DNA of 64,000 nucleotides from a virus. The position numbers and the translations under genes were made by a program. Shown piece by piece: positions 1 through 64,000 of the stretch. The DNA is taken from IMG/VR virus record IMGVR_UViG_3300020020_000002, positions 1-64,000 of that record; one strand, written 5' to 3'. The notes under the pieces were generated by a model. That model worked only from the letters and a program-made list of their open reading frames with translations, searched no databases and was not told the DNA's origin. Each line of letters opens with the position of its first letter. Position 1 is the first letter of the stretch.

Positions 1-426
1 TTCGTTGGCGATCCGGTCCTGCTCGCGCTGGTAACCGGCGAGGAGTTTCTCGACCCGGGCGATCTCTTCGAGCGCCGCCTTGCTCTCTTTCTTTGCGATC
101 TCGTCGATCGCCTTGCCTGCGTTCCAAAAGGGCCGCTTGACCTCTTCCCGGCTCCGCTCGACGCCTTGCGTGAAGGCCTTGAGTATGCTGACGCTCTCGA
201 TGGCCATGGCTTGGTCGTCCGGCCCGTCGATCGCGGTGATGAGGCTGGCCGTTTCGAGGGCCTCCTGCTTGCGATCGATCGCTCCCGGTTTGAAGGTGAC
301 GACCATGTCGCCGACCTTGGCGACCTCGATCGAAAGATCGTCGTATTCGTCGACGTTCTCGAAGTCGAGCGAGACGCTGATGTCGCCTTCGGGCTTGAGG
401 TCGATGGATGTGTGAGTTTTTGGCAT
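1..426 (-). CDS. hypothetical phage protein, 5' portion (3' end beyond window edge)
   Basis: Hand translation of minus strand from ATG 424-426 (MPKTHTSIDLKPEGDISVSLDFENVDEYDD...) stays open to nt 1; G/C-rich third positions; absent from track only because no stop lies in the window. Confidence 0.6.
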   Translation of the reverse strand, partial: MPKTHTSIDLKPEGDISVSLDFENVDEYDDLSIEVAKVGDMVVTFKPGAIDRKQEALETASLITAIDGPDDQAMAIESVSILKAFTQGVERSREEVKRPFWNAGKAIDEIAKKESKAALEEIARVEKLLAGYQREQDRIANE

Positions 427-428
427 GG

Positions 429-731
429 CTAGTTTTTGGCGGGCGCGATGATGACGTGATTGGCGTAGCAGTCGAACAGCTCGCCGCAATTCTCGCGCTG
501 GAGAGTGAGCTTGAGGTCGCCGTCTTTGACGTAGACTGCGCGGACCCGGGCGTAGTCGCCCCAGTAGGCCCACGCACCGCGCGCCTCGTGTTTGTTGCGC
601 TCGCAAAATTCCTTTTGCATCGCGTTGAGTTTATCGGGGTCGGATCCGATGACGACGCGCACTCGCTCGTCGATGAGTGAGGTTGCTACGCCGCCCTTGC
701 CGGGCTTGGTGATTTTCGGTGTGGTGCTCAT
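429..731 (-). CDS. hypothetical protein (100 aa)
   Basis: Track ORF MSTTPKITKPGKGG...; balanced composition; stop lies 3 nt before the next start. Confidence 0.7.
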   Translation of the reverse strand: MSTTPKITKPGKGGVATSLIDERVRVVIGSDPDKLNAMQKEFCERNKHEARGAWAYWGDYARVRAVYVKDGDLKLTLQRENCGELFDCYANHVIIAPAKN

Positions 732-736
732 GGTCG

Positions 737-1012
737 TTATTCTTGAGTTGCGTTGTCGACGGCAGTCAGCACGTCGTCGAGTTCGTTGATGATGTTGTCG
801 AGGCCGTCGACTGCGGTCTGCAGCTCGCTCGCGCCTTCCTCGATCTTCTGGCCCTTCTCGCCCTGCTGGAGGCCTTCGGGAATGTTGTCGAACTTCTCCT
901 GCTCGGCCTCCTGCTCGGTTTCGATCAGGCCCTTGAGCTGGTCGAGTTCGGTCTTCACGTCGTCGAGACGCTTGTGGATCTTGGCGAGGTCTTCGCGCTG
1001 CTGTTTGTTCAT
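737..1012 (-). CDS. acidic coiled-coil protein (91 aa)
   Basis: Track ORF 737..1234 trimmed to internal ATG 1010-1012 (MNKQQREDLAKIHKRLDDVKTELDQLK...); discarded extension is R/P/H-rich; promoter-like module directly upstream. Confidence 0.65.
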   Translation of the reverse strand: MNKQQREDLAKIHKRLDDVKTELDQLKGLIETEQEAEQEKFDNIPEGLQQGEKGQKIEEGASELQTAVDGLDNIINELDDVLTAVDNATQE

Positions 1013-1060
1013 GTGTCGAGGTTGGTAGGTTTGGTGCAACGGCTTGCTGTTAGCAAGTGG
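1013..1060 (-). promoter_or_regulatory. promoter-like module P10 (looser; 15-nt leader)
   Basis: Minus strand: TTGCTA-17 nt containing GCAAGCCGTTGC-CAAACC-15 nt-ATG(1012). Confidence 0.35.
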
Positions 1061-1062
1061 TT

Positions 1063-1284
1063 TTATGCGGGGATGCTGAAAATGTCTCCGAGGAGCGTGT
1101 GCGAGTCGAAGGCCTCGCGGATCCCGTCGCGCTGCATGTCGTCGAACATCGAGGCGCTGATGACGTAGAAGTGACCGGGCCGGGTGCGGGCCACGATGAT
1201 CGGCTCGCCGTGGCGGGCCTTGGTCCACTTGCATTCGAGGCCTGCGGCGCGGAAGGTGCCGACGGTATAGGTGAGTTTTGACAT
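1063..1284 (-). CDS. hypothetical protein (73 aa)
   Basis: Track ORF 1063..1485 trimmed to ATG 1282-1284 (MSKLTYTVGTFRAAGLECKW...); upstream part is R-rich shadow sequence. Confidence 0.65.
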   Translation of the reverse strand: MSKLTYTVGTFRAAGLECKWTKARHGEPIIVARTRPGHFYVISASMFDDMQRDGIREAFDSHTLLGDIFSIPA

Positions 1285-1301
1285 GGTGAGTTGTGGTTGA
1301 A

Positions 1302-1634
1302 TTAGAGCGGCCCGCGCACGGCGCTGTAAGCCGAAACGGGCAGGTTGAATTGCCGGTCGATTTTGTCCTGCTCGGCGACGAGGTTCGCGCCGTAAGCGAT
1401 GCACGTGTCGATCGCTGCGGCCAGCGCCTTGACCGAGGGCAGGCGGATGAAGCCGGTCACGCCGTAGTTGTGGCCACCGTAGCAAACGTGCAGCCCGAAG
1501 CCGTTCTTGTAGGGGTTTGCTGATGCGATCACCACGAAGAGCGGCGCGACGTGCAGAGTGACTGACTTGTAGTTCTCGCGGGAGGAGCAGGCGAGGGCGA
1601 GGGTGATCTCAGCGGGCGTTGGTGTGTTGGTCAT
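1302..1634 (-). CDS. hypothetical protein (110 aa)
   Basis: Track ORF 1302..1748 trimmed to ATG 1632-1634 (MTNTPTPAEITLALACSS...). Confidence 0.65.
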   Translation of the reverse strand: MTNTPTPAEITLALACSSRENYKSVTLHVAPLFVVIASANPYKNGFGLHVCYGGHNYGVTGFIRLPSVKALAAAIDTCIAYGANLVAEQDKIDRQFNLPVSAYSAVRGPL

Positions 1635-1654
1635 GGTCGTTGGTGGTAAAGGTT

Positions 1655-1679
1655 GCCCGCGGGGATCGAACCCGCGGGC
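1655..1679 (-). terminator. GC-rich hairpin with tRNA T-loop-like loop (intercistronic)
   Basis: Minus strand GCCCGCGGG-TTCGATC-CCCGCGGGC, 9-bp stem; no U-tract; 20 nt upstream of ATG 1634. Confidence 0.45.
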
Positions 1680-1692
1680 GGTGTTGGTGAAA

Positions 1693-2298
1693 TTAGCGCC
1701 AAGGACTGACTGCGTAGCCGTGACGCTCGGCCTGCTCTTCCATCGCATAACCGTGCAGGCGCTCTTCGAGGCTGTCGCTGTTGTCGACGTAGGGTTCCCA
1801 GTAGGCCAGATCGATCACGATGTTGTTCTTGATCTTGTCGGCGAACCGCTGGGCGATCTCGCGGGTGTTGCGGATCTTGCGAGCGTTGGCGTAAAACGCC
1901 TTGTGGATCAGCTTCGTGCCGTCGGACAACGTGGCACCCACGAGGCAGTCGAACGTGATCTGCTCCTCGCCGTTCTCGTCGATGAACGAATAGAGCTGGC
2001 CTTCGAGCGGGTAAGCGTCGACCGCTCCGCGCAGGCCTGCGTCCTTGGCTGCCTTGCTGGCCGGGGTGTGCACTGCCACCTCCCAGTTGAACTTCGCCCG
2101 GCGTGCGGCGCTCTGCAGGCCGTCGTGGTCGTTGCCCCTGAGGGGCAGTGCGCAGTAGGCGATCCATGGCCCGTAGGCGGCGAGGCCATCCGGCCCTTTG
2201 CGAAACGCTTCGACGAAGTTGGCGATCGCGTCAGGGTTGATGATGTCGGCCGTGACGACCTTGATCGCTTCGATTCCGGTGATGTTGGTGTTGCTCAT
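1693..2298 (-). CDS. hypothetical protein (201 aa), MSN-type gene behind promoter cassette
   Basis: Track ORF 1693..2346 trimmed to ATG 2296-2298 (MSNTNITGIEAIKVV...); preceded by conserved -35/17 nt/-10/6 nt/ATG cassette. Confidence 0.7.
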   Translation of the reverse strand: MSNTNITGIEAIKVVTADIINPDAIANFVEAFRKGPDGLAAYGPWIAYCALPLRGNDHDGLQSAARRAKFNWEVAVHTPASKAAKDAGLRGAVDAYPLEGQLYSFIDENGEEQITFDCLVGATLSDGTKLIHKAFYANARKIRNTREIAQRFADKIKNNIVIDLAYWEPYVDNSDSLEERLHGYAMEEQAERHGYAVSPWR

Positions 2299-2355
2299 GT
2301 TGGGAGAATGACCCAAGCCGTTGCGGTCGTCAACACCAAATCGCACTTTTTGCGA
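2299..2355 (-). promoter_or_regulatory. promoter cassette P1 (leaderless-type)
   Basis: Minus strand: TCGCAAAAAGTGCGA-7-TTGACG-17 nt (GCAACGGCTTGG)-CATTCT-6-ATGAGCAAC. Confidence 0.6.
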
Positions 2356-2361
2356 AAAGAC

Positions 2362-2386
2362 TCAACTGCGTTTAAAACGCAGTTGA
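2362..2386 (+). promoter_or_regulatory. 25-nt perfect palindrome, copy 1 (TCAACTGCGTTTAAAACGCAGTTGA + T6)
   Basis: Read directly; intergenic between the HNH-like gene stop (2400) and promoter cassette P1. Confidence 0.9.
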
Positions 2387-2399
2387 TTTTTTAAGCGGC

Positions 2400-2762
2400 T
2401 TACGACACTACGCCCCAGTCATTTGCGCTGGCCAGAAGACCGAGTTTGCGCGCCAGCTCGGGATTGTCGTGCGGCCACTCCCGGCACGCCCGGCAGGTCG
2501 GTGCGAAGTAGCGCGTGTCCCACAAAAGCGATCCGTTTCGGCCGCGCATGTGGTGGATCTCGCTCGATCGCATGGAGACACCGAACACAATCGTGCAGAC
2601 CCGGCAGTGCCGGTGGATGCGCAGGTATTCGCGCCGGACTTTCACGTAGATCGCGTCGCGCGTTTTCTGCTTCGCGCTTTTCTTCGCGAGTGGCGTGCGC
2701 TTCAGCTCGGAGGTGCCGCGCTTCATCGGCGTCTTGCGCCGCAGTGATGTGCGCCGGTTCAT
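2400..2762 (-). CDS. small Cys/His-rich nuclease-like protein (HNH/Zn-finger type, tentative)
   Basis: Track ORF trimmed to ATG 2760-2762 (MNRRTSLRRKTPMKRGTSELKRTPLAKK...); basic N-terminus then CRVC...HHMRGR...CRAC cluster as in small phage HNH proteins; ATGA overlap with upstream stop. Confidence 0.4.
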   Translation of the reverse strand: MNRRTSLRRKTPMKRGTSELKRTPLAKKSAKQKTRDAIYVKVRREYLRIHRHCRVCTIVFGVSMRSSEIHHMRGRNGSLLWDTRYFAPTCRACREWPHDNPELARKLGLLASANDWGVVS

Positions 2763-3883
2763 AGCTGATCGCAATACCAGCCGCCGCGCTGCAGGTCGCT
2801 GATCTGCGCGAAGGCCATGGTGTATTGACCCGAGAGATTCCACATCGAGAAGCGATGCGCGGCGACATTGCGGATCACGTCGCGATCCCAGTCGGGGCCT
2901 TTCGTGATAGCCTTCTCGACCGCCGTGATCCAGTCGTCCAGCGTGCGTGGCAGCCAGCCATTGAAGCCGTCCTGAATGTATTCAGGAAACGCTCCGAATG
3001 CAGACGCGATCACGGGTGTGCCGCAGAGCAGTGCCTCGACCGCTACACCACCGAACGGCTCGACGTAGCGCGTTGGACAAATCACGGCGTGCGCGTTGCC
3101 GAGATAATTCGCTCGACCCTCGCTCGGTGGACCGTGGAAGGGCGAAACCGGGTAGACGTTTTTCCTCACCCATGGCGAAGGATCGCCTTGCCCGCAGATC
3201 GTGAAATCGACATGCGGCATTCTCTTCGCGATCTCCTCGATGATCCGCAGGCCCTTGTCCTCGTTGAGTCGACCCATAAACGCGATCGTGGGTTTTTCGT
3301 TGCTGGGCATTTTGCCGATTCCGAGCGGCCAATCCTCGGGCTCGTAGTAGTTCGGGATCGTGAACCAGTAGTCGTAACCCATCACCACGCCGTTCGGAGT
3401 CTCCCGGCCGAGGTGCACGTTCATCCACGCATTGCTCTCGTAGATCCGGTGTCGGGTGAAGGCCTGCCGGTAGCCAATGCCTGTCTCGACCCAAAAGGCC
3501 ATCTTGCAGCGCGGCCCGGTGAGTGCCTCCATGTGCGCCGTGCCGAACGGCAGGCAGATGATGTCACCCGGCTCGACCCGCGCCTCCAGCTCCTGCCCGA
3601 GGTGCCCATTGAACTCTTGATAGAGCTTCGATCCGATCTGCGCGGAGTTGCCATATTGCTCATCGCCCGGCTCGCAGCCGCCGAGCTTTTTGTATTCCTC
3701 CGCGTCGAGGATCTCGACCTGCTCTTTCGCGCCACTCTCGCTGCCTGCATTGCCGTAGTGGATCACGTGGTGGCCCTCATACTGCATCATCGGCGAGAAC
3801 CGGAGCACCTTGCCGGTGAAGGCGCAGCAGGAAAACGATGGGTGGGTGTAAGTGTGCGGGATTCCGAGCAGATGTAGCTTCAT
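2759..3883 (-). CDS. glycosyltransferase, GT-B fold (GT4-like)
   Basis: Track ORF 2759..4567 trimmed to ATG 3881-3883 (MKLHLLGIPHTYTH...); C-terminal EPFGGVAVEALLCGTPVIASAFGAFPEYIQDGFNG matches the GT4 E-x7-E nucleotide-sugar region; promoter cassette upstream. Confidence 0.75.
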   Translation of the reverse strand: MKLHLLGIPHTYTHPSFSCCAFTGKVLRFSPMMQYEGHHVIHYGNAGSESGAKEQVEILDAEEYKKLGGCEPGDEQYGNSAQIGSKLYQEFNGHLGQELEARVEPGDIICLPFGTAHMEALTGPRCKMAFWVETGIGYRQAFTRHRIYESNAWMNVHLGRETPNGVVMGYDYWFTIPNYYEPEDWPLGIGKMPSNEKPTIAFMGRLNEDKGLRIIEEIAKRMPHVDFTICGQGDPSPWVRKNVYPVSPFHGPPSEGRANYLGNAHAVICPTRYVEPFGGVAVEALLCGTPVIASAFGAFPEYIQDGFNGWLPRTLDDWITAVEKAITKGPDWDRDVIRNVAAHRFSMWNLSGQYTMAFAQISDLQRGGWYCDQL

Positions 3884-3942
3884 CGCCTGTCGTCTACCGC
3901 AACGGCTTGCCAGTGTCAAACCGCGCGACCGAGCGCGGTCTG
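3884..3942 (-). promoter_or_regulatory. promoter cassette P9 (leaderless-type) overlapping the fibre gene 3' end
   Basis: Minus strand: ACCGCGC-N6-GCGCGGT inverted repeat, TTGACA (3914-3919, overlaps fibre stop)-17 nt (GCAAGCCGTTGC)-TAGACG-7-ATG(3883). Confidence 0.5.
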
Positions 3943-6798
3943 GAGGTTCTGTGTGGCTGTGTAGAACGCGGCCGCCTCGGCATCGGTCAGGCCCAGCCCG
4001 ATCGACGCCATGCCTAAATATCCGCCATAGGGATAGAGCGGCGAGCCCGCGTTGTTGCGTGCGCCGATGAAGATCGGCCCACCCAGCGGCGTGGGTGGCG
4101 AAACCGTCGTGACCTTGGTCGCCACCGCGACGCCTCGGTTGAAACCTGCGGCGCTGCTGAGCGATCGGCGCGTGACGATGTTGTGCGAGAGTGCATTGGT
4201 CCACGAGCCCGCCATGCGACCGTCGGAAATGAGGTTGCAGTCGAAAGTCACCGAGGTGGCCGTGGCGATGAAGATGCCCTCCATGCTGATGATCGACTGG
4301 TTGCCGTCGTAGAGCCCGATAATGTCGCACGCCGATCCGAAGGCGCTGCGCGCGTAGACTGAAACGTGGAAGTCGGCGAGGTTCATAAACGCCGAGGAGT
4401 TGACCACCGGGTTGCCGTAGCCAGTCGTGCCGTTGAGTAGCACGCCGTTCAAGTCGTGCGTGACGCCGCCGACCCACGTCATCGGGTAACTCGACGACTT
4501 GAGGTTTTGCGCGTGTGTTGCTCCCGTGCCGCCAACAAACGGCCAAAGTGCCTGCATCTTGGTCCACACGCCAGCCGCCTTGAGTTCCGAAATGTAGACG
4601 TTGATTGCCGCCTTCGTTGTGGGTCCAGTGATGCCAGCGCGGGTGAAGAAATCAGCCGCCTCGGCGTGCATCGGAGAGATCGGCACAATGACCTGCACGA
4701 AACCCTGCGTGCCGTTGCCGCCTGCGCCGCTCGGCGTGCCGTTCACACCGCACCCACCGCCACCGCCGCCCGCACCGTAGCCGATACCGTTCGCGCCCGC
4801 GCCGCCCGCGATGCCGCTGCCGCCGCACCTGCCGCCACCGCCGCCAAGGCCGAAGCAATAAACCAAGTCGTTAGAGTTGGCCTGCCCTCCCGGCGTGCCT
4901 TGCGTGGTCAAGCCGCCGATGCCTCCCGGTAAAAGGGTCGAATTGCCGCTGCCCAAGGTGCCCGCGTTGCCGCCGTCGCCGCCGACATTTCCCGTGGTGA
5001 GCCCGCTGCCGCCACCGCCGCCCGTGGTTGCCATAAAAATCGGGATGTCGGCACCCCAACCCGGGGAACCTTGCCCGCCCGCGCCGCCGCCGGACGTGGA
5101 AAGTGCCGCGCCGTAGATGACGATGCCGCTCGTGAGACTCGCGCCGCCTGCCGGGTTGCCACCGCTGCCGCCGCCAGTGCCGAACCCGCCACCCTTGGCT
5201 TGCATGGTCGCGAAAACGCTCGTGCCACCCGCGACGCCGTTGATTCCGTCCGTGCCGGATGCCGCCTGCGCTGCGCCGCCCGCGCCTGCTGGACCGACGG
5301 TAACCGTCACCGTGGATGGCAAAAGCGAAACTTTCATGCGGGTTATCACGACGCCTGCGCCCGCGCCACCTGCGCCGCCTGTTCGCGCCGTGCCCGATCC
5401 ACCCACGCGCCCGCTGCCGCCGCCACCACCGCCGCCGACGAGCGTGACGTCAGCGTATGCGCTAGGGTTAGCGTTCGCCGGTTTCACCCACGTTCCACTT
5501 GTCGTGAAAGTCTGAATGTTCAGGCCCTCGACCGTGTCGACCGATGCACTGCTACCGCTTGGTCCTGTCGCGCCCGTTGGGCCGGTTGCACCCACGCCGC
5601 CTGCCGCGCCGCTTGGTCCCGTTGGGCCGGTCAATCCGGTTGGACCGACGACGCCTTGGATGCCCTGTGGTCCCGTCGCACCCGTCGTGCCCTTGATCCC
5701 GGTGGGTCCGGTCGCGCCACTGGGACCGCTCACGCCTTGTATTCCTTGCGGGCCTTGCAGACCTGTCGGGCCGGTCGGTCCTACCGCGCCCGCTGTTCCT
5801 GTCACGCCCGTTGGCCCGGTTGGACCGGCGACGCCTTGAGGGCCTTGGATGCCGGTCGGTCCCGTTGGTCCTGCCGGGCCTGCGCCACCCGGTGCGCCTG
5901 CCGTGCCGCTCGGGCCAGCCGGGCCGGTTGCGCCAGATGGTCCGATCGCACCTTGAGGGCCTTGAATTCCTGTCGGACCAGTGGGTCCGGCGACCCCTTG
6001 GGGCCCGGTTGGACCCACTGCGCCCGCTGTGCCAGTTACGCCGGTTGGACCCGTCGGACCCGCCGCTCCAGCGGGCCCTTGGGGCCCTGTGGGCCCTACT
6101 GCACCGGCAGGGCCGGTTGCGCCTGTGGGACCGGGCACAGTCGAGTTTGCTCCGGTTGGTCCCTGCGGGCCGGTTGCACCGCTCGGGCCGATCGCACCTT
6201 GGATGCCCTGCGGGCCGGTTGGTCCAGTCGCGCCGGTCAAGCCGATCGGACCAGTCGGACCTACTGGGCCGGTGGCTCCGATCGGACCCGTCACGCCGGT
6301 CGGTCCCATCGGGCCTTGGATGTTGCCCGCGTCGATCCATGTCGCGGTATCGGCATCCCAAATCCAAAGGTGGTCGTTGTCCTCGGACACGTAGGCGTCG
6401 CCATCCTCCATTCCGGCCGTCGGCAGGTCGCCCGCCGTCGGCACGGTGCCTTTGACGTTGATCCCGGTGCCTGCCGCGCCGGTTGCGCCGGTTGGGCCTT
6501 GCGCTCCGCTGGGGCCTTGTGGGCCGGTTGGCCCCTCGGGACCAGTCGCGCCCGTCAACCCGGTTGCCCCGGCTGGCCCGGTTTCACCGATCGGACCAGT
6601 CGCACCTGCCGGGCCGGTTGGTCCAGTCGGTCCTGCGCCGCCTGCGCCACCGCCGCCGAACGGCTCGATGTTGCCCAGCCAGTCGATCGTGTAGAACTCG
6701 TAGTCGGCCTTGCTGAGAAAGACGCGCTTGCGGCCGGTGGCGGGCAGGCTGGGGGGCTTGTTGACCGATTCCCACGTGATTGAGGTTTGTGGATCCAT
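3916..6798 (-). CDS. tail fibre: collagen-like G-X-Y repeats + glycine-rich domain + C-terminal lectin/LamG-like domain
   Basis: Track ORF; two long Gly-X-Y blocks separated by [26 protein letters not shown] (motif common in collagen-like phage fibres), a poly-Gly-rich block, then a ~270-aa globular C-terminus; ATG 6796-6798 shares one nt with the stop of the giant ORF (TGATG); GTG 6799-6801 is an alternative start. Confidence 0.8.
5556..6318 (-). repeat. collagen-like Gly-X-Y triplet repeat block 2 (coding)
   Basis: Continuous GPTG/GATG/GPQG triplets in the fibre translation; 9-nt periodic GGN-CCN-NNN DNA; boundaries approximate. Confidence 0.8.
6463..6657 (-). repeat. collagen-like Gly-X-Y triplet repeat block 1 (coding)
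   Basis: [52 protein letters not shown] in the fibre N-terminal region; boundaries approximate. Confidence 0.8.
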
Positions 6799-9700
6799 CA
6801 CCGAGCAAGGGCACCCTTTTTAGGCTTACCCTTGCCCTCGGACAACTTCAAACCACGCAGCGCAGGCTCCTTACCTTTGGCGCTCGGCGCTAGTCTTCCT
6901 CGTCCCTGTCCTGACCCGGGATTAGGCCTGTCTCCATAACGTAGATTTCCTCCAACGTCATCACCTCGCCGCGCTCGGCCATCGCCTTTTGCGACGCCTT
7001 TAGGTTCTCCACCATGGCTGGCTCTAGCCCACGCTGGAGTAGCGATTCCTCTTCCGATAAGTTGTTGTCGAGCTTTGGCATCAGGAAGAGCTTGCCATGT
7101 TCCGCGCGCCTTTGCAACCGCTGCCTTGTCGCGCCGCATCTTTGGCGAGTAGAGCCCGCGGATCGCTTCCCACGTGATGCTCTGCATCTGCCGGGGCAGA
7201 AGTCCGCGCTCCTCGGCCGCTTTTTTGTAAGCGTCGAGGTAGAGATGGTAGGATCCAGAGATCCCGAGCCCCTCACTGCCGGGCATACCCTTGGATCCGA
7301 AATTGTGCGTGACCTCCAGCGCCGAGGATCCGAGCGGCAGGATGTGCGCGGCCGCGACCGCGTGGGTGTCCATCGTGGCGTCGCCAAACGGCGTGTTGGG
7401 CGCGATGATGTTGTTGTAGAAATTGCGGACCTTGTGCTCGTTCGAGAGGTTGTCCGAAATGCTCGTGAGATCCCCGTTTTTGAGCATGCGCACGCCCTTC
7501 TTGATTTCCTCCATCGAGCCCCAGCCGTTGCGCTGCGGGGTGCCGTCGTCTTTCGCTGCCAGATGCATTGGATCGCCGTCGGGTGACACGACCCGGTAAT
7601 CCCGGCCGTGCAGGCTCTGCGCCAGCGCGCGGATCGCCCACGCCTGCAGGTGCGGATCTGCATCCAGCTCGGCGACACTCTTGCCGAGCATTTGCTCCAA
7701 CAGGGCGCGCCGTTTGTCGCGCGCCTTCTCGTGCAGTTGCTCGTTGTGGCTGCGTCGGCGCAGCGCCCCCACTTTTGTTTCGCCCGGCTTCGCCTTGCGT
7801 AGCTCTCCCGGCTTCGCCACGGCACCGCTAATCATGTCCTCCAGCTCCGCGCCGACTAATTCCGGCGTGATCTTGGTGTCTTGGTGGTTCTTCCACACGT
7901 TCATCAATTGCTCGGCTTGCGCCACGTTCATGAACCAGTCTTTCTGCGGACTGAGCGCCGCCAGCACGCCCGCGGCCTGCTCGGGTGTGTAGCCAAAGCG
8001 GCCGCCAAAGTCCTTCGCGATCTTATTCGCACCATCATACCACCGCGTGGCCGCAGCGCGCACCTCGGCCGGGAATGCGTCGTGCAGCGCGAGCAGGTTT
8101 TTCACCATCCAGTCGATGGTCTTTTGCCGCTTTACCTGCGGATCTTTTTCGCCGCGGATCTCCTGCGAGAGGTGTGGGTAGTTGAAGGCCTCCATCTGCC
8201 GAGCGAGCAGCTCGGGTGGCACGATGCCACCGTGGATGTTCGAGTCCTGCGGGGTTGGCGCTGGCTTGGCCGAGGTGCCTAGCTTGGCGGTGCCGACGCG
8301 CAGCGGATCGTCGACCGGGCTGGGCTCGCTGATCTTGGCCTCGCCGCCACCCGGCATGAGCTGTGCCTCGGGGGCTGTCGCTCTGATTGCATCCCGCGCC
8401 GCGACCGCGTCGTCGTAGCTCTCGTGCAGCGGCACCTGCTCGCGCTCTGCGTTGTAGTCGTAGTTGGGATCAACCGGTCGATTCGGATCGCGCGTCATGA
8501 ACACGATGTCCGGCTCGCCTGCTTTGTCATACGGCCAGCCCTCGGGCGCGTATTCGCGGTTGAACTTAATTCGGCCCGTGGGGCGGAACCCGATGTTCTG
8601 ATACAGGTTGGGGAGAAATCCGTTGATGTCGTAGGCGTCGAGCGTCTCGGCTCCCTGCTCTACCGCCTCTTTCAGGTGGTCGAGAATCTTTGCTTTTGAT
8701 CCCGGCTTTTTGAAGACCGAGACGAGATCCCCATCCGGTGTCACCGCGACGCCTGCGGTGTCGTCGTCTGCAAGGATGAGCTTGTAGCCCTCCTTTTGGT
8801 ATTCGCTTACGTCTTTGATTTCGACGGCGGCACCGAGCGGGTGACCTGCGACAGCTTCTGTGATCGCGCGGTGGAAGCGGTCACCTGTTTCAGCTCCTCC
8901 TGCGTGAGTTCGATACCCAGTGCCAGCGCGTTGTCCGACATCTTGGCCTTGATCTCCTCGGGGCTGTGTTTCTTGGCTGGTTTTTGTGGCTTGCTCATTT
9001 GGTCGAATTGTTTCGGCGGGCACTGTAGCACCTGTGTCAACGGCTTGCGCTAGCGCGCCCTTCTTGGCGGGAAGCGCCATCAGTTGATCGGGCGCGTAGG
9101 AGTCCAGTTCTTGCAGGCTGGTGATTTTGTGTGACGTTTCGTCCTGCTCGTGGAACGCGTAGATCTCCTCGCCCTCGCTCCAGCGACGGTGCGCGTCTTC
9201 CCGGTTCGAGATCGGCTCGCCCTCGCCGCCCCCGGGCATGAAATTGACCTCCTGCTGGCGCGTCATTCGCTCGATCGCTGCGCGCCGCATCTCCGCATCT
9301 CCGCGGGTATAGCTGACGGTCTTGATGCCCTGCTTTTCGAGCATCGATCGCAGCGCGGGATCAATCGAATCGGGCACGACCGCGGCCGCGAATTTTTTAC
9401 CCTCCAGCGGCACGATGTCGGACACCTTGCCCTCGAAATACTCGGTGGGCAGTTTTCGGATCTTGTCGAGAAACTCCTGCGTCATGGCAGCCATGTTCTC
9501 GTAGTTATCGCCGTAGACATTGCGCAGGTGCTTCTCATCACCCTCGATGAAATCGATCACGTCCCGCTCGGTCGTCTCGGGATCCATCTCCTGATCCTCG
9601 CGAATCGATTCGAGGTCTTCGCGCAGGCGTGCGAATTCGCGCGCCGCTTTCTTGGTGACGTTGGTCATCTCCTCCCTTGGGATCACTCTCTCACGGTCTG

Positions 9701-12700
9701 CGCCCATCTCTTCGAGTGCACCGTAGCCCTTGGCCACTCGCGCCCGCATGCCGCCCGCACCAAAGCCTTCACCTTCGCCACCGCGCAACTTTTCCGCCTT
9801 CATCACCGCCATGACGTTGTCGAGCGTGTGCTCGATGTCGGGCTTGCCTTCGACCTTGATGACATCCTTCGGTTTCGCGCCAGCTTCGTCCACCTTTTGC
9901 TGGATCCACTCGGCGACCTTTTCACGTTGGCCGGTCAGTTTTCCGATGAGTTGCATACGCAGCTCGTGCTCCTCCAGCTTCGTCGACGGGGCCTCCAAGA
10001 GCCCGTGCTCGCGCAGGTAGGCGTATTCACCTAGGTGGTTCCAGCTCGCTTCATCGAAGCCTCTGCGATTGATCGAATCGACGATCGATTGCGGCGTCCA
10101 TTCCTTGGGGCCATACGGGTTCTTCTGCGTGATCGGCCGGATCTCTTGCGCGTATTTCTCAAAGGCGTTGGCCACCTTGCTTGCGTTCTCGCCTTCATAC
10201 GTGGCCATCGTGTGCGGATAGCGCGGGCTGTAAATGTCGGCGTCAAACCACTTCATCGCCGGGTTTTTCTGCGGGTCGACCAAGTCCTTCCCGCCGATCA
10301 GCGTGATCTCGCCAAAGCCGCCGAACTTGCTGCGATCGAGCCGCACGCCTGCGACACTAGGCATCGCCAGCCCGCCCATCTTGAATGCGTGACGCAGGGC
10401 ATCCTCGCTTAGGTTGTGCACGGCCCCCATGTTCCGGCGCGCGTCGGCCTCTTCGAGATTCCACTGGTCGGCCACTTTTTGTGCGTCGGCCGCGGTTTCG
10501 CCTTGATAGACAGGTTCTGTCTCGCCCTCGACCTCGACGAAGTGCTTGTCGCCTTTCTTGACCACCTTCGCGATCTCGACCTCGGGTTCCAGTGCACCCT
10601 TCTTGGCTTCGCCATCGCCGCCGCCGGGCATGTAGCTGAAATCGGGCAGCACCTTGCTCGACACGTCGGAATAGGCGACGTCGCCGCGGGCATCGCTTTC
10701 GCTCTCCCTGAATTCGGTGGGGAAGAGTTTATTTCGCACCTTGAACGCTTCTTTCGATGTGACCCACGAGGTTAGTGTGTCCTTGCCTAGGCGCTGCATC
10801 TCCTTGGCCATCTCGCGATACAGCGCCTCGCCGTAGCCCTTGCCGCGGGCGAAGGCCTCGACGTGCGAGCTGTTGACTTGGACGGTCCCGTCCGGCCGGT
10901 GCGTGTAGGCGATGTAGCCGACATCCTTCCCGCTGTCGTCTTGGATCTTGATCTCACCCCAGCCGCGCTTGGTGTCTTCCCGGGTGCTGGTCGTGTAGGG
11001 TGGCAGCTTGGCTTTGCGCTCATCGAGGGCCCGTTGCGATGGACCGCCGAACTCCTCGCCTGCCAACGTGCCTTTCGGCCGCTCTGCGATCGCTTCACCG
11101 CCGCCGGGCATGAAGCCAGCAGCGACGTTGCCCCAGTTGATGCCCTCGGGCGAGAACTCACCGGCCGGTGCTTCGAGGCCGACCTTGCGCACGATCGCAG
11201 GCTCGCCGCTCGGTGCGGTGCGCACGTCCTCGATCATGTCGGGGCTCAGATTCTCCCACACGCTTTCGAGAATGTCGCCCGTGCCAACGCGCGTCTCACC
11301 CGCCTTGTTCGTGTAGGTGAACTTGCCGCCTTTGTTGAGCATTGCGCGGAACGGATTGACGTCACCCGTTTGGTCGTCGACCGCCCACTGGTTTTCCTTG
11401 GCCACGCGTTGCGCGTCCTCGGCCTTGAGTTGCGTTTGCGGCTGCAGCGCGGGACGCTTGCGCACCTTGACGCCCGTCGCCCGGGCTGCTTCGTCGGCTG
11501 CGAGCTTGCGGGCGTGCTCGGCTGGCTTGCCGCTGATGTCGTAGTTCAGCGCCGCGTTGAGAATATCGAAGCGGCCGCGCTCGATCGGTATCGGCACGCC
11601 GGTTTGCGTCATGCCCTCCACCGGCCCGCTGCCGTCACCCTTGTAGCCGTTCTTGTGGTTCTCGACGTAGGCCTTGATGTCCTCGCGGATCGCCGGGTCG
11701 TTGATGTCGGCGTAGATCTTGGCCTTGGCTTGCTGCTCCGGTGTCAGGTGCGTCTTCGCTGCGCCGAGAAGTTTCGAGAGGTTGGCGACCAGCTTGTCGA
11801 GGCTGATGCCCCGCTGCAGCACCTTGCCGTTTTTCGTCACCTCGACGCCCGTGAAAACGATGCCCTTGTTTTCCTGCATGAGCTGGCGCGACTTTTTGCC
11901 TTTATCCAGCTCGTAGTCGCGCTTGCGTTCCTTGCCGGTGATGTCGTCGGGATCCACCGCCTTCTCCGCGCTCCAGTAGTCGACGTAGCGGATGTCGCCG
12001 CCCGAGTCGGCTGCTTGGATCTTCGCGATGTCGCCCTCGCCCATGCCGAGCTGCCGCACGAGCGCCCGGTGCTCGGGTTTGTTGAAGTCGAGGCGGCCGC
12101 TGTAGGCCACCCGGCCGGTGAGCGGATCTGTGCGACGCTGGAAAAGCCGTGGATCGCCCTCGGCGGCCTGATTGGCGAGATCGAGCGCCGCCTGATTGCC
12201 ATCGGGCGCGGCCTTGATGAGCGAATCGGCCGCATCGTCGTCGACCGTGCGTGCTGGCAGGATCCCGGTGGGTCTTCCGACGCCTTCCGATGGTGCTTCG
12301 GCCGGTGCAGGCGAAATTTGGGCCTCTTCGGCCGGTTTTGGCGCTGGGGGTGCCTCGCTGGAAGGGGTCACAGGCTCGCTAGGGCTCGATTCTGACGCTT
12401 TTGGCGCATTTTCCGGTGCTAGAGCGCCCTGACGGGGCTGGGAGGCCATTTCTGGCACCCCACCGGCCAGTGCTCCGCGCCCAAACGGCCCCACGCCGGT
12501 CGGTGTGGGCATTGGAGGCACAGGAACGCGTGCCGGGGCCGCTGGTGGCGCGGCTGGAGGCACCACAGGCGGCGCACCGGGGGCAGGCGGCCCGCCGGTT
12601 GGCGTCGGCGCTGGGGTTGGTCCCGCTGGCGGTGGCGTCGACGGGTCGACATTGAGCGCGGTGCGCGCCGCGGGTGACACGATCTGGCGCAGCGCATCGA

Positions 12701-15104
12701 GGTAGATGCCGGTGACCTCGGCGTTTTCCTTGTGGTTGAAATACGATCGTCCTCCGACCTCCCGCGGATCGATGCCAATCTTGCCGCCGAAAAACTCACC
12801 GATGCCGCGCTGGATCTTGTCGCGGATCCCTTCGGGAATGACGAGATCGGCCGTGCCCTTGGTCGAGAAAATGCGGCCCGCGGTTTCGGCGACGAACTCG
12901 TCGATCGCCTGCGCGTCGGTGAGCGGCCGCGCGCCGCTCTTTGTGAGTTCCTTGTTGTAGCCGTCGATGAACTGCTGGAATTCAGGCGTCGGCTTGCCGC
13001 TTTTGTCGGTGAGCTGCGCCTTGATCTTGCCCATTACGCCGTCGTAGAGCGGGCCTCCCTTGCCGCTGAACGCGCGCAGGATGTTTTGCGCGACGTGGCC
13101 ACCCATCTCGTGGCCTGCGACGTGGCCGAAGACACCTTTGCCCTCGGGCCCCATCATGCTCGGGTGCTCCGCGTTCACGTAGGCCTTGCCGTTATGCATC
13201 GCGAGGCCGCGATCGTTGCCTGCGGGCAGGCCGCGCTCGGCTTTGAAGGCGGCGTAATCGGCCGCGCTCAACGGCACGATCTCGCTCACGCCTTTTTGAC
13301 CCTGCGGGCCGGTCGTTTCCATGCCGCCCAGTGCGTCCGTCAATTCGTAGACCATGTTCTTTCCCGCCTCGGGCAGCCGTTGCACATAGCGTGCGCTGGC
13401 CTGACTCCACTTGTCGCCCCGCTGCGCCATCTCGGTGAAGCGCGCTTGGCCGTTCGCACGCATCGACGGCAGGATCGCCTTGGTGAACTGCGGCTTGAGC
13501 CCGCCGGTCAAGCTGCCCATCGCGCCGAACAGCGGTGCACCCTCGGAGAGCGCCGCAAAGTTACCCCAAAAGTTTTCTTTGTCGCCCGCCGCCATCGCGA
13601 GGTTGAGCGGTGCCGCACCGACTGGCGTCGCCAGCATGTCGATCACCGTGTTGCTGGCTCGCACCTTGGCGTTGGGGATCGCAGTCTTGGCGAATTTCGT
13701 GAGGGCTGGTGCGCCTGCGGTGGCCCGGGCTGCCTTGGCCGCCGCCTCGGTGGCTGGCGCGACCCACGTGCCGTTGGTCAGGGCTTCAAATCCCTGTTGG
13801 CGCAAAACCTTCGCTGCGCCGCCGATCTTCGCCAGCGCGCCCGCGGCGAGGATGCCCGCGCCGATCTTGCCCGCATTCTTCCAGTCGCCCTCGATGATCT
13901 TTTGCGCCGCGGCATAACCACCGCCCGCGGCCGCACCGCCGAGCACCAGCCTGCCGCCTTTCGTTGCGAGCACTTCCCCGGTGCCACCCAAGGCTGTGGC
14001 GAGCGCGCCACCCACGCGGCGCATGCCGGGCAGGCCGGGCGTTTTGATGAGCATGAGGTTCGTCGGATCCATGATCGCGCCGATCGCGGCTGTCGCACCC
14101 GGGTCGACCGGTTCCGCGCCGATGCGTTTCAGGTTTTCGGGCCCAAGGATTTCACTCACCGGCACGCCTTCGTTTCTCCACTTCATGTAGTCGGCCACCG
14201 CGCCTTCATCGAGCGGGATGCCGCTCGCGAGTTTGATGTCTTTGCGCGTCGCGCCGACGGTCTGGCCGAACTTGTTTTTCAGCGCCTCGCGTTTCGCGTC
14301 TTCGGGTTCCAATTGCGCGACCATTACGTTGACCTCGGCGCTTTCCTTGGGCGTCAGCGGCTTGCCTGCGCGCGCTTTCATGAGCGCGGTCGTGAGCATC
14401 GGGCCGTAGATCTGCGCGTAGGGCACCTTCTTGCCCGCCTGCAGGATCTCGCCGCGTCCTTTCAAATAATCGGGCAGCACGCCGACCGCTGCGTCGATGC
14501 GCGCCGGATCGGCCGCGAATTTCTTTTGCGCATAGTCGAGCGGCAGTTGTTCGCCCCAATCGAGCAACCCGCGAGCGAGCCGCTCGCCGCTTTGGCCCGC
14601 CATTTGCACGCCGATCACGTTCTCGGCCGTGGTGGTCGCTGCGTTCGGGTCGCTGAGAATTGCTTGGCCCGCTTGCTTGAACAAGCGCGGCACGCTCATT
14701 GCCATGCCGCGGCCCCAGCTCCCGAATCCGCTGGCCACGTCACCAAACGTCATCTTGTGGCTGTAGTGCGGGTAGGTCTTGCCCTCGGGATCCTTGAAGC
14801 CGCGCGCCGCCCGCGCTTCGTGGACCTTGAACGCGAGATCCTGACTGGCCGGATCCTCATACTTCGCGGCGAACGTGATCTCGTCAAAATTCGGATCGTC
14901 GATCGTCTTTTGCAGGTCGTCCGGTTTTTCGCCGAGCAGATCCTCCAGACTTTGCGACGGTTTCGCCGGGGGTGGGAATTTTTCCTGCGCCGCGGCGGTG
15001 CCTTTGCCGCCTGTGGCGAGGTCGAGTTCAGCGATGTCGGTGATCGGCTCCTGTGGTAGGTCGGCCGCTAGATCATCGTCGAGCAAAGAGGAAAGTTGAG
15101 GCAT
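6798..15104 (-). CDS. giant multidomain virion/ejection (polyvalent-type) protein; 2768 codons as one open frame, 3' limit and internal continuity uncertain
   Basis: Track ORF. Gly/Ala-rich glycine-zipper-like stretch (about 13690-13980), Pro-rich linker (about 12400-12700), GNAT-type motif [15 protein letters not shown], second acetyltransferase-like module ([18 protein letters not shown]...YAPEGW), conserved C-terminal module (RWYDGAN...ALSPQKDW..N; KVRNFYNNI). Sits where T7-like phages place internal core proteins, between internal proteins and the fibre. Confidence 0.7.
6890..7081 (-). CDS. small acidic protein (63 aa) overlapping the 3' end of the giant ORF in another frame
   Basis: C-terminal part of track ORF 6890..7825 from ATG 7079-7081 ([63 protein letters not shown]); natural composition and better G/C third positions than the overlapping giant-ORF frame. 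Confidence 0.5.
   Translation of the reverse strand: MPKLDNNLSEEESLLQRGLEPAMVENLKASQKAMAERGEVMTLEEIYVMETGLIPGQDRDEED
8807..8998 (-). CDS. alternative-frame ORF inside the giant gene (63 aa; [38 protein letters not shown]...)
   Basis: Track ORF 8807..9040 from ATG 8996-8998. Over its first 40 codons I count 31/40 G/C third positions versus 13/40 for the giant-ORF frame over the same DNA. Confidence 0.35.
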   Translation of the reverse strand: MSKPQKPAKKHSPEEIKAKMSDNALALGIELTQEELKQVTASTARSQKLSQVTRSVPPSKSKT

Positions 15105-15108
15105 AGGA

Positions 15109-17193
15109 TCATCGTGCTGGCGTTTTGGGTGTCAGTCGCTCGATTTGCGCACGGATCCGCGCTGCCTCCTCGGGCGTGATCGCTCGACCTTCGTGCATGC
15201 CGGTTGTCAAGATTTCCGTGAGTGCAGTGAGCCGTTGATCGGGGGCCATCGCTGCTGGCTTGGTCGCTGCAGTCTCAGGGACGCCGCCGCTCGTAGCGTT
15301 CTTTTGCATCTCCTCATACCACTTGATCGCCTTGGCTGGGACGCCCACGCGCTGCGGTGTGGTTTTGACTTCCTTCGCGGCCTCGATCGTATCACCGATG
15401 TTCTCCATGTAGTCGCGCTTGGCTGCCTCGTGCACGAGCGTCACCGTGTCGTAGATATCTTTCATCTGCTGCGGCGTCGCCTGCTCGCCGGATTGCGCTT
15501 TTTCCCACGCGAGCTGGATCTGATCGCCGAGGCCGAGGGTGTCGGCCGCTGCCTTGTATTCTCCGCTCAACACTGCGCTGTTGCGATCGTTGAGCTTGTT
15601 CATCTGGAAAACAAACGTGCGCTGCTGCTGCTTGTTTTTGATGTTCTCAAAGCTGTTGCCGTTTTTCGCGAGCATCTCATCGAGCGTTTTCTTGATGTCG
15701 TCGATGCCCTGCATTTGGCCGGATCCGAACAGCGCGACCGTGCTCGGTTGCTTGTAGTAGCCTTCGCGGATGCTGTGGATCGCCGAGATCTTTTCTGCGG
15801 GCTTGAGCGGCACGCTGGTTTCCAAGATCGACGACATCTCCTCCTCGGTCATGCCCTCGGGATTCTTGCCGCGGGCGATCACCGCTTTCTTCAGCGCGAG
15901 GTGCGCAGGCGAATCTTTCCGCGCTGCTTTTTCCATGATCGCCTTGCGCTGATCCTCGCTCATCGACGCGACCTCTCGCGCCGTGTGGCCCTGCTTCATG
16001 ATCGTCTCGTCTTCGAGCTTGCGCAGATCGGCCGAGGTATCTTTGACCGCGGTGACTTTTTTGTCGCCCGGCCGCAGCACTCCGGTCGTCAGGCCGTTGG
16101 TGCGCTCGACGATCGGTTCCATCCGTTTCGGCACCCGGCGCGCGTCCGCACCATCCGAGGCGTAGAAGTAGCCGTTGTCACCAAAGACCGATGGCGGCTT
16201 GACCGTGGGCGGGAGCGCGGCCGGTGCCCTTACCGGTGCAGGTGCGACCTGCGCGGCTGGGCGGGCCGCTGGTGTGGGTGCGACCGCGTTGGCGGGCACG
16301 GGTGGCAGTTCCTCGATGTCGCCTTGGCCCTGCTCTTCGACCGCAGGCGGTGTGACCTGCGCGAGCTGGGCGGCCTCTGCCACTTTCACGTAGGGGCTGG
16401 GATCGATCCGCTGCGCGAGCGGTTGCACGGGCCCGGTGAACTCTTCCGACCCGGGCTTGAGCGCGGCGAGTGTGCCGTTGGCGGCTGCCTCTTGGCCGAT
16501 CTGTGCGAGCGCCTGCTGGCCCTGCGGCGTCTGCGCTGCGGCGAGCGCGGGCTGGGCTGCGGCCGCTTCGGCCGTCGGCGCACCTTTCGGCACTGCAGGC
16601 TCGGGCGGCGGGTTGTAAAAAAGCGCGCTGTCTTGGTCGGTCGCGCTGGCCGGGGCGGCGGATGGTATTTCCGCGCCGATCTCGGGCGAGCTGGTGAGAT
16701 CCGTCGCGGCCGCGGGGAGTTCAGTGGCATCGGTGCCGCCTAGACCTCCGAGCACGTCGATCGGGTAGACCGGCTGCGAGCCACGCATCGCCTTGGCCGC
16801 CTGTGCGCGCCGATATTGAGCGTTGGTGATCGCCTCGTCGTATTTGAGCTGCCGCAGGAGCGGATCCACCGGCTTGTAGCTGATCGTGTCGTCAGCTCCG
16901 AAGGTGAAATCTTCCAGTGCCTTTCCGCCCTCACCAAGTTTGCCCATCTTGTATTCGTGGGCGGCTCGGGCCTGTGTCCGCGTGCGACCGGCCTGCTCGG
17001 CCTTGCTCAACAGCTCGGGTAATTTCGCGATCGTTTCGGCGGCCATGTTCATCGTGGCCGCGCTGCCTGCCAAGGTGGCTGCGCCACGCAGGTCCGGCAC
17101 GATCTCAGTGGGTGTGAACGTGCCCGTTTTCGGCGCGACGTAACGCACGCCGGGCAGGCTGTAAGGTTTGAGGCCGGATCCGAGTTCAGGCAT
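15109..17193 (-). CDS. internal virion protein candidate (694 aa, Ala/Pro/Gln-rich centre)
   Basis: Track ORF; position between a TM-anchored protein and the giant protein; low-complexity middle, helical charged C-terminal half. Confidence 0.45.
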   Translation of the reverse strand: MPELGSGLKPYSLPGVRYVAPKTGTFTPTEIVPDLRGAATLAGSAATMNMAAETIAKLPELLSKAEQAGRTRTQARAAHEYKMGKLGEGGKALEDFTFGADDTISYKPVDPLLRQLKYDEAITNAQYRRAQAAKAMRGSQPVYPIDVLGGLGGTDATELPAAATDLTSSPEIGAEIPSAAPASATDQDSALFYNPPPEPAVPKGAPTAEAAAAQPALAAAQTPQGQQALAQIGQEAAANGTLAALKPGSEEFTGPVQPLAQRIDPSPYVKVAEAAQLAQVTPPAVEEQGQGDIEELPPVPANAVAPTPAARPAAQVAPAPVRAPAALPPTVKPPSVFGDNGYFYASDGADARRVPKRMEPIVERTNGLTTGVLRPGDKKVTAVKDTSADLRKLEDETIMKQGHTAREVASMSEDQRKAIMEKAARKDSPAHLALKKAVIARGKNPEGMTEEEMSSILETSVPLKPAEKISAIHSIREGYYKQPSTVALFGSGQMQGIDDIKKTLDEMLAKNGNSFENIKNKQQQRTFVFQMNKLNDRNSAVLSGEYKAAADTLGLGDQIQLAWEKAQSGEQATPQQMKDIYDTVTLVHEAAKRDYMENIGDTIEAAKEVKTTPQRVGVPAKAIKWYEEMQKNATSGGVPETAATKPAAMAPDQRLTALTEILTTGMHEGRAITPEEAARIRAQIERLTPKTPAR

Positions 17194-18172
17194 AGTATTT
17201 TCCTACGGGTTGCCAAGTTGTTCCGCCGGGGTAAAGCGCCCGCGAGGGTCGGACAGCTCCGCTCACGCTGGTCGCGGCCGGTTGCCTTGTGGCACTCGTC
17301 GCGCCTGCGCCGTATTTCGAGCCATAGGCACCCGCACCCGCTTGCAGGGCGGTCGTAGCTGCGGAGGCGATCGCCGCGTTGCGTGCCGCATCTGCCTCGG
17401 CTTGCGCTTTCGCCATCGCGTTTTGCGAGGTCATCGCCGCGTTGGACTGCTCCATCGCCTGACCGACGCGTGCTTTCTCCGCTTCAAACTCGCGTTCGTA
17501 GTTCGCGGCGGCCCACGCATTTTTGTTCTCCACGTCGGCGATCGAGCTTTGCACGTAGTCCTGACCGGTCATGCCGAAGGTGCGGCGTGGGAAGATCTCC
17601 TCGGCCATCGAGAGTGACTTTTGCCGGTTGGTCCGGTTGCGGTCCTGAAAGCCCATGATGTCGAGCCCAAGGTGCCGGGCGACGTTGGCCTCGCCCGCGC
17701 TGCCCGGGGCCAGCACGCTGCCTGCGCCGGTCGTGCCGAGGCTGCCGAGCGTGTCGGCGATCCCGGCGCGCATGAACTCGCTCTGCAGTTGCGGCATCAG
17801 CTCGTGCTCGCCTGCCCAGTCCTTCGCGACTTCGGCCTCGAAGGCTTTCTCTGCGCCGACGATCGGCTTGTGCCGCTTGCGGAAGTCGGCATCGCTGCGC
17901 GCGTAGGCGTTGGCGTCTTCCTCGATCGCGCGTGCTTGGTTCGACTTGAAATTCCACGGCTGATAACCCGGCAGCTCCGGTGGCGTGAAGAGCGGTTGCC
18001 CCGCGATCGCCGCTTGGCTTTGCGCATTCGTCGCAGCCGCCTGTTTCTTGGCGTCCTTGGCCTGTTTGTTCGCCATGACTGCGCCACCGACGGCCGTGAC
18101 CACCGTGACGCCTGCCATGACCCATGTGAACCACCCACCGATCGTGAAAAAGCGTTTCCAGAAAATGCTCAT
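17186..18172 (-). CDS. internal virion/ejection protein candidate with N-terminal TM helix (328 aa)
   Basis: Track ORF MSIFWKRFFTIGGWFTWVMAGVTVVTAVGGAVMA...; hydrophobic N-terminus, Ala/Gln-rich tail; overlaps neighbours by 4-8 nt. Confidence 0.45.
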   Translation of the reverse strand: MSIFWKRFFTIGGWFTWVMAGVTVVTAVGGAVMANKQAKDAKKQAAATNAQSQAAIAGQPLFTPPELPGYQPWNFKSNQARAIEEDANAYARSDADFRKRHKPIVGAEKAFEAEVAKDWAGEHELMPQLQSEFMRAGIADTLGSLGTTGAGSVLAPGSAGEANVARHLGLDIMGFQDRNRTNRQKSLSMAEEIFPRRTFGMTGQDYVQSSIADVENKNAWAAANYEREFEAEKARVGQAMEQSNAAMTSQNAMAKAQAEADAARNAAIASAATTALQAGAGAYGSKYGAGATSATRQPAATSVSGAVRPSRALYPGGTTWQPVGKYYA

Positions 18173-18705
18173 GCGAGTGCTGGTTTGAGTTGAGTTTTGG
18201 AGGCGAGCAGAACCGCCTCGGTGGTGTTGCGATCGATCAGGCGATCTTCGAGGGTCGCCGTGTCACGACAGTCGTCAGGGTTGGCGTGGATGGTCTGCCA
18301 ACGGCAGGTTTGAAGGACGACGAACATCTTGAGCACGCCCGCACCACTGACGAAGACCTGCGGCGCGTGCAGGGTGGCCGGTTTGCCATTTTCGTCGATG
18401 TAGCGAATCGAGCCGGTGAGCATGATGTTGAAATGCTCGGTTTTGTGCCGCTTGCCGAGGATGAAGGTGCCGAAGGGCATCTCGATCTCGCGCAGGTAGA
18501 CGCCCGGTGCCCAGCGTTCGATCACCGGGCACTTGGCCTGCGGCTCCTTGACGAGTTGAGCGCCCAACGCGAGGGACGCGCCAACCTCGGCGTGTTCGAG
18601 CAACAGCTTGTCGATCGATTCCCGCTGCTTGCGGGTCAATTTTCTCAACTGCGTTTTAAACGCAGTTGATTTTTGTGGTGCCGTAAGTGGTTTGTTGCTG
18701 CTCAT
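18169..18705 (-). CDS. hypothetical protein (178 aa), possible small beta-barrel fold
   Basis: Track ORF 18169..18855 trimmed to ATG 18703-18705 (MSSNKPLTAPQK...), ATGA overlap with the tail-collar gene stop; a palindrome copy lies inside codons 13-20, so a start downstream of it cannot be excluded. Confidence 0.5.
   Translation of the reverse strand: MSSNKPLTAPQKSTAFKTQLRKLTRKQRESIDKLLLEHAEVGASLALGAQLVKEPQAKCPVIERWAPGVYLREIEMPFGTFILGKRHKTEHFNIMLTGSIRYIDENGKPATLHAPQVFVSGAGVLKMFVVLQTCRWQTIHANPDDCRDTATLEDRLIDRNTTEAVLLASKTQLKPALA
18645..18669 (+). promoter_or_regulatory. 25-nt perfect palindrome, copy 2
   Basis: Read directly; TTTCTCAACTGCGTTTTAAACGCAGTTGATTTTT; lies 33 nt below the tail-collar stop, inside the 5' end of ORF 18169..18705. 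Confidence 0.9.
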
Positions 18706-19379
18706 TTGCTGCGGACGATCCAGTTGATGACGAGGTGCGGAGGCATCGCCCGGGTGTAATTTGTGCCGGTCACCCCCGTGTAGACCATGACGTCGCCGGG
18801 GTTGGTGTTGGCCGCAGGTTGGCCGACGTGCTTGCTGTTGAGCCGCCGGGGCCATTCGAGGCCGTCGAATTGGTGCAGGAGCATCTCGCGCATCAGGCCG
18901 CCGGGCACACCTGCGGTGGCGAGCGGGTTGTAGTCGCCCTGCCCTGCGCCGAAAAACGTGCGCCCAGCCATGTTCGGCACGCGGAAGTGCGTGTCGTCAC
19001 CGCTCTCGGTCGATTTGATATAGGTCTTGCCGATCAGCGCGTAGAGTTCCTTGTAGTCGGCCACCAAATGTTGCCCGCCATCGAGCAGGAGATAGTTGGC
19101 CGGAACGACCGAGCCTAGGTAGGGCAGGATCGAGCCGATCGGATGCGTGTTGATCGGCTGATAGGTCGAGGTGTCGGCGTCCCACGTGTAGAGATACGGC
19201 CCGTCGATGTAGAGGCCGACGTTGCTGGTCGGCATCGCGCCGCCGATTTGGCCGGTCATGAAGTCGCCGCTCGCTTGGAAGGTCAGCGTGCTGAAGATCT
19301 GCTGCCTAAACTCGTCCGGCGTGCCCTCCCAGCCCTCGGGGAGTGGCACGCTGATCGGGATGATATTGATGTTGCCCAT
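18702..19379 (-). CDS. tail fibre protein with phage tail-collar domain
   Basis: IGSILPYLGSVVPANYLLLDGGQHLVADYKELYALIGKTY...FRVPNMAGRTFFGAGQG matches the tail-collar pattern (G.I..f.....P.gwl.cdGq.l....y..Lf.liG..y....F.lPd.rGr). Confidence 0.7.
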   Translation of the reverse strand: MGNINIIPISVPLPEGWEGTPDEFRQQIFSTLTFQASGDFMTGQIGGAMPTSNVGLYIDGPYLYTWDADTSTYQPINTHPIGSILPYLGSVVPANYLLLDGGQHLVADYKELYALIGKTYIKSTESGDDTHFRVPNMAGRTFFGAGQGDYNPLATAGVPGGLMREMLLHQFDGLEWPRRLNSKHVGQPAANTNPGDVMVYTGVTGTNYTRAMPPHLVINWIVRSK

Positions 19380-19382
19380 AGG

Positions 19383-20870
19383 TCAGGTGAGGACTCGGTT
19401 CCATGTTTTGCTGAAGCGCACATTGAGGGCCACCTCGGCAGTCTTGGCCTGCTTGACATCGAACTTGAAAGCGAATGGGAAGGTCGAGCTGCCCACATCG
19501 AAGATACCTAGCACCCACCACGCGGTGCCGATCGCGTCGTTGACCCCAAACGTGCCCGTGTAGAGGCGCGTGAAATCGTCGGCCACGTAGGGCTCGGCGG
19601 TCATTTGCACCGTGGCTGCGCCTGCGCCTCGATCGTGCGAGACACCGCCACCCATCACTGCGAGCGTGGCATTGAGCGGGCTGAACCCGGCGCTGGCGGG
19701 ATCGGCCGGTTCCAAGCTGGTGAAGGTTAGATTGCTCGTGCCGTCGTTGTTGACCGAACTCAAAGCTAGGCGCTCGATCGTGTATTTGCCCGACTTGTTG
19801 CCGCTCATCACGTCGGTCGGGTCGCTGATGTTTGCGTTGCCATTCTCGATCGTGATCGGTGAGACAGTGACGTCGAGCTTGTAGGTCACCCGCAATTGCA
19901 TGCTCGGTGCGATCGGCGTTGGTCCCGAGACGTAGATCGGCGCGGAGTTGCCGGATCCATCTTCGAGGCGCACGCGGATGTTGAGGTTGTCGCCTGCGGT
20001 GCCGGTGTGGCTGAATCCGATCTCGCCGTAGTTGATGCCCGGGTAAAGCTCGATCGCGCCAGACGCACCCGCGGAGGTGTAACCGCTGGCTAGCACCACG
20101 GTCGTGGCGTTGGTCACGCTGGCAATGAAGCCGCCTTGGTTAGCGGTGACAAAATGCAGGTATTTGCCTTTGTCGGCCACAGTGAAATCGCGGGCTCCCG
20201 AGCTGCGCGTGACCGTGGCGGTCGCCTGCGAATAGTTGCCGGTCACGACCTCCTTCGGTGTGGTCTGCGCCGGGAAGATGAAGGTGCGCTGCATCGTGCG
20301 CTTGCCGGTCGAAAGCGAGTCGGTCGTCTTGTTGTGGCCGGTCACGCCGCTGTAGTCGTTCGTGCGTGCGCCGAACTCGGCGTCGAGGCCTTTCTGATGC
20401 ACCGAGTAGAGGACGACATCCAACCCGGTGAGATTCGCCAGCACACCGCTCTCGCCCACCGGCCGCACGTAGGCGTTGTCGGCATCGGTGACCGCAGTGA
20501 TAATGCCCTCGATTTTCGCGCCCGTGGTGAACTTGGCTAGCTTTCCGATGTCGCCTTGTGGCTCGCCCGGCACTACCGCGGTGGTGAAGGGTCGACCGCC
20601 GGTTGCAAGGGTGCGGGCGAGATTGCCCGCGATCGTCAGGTTGTAGTTGTTCGAGGTTGGCAGCGCCTCTCGCGTCCGGCTTGTGCCGGTGCCGCCCACT
20701 GCCCACTCGAAGAGCTGCGCGATGTGGTGGTCCGCTAGGTTATTCAGGCCTTGGTCGAGAATGAGGTTGGGCTGCCACGGGCGCTCCTCGATGACCTTGC
20801 CAGCGTGATCGATGACCTCGACCTTGACTTGGCCTTGTAGACCGATGGTGGCTTTTTGCGTGGTTTTCAT
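19383..20870 (-). CDS. tail fibre/spike-like structural protein (495 aa)
   Basis: Track ORF; Thr/Gly/Ser/Val-rich beta-type composition; adjacent to the tail-collar fibre gene. Confidence 0.5.
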   Translation of the reverse strand: MKTTQKATIGLQGQVKVEVIDHAGKVIEERPWQPNLILDQGLNNLADHHIAQLFEWAVGGTGTSRTREALPTSNNYNLTIAGNLARTLATGGRPFTTAVVPGEPQGDIGKLAKFTTGAKIEGIITAVTDADNAYVRPVGESGVLANLTGLDVVLYSVHQKGLDAEFGARTNDYSGVTGHNKTTDSLSTGKRTMQRTFIFPAQTTPKEVVTGNYSQATATVTRSSGARDFTVADKGKYLHFVTANQGGFIASVTNATTVVLASGYTSAGASGAIELYPGINYGEIGFSHTGTAGDNLNIRVRLEDGSGNSAPIYVSGPTPIAPSMQLRVTYKLDVTVSPITIENGNANISDPTDVMSGNKSGKYTIERLALSSVNNDGTSNLTFTSLEPADPASAGFSPLNATLAVMGGGVSHDRGAGAATVQMTAEPYVADDFTRLYTGTFGVNDAIGTAWWVLGIFDVGSSTFPFAFKFDVKQAKTAEVALNVRFSKTWNRVLT

Positions 20871-21880
20871 TAGGTAATTTCCCCGCCGACCAGCGCCACG
20901 CTTAGGCTCGTCGATTCGACTGTCGGCGTCGTGTCGTAATCGATGAGCGGTTTGATGATTGTTCCGCCATCCACCTTGATGTCAATCTTTGCCTGATCGA
21001 CAACGAGGATCTCGGGCGTGTCGATCGTGACGTGATAGACGCCACCATCCTCGCCGGGATCTCCGTTGAGGTCGCCAAATCCGATGCCCAAAAAGGCGCT
21101 TTCGGCGAAAGTCGGAATATGTTCCGCCGTGGTTAGCGTGACATCCCGGCCGCGCACGCTGAGCGCATAGAGTGCCACCTTGCCGCCGATCAGAGCATCC
21201 TCGATCGTCACGACGTTGATGAGCTGCGCAAGACCTAGGCGCAGCGCAGGCATGACGATCCGCTCGGTCGCGAATCCTTCGCTCTCGAAGCGCGCGTAGA
21301 GCACCCTCGGCATCTCGGGGTGCAAGTAGTAGCAGACGAGCTGGCCTTCGCTCGGGTCGCCGTGCAGGACGTGCCCGCTGTAGTAGAGCACGGGCGATCG
21401 GCCGCGCCATGCATAGGTCGCGATCGTGCCTGCGTCGTCGACGTATTGCTTCAGCTCGATGTTGTCCTTGTCCTTCTGGATCGCGATCGCGAGATCGCCC
21501 TTGCCGTTCCACGCGTGGGTCAGTTCCTCGGGCTTAACTTTTAAGTAAAGTGACGAATTCTCACCGAGATCGTTGGCCGGTGGATCCACGTGATCGGCCT
21601 GCCCCACGCGCACACCGATCGTGCCCACCCATACGGCCCACGAAGTGAAGTATGGCTTAGTTTGATTGCCGCGCTGGTCCGGCCCGATGCTGTAGCTAAC
21701 TGTCGCCGGTTGCGTGAAGATCTCGCTCTCCTTGTCGTGCGGCCAAACGCACAGCTCGGTGAACGGCAGCAGGCCATACCACTCGTTGCCGCTTTCCGGC
21801 TCGCAGCCCTCGCGCCCGACGATGGCGTCGTAGTCCATCGGTCGGGGGCGGGGCGTGTAAGTGGCGAAACTCTTGTTCAC
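20870..21880 (-). CDS. structural-module protein (336 aa)
   Basis: Track ORF; 1-nt overlaps with both neighbours. Confidence 0.6.
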   Translation of the reverse strand: MNKSFATYTPRPRPMDYDAIVGREGCEPESGNEWYGLLPFTELCVWPHDKESEIFTQPATVSYSIGPDQRGNQTKPYFTSWAVWVGTIGVRVGQADHVDPPANDLGENSSLYLKVKPEELTHAWNGKGDLAIAIQKDKDNIELKQYVDDAGTIATYAWRGRSPVLYYSGHVLHGDPSEGQLVCYYLHPEMPRVLYARFESEGFATERIVMPALRLGLAQLINVVTIEDALIGGKVALYALSVRGRDVTLTTAEHIPTFAESAFLGIGFGDLNGDPGEDGGVYHVTIDTPEILVVDQAKIDIKVDGGTIIKPLIDYDTTPTVESTSLSVALVGGEIT

Positions 21881-22134
21881 TAGGCAGAGACGTCGGGCGG
21901 TTCGGTTTTGGGTGCCGGTGCTTCCGGCGCTTCGTCACCCACGGCCGAGATGTTGATGAGATACTCCTCGTTGATCTTGAAGCGGCCCTGCTCGCTTTCG
22001 TTGGTGATCTGCAGGTCGATCGTGCCGGTGGGCGATCCGTCGCCACCCTCGGCTTTCAGCGTGACCCACTCCTGCGGGTCAGGGCCCTCGGTGATGTCCG
22101 TGTTGATGCACTTGAATTTGACTTTTAGATACAT
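21880..22134 (-). CDS. small structural-module protein (84 aa)
   Basis: Track ORF MYLKVKFKCINTDITEGPDPQEW...; natural composition. Confidence 0.6.
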   Translation of the reverse strand: MYLKVKFKCINTDITEGPDPQEWVTLKAEGGDGSPTGTIDLQITNESEQGRFKINEEYLINISAVGDEAPEAPAPKTEPPDVSA

Positions 22135-22168
22135 GGCTCTGCGTTTGGTTTACTGGTTGGTTTTGTGG

Positions 22169-22405
22169 TTAGGTTTGGCAGGGGCGAAATTCCACGATAT
22201 AGAACTTGCCGACTTGGAACGTCCCTTTCGCGCCGGGTTGGCTGATCGGGATGGTGATGACCGCGTTGGGCGGCGTGCTCTTGTTGCAGAACGTGTCGTT
22301 CTCGCGGCTGTCGGTGACACTGTTTGTGCCAAGGCTCACCGCTTCGTCGGCACCGCTCGGCGTGACCGCCGTGCACTTCACTTTCATTCGGATTCGATTA
22401 GTCAT
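22169..22405 (-). CDS. small structural-module protein (78 aa)
   Basis: Track ORF MTNRIRMKVKCTAVTPSG...; ATGA overlap with upstream stop; competing frames are R-rich. Confidence 0.6.
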   Translation of the reverse strand: MTNRIRMKVKCTAVTPSGADEAVSLGTNSVTDSRENDTFCNKSTPPNAVITIPISQPGAKGTFQVGKFYIVEFRPCQT

Positions 22406-24132
22406 GATTTGATGGTGTCGCCGCGCTCGCTCACGGCGTTGTGGCTGTCACTCTCGTCGGACGAGCACTGGCCCTTGGTGTCCTTGGGTCCACCGACTGG
22501 ATCGATAAAGAGTCGCACCTCGCGGATCCCCATGCGTCCGCGCCACTGCAGCAGCGTGCTGAAGGCCTTGTCCTGCCCGGCGATGTATTCGCTCTCGGGT
22601 CCGCATTCACCGACGGCCGTCTGGCTGGTCCACTCCTCGCTCTTGACCGTGCGCGCTTGCGGCTTGAAGGCGCGCAGCGTGTCGGTCGTGGTGAACGTCT
22701 CCTGATAGACGCTGCCCATGCTGCCTTTCTCGGCCTGCATGTCGGCTGTGCCCGAGAGATGCCACGGGCCTTTGCTCCCGCCCATGAACATTTCGAGGTG
22801 CACCTTGCCGAGCATCTCGACGACCTCCAGCTCGGTGTATTTGAAGCTCATCGTTTCGTCGTTCGCGATCGGGGCCAGCTCGACTTGGCAATCGATCTGC
22901 CCACCCTCGTCCTCCCGGCGCTCATCGAAGGCCTCCCAAATGTGAATGTGTGTGTCGTTGAAGGGTGAGCGGTCATAGCTAGCAAAGAAGCACCGGTCCT
23001 TGCCGCCGACATAACCGGTCGCCCACTGCACCGGCCGCACGCCGGTCCACACGCCCTGCCACGCCTGCTCGCGTCGGCCGTTCATCACCGACTTGTCGAG
23101 CACCCATGTGTGCGAGTTGTATTTGTCGGCGTAGGGCACGCTCATCAGCAGGTAGTTCTCGAACGCACACCCGGCCGTGCCGCCTAGGTATGGCGAGAGG
23201 CACCGCTTGCTGCGCATCATCGCGCCATCGATGACATCGATGGTCGAGCTTTGCGTCGAGTTGAGCGCCGCGTTCAGGCTGATGATGCCGCCCCGGGTCA
23301 TCCAGTAGGTTTCGCCGTAGGAGTTGACCAAGCTGCGGCCCGCGACGCAACCGATCCCCGGGATGATGACTTTCTGGAAGTCGGGCGTCACGGGCCACTC
23401 AGTGCGATCGAGGATGTTGGCCTTGATGGCGCTCGTGTCGTTCTGGCTGAAGGCCAGCAGGCCGCGCTCATCGGCCGTTTTCATCAGCCCGGTGCAATCG
23501 TCCGGCAGATCCAGCGCACCACGCTCGGCGATGTATTGCTGCTCGCTCCATGCCATCGGGTTGACGAGGTCGCTGGCGAAGACGCGGTTGCCTTGGGATG
23601 CCCACAGGCGGGATCCGATCCACTCCATCCACAGGCAGCCCGACGGCGCGCCGTATTGCGGTGCCGTGGGATCCAGCGATCCGCCGGTCGAGCCCTGCCA
23701 CCAGTGCATCCGGCTCTTGCCGTCGGTGAACATCAGCGTCGGCATCGGCGTGATGAGTTTGATCGAGCCGTCCTCGTTGAGTTTTGCGCTCTGAATGGTC
23801 CGCTCCATCACCACGAACTCGGCGATCGGATCCATCGAGATCCCCGAGATCTGGCTTGGCCCGTAGAGCGGGTATTCGAGCTGGTAGCCCTTGCCGTCCA
23901 CCACCGCCACGAGGCGCGAGGTGCTGTTGCGTGGGGTGAATAATGCAAGCCCTTGCAAACGCTCGCCTGCGATCGAGGCGATCACCCGGTAACCCGGCCG
24001 GGTTTGGATCACCCCACCACGATTGACGACGTTCTCACCCCACGCAAACTGCCCGTCACGCAAATCGGCCGGATGGACCGAGGTGTCGACTCCGTTGATC
24101 CATGCGCGCTGCGTTTTGAAGGTCCGACCCAT
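22402..24132 (-). CDS. tail/nozzle structural protein candidate (576 aa)
   Basis: Track ORF; large beta-rich protein in the post-capsid module. Confidence 0.5.
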   Translation of the reverse strand: MGRTFKTQRAWINGVDTSVHPADLRDGQFAWGENVVNRGGVIQTRPGYRVIASIAGERLQGLALFTPRNSTSRLVAVVDGKGYQLEYPLYGPSQISGISMDPIAEFVVMERTIQSAKLNEDGSIKLITPMPTLMFTDGKSRMHWWQGSTGGSLDPTAPQYGAPSGCLWMEWIGSRLWASQGNRVFASDLVNPMAWSEQQYIAERGALDLPDDCTGLMKTADERGLLAFSQNDTSAIKANILDRTEWPVTPDFQKVIIPGIGCVAGRSLVNSYGETYWMTRGGIISLNAALNSTQSSTIDVIDGAMMRSKRCLSPYLGGTAGCAFENYLLMSVPYADKYNSHTWVLDKSVMNGRREQAWQGVWTGVRPVQWATGYVGGKDRCFFASYDRSPFNDTHIHIWEAFDERREDEGGQIDCQVELAPIANDETMSFKYTELEVVEMLGKVHLEMFMGGSKGPWHLSGTADMQAEKGSMGSVYQETFTTTDTLRAFKPQARTVKSEEWTSQTAVGECGPESEYIAGQDKAFSTLLQWRGRMGIREVRLFIDPVGGPKDTKGQCSSDESDSHNAVSERGDTIKS

Positions 24133-24134
24133 GG

Positions 24135-24947
24135 TTAAAGCAGTGGCCCTCCCACGGGTTCAGGCTCTGGCACGACGATCGTCTCGCCGCAGGCGCACCG
24201 CAGGCTCCTGCTGGCCTCCACCTTGGCGATTTGCCCTGCAGTGGGACTCTCCGCTGACGATACCATGGCCGAGATCTGTAAAAGCCCCGGCATAGTCAAA
24301 TCCTGCATCTCACCGGGTTGCAGGTTGAAGAGGATTAAGACGTCACCTTCATAGATATCCAACGCAAGCTGTCCGGTGTTGTGCACGCGCGACACCTTGG
24401 CTAGCCGGTTGGCTGGCAGGATCGGTGTGGTTTGCGTCGACTCCACGACCACGGGCTGGAACGAGATTTCGAGGTAGTTGGTATTGCTCGGCAGGTTGAC
24501 GTTGCTGTAGTAGACGTTGTGCAACCAGCCGTTGAAGCTGGTCAGTTCTGGATAGTGCACGCCGAGGTCTGCACGGGTGAGTTCAAACTGAATATCGTCA
24601 GACATCGGCGGGAGCGTGAATTCTTTGACGAGGCCGGTGAAGTCGTCGTTGTAGAAGAATCGGAGGATGGTAGACGTCACTGTTTTGTAGACCCGAGCGT
24701 AGATCTCCAGCGTGTCTAGGGCGGGACCAACCACGCTCGTGGTTTCGATGGTGAAAGCATCGCGTGGGCTGCCGCCAAGGATGGCCTCGTAGTCGCCGAG
24801 CTGCAGGACGATCGGCTCGGTGTGGATCTCGACGCCGCTATCGCAGGTCATCAGGCACCGCAATTTTTGGATCTTCGGATAGATCATGCGCAGCCAGTGA
24901 TTGGCGGGCGGCCGGTAGAGCGGCATGATGTGCTGCGTAGAAATCAT
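24135..24947 (-). CDS. structural-module protein (270 aa)
   Basis: Track ORF; 4-nt overlap with the upstream gene. Confidence 0.6.
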   Translation of the reverse strand: MISTQHIMPLYRPPANHWLRMIYPKIQKLRCLMTCDSGVEIHTEPIVLQLGDYEAILGGSPRDAFTIETTSVVGPALDTLEIYARVYKTVTSTILRFFYNDDFTGLVKEFTLPPMSDDIQFELTRADLGVHYPELTSFNGWLHNVYYSNVNLPSNTNYLEISFQPVVVESTQTTPILPANRLAKVSRVHNTGQLALDIYEGDVLILFNLQPGEMQDLTMPGLLQISAMVSSAESPTAGQIAKVEASRSLRCACGETIVVPEPEPVGGPLL

Positions 24948-27241
24948 TGGACGTTGCCGGTAAAACCCGGGGCTGTTGACTCGTCGAATTGAAACATGCC
25001 AGTGACGCTCGGGCCGATGTTGATGCGCTCGTCGCGCAGGTAGTTCAGTGCAGTCGCCTCGAATTGCGCGGCGAGCTGTGGTTCGCCTGCGCTCTTGATC
25101 GCGCGCAGTTGCTGCTCGATCGCGAAGCGCGAACGCAGTGGGATCGGCTCGGTGAGGCTGGTCACCTTGGGCGTGCGTTTGCGATACGCCACGCGGATTC
25201 GCTTAGGTGCCGCGTGTGGTAGCTTAATTGCGCGATACTTGGGTTCCAGCTCGTCGGGATACCACATTCCGAACAGATCGTCCGTCACCCACAAAGCAGG
25301 CACACCAATCGTGCCGGGAATTTCCGCGATGTTGCGCACGGTTTCATCGCCGAAGATCACCGTGACTTGGAAGCTGTAATCGCCCCACGCCACCAGCGTC
25401 GGCGCGTTGAGTGCCAGCACTTGGTTGTGCACGTAGACGTCGCCAGCGTCGCCCACCGAGGCGTAGAGGTGCACGGTGCCCGGGCCGCTCGTGTTGCTGA
25501 AGACGAACGTCACGTCGCGCGGGATCATCGGGTCGAGCGGCCACGTCGGCTCGATCTCGACGATGCGATCGGCCCCGTTTGTGTAGTCGATGGGCGTGCC
25601 CATGAACGTCCACTGCGTGATGACCGTCTGCACGTTGGCTGTCGGCACCTCGGGCACCTCGGGTGTTCCGGTGGTCGTAAAGAGCCGGATGAATCCCCTG
25701 CTCTCGCCTTTGGTGATCCGCTCGATCGAGGTGAAGAGCGGCGCGTGGATCCCCGGGTTGTAGTTGCCCGGGATGCACGGGCAAGCCCATCCGCGCTTGC
25801 CGCCGCGCCAGACCTCAACATCGCGATCATTGAGGTCGCGCTCGGTGCCGTAGAGCATGACCGGCACGTTCTCGTCCACCGGGTCGTCGGGCACCGCCAC
25901 GAACTGGAGCGGCAGCGGGCGGCGTTTTTTCGGCTCTTCCAGCGGGTTGAGTGGCCACTTGCGAATGATGCACGTCTCGCCTTGGTCATCCCACGTGTGG
26001 CAGGACGAGCGATCGCGCATGCCACCGTCGCCGTTCATGTGGAACTCGAACCAGCGGTTGCGCGGGATCGATGCGCCGCAGCGATCGGTGATCGCCACTG
26101 GGATCTCGACGTGGCGTGGCAGGACATAGTAGCCATGGCCCTTGCCGTTCTGAGCCAGTGGCGTGTCGTAGGTCACCTCGCCGCGGTTGTCGGCGCTGAA
26201 CACATCGACCCAACCGAGCCGCGCGTCCCATTGCCCGCGGTTGCTCAAGATCTCGATCGCGCTGGTGATCTTATCGAAGAGCTTGCGCTTGCCGATCGGC
26301 CCGAAGATCTCGGCCGCCACGTCGTAGACGTCGGCCACGATGATCGAGTCGCGCACGTAGGTCGAGGCGTCGATCGCCGGTTGCGTCTCCTGATTCTCGG
26401 CGATCGTGTTGTGCTCCTCGCGGCTGGCCTGCTCCTCCTTGAGGAACATCTCGGCCATCGTCAGCGAAGCGGCGGCTTTGTCGTTCTCGTCGGTGCCCAT
26501 GAAGCGCACCGCCTTGCACGCTTGGATGACCGCCAGCTCCGAGTGCATCGGGATGAAGTCGTCCAGCGTCTTCAGTGTGAATACGTGCCGCCGGAACATC
26601 ACCCGCACGTTGCTCGCGCTCTTGCTTAGCTTGATGACCCGATACTCGGGCGTCAGCTCGTCGCCGTAGTATTGCGCGGCGAGGTTCGTGCCGTTGCAGA
26701 GCAGGAACGTCTCTCCGATCGTCTCCAGCCGCTGCACAACCTCGATCCGATGGAAGATCTTCTCACCTGCGTTTGTGCCTTCGCGCGTGCCGCTGAGAGA
26801 CTCGATGACCGTCCGACCATTCTCGTCCTTGCCGGTGACGATGATCGTCTTGCCGATATCGGCGTCATTGGTCACTTGGTAGGCCAGCGTGCCCGGCAGC
26901 GCCTTTTCGTTCTGAATGGGCGAGTAGCCCCGATCGCTCCAGCTTAGGCCCGGCTCCTCGCCGATCTGCGTGCCCATCGAGTTGATGTGGAACTCGTAGA
27001 TCCGCGAGCGCGAGAAGGTCGGCTCCTTGTTGATGTTGACCCGCAGCGGTGTTTTGACCTCCCGAGGCAGCGCGACAAAGAAGTCGTTGCTAACCGAGAA
27101 GTCGAAATAGCCAACCAAGGGATCGATGAGGCCCTTGTTGGCTAGCAACTGCACGGCGCGCGTGATCGTTTTAATCGCAAACGCGTCGCTGCATTTGCCG
27201 ATGCCTTCCTTGACCTCATCGATGATTTCCCTGACGAGCAT
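24944..27241 (-). CDS. large structural protein built from two homologous halves (765 aa)
   Basis: Track ORF; internal repeat seen by eye (FFVALPREV..SRSRIYEFHINSMG..DELTPEYRVIKL versus YYVLPRHV..PRNRWFEFHMNGDG..DELEPKYRAIKL). Confidence 0.6.
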   Translation of the reverse strand: MLVREIIDEVKEGIGKCSDAFAIKTITRAVQLLANKGLIDPLVGYFDFSVSNDFFVALPREVKTPLRVNINKEPTFSRSRIYEFHINSMGTQIGEEPGLSWSDRGYSPIQNEKALPGTLAYQVTNDADIGKTIIVTGKDENGRTVIESLSGTREGTNAGEKIFHRIEVVQRLETIGETFLLCNGTNLAAQYYGDELTPEYRVIKLSKSASNVRVMFRRHVFTLKTLDDFIPMHSELAVIQACKAVRFMGTDENDKAAASLTMAEMFLKEEQASREEHNTIAENQETQPAIDASTYVRDSIIVADVYDVAAEIFGPIGKRKLFDKITSAIEILSNRGQWDARLGWVDVFSADNRGEVTYDTPLAQNGKGHGYYVLPRHVEIPVAITDRCGASIPRNRWFEFHMNGDGGMRDRSSCHTWDDQGETCIIRKWPLNPLEEPKKRRPLPLQFVAVPDDPVDENVPVMLYGTERDLNDRDVEVWRGGKRGWACPCIPGNYNPGIHAPLFTSIERITKGESRGFIRLFTTTGTPEVPEVPTANVQTVITQWTFMGTPIDYTNGADRIVEIEPTWPLDPMIPRDVTFVFSNTSGPGTVHLYASVGDAGDVYVHNQVLALNAPTLVAWGDYSFQVTVIFGDETVRNIAEIPGTIGVPALWVTDDLFGMWYPDELEPKYRAIKLPHAAPKRIRVAYRKRTPKVTSLTEPIPLRSRFAIEQQLRAIKSAGEPQLAAQFEATALNYLRDERINIGPSVTGMFQFDESTAPGFTGNVQ

Positions 27242-27253
27242 GGGCGTGAGTGG

Positions 27254-27601
27254 TTAGACCAGTTCCTCCTCCTCTGCAGCACCCTTGCCGGTGAGGTAGC
27301 TGTCGATCGCCTCCTCGGCCGAGGCGTCGCTCGGTTCACCGCTGGGCGTGAGACTGACCAGTTCCAGCTCGACGTTGCCGTCTTCGCCGATCGAGGTGAC
27401 GCGGAAGGCTCCGGTGCCGTTGAAGTCGTCGCCGACCGCGTAGTCACGCGCGATCGGTGCGGCCAATTCGCCGCTTAGGCTGATCGTCGGTGCGGCCGGG
27501 GTGATCGGGGAGAGCGGCGTGATCGGCTCCTCCTCGGAGACGCCTGCGACCAGCGCGGGGCCGGGGGCGGTGATGGGTTCTTTTTTGGCAAATGCGTTCA
27601 T
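27254..27601 (-). CDS. acidic structural-module protein (115 aa)
   Basis: Track ORF MNAFAKKEPITAPGP... Confidence 0.6.
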   Translation of the reverse strand: MNAFAKKEPITAPGPALVAGVSEEEPITPLSPITPAAPTISLSGELAAPIARDYAVGDDFNGTGAFRVTSIGEDGNVELELVSLTPSGEPSDASAEEAIDSYLTGKGAAEEEELV

Positions 27602-27606
27602 GGTGG

Positions 27607-27837
27607 TTAGCGTTGTTTGAAGTTATCGAAACGAAGGCGCTGGTCGACGACTAGGCGCGTCGTGTCCCTCGGTTCCGGTGCTGTGAACACCGGGCTGCCC
27701 GAGACATTGACTAGGCCCCATTGCGTAATGCTCAAACCCCGGGAGCGTAGGCTGCCGGATTCCGAGTCGTTCCGCCCGGCGCAGCCGGTTAGCAATGCAA
27801 TGGCGATGGTGATGATGGTGGAGCGTGTGTAGTTCAT
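27607..27837 (-). CDS. small lipoprotein (possible o-spanin)
   Basis: MNYTRSTIITIAIALLTGCAGRNDS: signal peptide with L-T-G-C lipobox; lies directly downstream of a TM plus coiled-coil gene. Confidence 0.55.
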   Translation of the reverse strand: MNYTRSTIITIAIALLTGCAGRNDSESGSLRSRGLSITQWGLVNVSGSPVFTAPEPRDTTRLVVDQRLRFDNFKQR

Positions 27838-27897
27838 GGGAGCTGTTGTTTAGAGCAACAGCTTGCCGTGAAATGTAGATGATAGGCAAGGGCGCAG

Positions 27898-28206
27898 TCA
27901 TTTGGGTTTGCCGTTGCGGTTTTCGTAGGACTCCAGCCGCCTACTTAGGATTGCGACCTCGCCGCGGATCTTCGCCAGCTCGGTGCGCAGCTCGATCGCC
28001 TCGTTGCGGATCAGGTTGCCTTTCTCGATGAGTTCCGCGCGCGAGAACTGGCCGGTCTTGAGATGGGCCAGCTCGGTCTTCACCTCGATCATCGACTTGG
28101 TGAGATAGATGCCGAGTGGCACCATCACCGCGGCGAGAAGCGCGTCGCCGATCGCGATCAGAAACGTGTTAAAGGATCCTCGTTTGCTTTGTTCCTCGGG
28201 CGTCAT
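27898..28206 (-). CDS. N-terminal TM + coiled-coil protein (possible i-spanin)
   Basis: Track ORF trimmed to ATG 28204-28206 (MTPEEQSKRGSFNTFLIAIGDALLAAVMVPLGIYL... then heptad-like EL/IR-rich helix); ATGA overlap with upstream stop. Confidence 0.5.
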   Translation of the reverse strand: MTPEEQSKRGSFNTFLIAIGDALLAAVMVPLGIYLTKSMIEVKTELAHLKTGQFSRAELIEKGNLIRNEAIELRTELAKIRGEVAILSRRLESYENRNGKPK

Positions 28207-28571
28207 CCTTTCACATAGGTAGCGATCGTGACGCTGGTGGGAAATCCGAAGTCGATCGTGACCGTGATCTTGCCCTTGCCGGACAGTGGGCTCGCCCACG
28301 TCCCTGCGGTCTTGAGTTTATACACGAGCACGTCGTCCTCGAAGATGTTTGCCGGGTTGTCAAACCGGTTGGTGACGAGCGTCTTCACGGCTCGGTCGTT
28401 CGGTGCCCGTTGGGCCGGTGATACGTCGGTGATGTCGTGCTCGATCTTTTCGATCCCGATGTATTCCTCGCGCAGGATGTCATCCAGCAGGCGCACCTCG
28501 CCGAGGATCTCGCGCAAGGCTTGGTTGTCGTCCATCTCCTCGGCGATGGTTGCTGTTTCGATGGTGTGCAT
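28203..28571 (-). CDS. hypothetical head-module protein (122 aa)
   Basis: Track ORF MHTIETATIAEEMDDNQALREILG...; first gene after the capsid terminator hairpins. Confidence 0.6.
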   Translation of the reverse strand: MHTIETATIAEEMDDNQALREILGEVRLLDDILREEYIGIEKIEHDITDVSPAQRAPNDRAVKTLVTNRFDNPANIFEDDVLVYKLKTAGTWASPLSGKGKITVTIDFGFPTSVTIATYVKG

Positions 28572-28587
28572 AGTTAGTTAAAGATCG

Positions 28588-28636
28588 CCCGCCACCGCTT
28601 TGCGTGTTCCCCATGAGAACGCTAGGCGGTGGCGGG
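28588..28636 (-). terminator. second hairpin downstream of the capsid gene (11-bp stem, 27-nt loop)
   Basis: CCCGCCACCGC ... GCGGTGGCGGG; on the minus strand followed by CGATCTTTAACTAACT then ATG 28571. Confidence 0.45.
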
Positions 28637-28648
28637 TTTGTATTGCAT

Positions 28649-28679
28649 AGCCCCTGACGGCTCGACTCCGTCAGGGGCT
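28649..28679 (-). terminator. strong hairpin immediately after the capsid stop
   Basis: AGCCCCTGACGG-7 nt-CCGTCAGGGGCT, 12-bp stem, 13 nt below stop 28692. Confidence 0.6.
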
Positions 28680-28691
28680 AGCGGCAAGCGA

Positions 28692-30080
28692 TTAGAGTGA
28701 ACCGGTGGCGCTCCAGTCACCGAAGTCGGTGATCGGAACGAGGCCGAAGTCGGTCTGCTTGCGAGCGTAGGCCACGGCGCAAACCGCGTGCGGACGCTCG
28801 GGCTTGTAAGCCCGGCTGAACTGGTAGTAGTGGCGACCAAAGTCCTGCCAGACGTTGCGGTCGTTGTCCGCAAGGTTGCGCCACATCAGCTCGCCGCTGA
28901 TGCCCTGCGCCGGGAACTTGAAGCTGCCCTCGCCCGTGTAGGTTTCGGGTGCCAGCTTGCGGAAGGATCCCTTGCCGATCACGAGCAGCACCTCGTATTT
29001 GGCGTGCACCCATGCGGCGCTCGGCCGACTGCCGACCGAGTTGTCGACCTCGACCGCGATCTCGGGCTCGATGTAGACCGGCTGGCCGCTCGCGGTGACC
29101 GTGTTGAAGCGCAGCGGCTGTGGATCCACACCAAACGCCATGCCGCGGTAGGGGCCTTCCCACAGATAGCGGATGAGTGTGTTCTTGCCGAGGTCGTAGC
29201 TGCCCGCGGCAATGTAGCGGTGATCGTCGCGCACCTCGGCGTCGTCACGCAGGAAGTCGACGGCTTCGTGGCTCGCGATGACCTTCATCACCGGCTCGCC
29301 CTGCTTGCCTTCCCACGGTTCGACGAGCAGCACCTCGCGCATCATTCTGCATAGATGCTGCATAAGTTTGATCGTCGGCATCGCGTTCGGCAGGCCGATG
29401 TTCGGGAACGGGGTGTCGATCGACTGCATGTTGCCCTCGAACATGTCGGAAAACGACTTGCCTGCCTGCACGACCATTTTGCAACCCGAGCGGTCGACGA
29501 GCGTGATGCGCACGTCGGCGTTGTTGAGCTGCACGAGCTGGCCGCGGAGTGATTGCTCAGCCGCGGAGTAGGCGGTCTTGAAGGCCGACCACATGCCCTT
29601 GATGCAGACCAGCGGCCCCATGCCGCGATTGGTCGCCAGCTCATAGCTGTATTCGGTGCTGCCGACCTCGGCGCTGGGACCGACGGTGCCGCAGACATTG
29701 CGATCGAGGGTGAACGTGGGCCGCACGAGCGACTGGTTGAGCACGGCGCGCTCCTGCACGACCACGCGCTGCACGTCGCTGATGCCTGCCTCCAACGTGC
29801 CGCCCTCAAGGACGTCGACGTAGGGGCTCTTCTGCACGACGGCGCGGATGACTTGGCCGCGGATGCGGTTCTCGTCCTTGGCCGCGAAGTCGCTGACGTC
29901 GGCCGGGTCGATCGAATACGCGCCGCGGTTGCTGTCGCCGCTGCCGTAGTAGGTGTAACCGTAGGCCGGTGTTGGTGTGCCGATATAGCACGGAGCCGCG
30001 AGCAGGATTGCCGCGGCCAGAATGGTTTTTTGTTTCAAGATTGGATGCTTTGTAACGCGGATCCGATGCCGGGGATCCAT
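28692..30080 (-). CDS. major capsid protein candidate (462 aa; N-terminus and start uncertain)
   Basis: Position after portal/scaffold; own sigma70-like promoter with ~100-nt leader; two strong hairpins right after the stop; size fits HK97-type capsids. No family recognised by eye. N-terminus KQKTILAAAILLAAPC looks like a signal peptide; in-frame TTG at 30036-30038 is an alternative start. Confidence 0.5.
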   Translation of the reverse strand: MDPRHRIRVTKHPILKQKTILAAAILLAAPCYIGTPTPAYGYTYYGSGDSNRGAYSIDPADVSDFAAKDENRIRGQVIRAVVQKSPYVDVLEGGTLEAGISDVQRVVVQERAVLNQSLVRPTFTLDRNVCGTVGPSAEVGSTEYSYELATNRGMGPLVCIKGMWSAFKTAYSAAEQSLRGQLVQLNNADVRITLVDRSGCKMVVQAGKSFSDMFEGNMQSIDTPFPNIGLPNAMPTIKLMQHLCRMMREVLLVEPWEGKQGEPVMKVIASHEAVDFLRDDAEVRDDHRYIAAGSYDLGKNTLIRYLWEGPYRGMAFGVDPQPLRFNTVTASGQPVYIEPEIAVEVDNSVGSRPSAAWVHAKYEVLLVIGKGSFRKLAPETYTGEGSFKFPAQGISGELMWRNLADNDRNVWQDFGRHYYQFSRAYKPERPHAVCAVAYARKQTDFGLVPITDFGDWSATGSL

Positions 30081-30180
30081 TGCGGGGCGCGACTGCGCCT
30101 TTTACAAAGTCCGTTGTTGTGGTGGCGACTCACCCACCTTGCTCGATCGTTTGAGTAGAGTCGAGCGCGCTACTGATCCC

Positions 30181-30210
30181 GGTATAGAAGCGTTTCCTAG
30201 GAGTGGTCAA
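30181..30210 (-). promoter_or_regulatory. sigma70-like promoter for the capsid gene
   Basis: Minus strand TTGACC (30205-30210)-18 nt-TATACC (30181-30186), directly after terminator-oriented palindrome copy 3; about 100-nt leader to ATG 30080. Confidence 0.55.
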
Positions 30211-30222
30211 CGACCAAAAAAA

Positions 30223-30247
30223 TCAACTGCGTTTTAAACGCAGTTGA
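30223..30247 (-). terminator. 25-nt perfect palindrome, copy 3 (only copy with the T-run on the coding strand)
   Basis: Minus strand reads GAAATTCTCAACTGCGTTTAAAACGCAGTTGATTTTTTTGG, i.e. hairpin + T7, immediately upstream of the capsid promoter. Confidence 0.7.
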
Positions 30248-30359
30248 GAATTTCCGCTCGACGTCGCAGGATTTACGAATAACAGTGTCCTCATTAACGC
30301 CCGGCAGCGCGACTATGCTGCCGCGCTAGGTGCAGTCTATAGGCGCACCGCAGAGAGTT

Positions 30360-30398
30360 GAACGGCCCGGGTTTTTGCAAGCCCGGGCCGTTCTTTTT
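30360..30398 (+). terminator. canonical intrinsic terminator oriented on the plus strand (no plus-strand gene evident)
   Basis: GAACGGCCCGGG-10 nt-CCCGGGCCGTTC followed by TTTTT on the plus strand. Confidence 0.6.
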
Positions 30399-30491
30399 CC
30401 ACCGCTGGCAACCGAGATTAGGTGCCCACCCCGAGCGGATCACGGCGGGAGCACCGACTAGGCACATCGCTCCCCGCCCGAGGTGGACATT

Positions 30492-30626
30492 TCATTTGCG
30501 CTTTCGATGCGTGCCTTTGATCGTCCCTGCGTTTTGGCTCGCATGGAAGACCTGTTTCCCTTTTTTCGCGCCGTAAGTTTTCGTCATCGCTTTCTGGATC
30601 TTTTTGCCTTTGGGCGTGAGTGGCAT
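30492..30626 (-). CDS. small basic protein (44 aa)
   Basis: Track ORF trimmed to ATG 30624-30626 (MPLTPKGKKIQKAMTKTYGAKKGKQVFHASQNAGTIKGTHRKRK); strong SD GAGGAGGTG 7 nt upstream. Confidence 0.65.
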   Translation of the reverse strand: MPLTPKGKKIQKAMTKTYGAKKGKQVFHASQNAGTIKGTHRKRK

Positions 30627-30642
30627 GGTTCTCACCTCCTCT

Positions 30643-30993
30643 CTATTGTCCGTCGAGGAAACCACCGCTGCCGATGATCCGTTTGACCTCGTAGCGGTTG
30701 ACTGTGTCGAACACCGGGATCTTCTCACCGCTTTCGATGAGGTGGGCTAGTTCAATGAAACCGATCGCCAGTTCTTCGCGCTCGCCGTGGCAGGTCACAC
30801 GCGCCAGCACGATGCCCTCGCCTGCGATCGGTTTACCGTCGGCCCCGCCTTTGTGCATGGCGGTCGTTTCGAGCATGTAGGGCTGCTTGCGGCATTTCAC
30901 GCAGTAGAGGTGCCGCTGGCGCAGGTCCGGCCGCAGGCTCTTGAGATCGCTCGTGAAGTCTGCGGGCTGATCTTCGTGGATATCTTCGGGCAT
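30643..30993 (-). CDS. hypothetical protein (116 aa)
   Basis: Track ORF 30643..31815 trimmed to ATG 30991-30993 (MPEDIHEDQPADFTSDLKSLRPDLRQRHLYCVKCRKQ...); the long upstream extension is R/P/S-rich shadow. Confidence 0.6.
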   Translation of the reverse strand: MPEDIHEDQPADFTSDLKSLRPDLRQRHLYCVKCRKQPYMLETTAMHKGGADGKPIAGEGIVLARVTCHGEREELAIGFIELAHLIESGEKIPVFDTVNRYEVKRIIGSGGFLDGQ

Positions 30994-30995
30994 GA

Positions 30996-31367
30996 CTAAC
31001 CTCGGCGTGGATCTTGCGCTTCCTTTGGTGCCATTACTTCGGCGCACTTGCTGCAGTAGCGATCGAGCGGCACGTCGTGCGTGCACAGCGGCACCGGGTC
31101 CAGTTGGGTCACGGGCGGCACGTTGGCGAATCGCTTTTGCGCGGCCTTGATCCGCTCCTCCTGTGCTTGGATCTCCTCGACCGTGCGCAGCGCCATCCAC
31201 TTGCCGTGTGGATCCAGCGCGTGCTCGCGACCGCAGTCCTTGCAGGCGTAGTAGCGCACGCGGCCGTCGCGGATCGCTTTCTCGCGGTAGCGCAGCGCGG
31301 TGATGATGACGCCCATCAGGAAGCTGATGCAGGCGATGGTCAGTGGGTGGTCGAGGTATGGGTTCAT
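30996..31367 (-). CDS. membrane-anchored Cys-rich protein (123 aa)
   Basis: Trimmed to ATG 31365-31367 (MNPYLDHPLTIACISFLMGVIITAL...CKDCG...CSKC); ATGA overlap with upstream stop. Confidence 0.6.
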   Translation of the reverse strand: MNPYLDHPLTIACISFLMGVIITALRYREKAIRDGRVRYYACKDCGREHALDPHGKWMALRTVEEIQAQEERIKAAQKRFANVPPVTQLDPVPLCTHDVPLDRYCSKCAEVMAPKEAQDPRRG

Positions 31368-32935
31368 GGGATGTAGATCGAGAGCATGCGCGGATTGATG
31401 TAGAGGGCGGCGGTCGCCATATTGCTCGCTGGGTGGATGAGTGCAACGGCTTTTGACATGATAAGCACCTCGACGAAACAATTGATCGCGTCCTCGAATG
31501 TTTGGGGGTTTTCCACGTGGAAATCGTGCGCGCGATTCTCCGACCGGCGGGTCTTCGTGTAGGTCGCCGCGTTGAACTCCTTGGCGAAGTGCTGGAGCGT
31601 CTCCTCGTCGCTCGCGGCCACGAAGACGCGGGGCACGACGCCGAGGTCGCGCTTAGCCACGACCAGTGCGGCGCGGATCGCACCCTCGTATTGCTCGATC
31701 GTCTGCAGGTTGCCGGTGATCTGCTCGTTGGCGTGGTTGGCGCTCGCGCGGATCTGCACCGCGATGTAGGGCTTGTTGCCGAAGGCTGCGTCGGTGAAGG
31801 CCTCGGCCTCGGCAACCAGCTCGTCGCGCACCTGCCAGCCTAGCCAGTGCTGGTGGTAGATTTGTCGCCACGGGTCGTTCTTGTTCAAGTAGTGATCGGC
31901 CACGTATTGCGCGGTGAGGTGCCAGTCGGGATACATCGTGAGCAGCTCGAAGTTGTCGCGCGTGAAATCGAGCTGGCCCTTGGCTGGGTTGTTCGCGAAG
32001 AGCACGTCCCACAGGTTGCTCTTGTCCTCGGTGGCGTAGAGGTGATCGCCGGACCAGTTGACCAGCACGTTGTCGAAGATCTCGCAGCAGGTGGCCACGT
32101 TGTTGACGAGGCTGAAGAGCCCGCCTTCGTGGGGTTGAATGACGCAGTTGCGCATGACGTGTTTCTCTTTGTGTTTGGAGTAGACGCGGTGGTAGCCGCG
32201 GCTGGTCTTGGCGTTGGCGGCGAGCGTGCCGTCCTCGTGCATCTCGCGCACGAAGCGCACCGCGTTGGGCCCTTTGGCCCCGTGGAAGAGCGCCGGGATC
32301 GTGCCGTTCTTGCGCACTGCCTGCAGGTCGTCGCGGGTGTATTTGGTGATGTGGTAGTGCTGCACGATCGCGTCGACGTCCTCGCCGATCGAGAGCATCA
32401 GATGCCCGTGGAAGTGATCCCAGCCGCGGCGCAGGTTGGTCCCGTTGAGCTGCGGGTAGGTGCGCAGCAGGCCGATGCGGAAGATCGCGTTGCCGTTCAA
32501 GTGATCGACCGGCATGTTGTGCCCGTGGCCGACGGCCAGCTTGCCCCGGGCCTCGGCGTCCTTCCAGCAGGCCTTGAGCACGTCGATCCAGTCGCTGCGC
32601 AGCGGCACGCAGTCCGGCTCGAAGGTCAGCACACCGGTCTGGCTGCGATCCTTTTTGAAGGCCATCGAGATCCGCATCATCGTCTCGGCCCACAGGTCGT
32701 TCGGGCCCTCGGGCCAGCCCACGCCTGCGCGCTCGCCCTTGACGGACATCACCGTGCCGAATTTGGTCGAAGCTGCCCGGCACATTTCGCTGATGTGGAC
32801 CGGGTCGGTGTCGCGACGGTGTGCGACGCAGAAGACGTCGTCCTTGCGCATCGTGGGCTCGATGTCGCAGATCAGGCGCGTGAGTTCGACAGCTTGCGCG
32901 CTATCGGTTGGGCAGCATTGCAGGGCGAGGATCAT
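31364..32935 (-). CDS. two-domain glycosyltransferase-like protein (523 aa)
   Basis: Trimmed to ATG 32933-32935 (MILALQCCPTD...). C-terminal half (KPYIAVQIRASANH...VFVAASDEE...EVLIMSKAVALIHPASNMATAA) resembles fucosyltransferase/NodZ-type GT-B motifs; N-terminal half unassigned; ATGA overlap. Confidence 0.45.
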   Translation of the reverse strand: MILALQCCPTDSAQAVELTRLICDIEPTMRKDDVFCVAHRRDTDPVHISEMCRAASTKFGTVMSVKGERAGVGWPEGPNDLWAETMMRISMAFKKDRSQTGVLTFEPDCVPLRSDWIDVLKACWKDAEARGKLAVGHGHNMPVDHLNGNAIFRIGLLRTYPQLNGTNLRRGWDHFHGHLMLSIGEDVDAIVQHYHITKYTRDDLQAVRKNGTIPALFHGAKGPNAVRFVREMHEDGTLAANAKTSRGYHRVYSKHKEKHVMRNCVIQPHEGGLFSLVNNVATCCEIFDNVLVNWSGDHLYATEDKSNLWDVLFANNPAKGQLDFTRDNFELLTMYPDWHLTAQYVADHYLNKNDPWRQIYHQHWLGWQVRDELVAEAEAFTDAAFGNKPYIAVQIRASANHANEQITGNLQTIEQYEGAIRAALVVAKRDLGVVPRVFVAASDEETLQHFAKEFNAATYTKTRRSENRAHDFHVENPQTFEDAINCFVEVLIMSKAVALIHPASNMATAALYINPRMLSIYIP

Positions 32936-33150
32936 TTTTTCTTTTTGGGTTTGTGGTTTTGGTGGATCTTCATCAGGCCGCAGATGATCTCGATGCCAGC
33001 CTCGGAGAAGCACGCCCTGACGGCTGCTGCGCGCCGGAACTCTTCGTCTAACCACGGCGTCGACGCGTTGGCAATGTGCACATTGTAGGCACGGTCCAAC
33101 GCATCGATCGCCGTTTCACAGTCTGCGGGCAGGATGATCGGCCCGCTCAC
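32932..33150 (-). CDS. hypothetical protein (72 aa)
   Basis: Track ORF MSGPIILPADCETAIDALDRAYNV... Confidence 0.6.
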   Translation of the reverse strand: MSGPIILPADCETAIDALDRAYNVHIANASTPWLDEEFRRAAAVRACFSEAGIEIICGLMKIHQNHKPKKKK

Positions 33151-33153
33151 GGG

Positions 33154-33606
33154 TTAGAGCTTGAGGTTGTCGGCCGTCGGCTCGATGCGCGGCGAGTCGG
33201 GGTTGTAACTCTCGGGGTATGGGTTCGCGCCGATGCCTGTCTCGTCCTTGATGCGCTTGAGGTCCATACCTAACCACATGACGCCTTCCTGCAGCTTCAT
33301 GATGGCGGCGCTGCGCTCGGGTGTGTTCACCATCGCGCGCAAGGTTTGGATGATTTGATCGATGTTGACCCGCGCTTGCTTGATGGCGCGAATCTCGTTC
33401 TCGATCGGGTTGGTTTCGGGGCGTGGTAGCTCGTTGGATACTTCGGTTTCTTCGCTCATGGTGTTGGTTGGTTGATTGGCGCACTCTTCGGATTGGAGGA
33501 ACGTGCCGGGTCTTTGGTCGTAGTCGGACGAGCCGCACGCGTAGACGGTTCGTGGGCTATTATGATCGATCTCTGCGGCTCCGCAGCTTGGGCAGGTGTC
33601 GGGCAT
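33154..33606 (-). CDS. Zn-ribbon + helical-hairpin protein (150 aa); C-terminal half resembles the N4 gp49/Sf6 gp66 (Acb2-like) family
   Basis: N-terminal CPSCG...YACG; C-terminal RSAAIMKLQEGVMWLGMDLKRI...NPYPESYNPDSPRIEPTADNLKL recalls the T.LEEA.MW motif of that family (from memory, unverified); internal ATG at 33457-33459 is an alternative start. Confidence 0.4.
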   Translation of the reverse strand: MPDTCPSCGAAEIDHNSPRTVYACGSSDYDQRPGTFLQSEECANQPTNTMSEETEVSNELPRPETNPIENEIRAIKQARVNIDQIIQTLRAMVNTPERSAAIMKLQEGVMWLGMDLKRIKDETGIGANPYPESYNPDSPRIEPTADNLKL

Positions 33607-33608
33607 GG

Positions 33609-33785
33609 CTAGTATTGCTCGCCTTTGTAGGTGCCGTTGTTGATCTCCCGGGCGTATTTGATCGCGGTCGCAGCGCGCGACATCTGGCGCTCGGCCTCGC
33701 CGTAGTCAGGCAGCTCTTTCTGCATCGCGATCGCGGCGGCTTCGAGACAGATCGCCGCCTCCCGTTCGTATTGCTTGGCCTTCAT
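33609..33785 (-). CDS. small helical protein (58 aa)
   Basis: Last 58 codons of track ORF 33609..34511 from ATG 33783-33785 (MKAKQYEREAAICLEAAAIAMQKELPDYGEAERQ...); the rest of that ORF is R/P-rich; TAATG junction. Confidence 0.55.
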   Translation of the reverse strand: MKAKQYEREAAICLEAAAIAMQKELPDYGEAERQMSRAATAIKYAREINNGTYKGEQY

Positions 33786-34969
33786 TAGACCGGCTCGGGG
33801 AAGTAGGCGAAGTTGCCGAGGTGCGCGACCCAGCAGCCGAGGTCGAGATAGCTTTGGTGGCCTGCTTCCTTGGCTAGCTTGCAGAAGGCTGCGTCCTCGC
33901 CGCCTCGGCCGACCTCGTGGCCGAAGAAATTCCACGGTGCCTCGGGATTCTCGGGCGCGAGATCCGGCCGGGAGCGTTTGATGTCGTCGTAGACGCTGCG
34001 GTGCACGAGCAGGCACCCGGTGGCGCACCAGTCGACCTCCAAGAGCTTGTCCTTCGGCCCGCGCGATCGGATCGAGCTGATCGCGTCCTTCTCGTCGAGC
34101 GATGGCTGCGGCCGCAGGTCGGCCGGTGAGCAGATCGCACCCTTCACCCGGCGCTGCTGGTAGACTGCGCCGACGATCTTGCGGCCGTGCTTCATCAGGC
34201 GCTCCAGCGTCTTCTGCCGCAGGAAGTCGGGCGAGATCCGGTTCTGCGGGATCGCGAGGCGCTTCAGGTCGTAGAAGAAGGCCGGGTCGCCCCAGCTCGG
34301 CACGATATCGCCGTCGACCCACCACGACCACTCGGCCTCGCTCTTGAGGAAGTGATGCGCGCACAGGTTGCGCGCCTTCTGCACCAGCGTGTCGGTTTCT
34401 TGGAAGTAGCCAAGCCACGGCTGGCTTCGCAGTTGCGCCATGTGGGCGAAGTGCACCCACGGCAGGATCGGTAGCGCGAGCGGGGTGAGCATCATCGCCT
34501 TGCGCGACCACGAGCCGTTGAGCACCGCCTCCAGCACCGCGGCGAGGTTGTCGCTGCCGTTGAGCCGGACCTTGGGCCGCAGCTTGTCGATCAGCTCGGT
34601 GAGATCGCTGATCTTGTCAGCGTGCATCGGGATCGGCTCGTCCTTCGGTGCCGGTGGGAACTTCTCCTCCGGTGGGTGAAGGCCCGCTTGCGTCTCGCCT
34701 TCCGCTTCGAGGTCGAAGTCGTCGGCGTTAGGATTGAACTTGCTCTCGGTTTGCTCGGGTGTGTTGGGCTCGGGTGTGTCGGGCAACGTGTCGAGCACTG
34801 ACTGGGCCAGCTCGTAATTGACGATGACCTGCGCGGCGTCGACGCCGGGCTCGATCTTTTTCAGCCACGCCGCCGTCGGCTTGGCGCGCATGTTGAAGAA
34901 TACTTTCGCAGCGTCGGGATCGGTCATCACCCGGTCGCTGATATCTTGATAGAGGTCTTTGAGTGGCAT
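33785..34969 (-). CDS. glycosyltransferase-like protein (394 aa)
   Basis: Trimmed to ATG 34967-34969 (MPLKDLYQDISDRV...). C-terminal half has WWVDGDIV (DxD-like) and GEDAAFCKLAKEAGHQSYLD, as in GT-A type transferases. Confidence 0.45.
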   Translation of the reverse strand: MPLKDLYQDISDRVMTDPDAAKVFFNMRAKPTAAWLKKIEPGVDAAQVIVNYELAQSVLDTLPDTPEPNTPEQTESKFNPNADDFDLEAEGETQAGLHPPEEKFPPAPKDEPIPMHADKISDLTELIDKLRPKVRLNGSDNLAAVLEAVLNGSWSRKAMMLTPLALPILPWVHFAHMAQLRSQPWLGYFQETDTLVQKARNLCAHHFLKSEAEWSWWVDGDIVPSWGDPAFFYDLKRLAIPQNRISPDFLRQKTLERLMKHGRKIVGAVYQQRRVKGAICSPADLRPQPSLDEKDAISSIRSRGPKDKLLEVDWCATGCLLVHRSVYDDIKRSRPDLAPENPEAPWNFFGHEVGRGGEDAAFCKLAKEAGHQSYLDLGCWVAHLGNFAYFPEPV

Positions 34970-34974
34970 GGGAT

Positions 34975-35253
34975 TTACTTGGTTAGTTTTTCGTTGGTGA
35001 TGACACGCACAGCGTCGCCCATGCCTTCCGGCCATGGGCCAGCTTCGAGCAGGTTCACGTAGGGCGAGCTGCGCGTGATGGTTTTGATGAGGTCGCCTTT
35101 CAGTGGGTTGGCGACCACGATGTCCCACACAGTCATGCGCCGAGCAGGAGCCGTCACCTTGGCCAGCTCGACTAGCTGCGGCGCTAGTTTGGCCGCAACC
35201 GGTGCGCCGCAGATGACGGCAGCTAGCTTGAAGATGAAGCCCCGGCGATTCAT
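34975..35253 (-). CDS. 92-aa protein with twin-arginine-like signal; paralog of the capsid N-terminal segment
   Basis: Trimmed to ATG 35251-35253 (MNRRGFIFKLAAVICGAPVAAKLA...); ATGA overlap with scaffold stop; KGDLIKTITRSSPYVNLLEAGPWPEGMGDAVRVITNEK aligns with capsid RGQVIRAVVQKSPYVDVLEGGTLEAGISDVQRVVVQER. Confidence 0.6.
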   Translation of the reverse strand: MNRRGFIFKLAAVICGAPVAAKLAPQLVELAKVTAPARRMTVWDIVVANPLKGDLIKTITRSSPYVNLLEAGPWPEGMGDAVRVITNEKLTK

Positions 35254-36749
35254 GCGCGTCGGCCGTATTTGTTTTCGAGGTAGGCGTCGGCTGCTTCCTC
35301 GGCCGTCACGTTGAGGTTGCTGTTGGGGATCTTGGTGCCGTCGACCGGCGCGCTCTCTTCGCGGGTCGGGTCGCTGATTCGCTGCACGCCGCGCGCGGTG
35401 TCCTCCAGCTCGGCGATGCGCTGCTTGGCTTGGTCGAGTTCGGCCTGCATCGAGGCGACCTGCCGGTGGGCGTGGTCGACCGCGTGTGCCTTGGCGATGT
35501 ATTCCATCGCGGCCGGGTCGCGACTCCACACTGCTTGGATCCCCTTGCGGATCTCGGGCACGATCACGTCGCGCAGGTGCGTGTTGTGCTTCTCTGCTTC
35601 GAGCTTGGCGGCCTCGTCCATGTCGGCGGTGATCGACTTGTAGTGGCCCCACTCGTAGCCCGGCTGATCGAAGAGGCTGATAAGCTTCTTGTCGGACTCA
35701 CCGGCCCAGCTCTTGCGCTCCTCCTCCTCGCGCTGCTGCTGGCCTTCCCAGTATTTGCCCGCCTTCTCTTGGATCTCGGCCAGCTTCTGCTCGTGGCCCT
35801 CGACCACCGCCTTGCGGTTGCGGAACATGTCCTTGACCCGGTCGAGCAAGAGCTGGTCGCCGGTCTTCGCGATCGCGTTCAGGATCCCGTTTATCATGTT
35901 CCGACCTTGCGGGCTGTCGAAGCCGATCGCCTTGAGCCTTGCGGCCTGATCCGCGGGCATCATGAGGTCTTCGTCGGTCGTCAGCACCTCGATGATCTTG
36001 TCCTCGGCCGAGTCGAGCGTCTTTTTGAACTCCTCGGCGATCTTCGGGTCACTCTGCGCCTCGAAAGTCGCCTTGAACTCACGCAGTTCGGCGAGTTCGG
36101 CCTCGACCTGCGGGTCGCTCTTCGGTCCTTTCTCCAATTCGGCGATCTTGGCCGACAATTCCTTGTTCCGGCCGATCGCGGCGCGGGTGATCTCCTTGAT
36201 CTCCTTGAAACCATTGAGCGTTTTTTCGCTCGCGTTGGGTTTGGGCTGGATCGCGTCGAGTTTTTTGAGCGCCGCCTCGGGATCGAAGGGTGCCGGGCCG
36301 CTGGGACCGCTCGCCCCGGCCGGTTTTGGCACTACCCCGCTTGGACCAGTCGCTCCAGAAGGGGCAAATGTGCCGTCTGCGCGCCTCGCCCTGCCCGTTT
36401 CGTCGACTTTTGGGCCCGTGGGGCCAGTCGGGGCGGTTTCAGGCGGTTTTTGCGGTTTTTGCGTCTCGCCCTTGGCCGGATCCGGCGCGGCCGGGATCTG
36501 ATCGGGCTGGCGATCGGGCGGCTGAGCCTGTTGGTGGTCGCCTCCCTCGCCGTATTTCTTGTCGAAGTCGCCCCAGTCGGGCTTTTGGTCGCCCGTGACC
36601 TCGCCGATGTCGGGGAAGTTGGTCACCGGTTGCACTGCAGGCGGATCGACGGCCGGTGGCGCTTCGCCCGGGCCAAAGGCCGGTTGCGGGCGTCCGATGT
36701 GGCAGGGCGGGATGAGTGAGCTTGCGCTAGTCGTGAGGATATTTTGCAT
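35250..36749 (-). CDS. scaffolding-like protein (499 aa)
   Basis: Track ORF; Pro/Gly-rich N-terminal third then long charged helical region (AELEKGPKSDPQVEAELAELREFKATFEAQ...); lies between portal and capsid. Confidence 0.45.
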   Translation of the reverse strand: MQNILTTSASSLIPPCHIGRPQPAFGPGEAPPAVDPPAVQPVTNFPDIGEVTGDQKPDWGDFDKKYGEGGDHQQAQPPDRQPDQIPAAPDPAKGETQKPQKPPETAPTGPTGPKVDETGRARRADGTFAPSGATGPSGVVPKPAGASGPSGPAPFDPEAALKKLDAIQPKPNASEKTLNGFKEIKEITRAAIGRNKELSAKIAELEKGPKSDPQVEAELAELREFKATFEAQSDPKIAEEFKKTLDSAEDKIIEVLTTDEDLMMPADQAARLKAIGFDSPQGRNMINGILNAIAKTGDQLLLDRVKDMFRNRKAVVEGHEQKLAEIQEKAGKYWEGQQQREEEERKSWAGESDKKLISLFDQPGYEWGHYKSITADMDEAAKLEAEKHNTHLRDVIVPEIRKGIQAVWSRDPAAMEYIAKAHAVDHAHRQVASMQAELDQAKQRIAELEDTARGVQRISDPTREESAPVDGTKIPNSNLNVTAEEAADAYLENKYGRRA

Positions 36750-36876
36750 GGCTTTTTTGGTATGTGCGGCGGCGGCCGCGGCGGCGCAGAAATGGGCGTG
36801 CGATCGCCCAAAGGGACATCACGATGCCGCCGAAGAGCGCGGCGATCGTCGCGACAATGGTGTAGTCGGCTCTCAT
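36727..36876 (-). CDS. small membrane protein (49 aa)
   Basis: ATG 36874-36876 in ATGA overlap with upstream stop; MRADYTIVATIAALFGGIVMSLWAIARPFLRRRGRRR; overlaps the scaffold start by 23 nt. Confidence 0.4.
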   Translation of the reverse strand: MRADYTIVATIAALFGGIVMSLWAIARPFLRRRGRRRTYQKSHAKYPHD

Positions 36877-37148
36877 TCGTTCTCTCTCCCGATGAAGGGT
36901 GAGTTTTCGGTGATGGTCGTGGCTCCGCTGGCGAGCTGGATGACTGCCTCGATCATGTGCTCCGCGCCGCGCACCTCGCTGCCGGACATGGCTCGTGCTT
37001 CGAGCGTCTCGGTGGTGGTGAAGCGCGGCCGTCGGGCGCGCATCGCGGGCAGGAACTTCGGGCTTTTGTCGAGATACGCGCGGAGAGCTTGCGCGTCGTT
37101 CTCCGTCCACACGATGTGAACGGGTTCGGGTCGAGTTTGTTCAGGCAT
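36873..37148 (-). CDS. hypothetical protein (91 aa)
   Basis: Track ORF MPEQTRPEPVHIVWTENDAQALRAYLDK...; preceded by palindrome copy 4 and a looser promoter cassette. Confidence 0.6.
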   Translation of the reverse strand: MPEQTRPEPVHIVWTENDAQALRAYLDKSPKFLPAMRARRPRFTTTETLEARAMSGSEVRGAEHMIEAVIQLASGATTITENSPFIGRENE

Positions 37149-37191
37149 ATCGAGGACCGACTATGTAAGGCAAGCCGTTGCTAGCTGGCAA
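37149..37191 (-). promoter_or_regulatory. promoter-like module P2 (short leader)
   Basis: Minus strand: TTGCCA-17 nt (GCAACGGCTTGC)-TTACAT-14 nt-ATG(37148). Confidence 0.4.
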
Positions 37192-37204
37192 GCCTAACGA
37201 ATTC

Positions 37205-37229
37205 TCAACTGCGTTTTAAACGCAGTTGA
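37205..37229 (+). promoter_or_regulatory. 25-nt perfect palindrome, copy 4
   Basis: Read directly; starts 6 nt after the portal stop codon (37235-37237), followed by a promoter-like module. Confidence 0.9.
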
Positions 37230-37234
37230 GTTTT

Positions 37235-39709
37235 TTACACCTTCGTCGCGGTCTGTCCCAAGTCGATCTTCGCCTCTTCGAGCCCTTGCGCTTTGCTGCC
37301 TTCCGCGGCCTTGGCGAGGATGCGCATGTTCTCCTGCTGGATCTGCAGCGCGTCCTTGTTCACTTGGTGGCCGAGCTTCGCTTCCTCGATCGACAGCTCG
37401 CGATCTTTTTGGTCGGCCTTCTTCGCTTCGAGGCCGAGGTAGCCTGCTTCGGTTTGCTGCTCGGGTGGCAGGCCGGGGGATCCCGGGGCAACCGGCTGCG
37501 CACCGGCACCCGCACCGGGCTGGCCCCCGGCTGCCATTTGGGCTTGAGCATCGGCCTGCGCTTTCTGCAGCGCCTGCTCGGCCTTGGTCACAATTTGGAA
37601 CCATCCGCGGATCACGTCCTCTTCCTGCTTCTTCTGCTCGGGCAGGAGCATCGGATCCATCTGGATGTGCATGTCGTAGTGCTGCAGGCAGAGCTTCGCG
37701 CCACCGATCAGCTCGGGCTGCGGGTTCTGCGCGATCGCCTGCACCATGCCGTCGAGGTTAGGTGCCAGTGCCTGCCGGTGGATCGCGTGGTTGTCGAATC
37801 CAACCACGGGCATCGGGTTGCCATCGAGCATCTCGGATAGCTCGATCGTCTGCTGGCGGATCGCGGCGTCGCGCACGTTGGTGTCCTCGTCGGGAATGAC
37901 CAGCTCGGTTGCCCGGGCCTCGCCGAGCACGATGCGCGCTTCCATCTGCGTCGCCTTGTTCTGATCGATGCGCGGGTTGATCTTGTTCGCGGCGATGAAT
38001 TGCAGCGTCGCTTGGTCCTTGGCTGCGCCCTCGTTCTCGTTGCTCGCGCCGGACGGCACCACGGCCAGCATGGCGATCTCCTCGATCGTCAGGCCGCTGT
38101 CCATCAGCTCGACCACCGCTTGCACTGCGGCTTCGTCGGCGATCGACGTCTCCATGATCGGCTCGACGCCCGGGGTTTTGCCGAAGGCTTTCTTGAGGAG
38201 TTTCCACGCCTGCTGGATCACGACCACGATCTTCGCGCTCATCTTGCGCTTTTTCTCCTCGTAGGCGCGCTTGCCCTCGCGCAGCACCAACGGGCTGAAC
38301 ATGCCGCGGACCATCATGTCGACTAGCTCTTTCGCTTGGTTAGTGAACCGGGTCAGCACGCCCTGCCTAACTGCGATGTCCCGCTCGGCTTTCTGCGCGG
38401 CCTCGATCTTCGTCTTGCTGCTGCCGCTTTGATCGACGTTGGGTGGAATGAACGCACCTGCGATCGATTCCGCGATGCCGACGAGCTTGTTGTCGAGGCC
38501 CTCGCTCGCTTCCCAGTTGATCTGAAAGTTTTCGACCAGCACGTCGGTGCCGGTGGGTGCGACCATGAACGGGTAGCGAAGCTGTAACTGCACCGCCGTC
38601 GGATCGTCACTCTTGAGCACGGGGAACCCGGCGAAGTTAATCTTGTCGGCCGTGAAGTTGCGGCCGCGCTCGATCGCCACATGCAGGTTGGTTAGGAGTC
38701 GGCCGAGGCCCTTGGATCCATAGAACTTTCGGTTGCCCGCCTGCATGGTGAAAAGCGTCATGCACTCAGGCATCGAGCCGTGCACGTTCTTCGCCTGCCG
38801 GACCTCGGTGCCGTCGTCCTCGCTCGTCGTCCAGAGATCGATCTCGCCTGTGTAGTCGCGCACCAGCACGTGAAAGCAGCGCACCTGCCGAGTTTGGTTC
38901 TCGGTCGCATAGCTGTAACCTAGTGGGCTCAGCTCGCGGATCGCGTCCTGCTCCTCCAGCGGCGTCTGCTCGGTGTTGTTGAACCCACCGGCCGTGTTGG
39001 CCGTCTTGATGCACCCGGCGTAGTTGTAGCCCGCGCGCTCGGCGATCATGCGATCGCGGAACAGGTCCATGAACTCGTGCATGAGGAAGGGCTGGCGGAA
39101 GGCGCAGACCTGCACCTTGCTCGCGTGCTGGCCGGTGCCCTCGGGCAGGAACACTTCGTCGTAGCGCCACATGCGCGGCCGCCAGTCTTCGCCCAGTTTC
39201 GTGGCGACCGCGTTCCCATGCGTGACGACCTCTTGGGCAAGGCCCGACAGGAAGTCTTTCCACTCGACCCATGCCCGAATGGTTTTGGTGCAAACCTCGT
39301 TGAACTTGCGGCTCTTCTTGACGCCTTCGGGGTGCCCGGGCGGAAGCGCCTTCTGGCAGAGGAGGTCGGCCACTTCGAGTGGCTCGGTGAGCTGGGGTTT
39401 CACCCGATCGATGATCGAGGCGAGGAAATTGGTGGAGAAATTGTTGCGCCAGCCTTGCCCGGTGCGCGTCAGATCTCGCGCGAAAAATGGTGGATCACCA
39501 TTGTAGGCCTTGCCGATGAACGCTGCCGTGCGCAGGCGTCCATCGATCGCGCGATCTCGCAAGCTCTTGGCGATGCCGTAGGCCTGCTTGCAGTTGTTGA
39601 TCGCTCTACTGGTCGGCTTGCCCGTTGCCGGACTTATGTTGGGCGGATTGAGCTGCTGATCTCCGGTTGGTTCCTTGTTGCTGTCCTGTGCTGGATAGAT
39701 CGCGCTCAT
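37235..39709 (-). CDS. portal protein candidate (824 aa)
   Basis: Size, position upstream of scaffold and capsid, central FYGSKGLGRLL region and long Gln/Ala/Glu-rich helical C-terminal tail as in podoviral connectors; no HMM run. Confidence 0.6.
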   Translation of the reverse strand: MSAIYPAQDSNKEPTGDQQLNPPNISPATGKPTSRAINNCKQAYGIAKSLRDRAIDGRLRTAAFIGKAYNGDPPFFARDLTRTGQGWRNNFSTNFLASIIDRVKPQLTEPLEVADLLCQKALPPGHPEGVKKSRKFNEVCTKTIRAWVEWKDFLSGLAQEVVTHGNAVATKLGEDWRPRMWRYDEVFLPEGTGQHASKVQVCAFRQPFLMHEFMDLFRDRMIAERAGYNYAGCIKTANTAGGFNNTEQTPLEEQDAIRELSPLGYSYATENQTRQVRCFHVLVRDYTGEIDLWTTSEDDGTEVRQAKNVHGSMPECMTLFTMQAGNRKFYGSKGLGRLLTNLHVAIERGRNFTADKINFAGFPVLKSDDPTAVQLQLRYPFMVAPTGTDVLVENFQINWEASEGLDNKLVGIAESIAGAFIPPNVDQSGSSKTKIEAAQKAERDIAVRQGVLTRFTNQAKELVDMMVRGMFSPLVLREGKRAYEEKKRKMSAKIVVVIQQAWKLLKKAFGKTPGVEPIMETSIADEAAVQAVVELMDSGLTIEEIAMLAVVPSGASNENEGAAKDQATLQFIAANKINPRIDQNKATQMEARIVLGEARATELVIPDEDTNVRDAAIRQQTIELSEMLDGNPMPVVGFDNHAIHRQALAPNLDGMVQAIAQNPQPELIGGAKLCLQHYDMHIQMDPMLLPEQKKQEEDVIRGWFQIVTKAEQALQKAQADAQAQMAAGGQPGAGAGAQPVAPGSPGLPPEQQTEAGYLGLEAKKADQKDRELSIEEAKLGHQVNKDALQIQQENMRILAKAAEGSKAQGLEEAKIDLGQTATKV

Positions 39710-39908
39710 GGTGGTGGTCCTTTGTAGCGGGATTTACTTCGCCACACCACTTCCAAAAACATAGCGCGCAGCAAAAGGCCCGCTCTTGCAATTCGGCAGG
39801 CAATCGCAATCCGCGGCCGTCGTCAATGCCGGTGACAAATATGCACGGCCCGAGGATGTCCTCGTTGCACATGTCGCAGACCTCGGGGTTAGCTTTCTTC
39901 CGACTCAT
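39606..39908 (-). CDS. Cys-rich small protein (100 aa; 3' end overlaps portal start by 104 nt)
   Basis: Track ORF MSRKKANPEVCDMCNEDILGPC...CCALCFWKWCGE; ATGA overlap with upstream stop; the C-terminal 35 aa look low-complexity, so the true end is uncertain. Confidence 0.4.
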   Translation of the reverse strand: MSRKKANPEVCDMCNEDILGPCIFVTGIDDGRGLRLPAELQERAFCCALCFWKWCGEVNPATKDHHHERDLSSTGQQQGTNRRSAAQSAQHKSGNGQADQ

Positions 39909-40351
39909 AGGTCAGTGCGTCGGCGAACGATAAGATCGGGCCCCAGTTCGTAGATCGCTCGATGCCAGTCGGGGTTTTCGATCCAGCGATAGCCGTCGGC
40001 GTCGACGGTGAGTTTGTGGCTTTCCAGCTCGACGTAGTTCTCCTCGTCGTTCTCCAGATCGATCGCCACGTTGACAAAGCGCGGCGGTGTGAGCTTCGGC
40101 GGCCGGGCGGCCTTCAGCAGCGCGAGGAAGGCCTGCGCGATCGCTACGCCCAGCCCGGGCACGGCCGAGGCAGCACCACCGCTCGTGCAGATGCGCACGC
40201 CTCGCACTGGGTTGAGGCCTTCGTCGGTCGTCGCAACGTAGAAGTCGCCATTGCCACCGAGGGTGATGTGCAAGACCTGACGCCTTTCTTGGTCGCGGTC
40301 GTCGGTTAGGTAGTGGACGGAGTGGATCGGGATGTCTTTTTCGGGGTTCAT
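39905..40351 (-). CDS. hypothetical protein (148 aa)
   Basis: Trimmed to ATG 40349-40351 (MNPEKDIPIHSVHYLTDD...); ATGA overlaps at both ends. Confidence 0.65.
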   Translation of the reverse strand: MNPEKDIPIHSVHYLTDDRDQERRQVLHITLGGNGDFYVATTDEGLNPVRGVRICTSGGAASAVPGLGVAIAQAFLALLKAARPPKLTPPRFVNVAIDLENDEENYVELESHKLTVDADGYRWIENPDWHRAIYELGPDLIVRRRTDL

Positions 40352-40974
40352 AGTGCTGAGTCTTGCGGCGGCACCCAGCATTCGATGGGCGCGTCGACGT
40401 GTCGGTTGGGTAGGAAGTCGCGGTCGAGGTGGACCGCACTAGGCAAGTGCAGGCGATGCAGTCGGCAGGCGCGCAGGGCCTCGTCCTCGGGCACGCTGCG
40501 CGCTTGGCGCAATAGATAGCTGCGGCGATGGATCTCGTCGTTGCAGGATCCGCAGCCTTCTGTTTCCCAGCGGATGTTCTGCGGGCAGAGCATGCAGACG
40601 ATCGCGCGCTTGTGTGCCTCCTCGTTGAGCACGAAGCGTGGCTTGGCCATGGCGGTGCGATCGCACCACTCGCGCATGTGTTGGATCATGGGTGTGATTT
40701 CTCGGACGCGCACCGAGCCCTTCACGCGGCCCTTCCAGCGATCGTTGGGTGGTGACACTTTCAGGATGAAGTCGCAGACGTCGCGGAATGGATCGCCCAG
40801 CTCGATCCCGGCGCTGACGCGGAAGTCGATGACCTGCTTGACCAGCACCTCGGCGCTCTTCGCGGATCCTTCAGCCGGGATCCGCCACGTCTCGCCTTGG
40901 TGGACCTGCAGGTAGCGCCAGCCGCCGCCGATCGGCTTGACGCCATCGATCACGCCAGCTTCGAGGAAATTCAT
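40348..40974 (-). CDS. hypothetical Cys-cluster protein (208 aa)
   Basis: Track ORF MNFLEAGVIDGVKPIGGGW...CMLCPQN...CGSCND. Confidence 0.65.
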   Translation of the reverse strand: MNFLEAGVIDGVKPIGGGWRYLQVHQGETWRIPAEGSAKSAEVLVKQVIDFRVSAGIELGDPFRDVCDFILKVSPPNDRWKGRVKGSVRVREITPMIQHMREWCDRTAMAKPRFVLNEEAHKRAIVCMLCPQNIRWETEGCGSCNDEIHRRSYLLRQARSVPEDEALRACRLHRLHLPSAVHLDRDFLPNRHVDAPIECWVPPQDSAL

Positions 40975-41399
40975 CCGAGGATGCGATCGACGATGCTGCC
41001 GCCAGCATCGCGGCGGTTAGCTTCGGCCAGCCGGGTGGCGAGTGCGGTGAGTAGGTTGCGGGCGTGGCCGCCGACGCCGTGCGGCACCAGCGCGCCCTTG
41101 GCGTCGAGGGAGAGCAGCGCCTCGGTGCAGGCGATCAAGTGCCGGTCGGTGCCTCTGAAGCTGTCGGGTGGCGGGCTGCTGAGTATGGCCATGAATTCGT
41201 TGTGCGGGTTGACGCCGGGCTTTTCGGTCGCGTCGTCGAAGGTCCAGTTGGGTTCGATGTCGGCGTAAGACCAGTCAGCCTTGCCGTCGACGTGCAGCTT
41301 GAAGCGGGGCTTTTCGGTCGGCATCTCGGGGTGGCCGATCTCCAAGAGGAGTCGTTCAATCTTCGCGGCGATGTAGCGTTTCTGTTGCAATGAGAACAT
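40971..41399 (-). CDS. hypothetical protein (142 aa)
   Basis: Track ORF MFSLQQKRYIAAKIERLLLEIGHPEM... Confidence 0.65.
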   Translation of the reverse strand: MFSLQQKRYIAAKIERLLLEIGHPEMPTEKPRFKLHVDGKADWSYADIEPNWTFDDATEKPGVNPHNEFMAILSSPPPDSFRGTDRHLIACTEALLSLDAKGALVPHGVGGHARNLLTALATRLAEANRRDAGGSIVDRILG

Positions 41400-41607
41400 A
41401 GCGTTTGGTTGGTGGTTTTATGGTGAGGTTGAGTTTGATTTTGCCGTAGCGATCGATCAGCGACATGCGCCAGATCGCGATCGTGGTTCCCTGCTCTACA
41501 CTGATCCCGCGCTGCTTGGCGATGACCTTCCCGACTAGCTTGAGGAAGTCGACGTCATACATCCCCCAGCCTTGGTCGTAGCAGTAGAGCAGTTGAGCTC
41601 CGGTCAT
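41356..41607 (-). CDS. hypothetical protein (83 aa)
   Basis: Trimmed to ATG 41605-41607 (MTGAQLLYCYDQGWGMYDVDFLK...); ATGA overlap with upstream stop; 44-nt overlap downstream. Confidence 0.55.
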   Translation of the reverse strand: MTGAQLLYCYDQGWGMYDVDFLKLVGKVIAKQRGISVEQGTTIAIWRMSLIDRYGKIKLNLTIKPPTKRYVLIATETLHRRED

Positions 41608-41888
41608 TCTTGCGTTTCTTGTCCCTCCTCGCCGGGGATCTCGGCGAAGCCGTCGGCTGCTTGGCGTGGGTCGTGGTGCTCGATGACGTCGACGCCTACC
41701 GGGTAAAAGGACCGCTTGAGCAGGTAGCACGGGCAGTAGGGCAGCTCGCGCACCGCCTCCTCGAATAGCTTGCGCGCTGCTCGGTAGGTGTAGAACGGGA
41801 TGCCGGGCGCGAAGTTTGATCCCGGGCTTACGGCGTAGCGCCAAAACGGCAGGACAGCGGCGATGTTGAATTGGTCGGGTGTTTTCAT
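41604..41888 (-). CDS. hypothetical protein (94 aa)
   Basis: Track ORF MKTPDQFNIAAVLPFWRYAVSPG... Confidence 0.6.
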   Translation of the reverse strand: MKTPDQFNIAAVLPFWRYAVSPGSNFAPGIPFYTYRAARKLFEEAVRELPYCPCYLLKRSFYPVGVDVIEHHDPRQAADGFAEIPGEEGQETQE

Positions 41889-42178
41889 TAGTCGACTGGG
41901 TAGCCAGTGCCTTGCACGGGCGGGTAAGCGTAACCACTGAGTTCGTTGAGTTCGCGCTTCGCGGGTTTTGGTGGTGCGACTTTGCTGCTGTAGCGGATCA
42001 GGATCTCAGTGCCTTCGGGCACGCTGAAGATCTCGGCCTTGCAGCCGTGGGGCACGAGGATGCGCACCGGGATGCTGGCCTGCGCGACGGTGATGCCCTT
42101 GGCTGGTGCGCGCTTGATCGTGATGCCCGCCTCCTCTTTGACGACGAGCGTGGCCAGTGGCTTTTCGCTGCGCTTCAT
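41888..42178 (-). CDS. hypothetical protein (96 aa)
   Basis: Track ORF MKRSEKPLATLVVKEEAGITIKR... Confidence 0.6.
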   Translation of the reverse strand: MKRSEKPLATLVVKEEAGITIKRAPAKGITVAQASIPVRILVPHGCKAEIFSVPEGTEILIRYSSKVAPPKPAKRELNELSGYAYPPVQGTGYPVD

Positions 42179-42450
42179 CGTGGTCCTCGTTGCATGACGG
42201 TGTCGACGGCGCGGTCGATCGCGGCCCAGCAGTCAGGGTCGGACTTCCACTCCTCCAGCGTCTCGCGGTCAGGCAGCGCGAGGCTCATGTCGGGCATGAA
42301 CACGGCGATCCCGGCGCAGCGGTTGCAGATGCTCGGGTCGCCCGGTTGTGGTCCTCGGTCGCCATCGTCGGCGTTGGTTGAGGAGTCGAGCAGCTTCCCG
42401 CAGTGCGGGCAGGGCGTCTCGTCGAAGGCTTTATCGTAGATCGTTTTCAT
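42175..42450 (-). CDS. Zn-ribbon protein (91 aa)
   Basis: Track ORF MKTIYDKAFDETPCPHCGKLLDSS...CNRCAG. Confidence 0.6.
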   Translation of the reverse strand: MKTIYDKAFDETPCPHCGKLLDSSTNADDGDRGPQPGDPSICNRCAGIAVFMPDMSLALPDRETLEEWKSDPDCWAAIDRAVDTVMQRGPR

Positions 42451-42617
42451 TTTCGGCGTTTTCTGGTGAGTGGTTTTCTTCGAGCGAAGTATCGGGCGCG
42501 CTCAGCCGCCCACGTGATGCAGGCCATCCAGTCGCTGCCGGTGTCCATGAACGACTCGTAGCACGAGTCGCACAGACGACCTTTTTTCAGCGGCGTCTCG
42601 CATACGACGCATTTCAT
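42447..42617 (-). CDS. small Zn-ribbon protein (56 aa, below track cutoff)
   Basis: Hand translation: MKCVVCETPLKKGRLCDSCYESFMDTGSDWMACITWAAERARYFARRKPLTRKRRK; ATGA overlaps at both ends (42614-42617, 42447-42450). Confidence 0.6.
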   Translation of the reverse strand: MKCVVCETPLKKGRLCDSCYESFMDTGSDWMACITWAAERARYFARRKPLTRKRRK

Positions 42618-42838
42618 GCTTTGGCTTCGTTCGCTTGGTAGAGCGCCAGCTCGACCACATAGGCGAGGTAGCGCGCGTCGTTCTCTTGGCCGAGGCGCGC
42701 GTTGATCGCTTTGAGGTTCGGCGCGATCACCTGCTCGGCCAGTCGGCGGGCGAATGTATTGTCGTCCTTGTGGTCGCGCCAGAGCTGCGTCGCGGTAAGG
42801 ATCGCTTCGTCAGTTTGCAGGATGTCGAGGATGGTCAT
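42614..42838 (-). CDS. hypothetical protein (74 aa)
   Basis: Trimmed to ATG 42836-42838 (MTILDILQTDEAILTATQLWRDHKDD...). Confidence 0.6.
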   Translation of the reverse strand: MTILDILQTDEAILTATQLWRDHKDDNTFARRLAEQVIAPNLKAINARLGQENDARYLAYVVELALYQANEAKA

Positions 42839-43046
42839 CGTTTGAAGGCTTGAAGTATTCGTCGAGTGTTTTGGATTGGCGCGGGTCAGCCGGGTAGACG
42901 TTGGCGACCGGCGCTCGGCAGCCGTGGCCGTCCTTGCAGATCTTCCAGAGCGAGATCCAGCCATCGCAGATCGGGTGCCCGGGGTTGTAGTAGTGGCAAC
43001 CATTGTAGCGCACCCAGCGGGGCAGTTTGTTGTCGGTGACGATCAT
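42810..43046 (-). CDS. Cys/His-rich protein (78 aa)
   Basis: Trimmed to ATG 43044-43046 (MIVTDNKLPRWVRYNGCHYYNPGHPICDGW...); ATGA overlap upstream. Confidence 0.55.
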   Translation of the reverse strand: MIVTDNKLPRWVRYNGCHYYNPGHPICDGWISLWKICKDGHGCRAPVANVYPADPRQSKTLDEYFKPSNDDHPRHPAN

Positions 43047-43204
43047 TCGAGTAGTCGAGCGGTTCTGATCTCCACGCAGAGATCGTATAGTTCGCGGATG
43101 CTGTAGCGTTCGGTTTGTCCGGTGTGAGTGCAGATGAAAAAGGCCACCGACAAATCGGGCCAGATGATTATCGAGGAGCCCTCGAAGTCGATGGTCACTT
43201 TCAT
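43043..43204 (-). CDS. hypothetical protein (53 aa)
   Basis: Trimmed to ATG 43202-43204 (MKVTIDFEGSSIIIWPDLSVAFFICTH...); ATGA overlap. Confidence 0.55.
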   Translation of the reverse strand: MKVTIDFEGSSIIIWPDLSVAFFICTHTGQTERYSIRELYDLCVEIRTARLLE

Positions 43205-43500
43205 GGCGTGTAGAACGGGTCGAGTCGTGGATCCGGTAGACACCACGCCGCATCGAGCTGGTTGATGCGGTCCTGCGAGTCGCGCAGGAGCAGCATGCGC
43301 TGCGTCTGGCTGTGGTGGCGGTTGCCAATGCCGATCACCTCGACCTCGGGACCGAGGCCTTGACCGCCCTCGGTGGGCCACGACTTGCGCAGCCGCAGCT
43401 TCATCCCGAGCGTGATGTTCGCCGCTTCTTCGCGGGTGATATAGGGCGGCTCGCCGGGCGGCGGATCGCGGGGCGGCGGGGCTTGGTCTTCGATGGGCAT
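43201..43500 (-). CDS. hypothetical protein (99 aa)
   Basis: Trimmed to ATG 43498-43500 (MPIEDQAPPPRDPPPGEPPYITREEAANITLGMK...). Confidence 0.55.
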   Translation of the reverse strand: MPIEDQAPPPRDPPPGEPPYITREEAANITLGMKLRLRKSWPTEGGQGLGPEVEVIGIGNRHHSQTQRMLLLRDSQDRINQLDAAWCLPDPRLDPFYTP

Positions 43501-43508
43501 GGTTTGGT

Positions 43509-43733
43509 TTAGCTGGACCCTCGCTGGCCGATCAGGATCGGTGTTTCGTAGCGCGCTTGGTGGCAGATTGTTTTCGCGTTGGGGATGACCATGCCGCCGA
43601 GGGTCAGTGTGTCGAAGCCGGGGCCAGTGTGGACCATCACCCACCAGTCGCGGGGTTCGTGGTAGTAGGCGATGAGCTTCTCGTCCTTCTCGATCGGCAT
43701 GCCGCAGGTCGGGCATTTGTTGAATTTGGCCAT
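43509..43733 (-). CDS. Zn-ribbon protein (74 aa)
   Basis: Track ORF MAKFNKCPTCGMPIEKDEKLIAYYHEPRDWW... Confidence 0.65.
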   Translation of the reverse strand: MAKFNKCPTCGMPIEKDEKLIAYYHEPRDWWVMVHTGPGFDTLTLGGMVIPNAKTICHQARYETPILIGQRGSS

Positions 43734-43739
43734 GGGATT

Positions 43740-43967
43740 CTATCTTTTCTGTTTTGGTTCGGTGACCTTCTCAAGGGTGAACCTGTGCTCTGCATCATCC
43801 CAAGGCAGGCCGAAGATGCATTCGGTGTGAATGGAGGCAACAGGCTTGCCGTGGCGACCTTTGCGAAACGCCCTGACCCGGTCGCAGCCATTGGTGCTGC
43901 GGTTGCAGACGATGCACATGTGCTCGTGCGTGGGAGGGTGCTCGGCGATGTTGGTGGTCTTGCTCAT
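43740..43967 (-). CDS. Cys/His-rich protein (75 aa)
   Basis: Track ORF MSKTTNIAEHPPTHEHMCIVCNRSTNGCD... Confidence 0.6.
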   Translation of the reverse strand: MSKTTNIAEHPPTHEHMCIVCNRSTNGCDRVRAFRKGRHGKPVASIHTECIFGLPWDDAEHRFTLEKVTEPKQKR

Positions 43968-44062
43968 GGGCGGCGGAAGATGGTGAAGGTGCAGGTGATG
44001 ATGATCGCGACCGAGCCGAGGCAGGCGGCGATGAAGAGGTAGAGGCCGTAGTCGTCGTTCAT
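43964..44062 (-). CDS. small membrane peptide (32 aa)
   Basis: ATG 44060-44062 in ATGA overlap; MNDDYGLYLFIAACLGSVAIIITCTFTIFRRP. Confidence 0.45.
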   Translation of the reverse strand: MNDDYGLYLFIAACLGSVAIIITCTFTIFRRP

Positions 44063-44388
44063 TGGATGTAGAGTGTGCCGTTCTTGGCGATGACGCGCTT
44101 GCCAGACGCGTTGCTGATGACTTTGGCGAGGAAGGCCCCGAACTCGATCTCGGCGCGGCGCTGGACCGATTTGGCGGCTTGGCTGCGGCCGTGCCGGTAG
44201 TCGGTGACCTTCACGTTGGCGAGGCCGAGGCGGTAGTTGACTTGGCCCTCGGTGTAGCCGGTTTCGCTGGCGATGTGCCGGGCGGCGAATCCGAGCATCC
44301 CGAGGAGGACGCAGCGGAGATCTTGGCGGTTGTCGAGGAAGTCGATTCCCCGGGTGGTCTGGCGCTTGTAGGCGGTAGGTGTGTGCAT
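44059..44388 (-). CDS. HTH DNA-binding protein (109 aa)
   Basis: Track ORF; GFAARHIASETGYTEGQVNYRL resembles a LuxR/sigma region-4 type helix-turn-helix. Confidence 0.5.
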   Translation of the reverse strand: MHTPTAYKRQTTRGIDFLDNRQDLRCVLLGMLGFAARHIASETGYTEGQVNYRLGLANVKVTDYRHGRSQAAKSVQRRAEIEFGAFLAKVISNASGKRVIAKNGTLYIQ

Positions 44389-44393
44389 GGGTT

Positions 44394-44651
44394 TTAGAAT
44401 TGGATGTGCTGCTGCTCGCCGAGGAGCAGCCTGCTGCTGCCGGTGCGCTGGCCGGTGTCCCAGCCGACGATCTTGCGGGCGACGGCGAAGGCGGTGGGCA
44501 GGTCTTTTTCGGCGCGCTCCTTGCGGATCCGGTTGGCCTCGGTGATCGCATCGGTCATCGTGCGGACTTGGAAGGTGGCGATCGGTTTCTTGATCGCGTA
44601 GACCGTGACCTGAAAGTCGCCGATCGTGTCGTTGTTGGTGATGGTGTTCAT
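44394..44651 (-). CDS. hypothetical protein (85 aa)
   Basis: Trimmed to ATG 44649-44651 (MNTITNNDTIGDFQVTVYAIKKP...); ATGA overlap. Confidence 0.6.
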   Translation of the reverse strand: MNTITNNDTIGDFQVTVYAIKKPIATFQVRTMTDAITEANRIRKERAEKDLPTAFAVARKIVGWDTGQRTGSSRLLLGEQQHIQF

Positions 44652-44857
44652 CGGAAGTTGATGAGGGCGGCGCGCTGGTCGACGGCCCGGCCGCGCAGCG
44701 CGCGGTAGCACAGGGCGTCCTTGCGGCAGGTGAACTTCTGGATCTCCTCGCCGGGGCCTTTCACGGCCCACTTGAGCGGGCGTTTATTTGGCCAGCCGCC
44801 GGGCGGCTTTTCGAGTTTGACGAGTCGGATAGTGGCGCGGACTTGGTGGTTGGGCAT
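44648..44857 (-). CDS. hypothetical protein (69 aa), paralog of 47708..47920
   Basis: Trimmed to ATG 44855-44857 (MPNHQVRATIRLVKLEKPPGGWPNKRPLKWAVKGPGEEIQKF...); 17 nt downstream of palindrome copy 5. Confidence 0.6.
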   Translation of the reverse strand: MPNHQVRATIRLVKLEKPPGGWPNKRPLKWAVKGPGEEIQKFTCRKDALCYRALRGRAVDQRAALINFR

Positions 44858-44874
44858 AAGGTCAGTCGATTTTC

Positions 44875-44899
44875 TCAACTGCGTTTAAAACGCAGTTGA
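44875..44899 (+). promoter_or_regulatory. 25-nt perfect palindrome, copy 5
   Basis: Read directly; 17 nt upstream of ATG 44857. Confidence 0.9.
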
Positions 44900-44903
44900 T
44901 TTT

Positions 44904-45110
44904 TTAGTTCCTGCCGGGCTTTGGGTTATGCGGCGGGTTGCTGTGTTTTACCGTCAATTCGCCCCCGGTTTCGCGGAAGGCCTGCTCGATCGCGACCTTG
45001 ATGACCCGGTAGCACAGGGCCTCGATGTGCGTCGCCTCGCCGGGCGGGCTCTGGATGGTGACGCCGAGGCCGCTGGGCTCCTGCTGGATGGTGATGAGGA
45101 CTTCGATCAT
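44904..45110 (-). CDS. hypothetical protein (68 aa), tandem paralog A
   Basis: Track ORF MIEVLITIQQEPSGLGVTIQSPPGEATHIEALCYRVIKVAIEQAF... Confidence 0.6.
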   Translation of the reverse strand: MIEVLITIQQEPSGLGVTIQSPPGEATHIEALCYRVIKVAIEQAFRETGGELTVKHSNPPHNPKPGRN

Positions 45111-45111
45111 G

Positions 45112-45321
45112 TCAGTTGCGTGCGGGGTTGGCTTTCATCTCCTTGGTCACTGGGATCTCGACCGGGTTGCCGCCCTGCATGGCCAGCATGACGTTCACGG
45201 CATGCGAGATCGACTGGTAGACGAGCTGCTCAAAGACCGTGGCTTGGCCCTCGGGCGACGAGAAGGTGACGTTCATCTGGCCGTCCTCGGCCTGTTCGAT
45301 GGTGATGGCGATGTGGATCAT
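45112..45321 (-). CDS. hypothetical protein (69 aa), tandem paralog B
   Basis: Trimmed to ATG 45319-45321 (MIHIAITIEQAEDGQMNVTFSSPEGQATVFEQLVYQSISHAVNVML...), clearly similar to 44904..45110. Confidence 0.6.
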   Translation of the reverse strand: MIHIAITIEQAEDGQMNVTFSSPEGQATVFEQLVYQSISHAVNVMLAMQGGNPVEIPVTKEMKANPARN

Positions 45322-45410
45322 TTCATGTCTCGGTTGATGGCGTAGCCGAAGGTGGCGAGGATCAGCATCAGGATCCACAGCACCAGTTCGCAGTCGCATT
45401 GGGCGATCAT
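45318..45410 (-). CDS. small membrane peptide (30 aa)
   Basis: Hand translation MIAQCDCELVLWILMLILATFGYAINRDMK; ATGA overlaps at both ends link the XRE gene to paralog B. Confidence 0.4.
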   Translation of the reverse strand: MIAQCDCELVLWILMLILATFGYAINRDMK

Positions 45411-45679
45411 TTGTTGGAGGTGTGGCCTGCGGCAGCGTGGCGGCGCACCATGGCGTCGCTACGGGCCTCGCTACGGCGCTTGCGCAGCCGGTCCATGGCC
45501 GTCTCGCTCTTGGTCGATTCGAGCAGCGGGATGATCCCATACTGCTCAATGCGGCTCGGTGGTTTCCCGTTCTCCCACGCCCACAGTTTGCGGGGTGAGA
45601 TGTCGAGGATCTTGGCGCACTCGGCTTGTGAGAGGCCGAGCTTCTCGCGCAGGGTTTTGATTTCTTTGGCGATGTTCAT
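45407..45679 (-). CDS. XRE-family HTH transcriptional regulator (90 aa)
   Basis: Trimmed to ATG 45677-45679; MNIAKEIKTLREKLGLSQAECAKILDISPRKLWAWENGK is a classic Cro/CI-type HTH. Confidence 0.8.
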   Translation of the reverse strand: MNIAKEIKTLREKLGLSQAECAKILDISPRKLWAWENGKPPSRIEQYGIIPLLESTKSETAMDRLRKRRSEARSDAMVRRHAAAGHTSNK

Positions 45680-45924
45680 TTGTGACGGTTGATGGTGTTG
45701 AAAGATTTGGCGATCGCGGTGCCGATCTTGGTCCTCGGCGTCCACGTGATGGTCTGCATCAGGATGACGCCCGGGTTGCTCTTCACGATGCCCTTGGCGC
45801 GGCGCTGGACGGCCGCCCACGCGCCCGAGGCGTGCTTGTGGTGCTGGCCGGTCGTCTCGTTGAGCCAGCCGGTGGCCAACTCGCGAATCGCCTCGACGCG
45901 TTTGATGATGCGGACAGTGGTCAT
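45676..45924 (-). CDS. hypothetical protein (82 aa)
   Basis: Trimmed to ATG 45922-45924 (MTTVRIIKRVEAIRELATGWLNETTG...); ATGA overlaps. Confidence 0.6.
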   Translation of the reverse strand: MTTVRIIKRVEAIRELATGWLNETTGQHHKHASGAWAAVQRRAKGIVKSNPGVILMQTITWTPRTKIGTAIAKSFNTINRHK

Positions 45925-46442
45925 TGGGCGAGGACGGTTGCGCCGAATAGCACGGCAGGCTGCGGGAGGTAGGGCTTCGAGCGCAGGCCACCCTGCGGGC
46001 ACCCGATCCACGTGACCTCGTTCTCGATCAGGATGGTCTGCCAGCGTTTCGACAGCGAGCGGTAGGCCACCGAGCGGTAGCGGCCGCCGGGATCCTCCAT
46101 CGACACCTCGTTGAGCGAGGTCGAGCCGTTGGGCATCTCGTATTCGATGAGCATGCGCAGACCATCCACGGCCAGCACGGTCGCGTCGCGGTCGCCTTGG
46201 TTGCGCTCGACAGTCAGCGGCTCGCCGACACGATACGCTTCGATCGTGTATTCGGCCGGGATCGTGCGGTGGAAGAAGAGATCGATCGCATTGTCGCTTT
46301 CCAGCACCACGCGCAGGTTGATCGGCGTAGTGGTCTTGCCGTTGGCGTCGGTCACCGGGTTGCAGGGGATGCGGTCCACCACAGTGAAGCGCGTGCCCTT
46401 CGTGTAGGTGGCCCAGTCTTTGATTAGGATGACGGTTTTCAT
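45921..46442 (-). CDS. hypothetical protein (173 aa)
   Basis: Track ORF MKTVILIKDWATYTKGTRFTVVDRIP... Confidence 0.65.
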   Translation of the reverse strand: MKTVILIKDWATYTKGTRFTVVDRIPCNPVTDANGKTTTPINLRVVLESDNAIDLFFHRTIPAEYTIEAYRVGEPLTVERNQGDRDATVLAVDGLRMLIEYEMPNGSTSLNEVSMEDPGGRYRSVAYRSLSKRWQTILIENEVTWIGCPQGGLRSKPYLPQPAVLFGATVLAQ

Positions 46443-46459
46443 AGCAGTTGTCGGTTGAA

Positions 46460-46771
46460 TTACTTGGCGACGCTGGCGGTGGGCCTGTCGACGAGGATAA
46501 CCCGGCCGTGAAAGTCGCGAGCCATCGAGGCGATGTAGCAGGTGTTGCCCGCGGCGACGTCTTTGAGCCAGATCGCCTTGGAGAGCGCGTAGACCGTGCC
46601 GTTCGGCTGGCGCTGGAGGGCTCCGTTCCAGATCCGGCCGAACTTATCGCTGAACGTGTAGTCGACGTTGTTGCGGGATTTGAAGCTGACGCGCAGCACG
46701 GTGTGCCCGGCGTCGGCGAGGGCCTTGGCGATCAGTGCTTTTGTTTCGGCGATGTTGGCGGTGTTGCTCAT
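46460..46771 (-). CDS. hypothetical protein (103 aa), MSN-type gene behind promoter cassette
   Basis: Trimmed to ATG 46769-46771 (MSNTANIAETKALIAKALADAGH...). Confidence 0.7.
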   Translation of the reverse strand: MSNTANIAETKALIAKALADAGHTVLRVSFKSRNNVDYTFSDKFGRIWNGALQRQPNGTVYALSKAIWLKDVAAGNTCYIASMARDFHGRVILVDRPTASVAK

Positions 46772-46830
46772 GTCGGTGAATGTGGTGCAAGCGGTTGCGG
46801 TATGCAAGATCTATTTCGCAAAAGTTGCGA
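46772..46830 (-). promoter_or_regulatory. promoter cassette P3 (leaderless-type)
   Basis: Minus strand: TCGCAACTTTTGCGA-8-TTGCAT-17 nt (GCAACCGCTTGC)-CACATT-7-ATGAGCAAC. Confidence 0.6.
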
Positions 46831-47046
46831 TTACTTGGTGTCAGATTCGTCGGCTGCTTTCTGCGCTCTCACGACGCGGAGATTCGCCCTCGTGGCAGCT
46901 TCGAGGATAGGGCCGTGCTTGGCGCACCACGAAAAACCGTGGCGCTTCTCGGCGCGGCGTGCGCATTGCTTGCCGGTGGTGAACATCGCGCAGCAGCGCC
47001 GGACGCCCTGTGCTTCGAGTTCCTTCCACGTGAGTGGGGTGCTCAT
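46831..47046 (-). CDS. Cys-rich protein (71 aa)
   Basis: Trimmed to ATG 47044-47046 (MSTPLTWKELEAQGVRRCCAMFTTGKQCARRAEKRHGFSWCAKHG...); ATGA overlap. Confidence 0.6.
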   Translation of the reverse strand: MSTPLTWKELEAQGVRRCCAMFTTGKQCARRAEKRHGFSWCAKHGPILEAATRANLRVVRAQKAADESDTK

Positions 47047-47378
47047 TGCGCGACCTCCCGCAGGATGGGGTGGAACCCTTTGGAGGTGACGGTGGTCACC
47101 TCGCCGAACTTGAGCGGGCTGCTGATCTCCCAGCGTTCCCACACGCACTCGCCCTTCTCGTTCTCGTCGACGCCGACGTAGAGGCGGCTCTTGAGCAGCC
47201 GGGCGGGGCGGGTGCCGCGGCCGGGGCCTTCGCCGAGCCACAGGGTGTGGGTCGCGCCGCGCTCGGCCGACCACGCGCAGGGTGCGCCTTCGCGGACCTC
47301 GTGGCGCTTGCCCCACGAGTTTTCGCGGACGATCGTGACGTTGTGCTTATCCATGGCGGTGGTGATGCGGTTGCTCAT
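47043..47378 (-). CDS. hypothetical protein (111 aa), MSN-type gene behind promoter cassette
   Basis: Trimmed to ATG 47376-47378 (MSNRITTAMDKHNVTIVRENSWGK...). Confidence 0.7.
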   Translation of the reverse strand: MSNRITTAMDKHNVTIVRENSWGKRHEVREGAPCAWSAERGATHTLWLGEGPGRGTRPARLLKSRLYVGVDENEKGECVWERWEISSPLKFGEVTTVTSKGFHPILREVAQ

Positions 47379-47436
47379 GTCGGGAAGGTGGCGCAAGCGG
47401 TTGCAGTGGTCAAACACTATTTCGCACTATTTGCGA
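47379..47436 (-). promoter_or_regulatory. promoter cassette P4 (leaderless-type)
   Basis: Minus strand: TCGCAAATAGTGCGA-8-TTGACC-17 nt (GCAACCGCTTGC)-CACCTT-6-ATGAGCAAC. Confidence 0.6.
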
Positions 47437-47695
47437 TCTGCCGGGCGTTTGCCCAGTTGATGTAGATGATGCTCGCGGCCTCGTCGCGGGTCTTGCCCAG
47501 CTTGCGCTGAGTCTTGGCGTCCTGCCAGCCGCCGTATGGCGAGCGGCTCACATAGCCGATCGTAAACTCGCTGATGTTGGTGATGTCGCGGTGCCTCCCG
47601 GGGATAATTTCGACGCTGTAGACCCCCTCGACGCCGCTCGGGCCGAAGCCGAAGCCGTAGATCTCTGCGTAGGTTTTGATGTTGATGCGTTTCAT
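47417..47695 (-). CDS. hypothetical protein (92 aa)
   Basis: Track ORF MKRINIKTYAEIYGFGFGPSGVEG...; its last codons contain the upstream inverted repeat of the next cassette. Confidence 0.65.
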   Translation of the reverse strand: MKRINIKTYAEIYGFGFGPSGVEGVYSVEIIPGRHRDITNISEFTIGYVSRSPYGGWQDAKTQRKLGKTRDEAASIIYINWANARQIANSAK

Positions 47696-47707
47696 GGTCG
47701 TGGTCGG

Positions 47708-47920
47708 TTAGGCAGTCATCGCGAACTTGCGGATCGCTTCGGTCTGCAGGCCGCTTTTGCGGCGGATCCGGCGGTAAATCTCGGAGTCGCGTTTGGTGGC
47801 GAAGAGCTGGCGCTCGCCCGCAGGTCCGACGACCTCCCAGCGCAGTGGCTTGTCGTGCCAGTCGCCCGAGAGGATGCCGTTGGGCAGTTTATTGATGATG
47901 ACGGTCGGTGTGTTGCTCAT
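47708..47920 (-). CDS. hypothetical protein (70 aa), MSN-type; paralog of 44648..44857
   Basis: Trimmed to ATG 47918-47920 (MSNTPTVIINKLPNGILSGDWHDKPLRWEVVGPAGERQLFATKRD...). Confidence 0.7.
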   Translation of the reverse strand: MSNTPTVIINKLPNGILSGDWHDKPLRWEVVGPAGERQLFATKRDSEIYRRIRRKSGLQTEAIRKFAMTA

Positions 47921-47979
47921 ACGGTGAAGGTGGCGCAAGCGGTTGCAGTGGTCAAATACTTTCTCGCATTATTTGCGAG
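47921..47979 (-). promoter_or_regulatory. promoter cassette P5 (leaderless-type)
   Basis: Minus strand: CTCGCAAATAATGCGAG-7-TTGACC-17 nt (GCAACCGCTTGC)-CACCTT-6-ATGAGCAAC; the stop codon of the upstream gene lies in the loop of the inverted repeat. Confidence 0.6.
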
Positions 47980-48241
47980 GCATCTTTGAGTGCCGCCAGC
48001 CCATCCACGCGTGACGCTTCTTGGCCTGCTTGGCGATCGCGGGCGCGCAGTCCTTGCAGTCGCAGCGCATGACCTGCTCGCGGTAGGCCTGCGCCCGGGT
48101 GGGCTCGTGGATCGCGTGCACCGGGCCGTCAGGATCGCTGGCGCACTTGTAGCCGGGCTTGAGCAGGATCCAGTAGCCGTCGTCGCCTTCGGTCCACTGC
48201 TCCTTGATGTGCCGGGCGTGGAGTTTGATCGGGTTACTCAT
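47969..48241 (-). CDS. Cys-rich protein (90 aa)
   Basis: ATG 48239-48241 (MSNPIKLHARHIKEQWTEGDDGYW...CDCKDC) in ATGA overlap with upstream stop; ATG at 48256 is an alternative start. Confidence 0.6.
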   Translation of the reverse strand: MSNPIKLHARHIKEQWTEGDDGYWILLKPGYKCASDPDGPVHAIHEPTRAQAYREQVMRCDCKDCAPAIAKQAKKRHAWMGWRHSKMPRK

Positions 48242-48456
48242 TGGATCTCGGGCCATGAGGCGCGTTTTTCTGCCACGGCTGCGGCCATGTAGCAGATCGG
48301 CTCGACGCCCAGTTCCTTCAGCGCCTCGCAGTAGCGCCGGTGGGCGGTGATGAGCGACTGGTGCTCGACGGATCCTTCGTCTTTCCTCGGCCAGTAGTGG
48401 AGGTCGGAGGCGGCTCGCTGTTGCGCGAGCTGCAGGGCTCGGGTGACGTGTTTCAC
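48238..48456 (-). CDS. hypothetical protein (72 aa, GTG start)
   Basis: Track ORF 48238..48510 trimmed to GTG 48454-48456, which overlaps the upstream TGA (GTGA); VKHVTRALQLAQQRAASDLHYWPRKDEG... Confidence 0.5.
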   Translation of the reverse strand: MKHVTRALQLAQQRAASDLHYWPRKDEGSVEHQSLITAHRRYCEALKELGVEPICYMAAAVAEKRASWPEIQ

Positions 48457-48638
48457 TTGGCGGCAATGTCGGGTTTGGGCTTGGGATCGACCGAGTCGAC
48501 GACGCTCCACGACTCGATGTAAGCGCGCGAATCGCTTTGGTTGGCGACTTTCTTGGCTCTGCGGCGCGCACCCTCGATGGTGCTGCTTGTGGCGACGATC
48601 TCGCCGAGGACGGTGATGCGGTATTCTGGCATTTTCAT
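48453..48638 (-). CDS. hypothetical protein (61 aa)
   Basis: Trimmed to ATG 48636-48638 (MKMPEYRITVLGEIVATSSTIEGARRRAKK...). Confidence 0.6.
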   Translation of the reverse strand: MKMPEYRITVLGEIVATSSTIEGARRRAKKVANQSDSRAYIESWSVVDSVDPKPKPDIAAK

Positions 48639-48898
48639 GGTGTTGGTTTTGGTGAGTTGAGGTTGGTTTTGGTGCGGGTGATCTTGTGGTAGTAGCGGCC
48701 GTCGTCGCCGAGGATGATCGACAGCTCGTCGCGTGGGACCATCTGCTCGGTGAGCCATTTGATCGTGCTGCGGAACATGCGCTCCTGCGAGGGTGACATG
48801 GCCTTGTAGCTCGGGCGGTAGCCCAGTGGTGGTTCGTATTTGGTGCTCATTGTGTCAGGATTTATCCACTCGAATCGCGCCCATGATTCGATAGTCAT
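48635..48898 (-). CDS. hypothetical protein (87 aa)
   Basis: Trimmed to ATG 48896-48898 (MTIESWARFEWINPDTMSTKYEPPLGYRP...); ATGA overlap. Confidence 0.6.
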   Translation of the reverse strand: MTIESWARFEWINPDTMSTKYEPPLGYRPSYKAMSPSQERMFRSTIKWLTEQMVPRDELSIILGDDGRYYHKITRTKTNLNSPKPTP

Positions 48899-49110
48899 TT
48901 GCGCTCGGTGATGATGTAGGTGTCGCGGCCTGCGCGCTGCAGAATGTAGGTTTTTGGTGGCGGTGGTTTCTGGATCTCCTCGATCGTCTCGTTGGCCCAC
49001 TTGGTGACCGCAGGTGCGGCTTTAGTGAGGCCTTGGGCGATGAGGACCATGACACCGATGATAAGGTATCCGACGACGATCCCGGCGAGGATCACGAGGG
49101 CGTCCTTCAT
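48895..49110 (-). CDS. membrane protein (71 aa)
   Basis: Trimmed to ATG 49108-49110 (MKDALVILAGIVVGYLIIGVMVLIAQGL...); ATGA overlap. Confidence 0.6.
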   Translation of the reverse strand: MKDALVILAGIVVGYLIIGVMVLIAQGLTKAAPAVTKWANETIEEIQKPPPPKTYILQRAGRDTYIITERK

Positions 49111-49391
49111 GCCGCTACCTCCACGAGCTTGGCCCGCAGTTTGGCGAGCGTGTCGCCATAGATTACCTTGTCGTTGACCACTGCGGCCCAGCCCTGCGCC
49201 TTGAAATAGTTGTGGTGACGCCCGAGAACCACCGCCCAAGTGTATTCAAAGATCTTCACGGCGATGACGTCGCCGATCAGGCGCTCGCCGCGCAGATCAA
49301 AACCGAGCCGCGCGAGGCGCGGGTGCTTGACGCCTAGCGCGGCGCGGTAGGCGATCTCGTGCTCGAAGTCGCGGATCTTGAGAAGTGGCAT
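49107..49391 (-). CDS. hypothetical protein (94 aa)
   Basis: Trimmed to ATG 49389-49391 (MPLLKIRDFEHEIAYRAALGVKHPRL...). Confidence 0.6.
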   Translation of the reverse strand: MPLLKIRDFEHEIAYRAALGVKHPRLARLGFDLRGERLIGDVIAVKIFEYTWAVVLGRHHNYFKAQGWAAVVNDKVIYGDTLAKLRAKLVEVAA

Positions 49392-49417
49392 GGTCGTGGT
49401 GAAGTTGAGGTGGCGAT

Positions 49418-50041
49418 TTAGATTTTCCCGGCGATCGCCTTGATGGCGTCCTTGAATCCGCCTTCGCCCTTCAGCTCGGCGGTCACCTTGCGGCTCGCCT
49501 CGTCCCAGCGGATCGCGCGCCATTCGGTGATGATGCGGGCCTTCTTGAAGCGGTCGGTAGGCTTGTGGCGGAAGGTGGACACGTAGAGGTGTAGGTTCCC
49601 GCTTTGGTAGTGGCGCTCGGTGCCGCTCTTGCGGCCCGTGCGGCTGTCACTGACCTTGGTGAACTTCTCGACCGGAGCGGCCGCGCCGCCGTTGTTGCAG
49701 ATCAGGCGAACGGTGGTCGTCGTGACGACTTCGTTCGGGGCCGGGACCACCGCCAGCTTGCCCGTGCCGTGGCAGCGGGAGCAGCAGTGTGAGTCGGGAT
49801 CGGAGCGGCGAACCGAGCGGGAGAAGTCGCGGCTGAATGCGCCCAGTCCGTCGCAGTCTTCGCATTCGGTCACTGGCGCGTCCACCACTTCGATCTCGAC
49901 CTCACAGGACCACGAGTGGCGGAAGTCTTCGGCTTTGGTGCCGGGGCGAAGGGCGAGGGCCTCGGCGGCTGTCTTGGCCTCGAAGGCCCGGCCGTTGAAG
50001 TAGAGGCCGGTGCTGGTCGCTTTTGCGTAGGTGTTGCTCAT
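49418..50041 (-). CDS. protein with DnaJ-type CxxCxGxG zinc-finger pair (207 aa), MSN-type
   Basis: Trimmed to ATG 50039-50041 (MSNTYAKATSTGLYFNG...); CEDCDGLG ... CSRCHGTG; promoter cassette upstream. Confidence 0.65.
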   Translation of the reverse strand: MSNTYAKATSTGLYFNGRAFEAKTAAEALALRPGTKAEDFRHSWSCEVEIEVVDAPVTECEDCDGLGAFSRDFSRSVRRSDPDSHCCSRCHGTGKLAVVPAPNEVVTTTTVRLICNNGGAAAPVEKFTKVSDSRTGRKSGTERHYQSGNLHLYVSTFRHKPTDRFKKARIITEWRAIRWDEASRKVTAELKGEGGFKDAIKAIAGKI

Positions 50042-50099
50042 GGGGTGACCTTGGCGCAACCGCTTGCCCCTGTCAACACCCATGTCGCATTTTCTGCGA
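50042..50099 (-). promoter_or_regulatory. promoter cassette P6 (leaderless-type)
   Basis: Minus strand: TCGCAGAAAATGCGA-8-TTGACA-17 nt (GCAAGCGGTTGC)-CAAGGT-6-ATGAGCAAC. Confidence 0.6.
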
Positions 50100-50100
50100 A

Positions 50101-50337
50101 TTATTTTCGGGTGACCTCGATCACCACGTGCGGCTCGTAGTAGCTGGGCGGGTTCGGCACGAAGAGCACGCGCAGGCGCTTATCACCCTTGTAGGCCTTG
50201 CGTGCCACGGCCACGAGTGCGGCCTCGGCCGTCGGGTAGCGGCGCGTGATCGTCTGCCAGTGGTGCCGATACGCCTGCCTGCGCTGGCCGATGTAGCGGC
50301 CGGGCGTCCGTAGGATGTGGATCGTCGGCTCGATCAT
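50101..50337 (-). CDS. hypothetical protein (78 aa)
   Basis: Trimmed to ATG 50335-50337 (MIEPTIHILRTPGRYIGQRRQAYRHHW...); ATGA overlap. Confidence 0.6.
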   Translation of the reverse strand: MIEPTIHILRTPGRYIGQRRQAYRHHWQTITRRYPTAEAALVAVARKAYKGDKRLRVLFVPNPPSYYEPHVVIEVTRK

Positions 50338-50513
50338 TTGCGTGGTCTTCGGAAAAGCATCGTCGTCTTGTAGCCGAGCGCATCCTCTTTGATGACCATG
50401 CACGGCTCCCATTCATCGAGTGATAGCTCGTTCACTTTCTGGATCCCGCTGCCGTTGCGGTTGAGGAAGTCGAGCGCGGGCTCAAGCCGGTATTCCCAAA
50501 TGATCGTGTTCAT
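50334..50513 (-). CDS. hypothetical protein (59 aa, below track cutoff)
   Basis: Hand translation MNTIIWEYRLEPALDFLNRNGSGIQKVNELSLDEWEPCMVIKEDALGYKTTMLFRRPRK; ATGA overlap downstream. Confidence 0.5.
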   Translation of the reverse strand: MNTIIWEYRLEPALDFLNRNGSGIQKVNELSLDEWEPCMVIKEDALGYKTTMLFRRPRK

Positions 50514-50973
50514 AGTCAGGGGCGTGGAATGCTTGCAGAATCACGGCGCGATCGGCGACCGCGGTGGATGAGATGATGAGGTTAATCATCCAGTCGTGGA
50601 CCTGCTCCTTGGTGATCTCGTAGAACTTCGCCCGGGGCATCTCCTTCGCATCGAAGACGAGGAAGCGATGGAAGCGTCTGAGCCCTTTCATGAACGCGTC
50701 GAAGCTGAAGTTGCGGCCGACTCCCTTCGCGGCCGACTCGCTGAAGGCCACGTGATCGGTCAGCACGCGCAGCTTGTAGATCACGCCCGCGCGCCGGAAT
50801 AAGTGCCCTGAGAGGTTCGGGAGTTTTTGGAACCCGTGGCAGGCTAGGTAGTCGCCTGCATACATGATCGCCTTGCGGCCGTCTTCGCGCATCGAGATGT
50901 ATTCGTCGATCGTGATGCCGAGGCCCCGGGCTGCCTCGCTCGGGTCCACGTCCATGGTGGCGATCGGGATCAT
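50482..50973 (-). CDS. hypothetical protein (163 aa)
   Basis: Trimmed to ATG 50971-50973 (MIPIATMDVDPSEAARGLGITIDEYISMRE...); ATGA overlap. Confidence 0.6.
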   Translation of the reverse strand: MIPIATMDVDPSEAARGLGITIDEYISMREDGRKAIMYAGDYLACHGFQKLPNLSGHLFRRAGVIYKLRVLTDHVAFSESAAKGVGRNFSFDAFMKGLRRFHRFLVFDAKEMPRAKFYEITKEQVHDWMINLIISSTAVADRAVILQAFHAPDYEHDHLGIPA

Positions 50974-51599
50974 GTCTCCTGCATGTGGCCGAGGTTGCGA
51001 TCGAGGCCTTGCTGGCGCAGCTTCTCGGCCGTCTCGGCCTGCCGCATCAGCTCGCCGCTGGGATCCGCCGTGCTGCACATGTGGAGCATCGCGGCGACCT
51101 TCTCGCCCGCGGTAGCGAAACCATCGAGGGCCTTGCGGCGATCGAGTAGCCGCTCGATGTCGGCGTATTTGTTCGCTGGCCCTTCGAGTTCTTTGATCCG
51201 ATCGCGCTGGGCCACGATCGTCGCGCCGAGCAGATCCTCGGTGCCGCCGCTGGCCAAGTCGTCGCGCAGGTTTGAGATCTCGTGCGAGAGTTCGGCGCAA
51301 CGGTTTTCGAGTCGCTGGATCGTCTTGAGCTGCCCGTCGATGACCTGCGCGCTGAAGGCGTCGCTGAACGGGCGTTTGCCCTTGTCGAGGCTTTCCTTGT
51401 AGTAGACGAGGTCGGCGTTGCACTTCTCGACGATCTTCTCGCAGTCCTCCTCAGTCTTGCGGATCGCCTCGATGGCTTTCTGCCAGCTCGCGACCATGAA
51501 CTTCACGCGCTCCTCGATCGGGCGATCGGCGTAGTATGTCTCGGGGATCAGCTTGGTGATCGCTTCGAGCGTTTCGCTGGGTTGGTAGGCGCTATCCAT
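50970..51599 (-). CDS. coiled-coil protein (209 aa)
   Basis: Trimmed to ATG 51597-51599 (MDSAYQPSETLEAITKLIPETYYADRPIEE...). Confidence 0.6.
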   Translation of the reverse strand: MDSAYQPSETLEAITKLIPETYYADRPIEERVKFMVASWQKAIEAIRKTEEDCEKIVEKCNADLVYYKESLDKGKRPFSDAFSAQVIDGQLKTIQRLENRCAELSHEISNLRDDLASGGTEDLLGATIVAQRDRIKELEGPANKYADIERLLDRRKALDGFATAGEKVAAMLHMCSTADPSGELMRQAETAEKLRQQGLDRNLGHMQET

Positions 51600-51852
51600 T
51601 TGCGGCGAGGTGGCGGGTGGCTGGTTTCGGAGCGGGGCAATTGCTTTGGCGCTCGTTGCATTTGGCGCAGCGCAGGCCGCTGTCGACCTCGTCGGACATA
51701 GGATGCGTGGCATTGCGCACGACGCGCTTGCACAGGCTGATGTTGTCCGCGCCTTTGAAGTAGTGGAAGATCCGCACGGCGTGGCGCGGTTTGGCGCGGC
51801 CGAGGGACCAGCCGGGGCCCATGGTGTTGGTTGGTGCTGTTGTCGAGTTCAT
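51592..51852 (-). CDS. Cys-rich protein (86 aa)
   Basis: Track ORF MNSTTAPTNTMGPGWSLGRAKPRHAVRIFHYFKGADNISLCKR...CAKC. Confidence 0.55.
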   Translation of the reverse strand: MNSTTAPTNTMGPGWSLGRAKPRHAVRIFHYFKGADNISLCKRVVRNATHPMSDEVDSGLRCAKCNERQSNCPAPKPATRHLAANG

Positions 51853-51859
51853 TTGAAAG

Positions 51860-52042
51860 TTAGCCGGGACCGGGCGCGCGGGACATCAGCATGTTCGTGA
51901 ATTGCGCCGTGGTCATGATGAGGTCGAGGACTTGGTTGCCGTCCTTGGTGATGCTGGCCGCGATGCGGTCGAGCGCGGTTAGGTGAACGACTTTCACTTT
52001 GTAGCCGTCACCCTCGTATTGGAATGTTTCGTCGTCTTTCAT
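51860..52042 (-). CDS. hypothetical protein (60 aa)
   Basis: Trimmed to ATG 52040-52042 (MKDDETFQYEGDGYKVKVVHLTALDR...); ATGA overlap. Confidence 0.55.
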   Translation of the reverse strand: MKDDETFQYEGDGYKVKVVHLTALDRIAASITKDGNQVLDLIMTTAQFTNMLMSRAPGPG

Positions 52043-52251
52043 TTGATGTGTTGCATCCATGCCTCTTGTTCGCCGCAAGCGAAGAGGAACTCTTTCAGAA
52101 CTTTGATCGCATCTTCACGCTGCATGCTGGACACGTAGCTAAGCTTTCCACCAGCGCCGAGCGGGGCCGTGAGCAGGATGAATGCGTGGTTGTCCGGCAG
52201 GTGTTGCTCGATCGCTTTGGCTGCATCTTTGAGGTAAGTTTTATCGGGCAT
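52039..52251 (-). CDS. hypothetical protein (70 aa)
   Basis: Trimmed to ATG 52249-52251 (MPDKTYLKDAAKAIEQHLPDNHAFILLTAPLGAGG...). Confidence 0.55.
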   Translation of the reverse strand: MPDKTYLKDAAKAIEQHLPDNHAFILLTAPLGAGGKLSYVSSMQREDAIKVLKEFLFACGEQEAWMQHIK

Positions 52252-53629
52252 CAGGTGGCGCGGTTGCGTCGAGTGGTTTGTCTGGCACCTCGGCGATCGG
52301 CTCACCGCCGGGTTGATAGTCTTCAATGCATAGGTGGCCCAGCCATCGAGCAGTGTAGTCGACGATCGAGTTGGCGACCCTGATGTCGGGGTTGGTGGTG
52401 ATCCCGCGGGGCTCGAACTTATGCCACGCGAACATGCGCGCGATCTCCCTGACCGGCACGCCGTATTGCAGGAGCATGCTTAGGCTGCGCGCCCACGCGT
52501 CGGCGAAACCCTGCAGGGTTGAGCCCTGCTTCTGGATCACGATGAAGACCTCGCCCGGGCGGCTTGGATCCACGTCGTCGCCCTCGCCGTAAAAGCCCAC
52601 GGTGATGTAGCCCTTCTGCCCGGCGATATCGAACTTGTGGGTGACCGCGTTGCGTGTGTCGGGCAGGCGGTGCCGTTGCTCGATCGGCGCAGGCCCGTCC
52701 GCTTGCACGGGCATCGTCTCGGTGAGTTGCTGGGCGAGGCCCTTGGTGAAGACCTGCCCACAGTTGTGGCATTGCACGACCCTGTTGAACTCGTTCCAAA
52801 AGATCGGGCCGACCTCGATGTCGTGGATCGGGTAGCCACAGCACGGCGTTACCCCGGTGCGCTTGATTGCGTTCGGGTTGGCGGCTTCGGCGGCGGTGCG
52901 GGCGGGGCGCTGTTGGCGCAGGTCGGCTTCAACGTAGTTTTTAATCGCGCTATCGAGCCCGTCATCGTCGCGCACCATGTTGGTCAGGTTTTTGATCGTG
53001 CACGCGTTGATGCGATGATCGAAGTCGCGGCGCGTGCATGGATCGCCCAAGTAGCGCCCGCCGATCTCGCCCTGCGGGCCTACCGGGCCTCGGGCGTCGT
53101 TCCAGCCGTCCCAGTCCATCACCTCGAAGCCGAGCAGCGTGGCCCACACCTCGGGCAGCAGGAGCACGTCCGGCGTGAGCTTGTCGACGTTGATCCGCGA
53201 GCCACGGCGCAGCTTTAACTTTTTGACCTCTTCGCGCATTTCACCGAATGCGTCGCAGATGTCCTCGACGCACTCGGCCAGCGGGATCGAATTCCCACCG
53301 CGCTCTTTCTCCCACCCGACCCGGTCGAGCGCCGCGCCGATGCGCTTGGCGATGTGACCCAGCACGATCGCTGCGCCGTGGTCGTCGAACTGCAGCTCGC
53401 CTAGGTCGAAGGCATGCGTGACGTCGATCTGCTTGTTCATCGCGCTGGTGGGCGTGCGGCGGTTGATGACCGGCACGATCGCGGTGTAGCCGGTGACGCG
53501 GACGCGGGTGCCGGGCGAGATCTCAGGATCTCTCGCGGTCAGCACGGTGGCGATCGGATCTTGAAAGCGTGGCGGTCCTACTTCGAGGTTGAGTGGGTCG
53601 GGTGGTGTTTGCATCGGTTGAGTGTTCAT
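52241..53629 (-). CDS. protein with stand-alone NrdJ C-terminal (TSCPD-like) domain, Zn-ribbon and novel N-terminal region (462 aa)
   Basis: C-terminal THKFDIAGQKGYITVGFYGEGDD...PGEVFIVIQKQGSTLQGFADAWARSLSMLLQYGVPVREIARMFAWHKFEPRGITTNPDIRVANSIVDYTARWLG parallels the C-terminal segment of long class II (B12) ribonucleotide reductases; no catalytic barrel upstream. Confidence 0.6.
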   Translation of the reverse strand: MNTQPMQTPPDPLNLEVGPPRFQDPIATVLTARDPEISPGTRVRVTGYTAIVPVINRRTPTSAMNKQIDVTHAFDLGELQFDDHGAAIVLGHIAKRIGAALDRVGWEKERGGNSIPLAECVEDICDAFGEMREEVKKLKLRRGSRINVDKLTPDVLLLPEVWATLLGFEVMDWDGWNDARGPVGPQGEIGGRYLGDPCTRRDFDHRINACTIKNLTNMVRDDDGLDSAIKNYVEADLRQQRPARTAAEAANPNAIKRTGVTPCCGYPIHDIEVGPIFWNEFNRVVQCHNCGQVFTKGLAQQLTETMPVQADGPAPIEQRHRLPDTRNAVTHKFDIAGQKGYITVGFYGEGDDVDPSRPGEVFIVIQKQGSTLQGFADAWARSLSMLLQYGVPVREIARMFAWHKFEPRGITTNPDIRVANSIVDYTARWLGHLCIEDYQPGGEPIAEVPDKPLDATAPPDAR

Positions 53630-54336
53630 AAGCTTCCTGCCTCCATTTCATCGATCGATTTGTCGCCGCTAGTGAGCGGCAGCGGGCCGACGGTCTTGAC
53701 GTGGCCGTTGCTGCCGGTGGAGATGTTGTTGGTGATGGCCTGAAAGATCAGTGTCTGCATCCGGTTCTCAGTGAGCTTGGCCTCGTCCTCCCCCTTCTCG
53801 TTGATCCCGATGCCTAGTAGCTTGCGGGCCTGCTCGGTGACTTTCACGATCGTCTCGGCCGCCTTGGCCTGCTCGGCGAATGCGTTCTCATCGAGCACCT
53901 CGACCTCCATCCCGAATTGCTTCACCACCCGCTTGACGTAGAGCGGTCCCTGCGCGCCCTCAACCGTGTTGGTGGCGATCGGCAGGAACTCGCGGATGAT
54001 GCTTTCGAGCCTAGGCAGCGCGATGGCGAGATAGGCATCGCGCTGATCCGCGATCGACTCCTTGCGATAGGTGACGGCCCCGCGGATGAACCCGGCGATC
54101 GTTGTGTGCGAGGGCACGATCTGGAGGTTGAATTTCTTGGCCAGCGCCTGCGCGATATCGCGCTGGTGCCAGCCCTTGGTGACTAGGTCAAAGCAGAACT
54201 CTTGAAACTCGACGCGGCGCTCGTCCTCGCCAGTGCCGTTCGGTGCGCCGGGCAGGTGCTCCTTTTTTTGCACGACTGCCTTGCCTTGGTTGTTACCTTT
54301 ATTCGGCGGCTTTTTGCTGTCCTTCTTTTTGGCCAT
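53626..54336 (-). CDS. HTH DNA-binding protein, possible small terminase subunit (236 aa)
   Basis: Track ORF; Lys-rich N-terminus, HTH-like GWHQRDIAQALAKKFNLQIVPSHTTIAGFI, helical centre, acidic C-terminus; about 4.4 kb from terL, so the assignment is weak. Confidence 0.3.
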   Translation of the reverse strand: MAKKKDSKKPPNKGNNQGKAVVQKKEHLPGAPNGTGEDERRVEFQEFCFDLVTKGWHQRDIAQALAKKFNLQIVPSHTTIAGFIRGAVTYRKESIADQRDAYLAIALPRLESIIREFLPIATNTVEGAQGPLYVKRVVKQFGMEVEVLDENAFAEQAKAAETIVKVTEQARKLLGIGINEKGEDEAKLTENRMQTLIFQAITNNISTGSNGHVKTVGPLPLTSGDKSIDEMEAGSL

Positions 54337-54673
54337 CGGTGTCGAGAGATGGGTTGCTAGGCACGAAGTCGGAGAGGTAGAGATCGGCGTAGAGGTAGCC
54401 TTTGCAGTCTTTGCGCGGGCAGTTGATCCGCACCTCCAGCCGGTCCTCCTGATCGGTCTTGTGCACGCTTAGGTCGGCGATCAGTTGGTGGCGCGGGATG
54501 TTGCGCCTGCAGGTGGGGCAGTTGATCGCGCCGGGATCCTGACACGGGCAGGTCTGGCCGGGCTTGATGATCGCGCCGCAGCCTAGGCAGAGGCGCGAGA
54601 CGTTCTTGGCGGCGCGGATGGCCATCTCGGCCGCGGTGACCGACTGGCCGGTGAAGTTGAGATTGAGCGGCAT
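54299..54673 (-). CDS. Cys-rich Zn-finger protein (124 aa)
   Basis: Track ORF MPLNLNFTGQSVTAAEMAIRAAKNVSRLCLGCG...CPCQ...CPTC...CPRKDC. Confidence 0.6.
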   Translation of the reverse strand: MPLNLNFTGQSVTAAEMAIRAAKNVSRLCLGCGAIIKPGQTCPCQDPGAINCPTCRRNIPRHQLIADLSVHKTDQEDRLEVRINCPRKDCKGYLYADLYLSDFVPSNPSLDTDGQKEGQQKAAE

Positions 54674-54718
54674 AAAAAGGATGCGGGTTTATTGAGCGAG
54701 AGCGCCGGAAAACCCGCA
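54674..54718 (-). terminator. intrinsic terminator-like hairpin + U-tract
   Basis: Minus strand TGCGGGTTT-19 nt-AAACCCGCA followed by TCCTTTTTATG; lies between stop 54733 and ATG 54673. Confidence 0.5.
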
Positions 54719-54732
54719 AAACGGCGACGTGG

Positions 54733-55293
54733 TTAGCGCCGTGGACGTGCGCCGCGGGATTTGGCTTTCTCGACCGCCTTGCTGCGCTTGGCGGCCGCCT
54801 TGGCCTTCTTGTTGGCCTCGCGGTTGCGATCGGCCGTGCTGGGCACGGTGTTCGCCCGGGTGCCTGCCTTCTCGGGCTCTTCCTCCTCCAGCACCGGCTT
54901 GTCACCCCCGGCGAGTCGGCCGTCCTTGTTGTCGTCACGGCCGACGGGCGTGCGCACCGGCTGATCGGCCTGCGCGTTCGCTTGACTCCCGTCGCGGTTG
55001 TCGGGGTCGTCGCCGCCCTCTTGGTGGATCCCCCGGTGCTGCTCGCTGAACGTGATCGTGCCCCCGGTGGAGCGCACCACGCGGTCGATCTCCGCGGCGA
55101 TCGCGGCCCCGGCCTTGACTAGGTTGCGCACGTATTCCTGCGGGTTGGCAGGATCCGCCTCGTCGAGGTAATGCTCGGCGAGGTCGGTTAGCTCACCGTT
55201 GATGAGTTCGTTGTCGTGCTCATCGGTGAAGGTGAACGTCGGGCCGCGCTGCCGTGAACGCTCTTCTTGGATTAGGACAATTCCGCTTTTCAT
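54733..55293 (-). CDS. hypothetical protein with basic disordered tail (186 aa)
   Basis: Track ORF MKSGIVLIQEERSRQRGPTFTFTDEHDNELINGELTDLAEHYL... Confidence 0.6.
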   Translation of the reverse strand: MKSGIVLIQEERSRQRGPTFTFTDEHDNELINGELTDLAEHYLDEADPANPQEYVRNLVKAGAAIAAEIDRVVRSTGGTITFSEQHRGIHQEGGDDPDNRDGSQANAQADQPVRTPVGRDDNKDGRLAGGDKPVLEEEEPEKAGTRANTVPSTADRNREANKKAKAAAKRSKAVEKAKSRGARPRR

Positions 55294-55333
55294 GTTGGTA
55301 TGTTGGTTTGTTTTTAACTCTCGAACGCTGCGA

Positions 55334-55735
55334 TCATACGCAGATTTTCGGCGGTGCGGGCAGCTCTTTGTTGATCGGCCTCCAAAGGTGCAAAACGTGA
55401 TCGTGCACGTTCACATAGTTCTCCTCGGGCGGGTGGTATTGCACGACCGTTTCGTGGCGCTCCCAAAAGAGCTGCTTGACCTTGCACATCTCGTCCCACG
55501 TGGGGATGCGCGCCTCGATCGAGCCATCGAGCTTGGGCTGCCTAGCATGCACTGAGACGTGCTCCCACTCGCCGGTTTCGAGTGTATTGGGGTCGCCGTC
55601 GGTGGCGATCATGACGAGGGTGACGCCGTTGTCCATGAGGTGCGAGAAAACACCGAACGTGTCGCCGGTCTTGCTTGACCACGGGCCGTTCTGGCGCACG
55701 CGATCGCCTTCGAGGTGAGTCCAGTCTTTCTTCAT
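55334..55735 (-). CDS. conserved phage protein (133 aa)
   Basis: Track ORF; WEHVSVHARQPK...IPTWDEMCKVKQLFWERHETVVQYHPPEENYVNVHDHVLHLW resembles a widespread phage DUF (from memory). Confidence 0.6.
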   Translation of the reverse strand: MKKDWTHLEGDRVRQNGPWSSKTGDTFGVFSHLMDNGVTLVMIATDGDPNTLETGEWEHVSVHARQPKLDGSIEARIPTWDEMCKVKQLFWERHETVVQYHPPEENYVNVHDHVLHLWRPINKELPAPPKICV

Positions 55736-55965
55736 GCGACCTTTTTGAACACGTAGTTGCCCTTGATGTATTTCTGGAAATAGCTGCCCTTGCTGGGTGC
55801 ACGCATCAGCTCGGTGTAAGTCTCGGCCGCGACGTTGTCGTAGATGTAGACGGATGAGGATGTCTGCCCGGCGAAAGGTTTGAACTCGATCTCCAGACGC
55901 AGGATGCTGGGGTCATAGCCGATCGACAGGATCTGGCTGCTATTTGCTACGGGTATGCGTTCCAT
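55732..55965 (-). CDS. KTSC-domain protein (77 aa)
   Basis: Trimmed to ATG 55963-55965; SSQILSIGYDPSILRLEIEFKP....VYIYDNVAAETYTELMRAPSKGSYFQKYIKGNYVFKK fits the KTSC pattern (S.I..vgYd...L.veF....Y.Y..V....y..l..A.S.G.yf...I). Confidence 0.65.
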   Translation of the reverse strand: MERIPVANSSQILSIGYDPSILRLEIEFKPFAGQTSSSVYIYDNVAAETYTELMRAPSKGSYFQKYIKGNYVFKKVA

Positions 55966-56269
55966 TGGTTGTGACTGGTTGCTTTGGGCACTTGGCAAAT
56001 CCGCTGACGTGCACCCATGCGTTCTCTTCGTAAGTTTGGACGCCGCCGCACTTGGGGCAGACGCGTTTTTCGGGCTCGTGTTTGACCCACGGGCGCTTGG
56101 GCCGCGTGGATTTGGTTTTGCTGTGCCGGGCCTTCGCACCTAGCTTGCCGATCTTCTTGTAGAAGCTGGCAGGCCGACGCTTGGCCTTGCCGGTGCCTGC
56201 TTTGCCGCCCATGCGGCCAAACGCAGACGCCGCGGCGCTGATATCGGGGTTGATCTCGGGCTCATTCAT
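55940..56269 (-). CDS. basic Zn-ribbon protein (109 aa)
   Basis: Trimmed to ATG 56267-56269 (MNEPEINPDISAAASAFGRMGGKAG...CPKCGG); promoter cassette upstream. Confidence 0.6.
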   Translation of the reverse strand: MNEPEINPDISAAASAFGRMGGKAGTGKAKRRPASFYKKIGKLGAKARHSKTKSTRPKRPWVKHEPEKRVCPKCGGVQTYEENAWVHVSGFAKCPKQPVTTNGTHTRSK

Positions 56270-56305
56270 AGATGGATAGCTAGTGCAAGCGGTTGCTTGT
56301 GTCAA
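56270..56305 (-). promoter_or_regulatory. promoter cassette P7 (leaderless-type)
   Basis: Minus strand: TTGACA-17 nt (GCAACCGCTTGC)-TAGCTA-7-ATG(56269). Confidence 0.55.
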
Positions 56306-56676
56306 TGCGCCGCCTGACGTCGTGACTTGCGTGGTGGTGTCACTTGGGGTGGCGGTGATTGGCGTGGTTTGTCGCGGTGAATGCGTCGCTTTACAGGTCG
56401 GCGCAGGTAGGCCTCCAGCTCGGGCGTGAACTTGATGCGCAGGATCCGGCCGGTCGAGCCATACTCGGCGTAGAATGCCGGGCAAGACGCCGAGTAGATG
56501 CGGCGGTGGAGCGTGTTGGCCCGCAGATCGCATCGCTTGGCGACGTCCTGCGGCGTGAGCATGTGGCCCGGCGCGTCCTTGGGCGGCAGGCATACCCAGC
56601 CGTGGGTTTGCAGGATGTGGATGGCGAGGCGGATTACTTCGCCCTCGTCGGTGTGGACCGGCGGCTTGGTGCTCAT
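56302..56676 (-). CDS. HTH (excisionase/MerR-like) DNA-binding protein (124 aa)
   Basis: Trimmed to ATG 56674-56676; MLTPQDVAKRCDLRANTLHRRIY resembles an HTH_17-type motif; ATGA overlap. Confidence 0.45.
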   Translation of the reverse strand: MSTKPPVHTDEGEVIRLAIHILQTHGWVCLPPKDAPGHMLTPQDVAKRCDLRANTLHRRIYSASCPAFYAEYGSTGRILRIKFTPELEAYLRRPVKRRIHRDKPRQSPPPQVTPPRKSRRQAAH

Positions 56677-56906
56677 AGCGGGAGTTTCGGGTTGTTCGCT
56701 TGGGTTGTCTCCACGGGCGTGGCGATCTTGAGGCTGTAGACGTAGCCAGCCCGGGTGCGCCAGTTGCTGCCGCAGCGCAGGCAGCGGACCTCCGAGTATT
56801 CGCTGGGCGTCCACTTGTAGCCGTTGAAGGCGCTGTGATTGCAGCGGTATTGCGTGACCCGCCAGTAGCGGCGGGATTTACAGGTGCAGGCGACGCCTTG
56901 GCTCAT
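56673..56906 (-). CDS. Cys-rich protein (77 aa)
   Basis: Trimmed to ATG 56904-56906 (MSQGVACTCKSRRYWRVTQYRCNHSAFNGYKW...CLRCGS); ATGA overlap. Confidence 0.6.
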   Translation of the reverse strand: MSQGVACTCKSRRYWRVTQYRCNHSAFNGYKWTPSEYSEVRCLRCGSNWRTRAGYVYSLKIATPVETTQANNPKLPL

Positions 56907-57106
56907 CGGTAGAGTTTCCGGTAGTAGCGGATGTCGAGGTTGCGCCCGGCCTTGTTGGCCGATTGCTGCGACTCGCCGAGTTGGTTGCCGTCGATGTCGA
57001 CGACCCGGGTGAACCACACGCGGCAGTGACGGTCATACCACCACTCGATGGTGACGCCGCTTTTGCCTGCGGGCTTGCGGTAGATCTTCCACGGTGCGGT
57101 GCTCAT
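56903..57106 (-). CDS. hypothetical protein (67 aa)
   Basis: Trimmed to ATG 57104-57106 (MSTAPWKIYRKPAGKSGVTIEWWYDRHCRVWF...); ATGA overlap. Confidence 0.6.
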   Translation of the reverse strand: MSTAPWKIYRKPAGKSGVTIEWWYDRHCRVWFTRVVDIDGNQLGESQQSANKAGRNLDIRYYRKLYR

Positions 57107-57426
57107 GTCAGGAGAGGTTGCTTGAGACGCTTCTCGGCCCGGTCGAGAGCCCGGCGCTCCCGGGCGGCGGCTTTGCGCTCCTTGGTGGCCCGTGCGCGCT
57201 CCAGAAGGGCCCGGTTGGCCTGCGCCCGCAGTGCGGAGCGGTAAACGTCGCACAGGGCGATCTGGACGCCTCTACGGGTGCCCTCAGGTCGGAGTTCGAT
57301 CAGGTCAGGCACGTCGTCGGTGCCGGGGATCAGGGTGGCGACCAGCCTGCGACGCTTGTCGAGGCCGAAGGAGCCATCGAGGGCGTTATTCGACCGGCGG
57401 CTGATTTTGCTTTTGAGCGGTGTCAT
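57103..57426 (-). CDS. hypothetical basic protein (107 aa)
   Basis: Track ORF MTPLKSKISRRSNNALDGSFGLDKRRRLVATLIPG... Confidence 0.55.
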   Translation of the reverse strand: MTPLKSKISRRSNNALDGSFGLDKRRRLVATLIPGTDDVPDLIELRPEGTRRGVQIALCDVYRSALRAQANRALLERARATKERKAAARERRALDRAEKRLKQPLLT

Positions 57427-57580
57427 GTGATTGCTGGCGAAGGATGGCGGCGGCTGCGGCGTAGTCGCCGGACAGTTCGGTTTGACTGCGAGCGATGCTG
57501 TCGCAGTAGGCGATGGCAGCTTCGCGGCTGGATAGGTCGGTCAGGCAGCAACGGGCGATTTCGTTTGGTGATGATCTCAT
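57386..57580 (-). CDS. hypothetical protein (64 aa)
   Basis: Track ORF MRSSPNEIARCCLTDLSSREAAIAYCDSIARSQ...; 41-nt overlap downstream. Confidence 0.5.
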   Translation of the reverse strand: MRSSPNEIARCCLTDLSSREAAIAYCDSIARSQTELSGDYAAAAAILRQQSHDTAQKQNQPPVE

Positions 57581-57928
57581 TTATCGGAGTGCTTTGCGAT
57601 GTTCGGTGTCGGCCACGTGCTGGAACCATTTGTCGACGGCCTCTTCGACCGGCAGGCCCATGCCGTGATACATGTGCGCGTTGGCCCACATGCCCATCTT
57701 CCAGCGGGACGGGTCGATCTTCGCGGCGAGGCACCGCTTGCGAAACGCGTCCTCGAACGCGTAGAGGTATTTGGTTTTTTCGTCGTTGAGCATGTGCTTT
57801 GGTTCGTTGATCGGCAGCCACCCGCAGAAGGGCGCTCCGAGGTCACTGTTGTGCCACGCGAGCCAGCCGTGCTTCTTGCTGAAGCCGTATTTGCGGCCCT
57901 TGTGCCGGTGGATTTGGGTGACCTTCAT
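57581..57928 (-). CDS. hypothetical protein (115 aa)
   Basis: Track ORF MKVTQIHRHKGRKYGFSKKHGWLAWHNSDLG... Confidence 0.65.
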   Translation of the reverse strand: MKVTQIHRHKGRKYGFSKKHGWLAWHNSDLGAPFCGWLPINEPKHMLNDEKTKYLYAFEDAFRKRCLAAKIDPSRWKMGMWANAHMYHGMGLPVEEAVDKWFQHVADTEHRKALR

Positions 57929-57931
57929 GGA

Positions 57932-58276
57932 TTACTTGCGGGAGACACGCTTGTGGTTGAAGTCGAGCAGGCCGAGGCTCTGGCGATCGGCGCGCCACTG
58001 CAGGTGATCGTAGGCCTCCTGCATGTTGTCGTAGTAGTTCCCGCAGTAGTAGGCCGCACCGTCGGTGAAAGGATCGGTTTCGGTGTGCACCACGTAGGGC
58101 GTCGTCGCGTTGCCACGCAGGAGGCGCAGCACGTAGCGGAACGGCCGGGTGGCCTCGGTGGCGGGGTGGATCTCGGAGCTGCCGAGGATGTCCTTGGCTT
58201 GGTCGGCCGCGGCGTTTTCCTTCGCGCGGTCGGCGATCGACTTGAAGTTGTCGGAGAGTTTGACGGTGTTTTTCAT
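57932..58276 (-). CDS. hypothetical protein (114 aa)
   Basis: Track ORF MKNTVKLSDNFKSIADRAKENAAADQAKD... Confidence 0.65.
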   Translation of the reverse strand: MKNTVKLSDNFKSIADRAKENAAADQAKDILGSSEIHPATEATRPFRYVLRLLRGNATTPYVVHTETDPFTDGAAYYCGNYYDNMQEAYDHLQWRADRQSLGLLDFNHKRVSRK

Positions 58277-58293
58277 GGTGTGAGAAAGAGGTT

Positions 58294-58318
58294 GGGGCGG
58301 GGGATTGAACCCCGCCCC
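58294..58318 (-). terminator. GC-rich hairpin with tRNA T-loop-like loop (intercistronic)
   Basis: Minus strand GGGGCGGGG-TTCAATC-CCCCGCCCC; followed by AACCTCTTTCTCACACC then ATG 58276; same layout as the hairpin at 1655. Confidence 0.45.
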
Positions 58319-58329
58319 GGGTGAGAGTG

Positions 58330-58719
58330 TTAGCCGACGATCATCAGCGACTGGGCGATCAGCTTGCGCATCGCTGGGGTCTTGGGGAGGATGCGCTTCG
58401 AGAAGCGGATCTCGGTGTCGGTGATCGTCACCTCGGCGAAGTTGGAGTTGTCGAGGCAGGCGCTGAAGGGCTCGAACTTGTTCAGGAGGCGAATGTCGGC
58501 GCGGTAGAGGAAGTAGACGCCGTCGCTGGTGACGAACGCTTCGCCGCTCTTGCAGTCTGTGCCGAACATGCGGTGGCCGCGCTCGGTGTTGGCGATCGTG
58601 CGCTTGGCCTCGGCCTCGTTGTAGGAGAGGTCCATGCCGCTCGCGGCGACTGCCTCGCCGAGGCTGGCGTGGCGGCTGATGATTTGGATCGCGGTGTTGG
58701 TCTTGGTCGTGTTGCTCAT
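58330..58719 (-). CDS. hypothetical protein (129 aa), MSN-type gene behind promoter cassette
   Basis: Last 129 codons of track ORF 58330..60009 from ATG 58717-58719 (MSNTTKTNTAIQIISRHASLGEAVAASG...); the rest of that ORF is an R-rich shadow of terL. Confidence 0.7.
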   Translation of the reverse strand: MSNTTKTNTAIQIISRHASLGEAVAASGMDLSYNEAEAKRTIANTERGHRMFGTDCKSGEAFVTSDGVYFLYRADIRLLNKFEPFSACLDNSNFAEVTITDTEIRFSKRILPKTPAMRKLIAQSLMIVG

Positions 58720-58778
58720 GGGGTGACTATGGGGGCAAGCCGTTGTGCTTGCAAGCCCTTTTTCGCTTTTTTTGCGAA
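58720..58778 (-). promoter_or_regulatory. promoter cassette P8 (leaderless-type)
   Basis: Minus strand: TTCGCAAAAAAAGCGAA-7-TTGCAA-17 nt (ACAACGGCTTGC)-CATAGT-6-ATGAGCAAC; begins 7 nt after the terL stop. Confidence 0.6.
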
Positions 58779-58784
58779 TTCTTT

Positions 58785-60641
58785 TTAGATGCCGCTTTCG
58801 GTGGGCATCCAGACCACGTTGTCGACGTCCCGGGGATCGAACTGCAGGCCTCGATCGCGGCGCTTGACGTCGGTCATCGCGGGCTTGGGTGCTTTGCCGT
58901 GCTGGCCGGTGCGGATCTTGTGTAGCCAGATCGAGAAGCTGTCGGCGTAGTCCGGCGATCGGCCGAGCCGCTTCTTGTATTCCTTCTTGTCCTCGACTTT
59001 CAGCGTCTCCCCGGTGCCGAGCTTGTAGCGTCGGCCGACCAGCTCGCGCTCCAGCTCGGTGCTCGATGCGGTCGGGGAGATCGCGAGGTAGCCGAACTCG
59101 CCCCAGCGTGTGATCGCGAAGAGCACCTCGGAGACGAGGCCGTCGAACTGCTGCGCCGCGGTCAGGCGATCCTCTTCGAGAATACGCAGCTCGGTGGCGT
59201 CGTCGCCGAAGCGGATCCCGCTGACTTTCGGCGACCAAAAGGTGTCGGTGTGCAGGAGGAGGAACACGGGCTCGCCGTTGCCGGTCGCGTCGAGCATGAA
59301 CCACTCCGGTGCGATGCGCAGTTGCAGGCAGTGTTTTTTGAACTCGCTGGCGACGATCTCGGTGCTGCCCTTTTTGACGATGAACTGCTGGTCGAGCTGG
59401 GCCACGAGGCGCTCGCGCTTGAAGGTCACGAGCTGGCGGATCAGCTCGCCGTCGGGACCGCGCTTCATCGCGTTGAAAGCCCGGGCGAGGCCGAACCGGC
59501 CGACCGAGAAGATCGCGTCGTCGCGGCCGTCGATCGCGGTATCCCCGCCGCCGACCGTGGTGGTCGGGCCGCTGAAGATGAACTCGCCGCGCATGGCCGT
59601 CAGCACGCGCTGGGGCGTGACGGTGTTCAACGCCGAGTCGGGTGGATAGCAGCCACGGCCGAAGACGTAGGAGTGCTGCGAATTCCCGCCGTCGCGCTCC
59701 TCGTAGCCGCGGAAGGCCTCGTAGGTCTGGAACCCGGGATAGACCTCGCGGCGCTGCTCGATGTTCTCCGTTTTTTTCGGGTCGAGGCGGATCACATACC
59801 AGCCCTGCGTGGAGATCCACTCGTCGCTGCCCCGCACGCCCGTCTCGACGTCGAACTCGCCCCAGCCGCCGGGCGGCTCGGCGAAGCGCGCGGGCGGTGC
59901 CGTGATGTCCTTGGGGTTGTAAAACGCCATGACTTTCACGTGGTGCTTGTCGCCTGCTGCCTCGGCATTCGCGACGCCGGTCCAGACGCCGCCCGGGATG
60001 CCCTCGCACTCATCCAAGGCCGCCAGCACGCTCGTGGTCGCGCCAAAGATCGGGTGGGGTGGTCCGATCCTTGGCAGCGGGTGAAAGCCCTGCAGCACCT
60101 CGCTGTTGTCCTCGCCCTGCCGGATCCGCACGATCTGGATCCCGGCCCGCTTGTCGCCCTCATGGAAGGCGATTTGGTCGCTGCCGATCACGCCCGGCAT
60201 CTTGACGCAGGTCGCCTCGAAGAGCCGCTTCATCGTGCCCATGATGTTGCTCTCGGTGTGGCGGCCGGTGGTCGAGATCAGCTTGATCGTTGTGCCCTCA
60301 GGATCCTGCCACCAGCGCGTCGCGAGCCAGCAGACGGCCGTATACGTTTTGCCCTCGGCCGCGCCTCCCGGGATGATGATTTTCTGATGCGCATTGAGTC
60401 CTTTCCAGACGGTGCGGACGACGCGCGGCCGCGGGTTGAAGACGCTCTCGCCCCACAGGACCAGCCCGGCGCTGGCGGTCTTGCCTGCCATGAGCAGGCT
60501 CTGCACGTAGAGCCGGATCAGCGGCGCAGCCTCCTCGTCGGTCGTGCACGACGGGTTGAGATACTTGCCCGCCTCGGTGAGGCCGTGCGTTTCGAGGTAG
60601 CGCCGGAACTCTAGTGCACCGTTAGGCTTTTGGGTTGGCAT
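58785..60641 (-). CDS. terL: terminase large subunit
   Basis: Walker A IIPGGAAEGKTYTA, Walker B VLAALDE, nuclease-domain acidic motifs GGGDTAIDGRDD, MLDATGNG, RSPDYADS; start set at ATG 60639-60641 (MPTQKPNG..., TAATG junction with upstream stop); track start 60668 is possible. Confidence 0.85.
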   Translation of the reverse strand: MPTQKPNGALEFRRYLETHGLTEAGKYLNPSCTTDEEAAPLIRLYVQSLLMAGKTASAGLVLWGESVFNPRPRVVRTVWKGLNAHQKIIIPGGAAEGKTYTAVCWLATRWWQDPEGTTIKLISTTGRHTESNIMGTMKRLFEATCVKMPGVIGSDQIAFHEGDKRAGIQIVRIRQGEDNSEVLQGFHPLPRIGPPHPIFGATTSVLAALDECEGIPGGVWTGVANAEAAGDKHHVKVMAFYNPKDITAPPARFAEPPGGWGEFDVETGVRGSDEWISTQGWYVIRLDPKKTENIEQRREVYPGFQTYEAFRGYEERDGGNSQHSYVFGRGCYPPDSALNTVTPQRVLTAMRGEFIFSGPTTTVGGGDTAIDGRDDAIFSVGRFGLARAFNAMKRGPDGELIRQLVTFKRERLVAQLDQQFIVKKGSTEIVASEFKKHCLQLRIAPEWFMLDATGNGEPVFLLLHTDTFWSPKVSGIRFGDDATELRILEEDRLTAAQQFDGLVSEVLFAITRWGEFGYLAISPTASSTELERELVGRRYKLGTGETLKVEDKKEYKKRLGRSPDYADSFSIWLHKIRTGQHGKAPKPAMTDVKRRDRGLQFDPRDVDNVVWMPTESGI

Positions 60642-61111
60642 TAAGTATCCCAATGGGCGTGCGCCCAATCGCCCAAGCGTTCATCCATTTCGTCGTTGCT
60701 TTCAGGTGTTAGGTGCATGTCGTCGCACGCCATGTAGTAGAACTGCCGCCAGCGTTCGGCAAAGCGATTGTCGGGGTGTTTGTAGCCGAGGATTTGCGCG
60801 CCGTGCATTAGGTGCATCACGAAGTGGTGCGGCAAGCTGTCGACGGTGTGGAAAAACGCCTTCACCGCCGCGATCCAACCGTCGGTGTCGGCAAAGACGT
60901 TGAGGCCCATGAAACTGTCGGCTTTCTCGCCAAACTTGAGCAGCCGACCATATTTGGCCGCGAGGAAAACCGTGCCGCGGTAGGCACGCTGGATCTCTTT
61001 GCAAGGATGGTCCTTCGCAATTCCATCGGGGCCGCGGGCGGCGAGCAAGAGGACGCTTTGCTGTTGCAACGGCAAGGCCGTGCACCAATCGGGCTGGACT
61101 GATTTGTGCAT
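60641..61111 (-). CDS. hypothetical protein upstream of terL (156 aa)
   Basis: Trimmed to ATG 61109-61111 (MHKSVQPDWCTALPLQQQSVLLLAARGPDG...); the position could fit a small terminase but no motif supports it. Confidence 0.55.
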   Translation of the reverse strand: MHKSVQPDWCTALPLQQQSVLLLAARGPDGIAKDHPCKEIQRAYRGTVFLAAKYGRLLKFGEKADSFMGLNVFADTDGWIAAVKAFFHTVDSLPHHFVMHLMHGAQILGYKHPDNRFAERWRQFYYMACDDMHLTPESNDEMDERLGDWAHAHWDT

Positions 61112-61113
61112 AA

Positions 61114-62241
61114 TTAGAGGTTGGCACCGTCGCGGACGAGCATGATGACGCACGAGGCCTCATCGGTAAATGTGCAAAGCATATTGCGATCGGGCAGGTA
61201 GCTCATCGTGATCTCGTCGGCGGTGGAAGTGGCGATCAGCTCGGCTAGGTAGCGCGCGTTGCAGCGCAGGTGGTGGTCGGTGCCATACATCGTCGCAGCG
61301 ACCTCGTGACCTAGTTTTGCGCCGTGCTGGTTGTCGCCGATCACCTCCACGCCCATCGCCGAGAGTTTGATCGAGAGGATCCGGCCGTCTTGGAAACCGA
61401 GCGGGGCCGCGGTGCGCACGGCGCGCAGCAGTTCGTGGCGCAGGCAGGTGAAGCGGTTGGGGTAGACGACGGCGGCCGGTGGGATGACCGAGGACATGTC
61501 TGGCGGCTGGTCCTCGCTCAGCGGCAGGTGCGCCTCGGTGTCGCTGGTGATGACGTGCAGCACGCCGTCGCTGAAGCTCAAGCTGACCCGGCAGTCGTCG
61601 TCGGTCAGGATCTTTTGGATCGCGGCGATCGAGTCGTTCACGATCATGTGGCCGTTGTCCTTCGTGCCGTTCGGATTCACCGGGGCGTAGACGCCCTCGA
61701 TGTAGGCGATGTGCACCCGCTTGCGATCGACGCCGAAGAGCGTGAGGTCTTCGTTTTGCACGCGCAGGCACAGGCCGGAAAACTTGGGTTCGTGCACGGC
61801 GTTGGCGGCCGCGGGCGAGGCGATCTTGATCCACTTGAGAAGATCGCTCGCGGTGAAGCTAAGCGAGTCGCCTTCGGTGGCTGGCACTGGCGGCGGCAGC
61901 AGCTCGGCCTCGGGGAACTGATTCAGCTCGGCCTTGGTCTTGTTGCTGCGGATCACGAGCGCCTTGCCGTTGTTCTCGATCGACGTCTCTTCCCCCGGCA
62001 TGGCGAGGATCGCGTCGTGCAGGAGTTGGTAGTCGACGCCGCACTGGCCTGACTCGAAGGCCTCGCACTCGATGTCGATCGCCACCGAGGCGTGTGGGGT
62101 GGTGCGCCGTAATCGCACACTGAAGTCGTCGGATTCGATCACGACCGCCTGCGTGGCGAGGTTGGTGCTCTGGATCCCGGGCACGACCGCCAGACGAGCG
62201 AGCGCCTTGCGTAAAGTGTCGGTGTTTATGCTCAGTTTCAT
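61114..62241 (-). CDS. dnaN: DNA polymerase III beta-type sliding clamp
   Basis: 375 aa; collinear by eye with E. coli DnaN along its length (KALVIRSNKTKAELNQFPEAELLPPP vs ERMLVRSGRSRFSLSTLPAADFPNL; LFGVDRKRVHIAY vs TVATDGHRLAV; LRCNARYLAELI vs IGFNVSYVLDVL; C-terminal VIMLVR vs YVVMPMRL). Confidence 0.8.
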   Translation of the reverse strand: MKLSINTDTLRKALARLAVVPGIQSTNLATQAVVIESDDFSVRLRRTTPHASVAIDIECEAFESGQCGVDYQLLHDAILAMPGEETSIENNGKALVIRSNKTKAELNQFPEAELLPPPVPATEGDSLSFTASDLLKWIKIASPAAANAVHEPKFSGLCLRVQNEDLTLFGVDRKRVHIAYIEGVYAPVNPNGTKDNGHMIVNDSIAAIQKILTDDDCRVSLSFSDGVLHVITSDTEAHLPLSEDQPPDMSSVIPPAAVVYPNRFTCLRHELLRAVRTAAPLGFQDGRILSIKLSAMGVEVIGDNQHGAKLGHEVAATMYGTDHHLRCNARYLAELIATSTADEITMSYLPDRNMLCTFTDEASCVIMLVRDGANL

Positions 62242-62259
62242 GGGTGTTCAATCGAGATT

Positions 62260-62284
62260 TCAACTGCGTTTAAAACGCAGTTGA
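62260..62284 (+). promoter_or_regulatory. 25-nt perfect palindrome, copy 6
   Basis: Read directly; 18 nt upstream of the sliding-clamp ATG (62241). Confidence 0.9.
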
Positions 62285-62288
62285 TTTT

Positions 62289-62507
62289 TTACTTCTTGGT
62301 TTTGTTGGTTTTACGCTGGAGTGGCCGGACGAACTCGGGGATGTAGGACCGTCGCTGACGCTCGCGTGGCAGGCGGATCATCCAGCAGCCCGAGTCGCGA
62401 GCGTGCAGGTATGGGACGGTGCCGATGTAGTTGGCCGCTACCCACTGGTCCCGGGTGGGATCGTAGACCTCGCAGGCTTCGCCGATTTTTGGTTTCCAGT
62501 TGCTCAT
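62289..62507 (-). CDS. hypothetical protein (72 aa)
   Basis: Track ORF MSNWKPKIGEACEVYDPTRDQWVAANYIG...; ATGA overlap with upstream stop. Confidence 0.6.
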   Translation of the reverse strand: MSNWKPKIGEACEVYDPTRDQWVAANYIGTVPYLHARDSGCWMIRLPRERQRRSYIPEFVRPLQRKTNKTKK

Positions 62508-63244
62508 TTCTTGGATTTGGCTTTGTGGATCGCGTAGTCCTCGACGTTGCGGAGCGTGACGCGCCGGTTCTCGTCGCGCAGGATGCGACTGCTGATGCGG
62601 GCGTCCAGCTCGCGCTCGATGCCCTCGATGTCAGCGTTCGCGGTTAGGATAGTCCAGCGCCGGGCGTGCCTAGCTTCGATGATGTCGAACAGCTTGGTGG
62701 CGCTCATCTCGCGCAGCTTGGAACTCTCGGCAAGGATGTCGTCGATCGCGAGGAAGTAGTCGTTGCGATAGAATCCCATCCGCGTGTAGTCGCCGCTGTC
62801 GAGCATCTCGCGCAGAGCGACGCCCCACTCAGCGAGGCCTCCCTTCATCCGCCAGTCATTGCCATTGCCGCTGATCGCGTTGTCGCGCATGTCGCTGCGA
62901 TCGCACATGAACTCTTGGAAGAAGCGATCGACCAGCTTCGCGAGGAAACTCTTTCCGACGCCCGGGACACCGAGGATCGTCAGGCAGTAGGGCGTGCGGT
63001 CGTTATACATGTCCTCCAGAAATTGCGCGACTAGGTTGCGCGCCTTCACGAGGTCAGGGCAGTAGGCGTCGAACGATTTCAGCGGGTGCTTGATCGCGCT
63101 GGCGGCAGTCCACTGCGTGCCGTCCTTACGCGTCCTCCACGCCTTTGTAGATTCCTTGCCGCATGTGGGTGGAGTTGCGAGGATTTTGGGCAGCAGCTTT
63201 TTGGGTTCCGTTGGTTCTTTCATGGGTAGTTTTGACGATCTCAT
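62504..63244 (-). CDS. DnaC/IstB-like AAA+ helicase loader
   Basis: Walker A ILGVPGVGKSFLA, Walker B YFLAIDDI, sensor region WTILTAN; start uncertain (63244, or ATG at 63223) because it overlaps the initiator 3' end. Confidence 0.75.
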   Translation of the reverse strand: MRSSKLPMKEPTEPKKLLPKILATPPTCGKESTKAWRTRKDGTQWTAASAIKHPLKSFDAYCPDLVKARNLVAQFLEDMYNDRTPYCLTILGVPGVGKSFLAKLVDRFFQEFMCDRSDMRDNAISGNGNDWRMKGGLAEWGVALREMLDSGDYTRMGFYRNDYFLAIDDILAESSKLREMSATKLFDIIEARHARRWTILTANADIEGIERELDARISSRILRDENRRVTLRNVEDYAIHKAKSKK

Positions 63245-63881
63245 CTTGCCAGCGGCCTTGGTTGAGCCACGTGGCTGGGTGTGGAATGAAGCGGGGCTCT
63301 TCGGTGCGGAACATGCCAGCGCGCTTCTGCTCGGCGAGCGCGGGCAGGATGACGTCGGCCTTGTTGTCGAGGTTCATGCGCGTCCACGAGCGCAGCGCGG
63401 CGTCCTTGCCGGTGTGGCGTGGGTAGAGGCGGTAGAAGGCCTCGAAGGGTGGTTCTGGAGGATTACCGTCGGCATCGCCGAACTCGCTGTCAGGCGCGCC
63501 AGCGCCGGTAGTGTTATTTTTGCGGTTAGCTTTATTGGTTAAGCATGGTGGCCGCACGGGTGCGGCTAGGGTGGCCGCAGAGCTTTGCGGCTGGGGTGGC
63601 CGCACTGGTGCGGCTACCCCGGGGAGCAAATAGGCGTTGGAGGTCTTGTCGCCTTTGTCGCTAGTGCGGGGCTCCTTGATGAGCAAACCGCGCTCGCAAA
63701 GGAGCGCGATCTTGCGGTCCACGGTGTCGACTGTGCGGTCGATGTATTCGGCCAGACGCTTGCGGCCGGGCCAGCAAACGCCGTCGTGATTGCAGTGGTT
63801 AGCGATGCCGATGAGCAACAGCTTAGCGATAGGGTCGCCGACCTTTTGTTTGAATGCCCACGTCAGTGCTTCGACGCTCAT
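63126..63881 (-). CDS. replication initiator/organiser with N-terminal winged-HTH
   Basis: Trimmed to ATG 63879-63881 (MSVEALTWAFKQKVGDPIAKLLLIGIANHCNHDGVCWPGRKRLAEYIDRTVDTVDRKIALLCERGLLI = HTH_36-like); C-terminal FIPHPATWLNQGRWQDE as in phage O/DnaD-like proteins; iterons lie inside its linker. Confidence 0.7.
   Translation of the reverse strand: MSVEALTWAFKQKVGDPIAKLLLIGIANHCNHDGVCWPGRKRLAEYIDRTVDTVDRKIALLCERGLLIKEPRTSDKGDKTSNAYLLPGVAAPVRPPQPQSSAATLAAPVRPPCLTNKANRKNNTTGAGAPDSEFGDADGNPPEPPFEAFYRLYPRHTGKDAALRSWTRMNLDNKADVILPALAEQKRAGMFRTEEPRFIPHPATWLNQGRWQDEIVKTTHERTNGTQKAAAQNPRNSTHMRQGIYKGVEDA
63509..63546. other. AT-rich block adjacent to iterons (candidate unwinding element)
   Basis: TAGTGTTATTTTTGCGGTTAGCTTTATTGGTTAAGCA stands out in GC-rich DNA; encodes the N/K-rich linker TNKANRKNNT of the initiator. 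Confidence 0.45.
63547..63617. repeat. three tandem ~24-bp iteron-like repeats, each an inverted repeat (candidate origin)
   Basis: GGTGGCCGCACGGGTGCGGCTAG / GGTGGCCGCAGAGCTTTGCGGCTGG / GGTGGCCGCACTGGTGCGGCTAC at 63547, 63570, 63595; GCCGCAC/GTGCGGC dyads; inside the initiator gene. Confidence 0.55.
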
Positions 63882-64000
63882 GTTGGTAGAAAAAAATACC
63901 CGCCCCCGGTGGTCGAAAGCTTGCACACGATCGACCGCCCGAGGACGGGCGTTATGGCAACAATTGGTATACGCGGTGCAAGGCGCGCCCGGCCTCGTGC

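Follow-up and report, generated by a model that had tools for sequence, protein, structure and literature searches.

The window is the whole stretch of viral DNA that was analysed, 64,000 nucleotides long. It contains a giant gene that begins with ATG and encodes a single very large protein (Table 1). A reading made earlier from the sequence alone (the sequence-only reading) described an uninterrupted 8.3-kb frame here, and the frame is exactly that. GC3 in frame is 0.74-0.89 over most of the gene, the only lower values being those of the Pro-rich linker, aa 2001-2200, and the C-terminal tail. The big plus-strand open reading frames within the gene are high-GC shadows, with GC1 (0.80) exceeding GC3 (0.66). 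The identical 2,768-aa protein is found on contigs of three separate assemblies, ERZ27268065 (74.3 kb), SRR7026342, and SRR7026343. Because of this identity, and because the homologues found are all giants themselves (1.5-3.9 kaa), the frame is not an assembly or frameshift artefact. The giant gene is one real, single coding frame, and its product has at least six distinct regions: zincin-like, S5, GNAT, PBECR5, module 3, and DUF7178.

Table 1. Features of the giant gene and its neighbours (positions in the window; aa, residues of the 2,768-aa protein).
Feature	Position	Strand	Basis or remark
Collagen-repeat tail fibre, 961 aa	3916..6801	-	Downstream; Pfam Collagen E 5.9e-22, many tail-fibre PHROGs
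Giant gene, 2,768 codons + stop, ATG start	6798..15104	-	ORF list, translation, GC3 profile
Basic Gly/Arg/Lys-rich C-terminal tail, aa 2696-2768	6801..7019	-	Ends KKGALAR
Cargo module 4 folded part, DUF7178, aa 2297-2695	7020..8216	-	Pfam E 1.9e-26; all-alpha
Delimiter 4, MPGGG, aa 2250-2254	8343..8357	-	P0005/P0006 homology starts at aa 2256/2251
Cargo module 3, aa 1961-2249	8358..9224	-	phrog_2563; conserved domain aa 2062-2245
Delimiter 3, MPGGG, aa 1956-1960	9225..9239	-	Motif
Cargo module 2, PBECR5 predicted RNase + C-terminal extension, aa 1497-1955	9240..10616	-	Pfam, phrog_22978
Delimiter 2, MPGGG, aa 1492-1496	10617..10631	-	Then KKGAL at aa 1501
Cargo module 1, GNAT acetyltransferase, aa 1337-1491	10632..11096	-	Pfam Acetyltransf_1; motif RGKGYG
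Delimiter 1, MPGGG, aa 1332-1336	11097..11111	-	P0002/P0003 homology ends at aa 1334/1339
S5, hallmark carrier domain, aa 985-1331	11112..12152	-	Starts PRLFQRR, ends NVAAGF-MP
Pro/Ala-rich linker, aa 818-984	12153..12653	-	28 Pro in aa 801-900; variable in relatives
Zincin-like region, aa 585-812	12669..13352	-	Motif conservation + AF2 topology
Conserved Glu736	12897-12899	-	Within zincin-like region, downstream of HEMGGH
HEMGGH, aa 665-670	13095-13112	-	Within zincin-like region
Gly/Ala-rich weakly hydrophobic stretch, aa 365-434	13803..14012	-	Read from sequence
Carrier N-terminal region, aa 1-364	14013..15104	-	Acidic N-terminus; 44-48% identity to P0002/P0003 over aa 16-1334
694-aa protein, gp15-sized slot	15109..17193	-	Upstream; proteins of similar size/position in L004-L006, LS06
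328-aa protein, N-terminal hydrophobic helix	17186..18172	-	Upstream; weak gp14-like match

The ORF list and annotation confirm the neighbours that had been described, a 328-aa protein with a hydrophobic N-terminal helix and a 694-aa protein before the gene and a tail fibre after it. The GTG start of the tail-fibre gene overlaps the TGA stop of the giant gene. The position had also been equated with that of the internal core proteins of T7, and this is only partly upheld. Relatives keep the gene order of a ~320-aa protein, a ~600-700-aa protein, and the giant. In phage LS06-2018-MD07 (GenBank), a giant with DUF7178 is preceded, at a distance of two genes, by a genuine gp14 (E 1.2e-13). Here, however, the 328-aa protein matches Pfam T7_gp14 at E 0.0089 (16.4 bits, below the cut-off of 27), and homology to the 694-aa protein was detected nowhere in Pfam, PHROGs, or further searches that included T7 gp15. 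The giant protein is unlike gp16. It has no PDB sequence match at E <= 1, gp16 included, and Pfam and NCBIfam find no SLT/lysozyme family in it, i.e., no lytic transglycosylase.

By sequence comparison, the protein is composed of a conserved carrier, residues 1-1331, followed by a variable array of cargo modules. Homology to two relatives (P0002 and P0003) stops at the end of the carrier, and unrelated modules lie beyond. The first 364 residues have no Pfam or NCBIfam match. The Gly/Ala-rich stretch that follows was seen before, at coordinates ~30-100 nt off, and was proposed to insert into membranes as a glycine zipper. That proposal is not supported: the maximum Kyte-Doolittle value is 1.46 over 19 residues, with lysines inside, which is below a typical transmembrane helix. 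The Pro-rich linker, also described before, is present.

The middle of the carrier is zincin-like and is a putative metallopeptidase, as judged by its motif and a mediocre structural model. The two His and the Glu of HEMGGH, along with the downstream Glu736, are invariant in two alignments (A1 and A2). HEMGGH is an HExxxH motif, one residue longer than the classical HExxH, and relatives have HEGGH, HETGH, or HEAGH. H-E-x(2,3)-H is found in 99 of the 105 members of the S5 family described below, and an E[FWY]x[AS]E-type motif follows ~70 residues downstream in 63 of the 105. The AF2 model (pLDDT 59) predicts a beta-alpha-beta-beta arrangement, then the HExxH helix, then the Glu helix; the HExxxH and Glu residues lie on predicted helices 75-96 and 146-163. 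Nine of the 21 top Foldseek matches to the model are zincins (e.g., collagenase H, anthrax LF, and PPEP-1), though none is significant (best E 0.83). No member has a Pfam match in this region, and no PDB profile match was found.

S5 is the hallmark of the carrier and has no Pfam or PDB relative. A phmmer search against 1.84 billion representatives gave a family of 105 protein clusters, almost all 1.3-3.9 kaa long, with S5 at about aa 900-1500. The domain terminates in the conserved sequence (G)LPxxxxVAAGF[MLS]P. Members that carry little or no cargo have a length of ~1.3 kaa.

The first cargo module is a GNAT acetyltransferase. The acetyl-CoA motif noticed by eye is borne out by Pfam Acetyltransf_1 (E 2e-6, 28.5 bits, cut-off 20.7), and RGKGYG (motif A, R/Q-x-x-G-x-G/A) is invariant in its alignment (A6). 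Relatives P0004, P0005, P0018, P0044, and P0046 share this module. The second is the large module that had been recognised from VHNLSEDAL... and left unnamed; it is Pfam PBECR5 (PF18814; E 1.8e-20, 74.3 bits, cut-off 25, profile positions 12-196 of 239), a predicted BECR-fold RNase. It is shared with P0004, P0011-16, P0018, P0019, and P0040-42.

Module 3 has a short N-terminal piece, ending at about aa 2010, ahead of its conserved domain. By tblastn it matches the C-terminus of an actinophage 'minor capsid protein' and a Streptomyces phage 'acetyltransferase'. This LDAYDINGF... module had been called acetyltransferase-like, a claim that is not supported, as only the word 'acetyltransferase' in some GenBank records speaks for it. 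None of 10 members has a Pfam match, and PDB GNAT chains are reached at E 1.5-1.8 only. In hhalign, its match to the module-1 GNAT profile has a probability of 0.4%.

The C-terminal module described earlier corresponds to Pfam DUF7178. It contains invariant motifs, including QSITWE, and its AF2 model (pLDDT 79.5, pTM 0.79) has no PDB fold match; its 16 BFVD matches are all uncharacterised phage proteins. The basic tail resembles related C-termini that end in KKPALADY, EPALAR, or RKPALAEMK, and in 56 of 98 family members six or more of the last 25 residues are K/R. Modules are shuffled between relatives. PBECR5 precedes GNAT in P0018, DUF7178 precedes the module-3 domain in P0006, and other relatives combine modules, in differing orders, with ART-PolyVal, Zeta toxin, LPD, methyltransferase, and peptidase M23 domains.

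The modules are separated by a short peptide. MPGGG[E/D] occurs four times in the protein, exactly at the module boundaries given by Pfam and BLAST, and closes each module as [F/Y/L]-M-P-G-G-G-[E/D]. Across the 105 S5-family proteins, [FY]MP is observed 250 times against 13.3 expected. Nearly all copies (242 of 250) are found beyond aa 900, on the C-terminal side of the carrier, and their number rises with protein length (r 0.68). The middle residue is Met-specific (242 observed, 7.8 expected), though variants with Leu, Ser, or Gln in its place occur; the delimiter variant and the zincin variant do not co-vary. Spacing has a median of 157 aa, about one domain. Compared with random positions, homology breakpoints are 4-5 times as frequent within 15 aa of a delimiter. 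The peptide is preceded by small residues and followed by acidic or disordered ones; AF2 predicts disorder for the 33 residues that come next to delimiter 4. At the level of sequence, the delimiter is thereby shown to be enriched throughout the family, consistently placed, and conserved as a peptide. The [FY]MP/MPGGG[E/D] peptides thus appear to be module delimiters and are most likely processing sites. The boundary motif, the HEMGGH...E motif, and the division into carrier and cargo are features that the sequence-only reading did not contain.

The giant protein had been proposed to be of the polyvalent type, and the PBECR5 and GNAT modules here, along with the shuffled polyvalent modules of relatives, support this. 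Polyvalent proteins hold many (2-15) unrelated domains in one very large phage polypeptide, as this one does. Signature domains are present: PBECR5 in the protein itself and ART-PolyVal (PF18760) in homologues. Homologues also contain PF18823, PF18834, PF18838, PF18857, and PF18858, which we take to be polyvalent-associated (LPD-type) domains. The architecture is mosaic, with other cargo on the same carrier in P0002 and P0003 and other orders in P0018 and P0006. The gene also lies among tail genes, with tail-fibre genes on either side, which fits a virion context. PBECR5 was itself defined from polyvalent proteins, a class defined by delivery with the DNA, for which processing by an embedded metallopeptidase, yielding separate enzymes once delivered, was predicted in 2017 (PMC5512222). 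The 2,811-aa polyvalent protein gp47 of phi24B is abundant in podovirus virions by mass spectrometry and is a proposed ejection protein (bioRxiv 10.64898/2026.04.10.717836). The idea of an ejected polyvalent protein therefore has experimental precedent.

The giant gene probably encodes a very large, virion-associated polyvalent protein, made up of a carrier and a cargo array, that would be delivered and then cut at F-M-P. The carrier comprises the acidic N-terminus, Gly/Ala-rich amphipathic segments, HEMGGH...E736, the Pro-rich linker, and S5 ending in AGFMP. The cargo consists of four or five independently folding modules (GNAT, PBECR5 RNase, the module-3 domain of no known function, and DUF7178) followed by the basic tail. 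The protein may be packed in the head together with the two upstream proteins and exit through the tail at infection. Its enzymes would thereby enter the cell ahead of any phage gene expression. Cutting of the chain at F-M-P would free the individual enzymes, with the zincin of the carrier itself as the most plausible protease, and the same peptides may also be joints where phages swap modules. A bolder form of this reading, possible but doubtful, is an injected true polyprotein that cuts itself at each F-M-P with the carrier zincin and releases a programmable set of free enzymes, the tripeptide being a universal socket for fitting any module to any carrier. If true, bacterial viruses would have their own version of the polyprotein strategy known from eukaryotic RNA viruses.

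The delimiters may instead be conserved joints or linkers in a chain that stays uncut. A C-terminal F-M-P 'cap' on each module would end the fold or prevent interference, and would provide microhomology for cassette swaps. We regard this as unlikely. The tips of polymorphic toxins are demarcated in a parallel way, by VENN or DPxGL motifs. Each module type also keeps its own terminal F-M-P across relatives (YMP, FMP, or YLP for GNAT; GQxxFMP for the GGFYSQLERV type), and module order varies between relatives. Carriers with low cargo already end in FMP and a ~40-aa tail, so the cargo array looks like insertions at FMP. The giant virion RNA polymerase of N4 (vRNAP), a polyvalent protein with a peptidase domain, is packaged uncut (PMC5512222). 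However, a motif of three residues (9 nt) is too short for homologous recombination, and since the four copies here also differ at synonymous sites, selection is on the delimiter peptide. Structural caps seldom consist of Met, whereas the middle position is enriched in it 31-fold. The small upstream and acidic or disordered downstream flanks are typical of exposed sites, not buried strands, and a conserved peptidase motif accompanies the arrays.

It is improbable that the giant protein is anything other than an ejected internal protein, i.e., an external tail or baseplate structural protein or a non-virion protein of the late region. The gene does sit between tail-fibre-like genes (18169-20870 upstream and 3916-6801 downstream), and no homology to characterised internal core or ejection proteins is detectable. 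The remaining structural proteins of the phage have diverged too far for its morphotype to be typed from them. Against this stand intracellular-type enzymes (GNAT and BECR-fold RNase) that have no obvious extracellular role. The same modules are found on head-internal proteins elsewhere, as at 'minor capsid protein' C-termini and in CRP-738, where the DUF7178 gene adjoins the portal gene. Delivery with DNA defines the polyvalent class (PMC5512222), and phi24B gp47 is in virions yet invisible in the symmetric reconstruction (bioRxiv 10.64898/2026.04.10.717836).

It is very improbable that translation also starts internally at the conserved Met of F-M-P, so that modules would be made separately as nested genes and the long chain would be one product among several. 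In favour of this, every delimiter has an in-frame ATG, a purine run resembling GGAGG or GAGG lies ~8 nt upstream of two of the four, and Met-Pro begins both the giant protein and the 694-aa protein. Against it, a start site leaves unexplained why Phe/Tyr invariably precedes the Met and Pro follows it, the other two sites have no Shine-Dalgarno-like sequence (as is also true of real gene starts in the region), Met-Pro starts only 6 of the 60 predicted proteins of the window, and Leu, Ser, or Gln replaces Met in variants.

The polyvalent class was already known; what is new is the carrier with S5, the zincin-like motif, and the delimiter across 105 clusters. No processing sites of polyvalent proteins are named in the literature searched, and F-M-P is the first concrete candidate for where these proteins are cut or joined. 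A delimiter beside a conserved peptidase-like motif gives exact residues to mutate and exact neo-termini for mass spectrometry. It also offers an easy way to divide thousands of residues of phage "dark matter" into domains. S5, module 3, and DUF7178, conserved domains of no known function, are singled out for study and probably belong to the earliest phage activities that the host encounters. Even if they serve just as joints, the sites would define a naturally occurring cassette system by which proteins are loaded into phage heads.

Polymorphic toxins (e.g., CdiA-CT, Rhs, and MuF-toxins) have a conserved short motif that precedes a variable toxin tip. They resemble the giant protein in having a conserved carrier, variable enzymatic cargo, and a short peptide at the junction, and module 3 itself occurs at the C-terminus of MuF-like 'minor capsid proteins'. 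They differ in having one tip, whereas the giant protein has several modules in series and a repeated delimiter, and no immunity gene was noticed beside it.

The T7 gp14-gp15-gp16 set is likewise made up of a small membrane-anchored protein, a 600-750-aa protein, and the largest protein, adjoining the tail-fibre gene. In LS06-2018-MD07, too, a true gp14 stands before the giant that bears DUF7178. T7 gp16 is about 1.3 kaa, about the size of carriers with little or no cargo; it is not known to carry an array of cytoplasmic enzymes. The giant protein differs in that no similarity to gp15 or gp16 was detected in sequence or fold and in having no lytic transglycosylase, and the gp14 match beside it is sub-threshold.

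The N4 virion RNA polymerase, gp50, is ~3,500 aa, is packaged in the capsid, and is ejected with the DNA of a ~70 kb genome. Like the giant protein, gp50 has a zincin-like peptidase domain (PMC5512222). Unlike gp50, which is reported to be packaged unprocessed, the giant protein has no RNA polymerase module, as no such family was found in Pfam, PHROGs, NCBIfam, or PDB.

Gp47 of phi24B is also a giant polyvalent protein with a metallopeptidase domain, encoded at the end of the late region of a short-tailed phage (bioRxiv 10.64898/2026.04.10.717836). It has no detectable similarity to the giant protein (best BLASTP E 4.7) and no F-M-P motifs, and its domains are LPD5, LPD1, LPD38, and MuF-C.

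The closest description is that of the polyvalent proteins by Iyer, Burroughs, Anand, de Souza & Aravind 2017 (PMC5512222). These are very large, multidomain, and encoded among virion genes. They share PBECR and RimI-like GNAT domains with the giant protein, ART-PolyVal, LPD, and Zeta-toxin domains with its relatives, and a mosaic order. The embedded zincin-like peptidase motif is as predicted there for processing. In contrast, the carrier found here (N-terminal region, zincin variant, and S5) lies outside the Pfam families built from that work. No boundary motif is described there, whereas here a tripeptide marks the module ends in 105 clusters.

The giant gene (window 6798-15104, minus strand) is one ORF of 2,768 codons with an ATG start. 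Its GC3 is 0.74-0.89 over most of the length and drops only in the Pro-rich linker, at aa 2001-2200 and in the C-terminal tail, dips that coincide with extreme composition. The big opposite-strand ORFs within it have the GC pattern of non-coding shadows. An identical 2,768-residue protein is called on contigs of three separate assemblies (longest contig, 74.3 kb), and the homologues are all giants themselves, of 1.5-3.9 kaa. Because of the GC3 profile, the identical product and the all-giant homologues, the frame is real and unbroken, as the sequence-only reading had proposed.

Two homologous giants, P0002 and P0003, share 44-48% identity with this protein over a region that starts at residue 16-21 and stops at residue 1334-1339. 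Beyond that point they carry unrelated modules, one of which is a Zeta toxin. Two others, P0004 and P0005, have the GNAT, PBECR5 and DUF7178 modules in common with the giant and a different N-terminal half. Module order also varies, with PBECR5 ahead of GNAT in P0018 and DUF7178 ahead of module 3 in P0006. The giant therefore has two parts, a conserved carrier (aa 1-1331) and, after it, an array of exchangeable cargo modules. A megablast of its gene against 50,697 phage records gave no match, and the whole protein matched nothing significant among PDB sequences.

The last carrier domain, S5 (aa 985-1331), matched 105 clusters in a search of 1.84 billion representative proteins. These are nearly all 1.3-3.9 kaa long, S5 always lies ~900-1,500 residues from the N-terminus, and the shortest members (~1.3 kaa) consist of the carrier and a short tail. 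S5 has no relative in Pfam (profile or members) or PDB (profile), and a search for it in 185,579 representative genomes of bacteria and archaea gave nothing.

Pfam and PHROGs place four domain anchors in the giant, which are listed below with the other features of the window. The motif RGKGYG is invariant in the alignment of the GNAT module. PBECR5 is a predicted RNase family; Iyer et al. established it on polyvalent proteins and also describe RimI-like GNATs in them (PMC5512222). Module 3 had been read as a second acetyltransferase, which was not confirmed: ten members have no Pfam match, the profile reaches GNAT structures in PDB at E 1.5-1.8 only, with nothing significant, and a relationship to the GNAT module is rejected at an hhalign profile-profile probability of 0.4%. 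Relatives of module 3 are found at the C-terminus of actinophage "minor capsid proteins", fusions that tell about location, not chemistry. DUF7178 is modelled as an all-alpha domain (pLDDT 79.5, pTM 0.79). The model has no fold match in PDB (best E 0.55) and 16 significant matches among predicted viral structures, all uncharacterised, several of them pieces of other giants.

Features of the giant protein (aa) and of the window (nt)
Feature	Location	Strand	Evidence or remark
GNAT acetyltransferase	aa 1377-1449		Pfam, scanned as segment, 28.5 bits (cut-off 20.7)
PBECR5	aa 1555-1746		Pfam, E 1.8e-20
phrog_2563	aa 2095-2205		PHROGs
DUF7178	aa 2325 onward		Pfam, E 1.9e-26
328-aa protein	upstream of giant		N-terminal hydrophobic helix
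694-aa protein	upstream of giant		without any match
Collagen-repeat tail fibre, 961 aa	3916-6801, downstream of giant		GTG start overlaps stop of giant
Tail-fibre-like gene	18169-18855	-	upstream of gp14-like gene
Tail-fibre-like gene	18702-19379	-	upstream of gp14-like gene
Tail-fibre-like gene	19383-20870	-	upstream of gp14-like gene
GT4 glycosyltransferase	2759-4567	-	Glyco_trans_1_4, E 1.9e-17; phrog_3408
DNA polymerase III beta-type sliding clamp	61114-62241	-	phrog_947, E 1.4e-37
462-aa protein with TSCPD domain	52241-53629	-	E 3.3e-8

Two features were observed in the cargo of other giants. In P0003 (L004, contig SRR26786808_9944), a 326-residue insertion at aa 1536-1861 splits a cargo module that is intact in P0002. 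Flanked by QYQLPGG and SNYKELVYTLP, it matches Pfam LAGLIDADG_3 (E 2.1e-6) and, weakly, Hint_2, and resembles an intein that carries a homing endonuclease, here within the gene of a polyvalent giant. P0044 has two tandem GNAT modules at aa 1990-2266, each ending in TTKYLP, a Leu variant of the delimiter peptide.

The delimiter appears in the giant as the pentapeptide MPGGG, present four times (aa 1332, 1492, 1956 and 2250), with F, Y, F or L just before it and E or D just after. These positions coincide exactly with the boundaries between Pfam/PHROG modules, and BLAST homology to relatives starts or stops there (1331/1334/1339 and 2251/2256). The four copies differ in synonymous codons and are thus maintained at the peptide level, not as a recent DNA repeat. 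The 33 residues after delimiter 4 are predicted to be disordered. Boundaries in close relatives read GFMPG, YMPN, KFMPA, RFMPE and RYMPA, among others, and S5 ends throughout the family in (G)LPxxxxVAAGF[MLS]P.

Among the 105 S5-family representatives, [FY]MP was counted 250 times, where shuffling predicts 13.3, and 242 of these sites lie beyond residue 900. The number per protein climbs from 0.9 (<1,400 aa) to 5.2 (3,000-4,000 aa; r = 0.68). Met at the centre is specific, with 242 observed against 7.8 expected, and other residues there are at most ~2-fold enriched. In the family, the flanks favor small residues upstream (Ala at -2, Gly at -1) and Gly, Glu, Asp or Ser downstream. Successive motifs are a median of 157 residues apart (interquartile range 89-317), or about one domain. 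A homology breakpoint is 4-5 times more likely than a random position to lie within 15 residues of a delimiter. Met-Pro gene starts were rejected as the origin of the motif, with MP at the start of only 6 of 60 window proteins.

A second, weaker motif, [KR][KR][GP][AIV][LF] (32 observed, 9.2 expected), comes after some delimiters and is tied to them. In the giant it reads KKGAL and occurs at aa 1501, at aa 2014 and at the extreme C-terminus (aa 2759-2768, window 6801-6830), which closes with KKGALAR. Relatives close with KKPALADY or RKPALAEMK, and the ends of related carriers also include EPALAR. P0018 has MPTGGEPT..KKGAL three times. More distant giants, among them P0011, P0017 and that of Rhodobacteraceae phage LS06-2018-MD07 (LS06), are without F-M-P and have I/L-R/L-F-Q/S at apparent boundaries instead; examples are DIRFSR, TIRFQ and ILFQ in LS06. 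The apparent boundaries of the LS06 giant read [IL][LM]FQ, not FMP.

The carrier likely contains a zincin-like peptidase, although this is not established. His665, Glu666, His670 and Glu736 are invariant in the carrier alignment. The giant and its nearest relatives possess HE-x-GGH (HExxxH), and more distant members have the classical HExxH as HEGGH, HETGH or HEAGH. H-E-x(2,3)-H is found at about residue 500-700 in 99 of the 105 S5-family members, and E[FWY]x[AS]E follows ~70 residues further on in at least 63. The extra residue would not necessarily abolish activity at the carrier site, because dipeptidyl-peptidase III has HExxGH and is an active zincin. The AlphaFold model of aa 585-812 is mediocre (pLDDT 59, pTM 0.63) and runs strand, helix, two strands, HEMGGH helix and a later helix with Glu736. 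Foldseek gave nothing significant with this model; collagenase H, anthrax lethal factor and the Pro-Pro endopeptidase PPEP-1 make up 9 of the 21 top matches, none of them significant. The region has no Pfam match (profile or members) and no PDB sequence match (profile). The delimiter variant showed no pattern of co-variation with HExxH or HExxxH.

On the simplest reading, the F-M-P peptides would be processing sites, since they are exposed, are under protein-level selection, follow every module and occur alongside a conserved peptidase-like motif. Iyer et al. predicted that polyvalent proteins are resolved into units by an embedded metallopeptidase (PMC5512222), and processing at these peptides would fulfil that prediction. 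That cleavage occurs at these sites is put forward tentatively. The main rival is that the peptides are uncut joints or caps that also mark points of cassette recombination, and the N4 virion RNA polymerase is packaged uncut (PMC5512222). Internal translation starts at the Met are unlikely because the flanking Phe and Pro are invariant. The processing question for polyvalent proteins becomes directly testable, which gives the finding moderate-to-high interest.

The neighbors of the giant are as the sequence-only reading described them, with the 328-aa and 694-aa proteins upstream and a tail fibre downstream. Three further fibre-like genes lie upstream, and the giant is thus bracketed by fibre genes; their basis is a short tail fibre PHROG, a Collar domain (public gene call) and a tail-fibre N-terminal PHROG. 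Gene coupling is tight: TGA-TCCT-ATG precedes the giant (15105-15130), the 328-aa and 694-aa genes overlap by 8 nt (17194-17218), and the giant and fibre genes share a GTGA overlap (6798-6801). The starts at these three places are without a Shine-Dalgarno-like sequence. The GT4 glycosyltransferase adjoins the collagen-repeat fibre just downstream and may glycosylate it. The GT4 ORF at its longest runs into the fibre gene; a shorter version, of 374 aa, is given by the public gene call.

The phage diverges so strongly that portal, capsid and terminase are not recognised: PHROGs and Pfam gave almost no match for ten other large window ORFs. ORFs of 563, 462, 499, 824, 765, 576 and 627 aa are mostly without a Pfam or PHROG match. 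A tblastn of the 563-aa ORF against 50,697 phage genomes found nothing, and the 765-aa, 563-aa and 694-aa neighbors matched nothing significant among PDB sequences. The sliding clamp and the TSCPD protein are both encoded in the replication region.

The proposed T7-like internal-core position is partly upheld, with thin direct evidence and better indirect evidence. A pair of ~320 aa and then ~600-700 aa is conserved ahead of the giant in related contigs, and LS06 has the order tail protein, true gp14 homologue (E 1.2e-13), 632-aa protein and giant of ~3,100 aa. The LS06 giant (L008, OP947163), whose gene spans the record origin, is annotated as a 'methyltransferase'; it is in fact a polyvalent giant that combines DUF7178 with a class I methyltransferase and matches ART-PolyVal weakly (E 1.2e-4, under the Pfam cut-off), and the true gp14 is encoded two genes upstream of it. 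The gene directly after the portal in Roseobacter phage CRP-738 codes for a DUF7178 protein. Against the assignment, the 328-aa protein matches Pfam T7_gp14 below threshold (E 0.009) and in the N-terminal helix only, and the 694-aa protein has no match in Pfam, PHROGs or PDB. By BLASTP neither resembles the LS06 gp14 or its 632-aa neighbor, and Pfam gave no gp14 or gp15 signal for the upstream proteins of related loci. As for the T7 gp16 slot, the giant lacks a lytic transglycosylase and resembles no solved structure. Its Gly/Ala-rich stretch is weakly hydrophobic, so the suggested insertion in membranes is a guess and was not borne out.

From class and context, we infer that the chain would be packaged in the head together with the two upstream proteins and ejected at infection, and that it would carry protein acetyltransferase and RNase activities, plus two or three unknown ones, into the cell before phage transcription. 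The kinds of enzyme in the modules make an external structural role unlikely. A tape-measure protein was rejected because the chain consists of globular enzyme modules and its length is far too great. The overall picture of a carrier, delivered cargo and delimiters is moderately probable.

No description of the carrier family, the S5 domain or the tripeptide delimiter was found in the literature searched, and searches for DUF7178, for internal virion with polyvalent protein and for ejection-protein polyprotein cleavage sites found no papers. The polyvalent protein as a kind is already known, and a very recent report describes a giant example from the virion of a podovirus. This is phi24B gp47, a 2,811-aa polyvalent protein that proteomics detects in abundance in virions, that reconstructions do not show and that is proposed to be an ejection protein (2026 preprint, bioRxiv 10.64898/2026.04.10.717836). 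The giant is not homologous to gp47 and differs from it in possessing F-M-P motifs.

Follow-up and report, generated by a model that had tools for sequence, protein, structure and literature searches.

The giant open reading frame and its modules

The window (the whole 64 kb stretch of viral DNA that was analysed) encodes on its minus strand a giant protein with Pfam matches to PBECR5, DUF7178 and GNAT, and the neighbours of this gene are tail and virion genes. The product is probably a polyvalent protein that is delivered with the virion (an ejection protein), in a phage most of whose open reading frames lack a recognisable function. The layout of the giant open reading frame is as follows, with domain limits given as residues:

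6798..15104, minus strand: giant open reading frame, 2768 aa
13487..15104, minus strand: N-terminal part of the chassis (1-539), kept in P0002 and P0003
12645..13486, minus strand: zincin-like metallopeptidase (MPTase) domain (540-820), invariant HEXXXH...E, AF2 pLDDT about 95
12255..12644, minus strand: Pro-rich disordered linker (821-950), pLDDT below 50
11115..12254, minus strand: second chassis domain (951-1330), pLDDT about 93, conserved family-wide
10647..11042, minus strand: GNAT 1 module (1355-1486, ordered in the AF2 model), Pfam Acetyltransf_1 at 1377-1449
10437..10571, minus strand: mini-domain (1512-1556), beta-beta-beta-alpha, about 45 aa, pLDDT about 85
9255..10430, minus strand: PBECR5 RNase-like two-domain module (1559-1950), Pfam PBECR5 at 1555-1746 (E 2.5e-19)
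8892..9221, minus strand: short module and low-complexity linker (1962-2071), containing the second KKGAL
8385..8891, minus strand: GNAT-like 2 module (2072-2240), PHROG 2563 at 2095-2205
7005..8339, minus strand: DUF7178 module (2256-2700), Pfam E 3.4e-24
6801..7004, minus strand: basic Gly/Arg-rich C-terminal tail (2701-2768), ending in KKGALAR (nt 6801-6821)

Besides Gly/Ala-rich segments, the chassis has a zincin-like peptidase domain (HEXXXH) and, after it, a second domain. Most of the 54 family members share the chassis from about residue 200-330 on. Its Gly/Ala-rich hydrophobic segments (about 355-535, with hydrophobic windows at 413-416 and 486-488) are possibly membrane-active. Four cargo units follow: GNAT 1; the mini-domain with PBECR5; the short module with GNAT-like 2; and DUF7178. 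GNAT 1 has Foldseek matches to GNAT structures at E about 5e-6. GNAT-like 2 has BLAST matches to P0006, P0014 and P0017, and tblastn matches to phage acetyltransferases and to the C-termini of minor capsid proteins. The DUF7178 module shares 51% identity with the modules at the C-termini of P0004 and P0005. Compared with P0004, P0019, P0038 and P0051, the mini-domain is an insertion, private to the giant protein.

This organisation resembles that of polyvalent proteins, which are likewise giant, have their genes among late or virion ones, combine unrelated effectors (PBECR5 and GNAT here, ART-PolyVal and Zeta toxin in the relatives) and contain a variant HEXXXH MPTase (Iyer, Burroughs, Anand, de Souza and Aravind, 2017, PMC5512222). 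That study describes neither processing sites nor a motif between domains (the terms 'FMP', 'boundary' and 'interdomain' are absent from its text), whereas the present family has a junction code with per-protein dialects. A metallopeptidase domain is also present in the giant polyvalent protein gp47 (2811 aa) of the podophage phi24B; gp47 was found in virions by mass spectrometry and is a proposed ejection protein (bioRxiv 10.64898/2026.04.10.717836). Compared by description only, gp47 differs in its domains (LPD1/5/38 and a MuF-C peptidase), and no junction motif or processing is reported for it.

Four motif copies at module borders

The pentapeptide MPGGG occurs exactly four times in the giant protein, as originally noted, with its methionines at residues 1332, 1492, 1956 and 2250:

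11094..11114, minus strand: junction motif copy 1, FMPGGGE (1331-1337), where homology to P0003 stops and homology to P0004 begins
10614..10634, minus strand: junction motif copy 2, YMPGGGD (1491-1497), inside a low-confidence segment (1487-1508)
9222..9242, minus strand: junction motif copy 3, FMPGGGE (1955-1961), with pLDDT below 50 from 1956 on
8340..8360, minus strand: junction motif copy 4, LMPGGGE (2249-2255), with HSP edges at q2256 and q2258

The starts agree with those first given, and the upper ends had been placed 3 nt short, a trivial slip that left out the first residue. Composition alone predicts 0.006 copies of MPGGG, and no 5-mer reached four copies in 2000 global and 2000 block shuffles. 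A six-frame search of the window, taking frames of 100 codons or more, found [FYL]MPG in the giant open reading frame alone. Synonymous codon differences separate the four copies (CCC/CCG; GGC/GGG/GGT; GAA/GAG/GAT), so the repeat is maintained as a peptide and does not stem from a recent DNA duplication.

The proposal that the copies fall between modules held up, the positions of GNAT 1, PBECR5, GNAT-like 2 and DUF7178 being confirmed by Pfam, PHROG, AF2, Foldseek and tblastn. The second chassis domain ends in '...NVAAG' directly before copy 1 (family consensus 'EG(L/S)PNxxxxAAG-FMP'), and the mini-domain sits between copy 2 and PBECR5 with no motif copy after it. BLAST HSPs start and stop at the motif, which is indeed a short linear motif that sits at the borders of modules. 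The alignment of P0001-P0003 is conserved through 'AAGFMP' and diverges completely thereafter; at copy 4, HSPs to P0004, P0005 and P0006 begin at q2256 and the P0014 HSP stops at q2258. In P0004, too, the GNAT 1 module is flanked by FMP and YMP, and in P0019, P0038 and P0051 the PBECR5 two-domain module lies between FMPs, with HSPs that stop at q1957. Zeta toxin, GNAT, ART-PolyVal and PBECR5 modules of relatives are flanked by motif copies. The borders also separate order from disorder: in the AF2 models, which cover copies 1, 2 and 3, pLDDT falls at P1333 (below 50 onward), across 1487-1508 and from 1956 on, and the disorder-promoting fraction in the 15 residues downstream of the motif is 0.74, against a background of 0.61.

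A second short element, KKGAL, occurs at residues 1501, 2014 and 2762 (expectation 0.013), the last as 'KKGALAR-stop'. The two internal copies lie at:

10590..10604, minus strand: KKGAL copy 1 (1501-1505), 11 residues past the start of motif copy 2 (Y1491 to K1502)
9051-9065, minus strand: KKGAL copy 2 (2014-2018), in the short module after motif copy 3

Related forms are PKGTLAG at 1343-1349, downstream of motif copy 1, and RGALA (876) and QGALA (892) in the Pro-rich linker. The relatives offer parallels ('FMPEAKGALS' in P0018, 'FMPAKKGAPGAL' in P0004), and a C-terminal '(K/R)x(G/P)ALA' is kept in P0002, P0003 and P0018 despite differing preceding modules. The recurrence of KKGAL near motif copies and at the C-terminus had been recognised beforehand; KKGAL is the form taken here by a C-terminal tail element that the whole family has and that turns up again beside junctions.

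Conservation of the F-[ML]-P core

Homologues share the core of the motif. The 54 homologues with the N-terminal chassis contain 114 [FY]MP copies where 6.8 are expected, with up to eight in a protein; with a single exception, the copies lie C-terminal to the chassis (beyond residue about 1250). P0002-P0005 have 4-7 [FYL]MP copies apiece, the IMG/VR relative L004 has four FMP copies with a chassis that is 29% identical, and additional giant open reading frames with other HExxH chassis contain 3-5 copies each. The chassis itself had no match among 50,697 GenBank phages. In the family alignment, F1331 and P1333 do not vary. The column of copy 2 aligns with YMP or FMP in P0004, P0005, P0019, P0038 and P0051, and copy 3 aligns with FMP in P0019, P0038 and P0051. 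A logo of 116 sites also shows the conserved core. Written out, the junction motif is a small residue, [R/G/N], F, [M/L] and P, after which comes a disordered linker of polar or acidic character. What was originally written as one motif needs to be split: the F-[ML]-P core is conserved, whereas GGG(E/D), present in all four copies here, is a private dialect of the giant protein, the homologous modules of P0004 having AK or AP.

Members without FMP have FLP at equivalent places, an exchange that bears on the idea that the motif ATGs are internal in-frame translation starts yielding nested smaller proteins. Methionine is present in all four copies, and AGGAGG or GAGG lies 8 nt upstream of copies 3 and 4, but nothing resembling a Shine-Dalgarno sequence precedes copies 1 and 2, and the flanking F/Y and P are conserved as amino acids. 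The replacement of Met by Leu at homologous junctions of many relatives essentially refutes such starts.

Within a protein, copies tend to agree in what follows the proline. Identity at the next residue is 0.48, compared with 0.16 in shuffles (p<2e-4), and at the second residue 0.24 compared with 0.12; no such homogenisation was found at positions -1 and -2. Its location after Pro, in a disordered linker, argues for recognition of a linear peptide. The sequence upstream is module-specific (NPDIR-FMP, TGKPAR-FMP, GQAL-FMP). In eight cases fewer than 40 aa separate one copy from the next, as if a cassette had been emptied, and minimal members keep FMP and a 12-60 aa tail with no effector (for example P0046, chassis-AGFMP-KDLARERIARRK-stop). 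The four copies are one protein's dialect of a family-wide junction motif that closes every module, in a plan that runs from N-terminal chassis to FMP, through n repeats of a cargo module with its FMP, to the tail.

These features could also mark a junction scar or structural cap, F-[ML]-P being a conserved module end or recombination footprint without a biochemical reader. The homology breakpoints, the module-specific upstream context and the seemingly emptied cassettes would all fit, as would the column of copy 3 outside the motif-bearing clade, where Phe is retained and M-P is not (FIG in P0004, FSL in P0011). We consider this origin improbable: nine nucleotides should be too short for homologous recombination, the copies differ at synonymous sites, the homogenised residues lie after Pro and not in the preceding domain, and the motif persists, amid a diverging linker, even in relatives whose chassis is down to about 25-30% identical.

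Polymorphic toxins offer a precedent for junction motifs, VENN of CdiA and DPxGL of Rhs marking the border between the delivery part and a swappable toxin. There, too, a short conserved peptide lies at the border and the homology of alleles breaks at it, but those systems as a rule carry a single junction with a single C-terminal toxin, and have other sequences and other delivery machinery, whereas here up to eight junctions occur in series.

The zincin-like domain and a possible reader for the motif

The zincin-like domain contains HEMGGH at residues 665-670 (nt 13095-13112) and a putative third ligand at E736 (nt 12897-12899). All of 31 aligned sequences keep H665, E666, H670 and E736, with the family form HE(M/F/A)(G/A)GH. 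The top Foldseek matches in the PDB are anthrax lethal factor and collagenase H/T, with serralysin also matched, all weakly (best E 1.4e-2); at sequence level, PDB and Pfam gave no peptidase match for the giant protein. HEXXXH MPTases occur in polyvalent proteins, for which autoprocessing has been proposed (Iyer et al., 2017, PMC5512222). We regard residues 540-820 as a candidate protease acting in cis.

Release of effectors by proteolytic maturation, as first suggested, is the best single reading. Its motif and boundary part is borne out, and for the cleavage step we tentatively favour a self-processing multi-effector ejection protein that would work in a MARTX-like manner. What we infer takes in delivery by the virion, a catalytically active domain, cuts at the motif and the position of the scissile bond. 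In this mechanism, the precursor would be packaged in the virion and ejected together with the DNA. The reader of F-[ML]-P and the next one or two residues, in exposed linkers, would be the zincin domain of the precursor itself or else some other protease, and cuts at the junctions would free single effectors for different targets.

The analogy is to MARTX toxins, in which a CPD carries out autoprocessing at disordered inter-effector boundaries. Both are huge single precursors with a conserved delivery region, a variable string of effectors and an internal protease domain, and MARTX cleavage sites have a minimal residue signature at disordered inter-domain boundaries (Shen, 2010, PMC3153235). 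MARTX toxins differ in that theirs is a cysteine protease, activated by InsP6 and cleaving after Leu, where the present protein has a candidate zincin and F-[ML]-P; the giant protein also lacks RTX repeats, and its delivery would be by phage virion and not by a secretion system. The likeness is one of functional analogy, with cleavage here presumed.

Several observations were counted against self-processing. Related giant proteins without the motif also contain MPTase domains, and N4 vRNAP, ArdC and TraC1 bear MPTases yet are transferred unprocessed (Iyer et al., PMC5512222). The Foldseek matches of the zincin domain are weak, and the AF2 model shows no cis placement of FMP1 in the cleft of the zincin domain, the residues past P1333 simply having low confidence.

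Minimal members such as P0046, which keep the motif with nothing to release, likewise count against self-processing and would fit an uncleaved docking or targeting motif, an explanation that we find doubtful. F-[ML]-P and the tail element (KKGAL; 'ARERI' elsewhere) would then bind a partner (portal or core, capsid interior, DNA, a chaperone or a host factor) for packaging, threading or positioning, and the protein would stay whole. The persistence of the tail element at the extreme C-terminus across differing modules, and its recurrence directly after junctions, point the same way, as does N4 vRNAP, which is packaged unprocessed and whose MPTase region is required for encapsidation (Iyer et al., PMC5512222). 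Binding to a partner leaves unexplained why the motif should follow every cargo module and why an invariant catalytic-type HEXXXH...E signature is maintained beside it, and the window's other proteins all lack the motif. The per-protein dialects count for a motif reader that co-evolves with its sites, and are compatible with any co-evolving binding partner. Junction duplication during module insertion could partly account for the homogeneity of the dialects.

Cleavage by a different protease, either an unrecognised phage maturation enzyme or a host protease, seems rather unlikely. The zincin domain would then have another role, for instance as an effector or in peptidoglycan degradation; in the phi24B study, the metallopeptidase of the giant virion protein is proposed to act on the cell wall (bioRxiv 10.64898/2026.04.10.717836). 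The initial view that the window lacks a prohead protease stands for the neighbouring genes scanned with Pfam and PHROG, among which no protease was recognised, though it overlooked the giant protein's own HEXXXH...E zincin-like domain. A protease could be hidden among the open reading frames without recognisable function, which are the majority in this phage. Prohead proteases cut packaged internal proteins at short sites, L/I-x-E for gp21 of T4 and S/A/G-x-E for gp175 of phiKZ. Both kinds of motif are short and end in Glu, and 'GGE' of three copies fits the G-x-E of some of these enzymes, but copy 2 has Asp, the Glu part of GGG(E/D) is conserved in no homologue, and the motif is found in none of the window's other open reading frames. 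The self-processing model is favoured in this respect by the proteins that were retrieved independently of the motif, in which the motif and the zincin signature occur together.

Four copies of a short motif at module boundaries

The whole motif region lies within one ORF on the minus strand (6798..15104), which encodes a giant protein of 2768 aa. As originally predicted, MPGGG occurs in this protein exactly four times, with methionines at residues 1332, 1492, 1956 and 2250; the predicted nucleotide positions were right at their lower bounds but 3 nt too short at their upper bounds. The module assignments of the original prediction agree with the results of Pfam, AF2, Foldseek, PHROG and tblastn.

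Junction motifs and modules of the giant protein
11094-11114, minus strand: copy 1, FMPGGGE, starting at residue 1331
10614-10634, minus strand: copy 2, YMPGGGD, starting at residue 1491
9222-9242, minus strand: copy 3, FMPGGGE, starting at residue 1955
8340-8360, minus strand: copy 4, LMPGGGE, starting at residue 2249
Residues 1377-1449: GNAT 1 by Pfam, ordered over 1355-1486 in the AF2 model, with Foldseek GNAT matches at E about 5e-6
Residues 1555-1746: PBECR5, Pfam E 2.5e-19
Residues 2095-2205: GNAT-like 2, by PHROG 2563 and tblastn matches to phage acetyltransferases
Residues from about 2256: DUF7178

Composition predicts 0.006 copies of MPGGG against the four observed, and none of 4000 global or block shuffles contained any 5-mer at four copies. 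A six-frame search of the whole window found [FYL]MPG in the giant ORF only. Synonymous codons differ among the four copies, and the repeat is therefore kept at the peptide level.

Like other polyvalent proteins, this single ORF combines unrelated effector-type domains (GNAT, PBECR5, GNAT-like 2 and DUF7178), and its gene lies within a same-strand run of virion genes, a phage-type context. Domains of the polyvalent class include PBECR5 in the giant protein itself and ART-PolyVal in two relatives (the homologous giant protein P0004 and the record L004), and fold matches in BFVD include ART-PolyVal and LPD proteins. The giant protein is thus a member of the known polyvalent protein class. Gene context and the analogy of phi24B gp47 suggest that it would be delivered into the host with the DNA.

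Homology among relatives begins and ends at the motif. P0003, the closest full-length homologue, is collinear with the query over residues 1-1339 and unrelated beyond, while the HSP to P0004 begins at q1331/s2025, which is FMP in both proteins. Three HSPs begin at q2256, directly past copy 4, and those of P0019, P0038 and P0051 stop at q1957, where each of the four proteins has FMP. Columns of the modules were compared in trimmed module rows, as full-length or mixed global MAFFT alignments misplaced modules. The same arrangement frames other cargo: a Zeta toxin in P0002 is flanked by FMP1325 and YMP1500, a GNAT in P0004 by FMP2025 and YMP2174, and ART-PolyVal modules in relatives end at 'DIR-FMP'.

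Two AF2 models, which cover copies 1-3, place a low-pLDDT linker after each of these copies. In the model of residues 540-1345 (31-sequence alignment, mean pLDDT 79), pLDDT stays at about 93 as far as the last helix and is below 50 from P1333 onward. In the model of 1300-1975, residues 1487-1508 (copy 2 and KKGAL) fall below 50 between well-modelled domains, as do residues 1956-1975, from the methionine of copy 3 on. Family-wide, disorder-promoting residues make up 0.74 of the 15 residues past the motif, against a background of 0.61.

Between copy 2 and PBECR5 the same model contains a mini-domain of ~45 aa (residues 1512-1556, window 10437-10571, minus strand) with three strands and a helix at pLDDT about 85. 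It is followed by no junction motif and has no counterpart in P0004, P0019, P0038 or P0051.

The motif core and its dialects among relatives

Neither exact MPGGG nor KKGAL occurs in the 16 first homologues, and we therefore searched for a shorter core. Copies of [FYL]MP number 4-7 in each of P0002-P0005, against 0.2-0.7 expected, and an IMG/VR relative whose N-terminal region is just 29% identical has four FMP. An exhaustive phmmer search with query residues 1-830 identified 54 giant proteins that share the chassis, the conserved N-terminal part up to copy 1. These contain 114 [FY]MP in total (6.8 expected), all but one past residue about 1250 and thus after the chassis. A logo from 116 sites reads x-A-[R/G/N]-F-M-P-[D/E/S]-[E/T/D]. 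In members that lack FMP, F-L-P stands at the same places (AAGFLPE, NPDIRFLPE, GQPMFLPE), and the motif is therefore F-[ML]-P. The predicted motif is thus conserved in this core, but neither MPGGG nor GGG(E/D) is seen in any homologue.

This exchange also bears on the idea that the ATGs of the motif serve as internal translation starts. Since the methionine is replaced by leucine at homologous junctions, we rejected that explanation, which we consider very improbable.

We define an F-[ML]-P junction family by at least two copies past the chassis, each at a module end and followed by a polar disordered linker; the giant protein, with four copies C-terminal to its chassis, belongs to it. The family layout is chassis-FMP-[module-FMP]n-tail, and minimal members consist of chassis, FMP and a short basic tail only, such as P0046, which ends ...AGFMPKDLARERIARRK-stop. 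An IMG/VR DNA-pattern scan for the recurrent module end NPDIR-FMP found further giant ORFs with 3-5 motif copies each and an HExxH motif of their own, and the motif thus extends beyond one chassis type. A DNA-pattern metagenome scan for FMPGGG(E/D) returned at least 120 matches; those listed were single, unrelated and uninformative. Two giant proteins of cultured phages that share single modules with the query, the 3125-aa protein of Limnohabitans phage DC33 and gp40 of Roseobacter phage CRP-738, lack F[ML]P junctions.

The residues after the proline tend to be alike within one protein, a pattern that we refer to as a dialect. At the first residue past the proline, within-protein identity reaches 0.48, compared with 0.16 for shuffles (p<2e-4), and at the second 0.24 compared with 0.12; positions -1 and -2 are set by the preceding module, without homogenisation. 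P0038 has FMPE in 6/8 copies, P0041 has FMPSE in 4/9 listed sites plus one YMPSE and one FLPSE, and the dialects of P0045 and P0004 are FLPG and FMPAK. All four copies in the query carry GGG(E/D), but FMPAK and YMPAP flank the homologous GNAT module of P0004. This pattern suggests a reader that recognises the motif as a linear peptide and co-evolves with each protein. That the motif is instead the scar of a cassette junction or a domain cap, a reading which the homology breaks at the motif favour and the dialects count against, seems to us quite unlikely.

A second repeated element accompanies the junctions. The KKGAL repeats noted in the original prediction are present at residues 1501, 2014 and 2762 (expectation 0.013), the last as 'KKGALAR-stop'. 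The looser pattern [KRQ][GP][AT]L is enriched in the query (7 vs 1.0 expected), P0002 (5 vs 1.1) and P0018 (4 vs 0.6), an enrichment limited to the closest clade, and is located at the extreme C-terminus, a few residues past an FMP or in the Pro-rich linker. C-termini of the form KKGALAR, KKPALADY and REPALAR are conserved despite differing preceding modules. The rest of the family has an equivalent element, '(E/K)A(A/K)R(E/Q)RI', in 41 copies against 10.5 expected, 26 of which lie at most 25 aa from a junction or at the C-terminus. KKGAL is therefore the local version of a tail element found alongside junctions.

The basic '(E/K)A(A/K)R(E/Q)RI' element forms the extreme C-terminus in 15 of the 54 proteins and is also found internally, directly past the chassis-end FMP (examples are P0022, P0023, P0034, P0037, P0040 and P0046). 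In the clade of the window KKGAL(A) takes its place, with the local equivalent at window 6801-6821. A RuvA_C-like (UBA-like) mini-domain is present in the post-zincin linker of the two closest homologues (P0002 817-857, P0003 825-861), and at this position the query is Pro-rich and contains two KKGAL-like copies.

A candidate zincin-like domain and the possible role of the junctions

Polyvalent proteins are regarded as the weapons that phages and plasmids deliver first when they enter a cell. At issue is how one many-enzyme polypeptide is converted into working parts.

Region 540-820 of the chassis folds confidently in AF2, and its top Foldseek PDB matches are all zincins: anthrax lethal factor (prob 0.97, E 1.4e-2), collagenase H/T and serralysin (PrtC). 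The matches are weak both by TM-score and by E-value, yet the set is coherent. The canonical HEXXH is absent from the query, which has HEMGGH (HEXXXH) in a helix at 665-670. In the 31-sequence alignment H665, E666, H670 and E736 are invariant and E740 nearly so; E736 and E740 lie in a helix about 65 residues downstream of HEMGGH, and E736 is the putative third metal ligand. Pfam and phmmer against PDB gave no sequence-level peptidase match for the region, and NCBIfam returned nothing on the whole giant protein. An HMM of the chassis metallopeptidase domain (MPTase) matched P0004 and P0005 only marginally, with domain E-values of 1e-2 to 8e-4 near the HE motifs of these proteins. Iyer et al. 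(2017; PMC5512222) reported HEXXXH MPTases in polyvalent proteins, linked MPTases to lethal factor and proposed that they autoprocess the precursor, with which the coherent zincin match set agrees. That proposal defined no sites, and the junction motif is not mentioned there. In the literature searched we found no earlier description of the conserved junction code, of its dialects or of its link to a conserved chassis.

Our best reading, which we put forward tentatively, is that the giant protein may be a self-processing multi-effector ejection protein, which at its junctions would expose sites to be recognised and cleaved, in the simplest case by the zincin in cis. More specifically, it could be a phage ejection protein of a self-processing 'cluster-bomb' type, with F-[ML]-P and one or two dialect residues as its substrate code, a proposal that we regard as possible and somewhat doubtful. 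Once delivered, the protein would be cut at every junction by the HEXXXH zincin of its chassis, which would free GNAT, RNase-like, Zeta-toxin, ART and other effectors, and protease and sites would co-evolve in each lineage. MARTX toxins offer an analogy: their internal protease cuts at disordered boundaries between effectors, and these boundaries have a minimal signature in common (PMC3153235). The likeness is functional only: MARTX toxins have an InsP6-activated cysteine protease domain (CPD), RTX-type repeats and cleavage after Leu, whereas the giant protein has the motif F-[ML]-P and no CPD or RTX match in Pfam or NCBIfam, and is not a member of that class.

Three observations count against self-processing. 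Minimal members have no cargo and yet retain the motif, some proteins with an MPTase are known to travel uncleaved (Iyer et al., 2017; PMC5512222), and the AF2 model of 540-1345 gave no sign of docking in cis. An uncleaved docking or packaging motif, acting together with the tail element, is an alternative that we judge unlikely; if true, it would give a lead on the way in which 300-kDa proteins are arranged to be packaged and ejected.

Cleavage by another protease has, in our judgement, a low probability. In line with the original prediction, Pfam or PHROGs revealed nothing protease-like among the neighbouring and other large window ORFs scanned, and no prohead protease. T4 gp21- or phiKZ gp175-like sites are conserved in homologues, recur in several head or internal proteins and go with a protease gene in the head module, whereas here the motif is confined to the giant ORF and no such protease is recognised. 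We rejected a prohead-protease 'G-x-E' reading of the motif because GGG(E/D) is private to the query and no other window ORF carries it.

The junction code makes the proposed autoprocessing directly testable; a countable conserved motif with lineage-specific dialects offers concrete, mutable candidate sites. If the 'cluster-bomb' proposal is true, no processing sites of polyvalent proteins would have been defined before these, and MARTX autoprocessing would have a counterpart in phages; confirmation could also yield a portable pair of self-cleaving linker and protease. The motif is also a simple means of delimiting modules in the thousands of giant phage proteins that lack annotation.

Genomic neighbourhood and the phage

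Upstream of the giant gene lie a tail-fibre-like N-terminus, a tail-collar domain protein and a 'virion structural protein', and directly downstream a collagen-like tail-fibre gene overlaps its stop codon by 1 nt.

Genes downstream of the giant gene
3916-6801, minus strand: collagen-like tail-fibre gene
2759-4567, minus strand: GT4 glycosyltransferase ORF of 602 aa after the tail-fibre gene, called as a 374-aa gene on contigs

Metagenome contigs, the longest of 74 kb, encode the same giant protein. Neither the DNA of the giant gene (megablast) nor the chassis protein (tblastn) found a match among 50,697 GenBank phages, and by these searches the phage appears to be essentially dark matter. One genome per GTDB species gave no relative and hence no prophage or host clue, and the ART module from L004 found no match by tblastn.

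Elsewhere in the window we observed a DNA polymerase III beta-clamp-like gene with weak Pfam matches (61114-62241, minus strand) and a TSCPD-domain protein (52241-53629, minus strand); nearly all other large ORFs (824, 563, 499, 462, 447, 390 aa and more) are without a match in Pfam or PHROG.

Within the chassis, residues about 355-535 (window 13500-14040, minus strand) form conserved Gly/Ala-rich, weakly hydrophobic, glycine-zipper-like segments, which may be membrane-active, as expected of an ejection protein. The C-terminal module of P0003 contains a LAGLIDADG-like stretch (residues 1754-1806, Pfam E 1.9e-4, below cut-off), perhaps an intein or a homing endonuclease inserted into this giant virion protein. 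The minimal member P0046 is encoded by a 62-kb phage (record L007, contig logan:ERR12350067_9043) with an SU10-type major capsid protein (PF17236), a hint that SU10/phiEco32-like podophages are the group to which the chassis family belongs.
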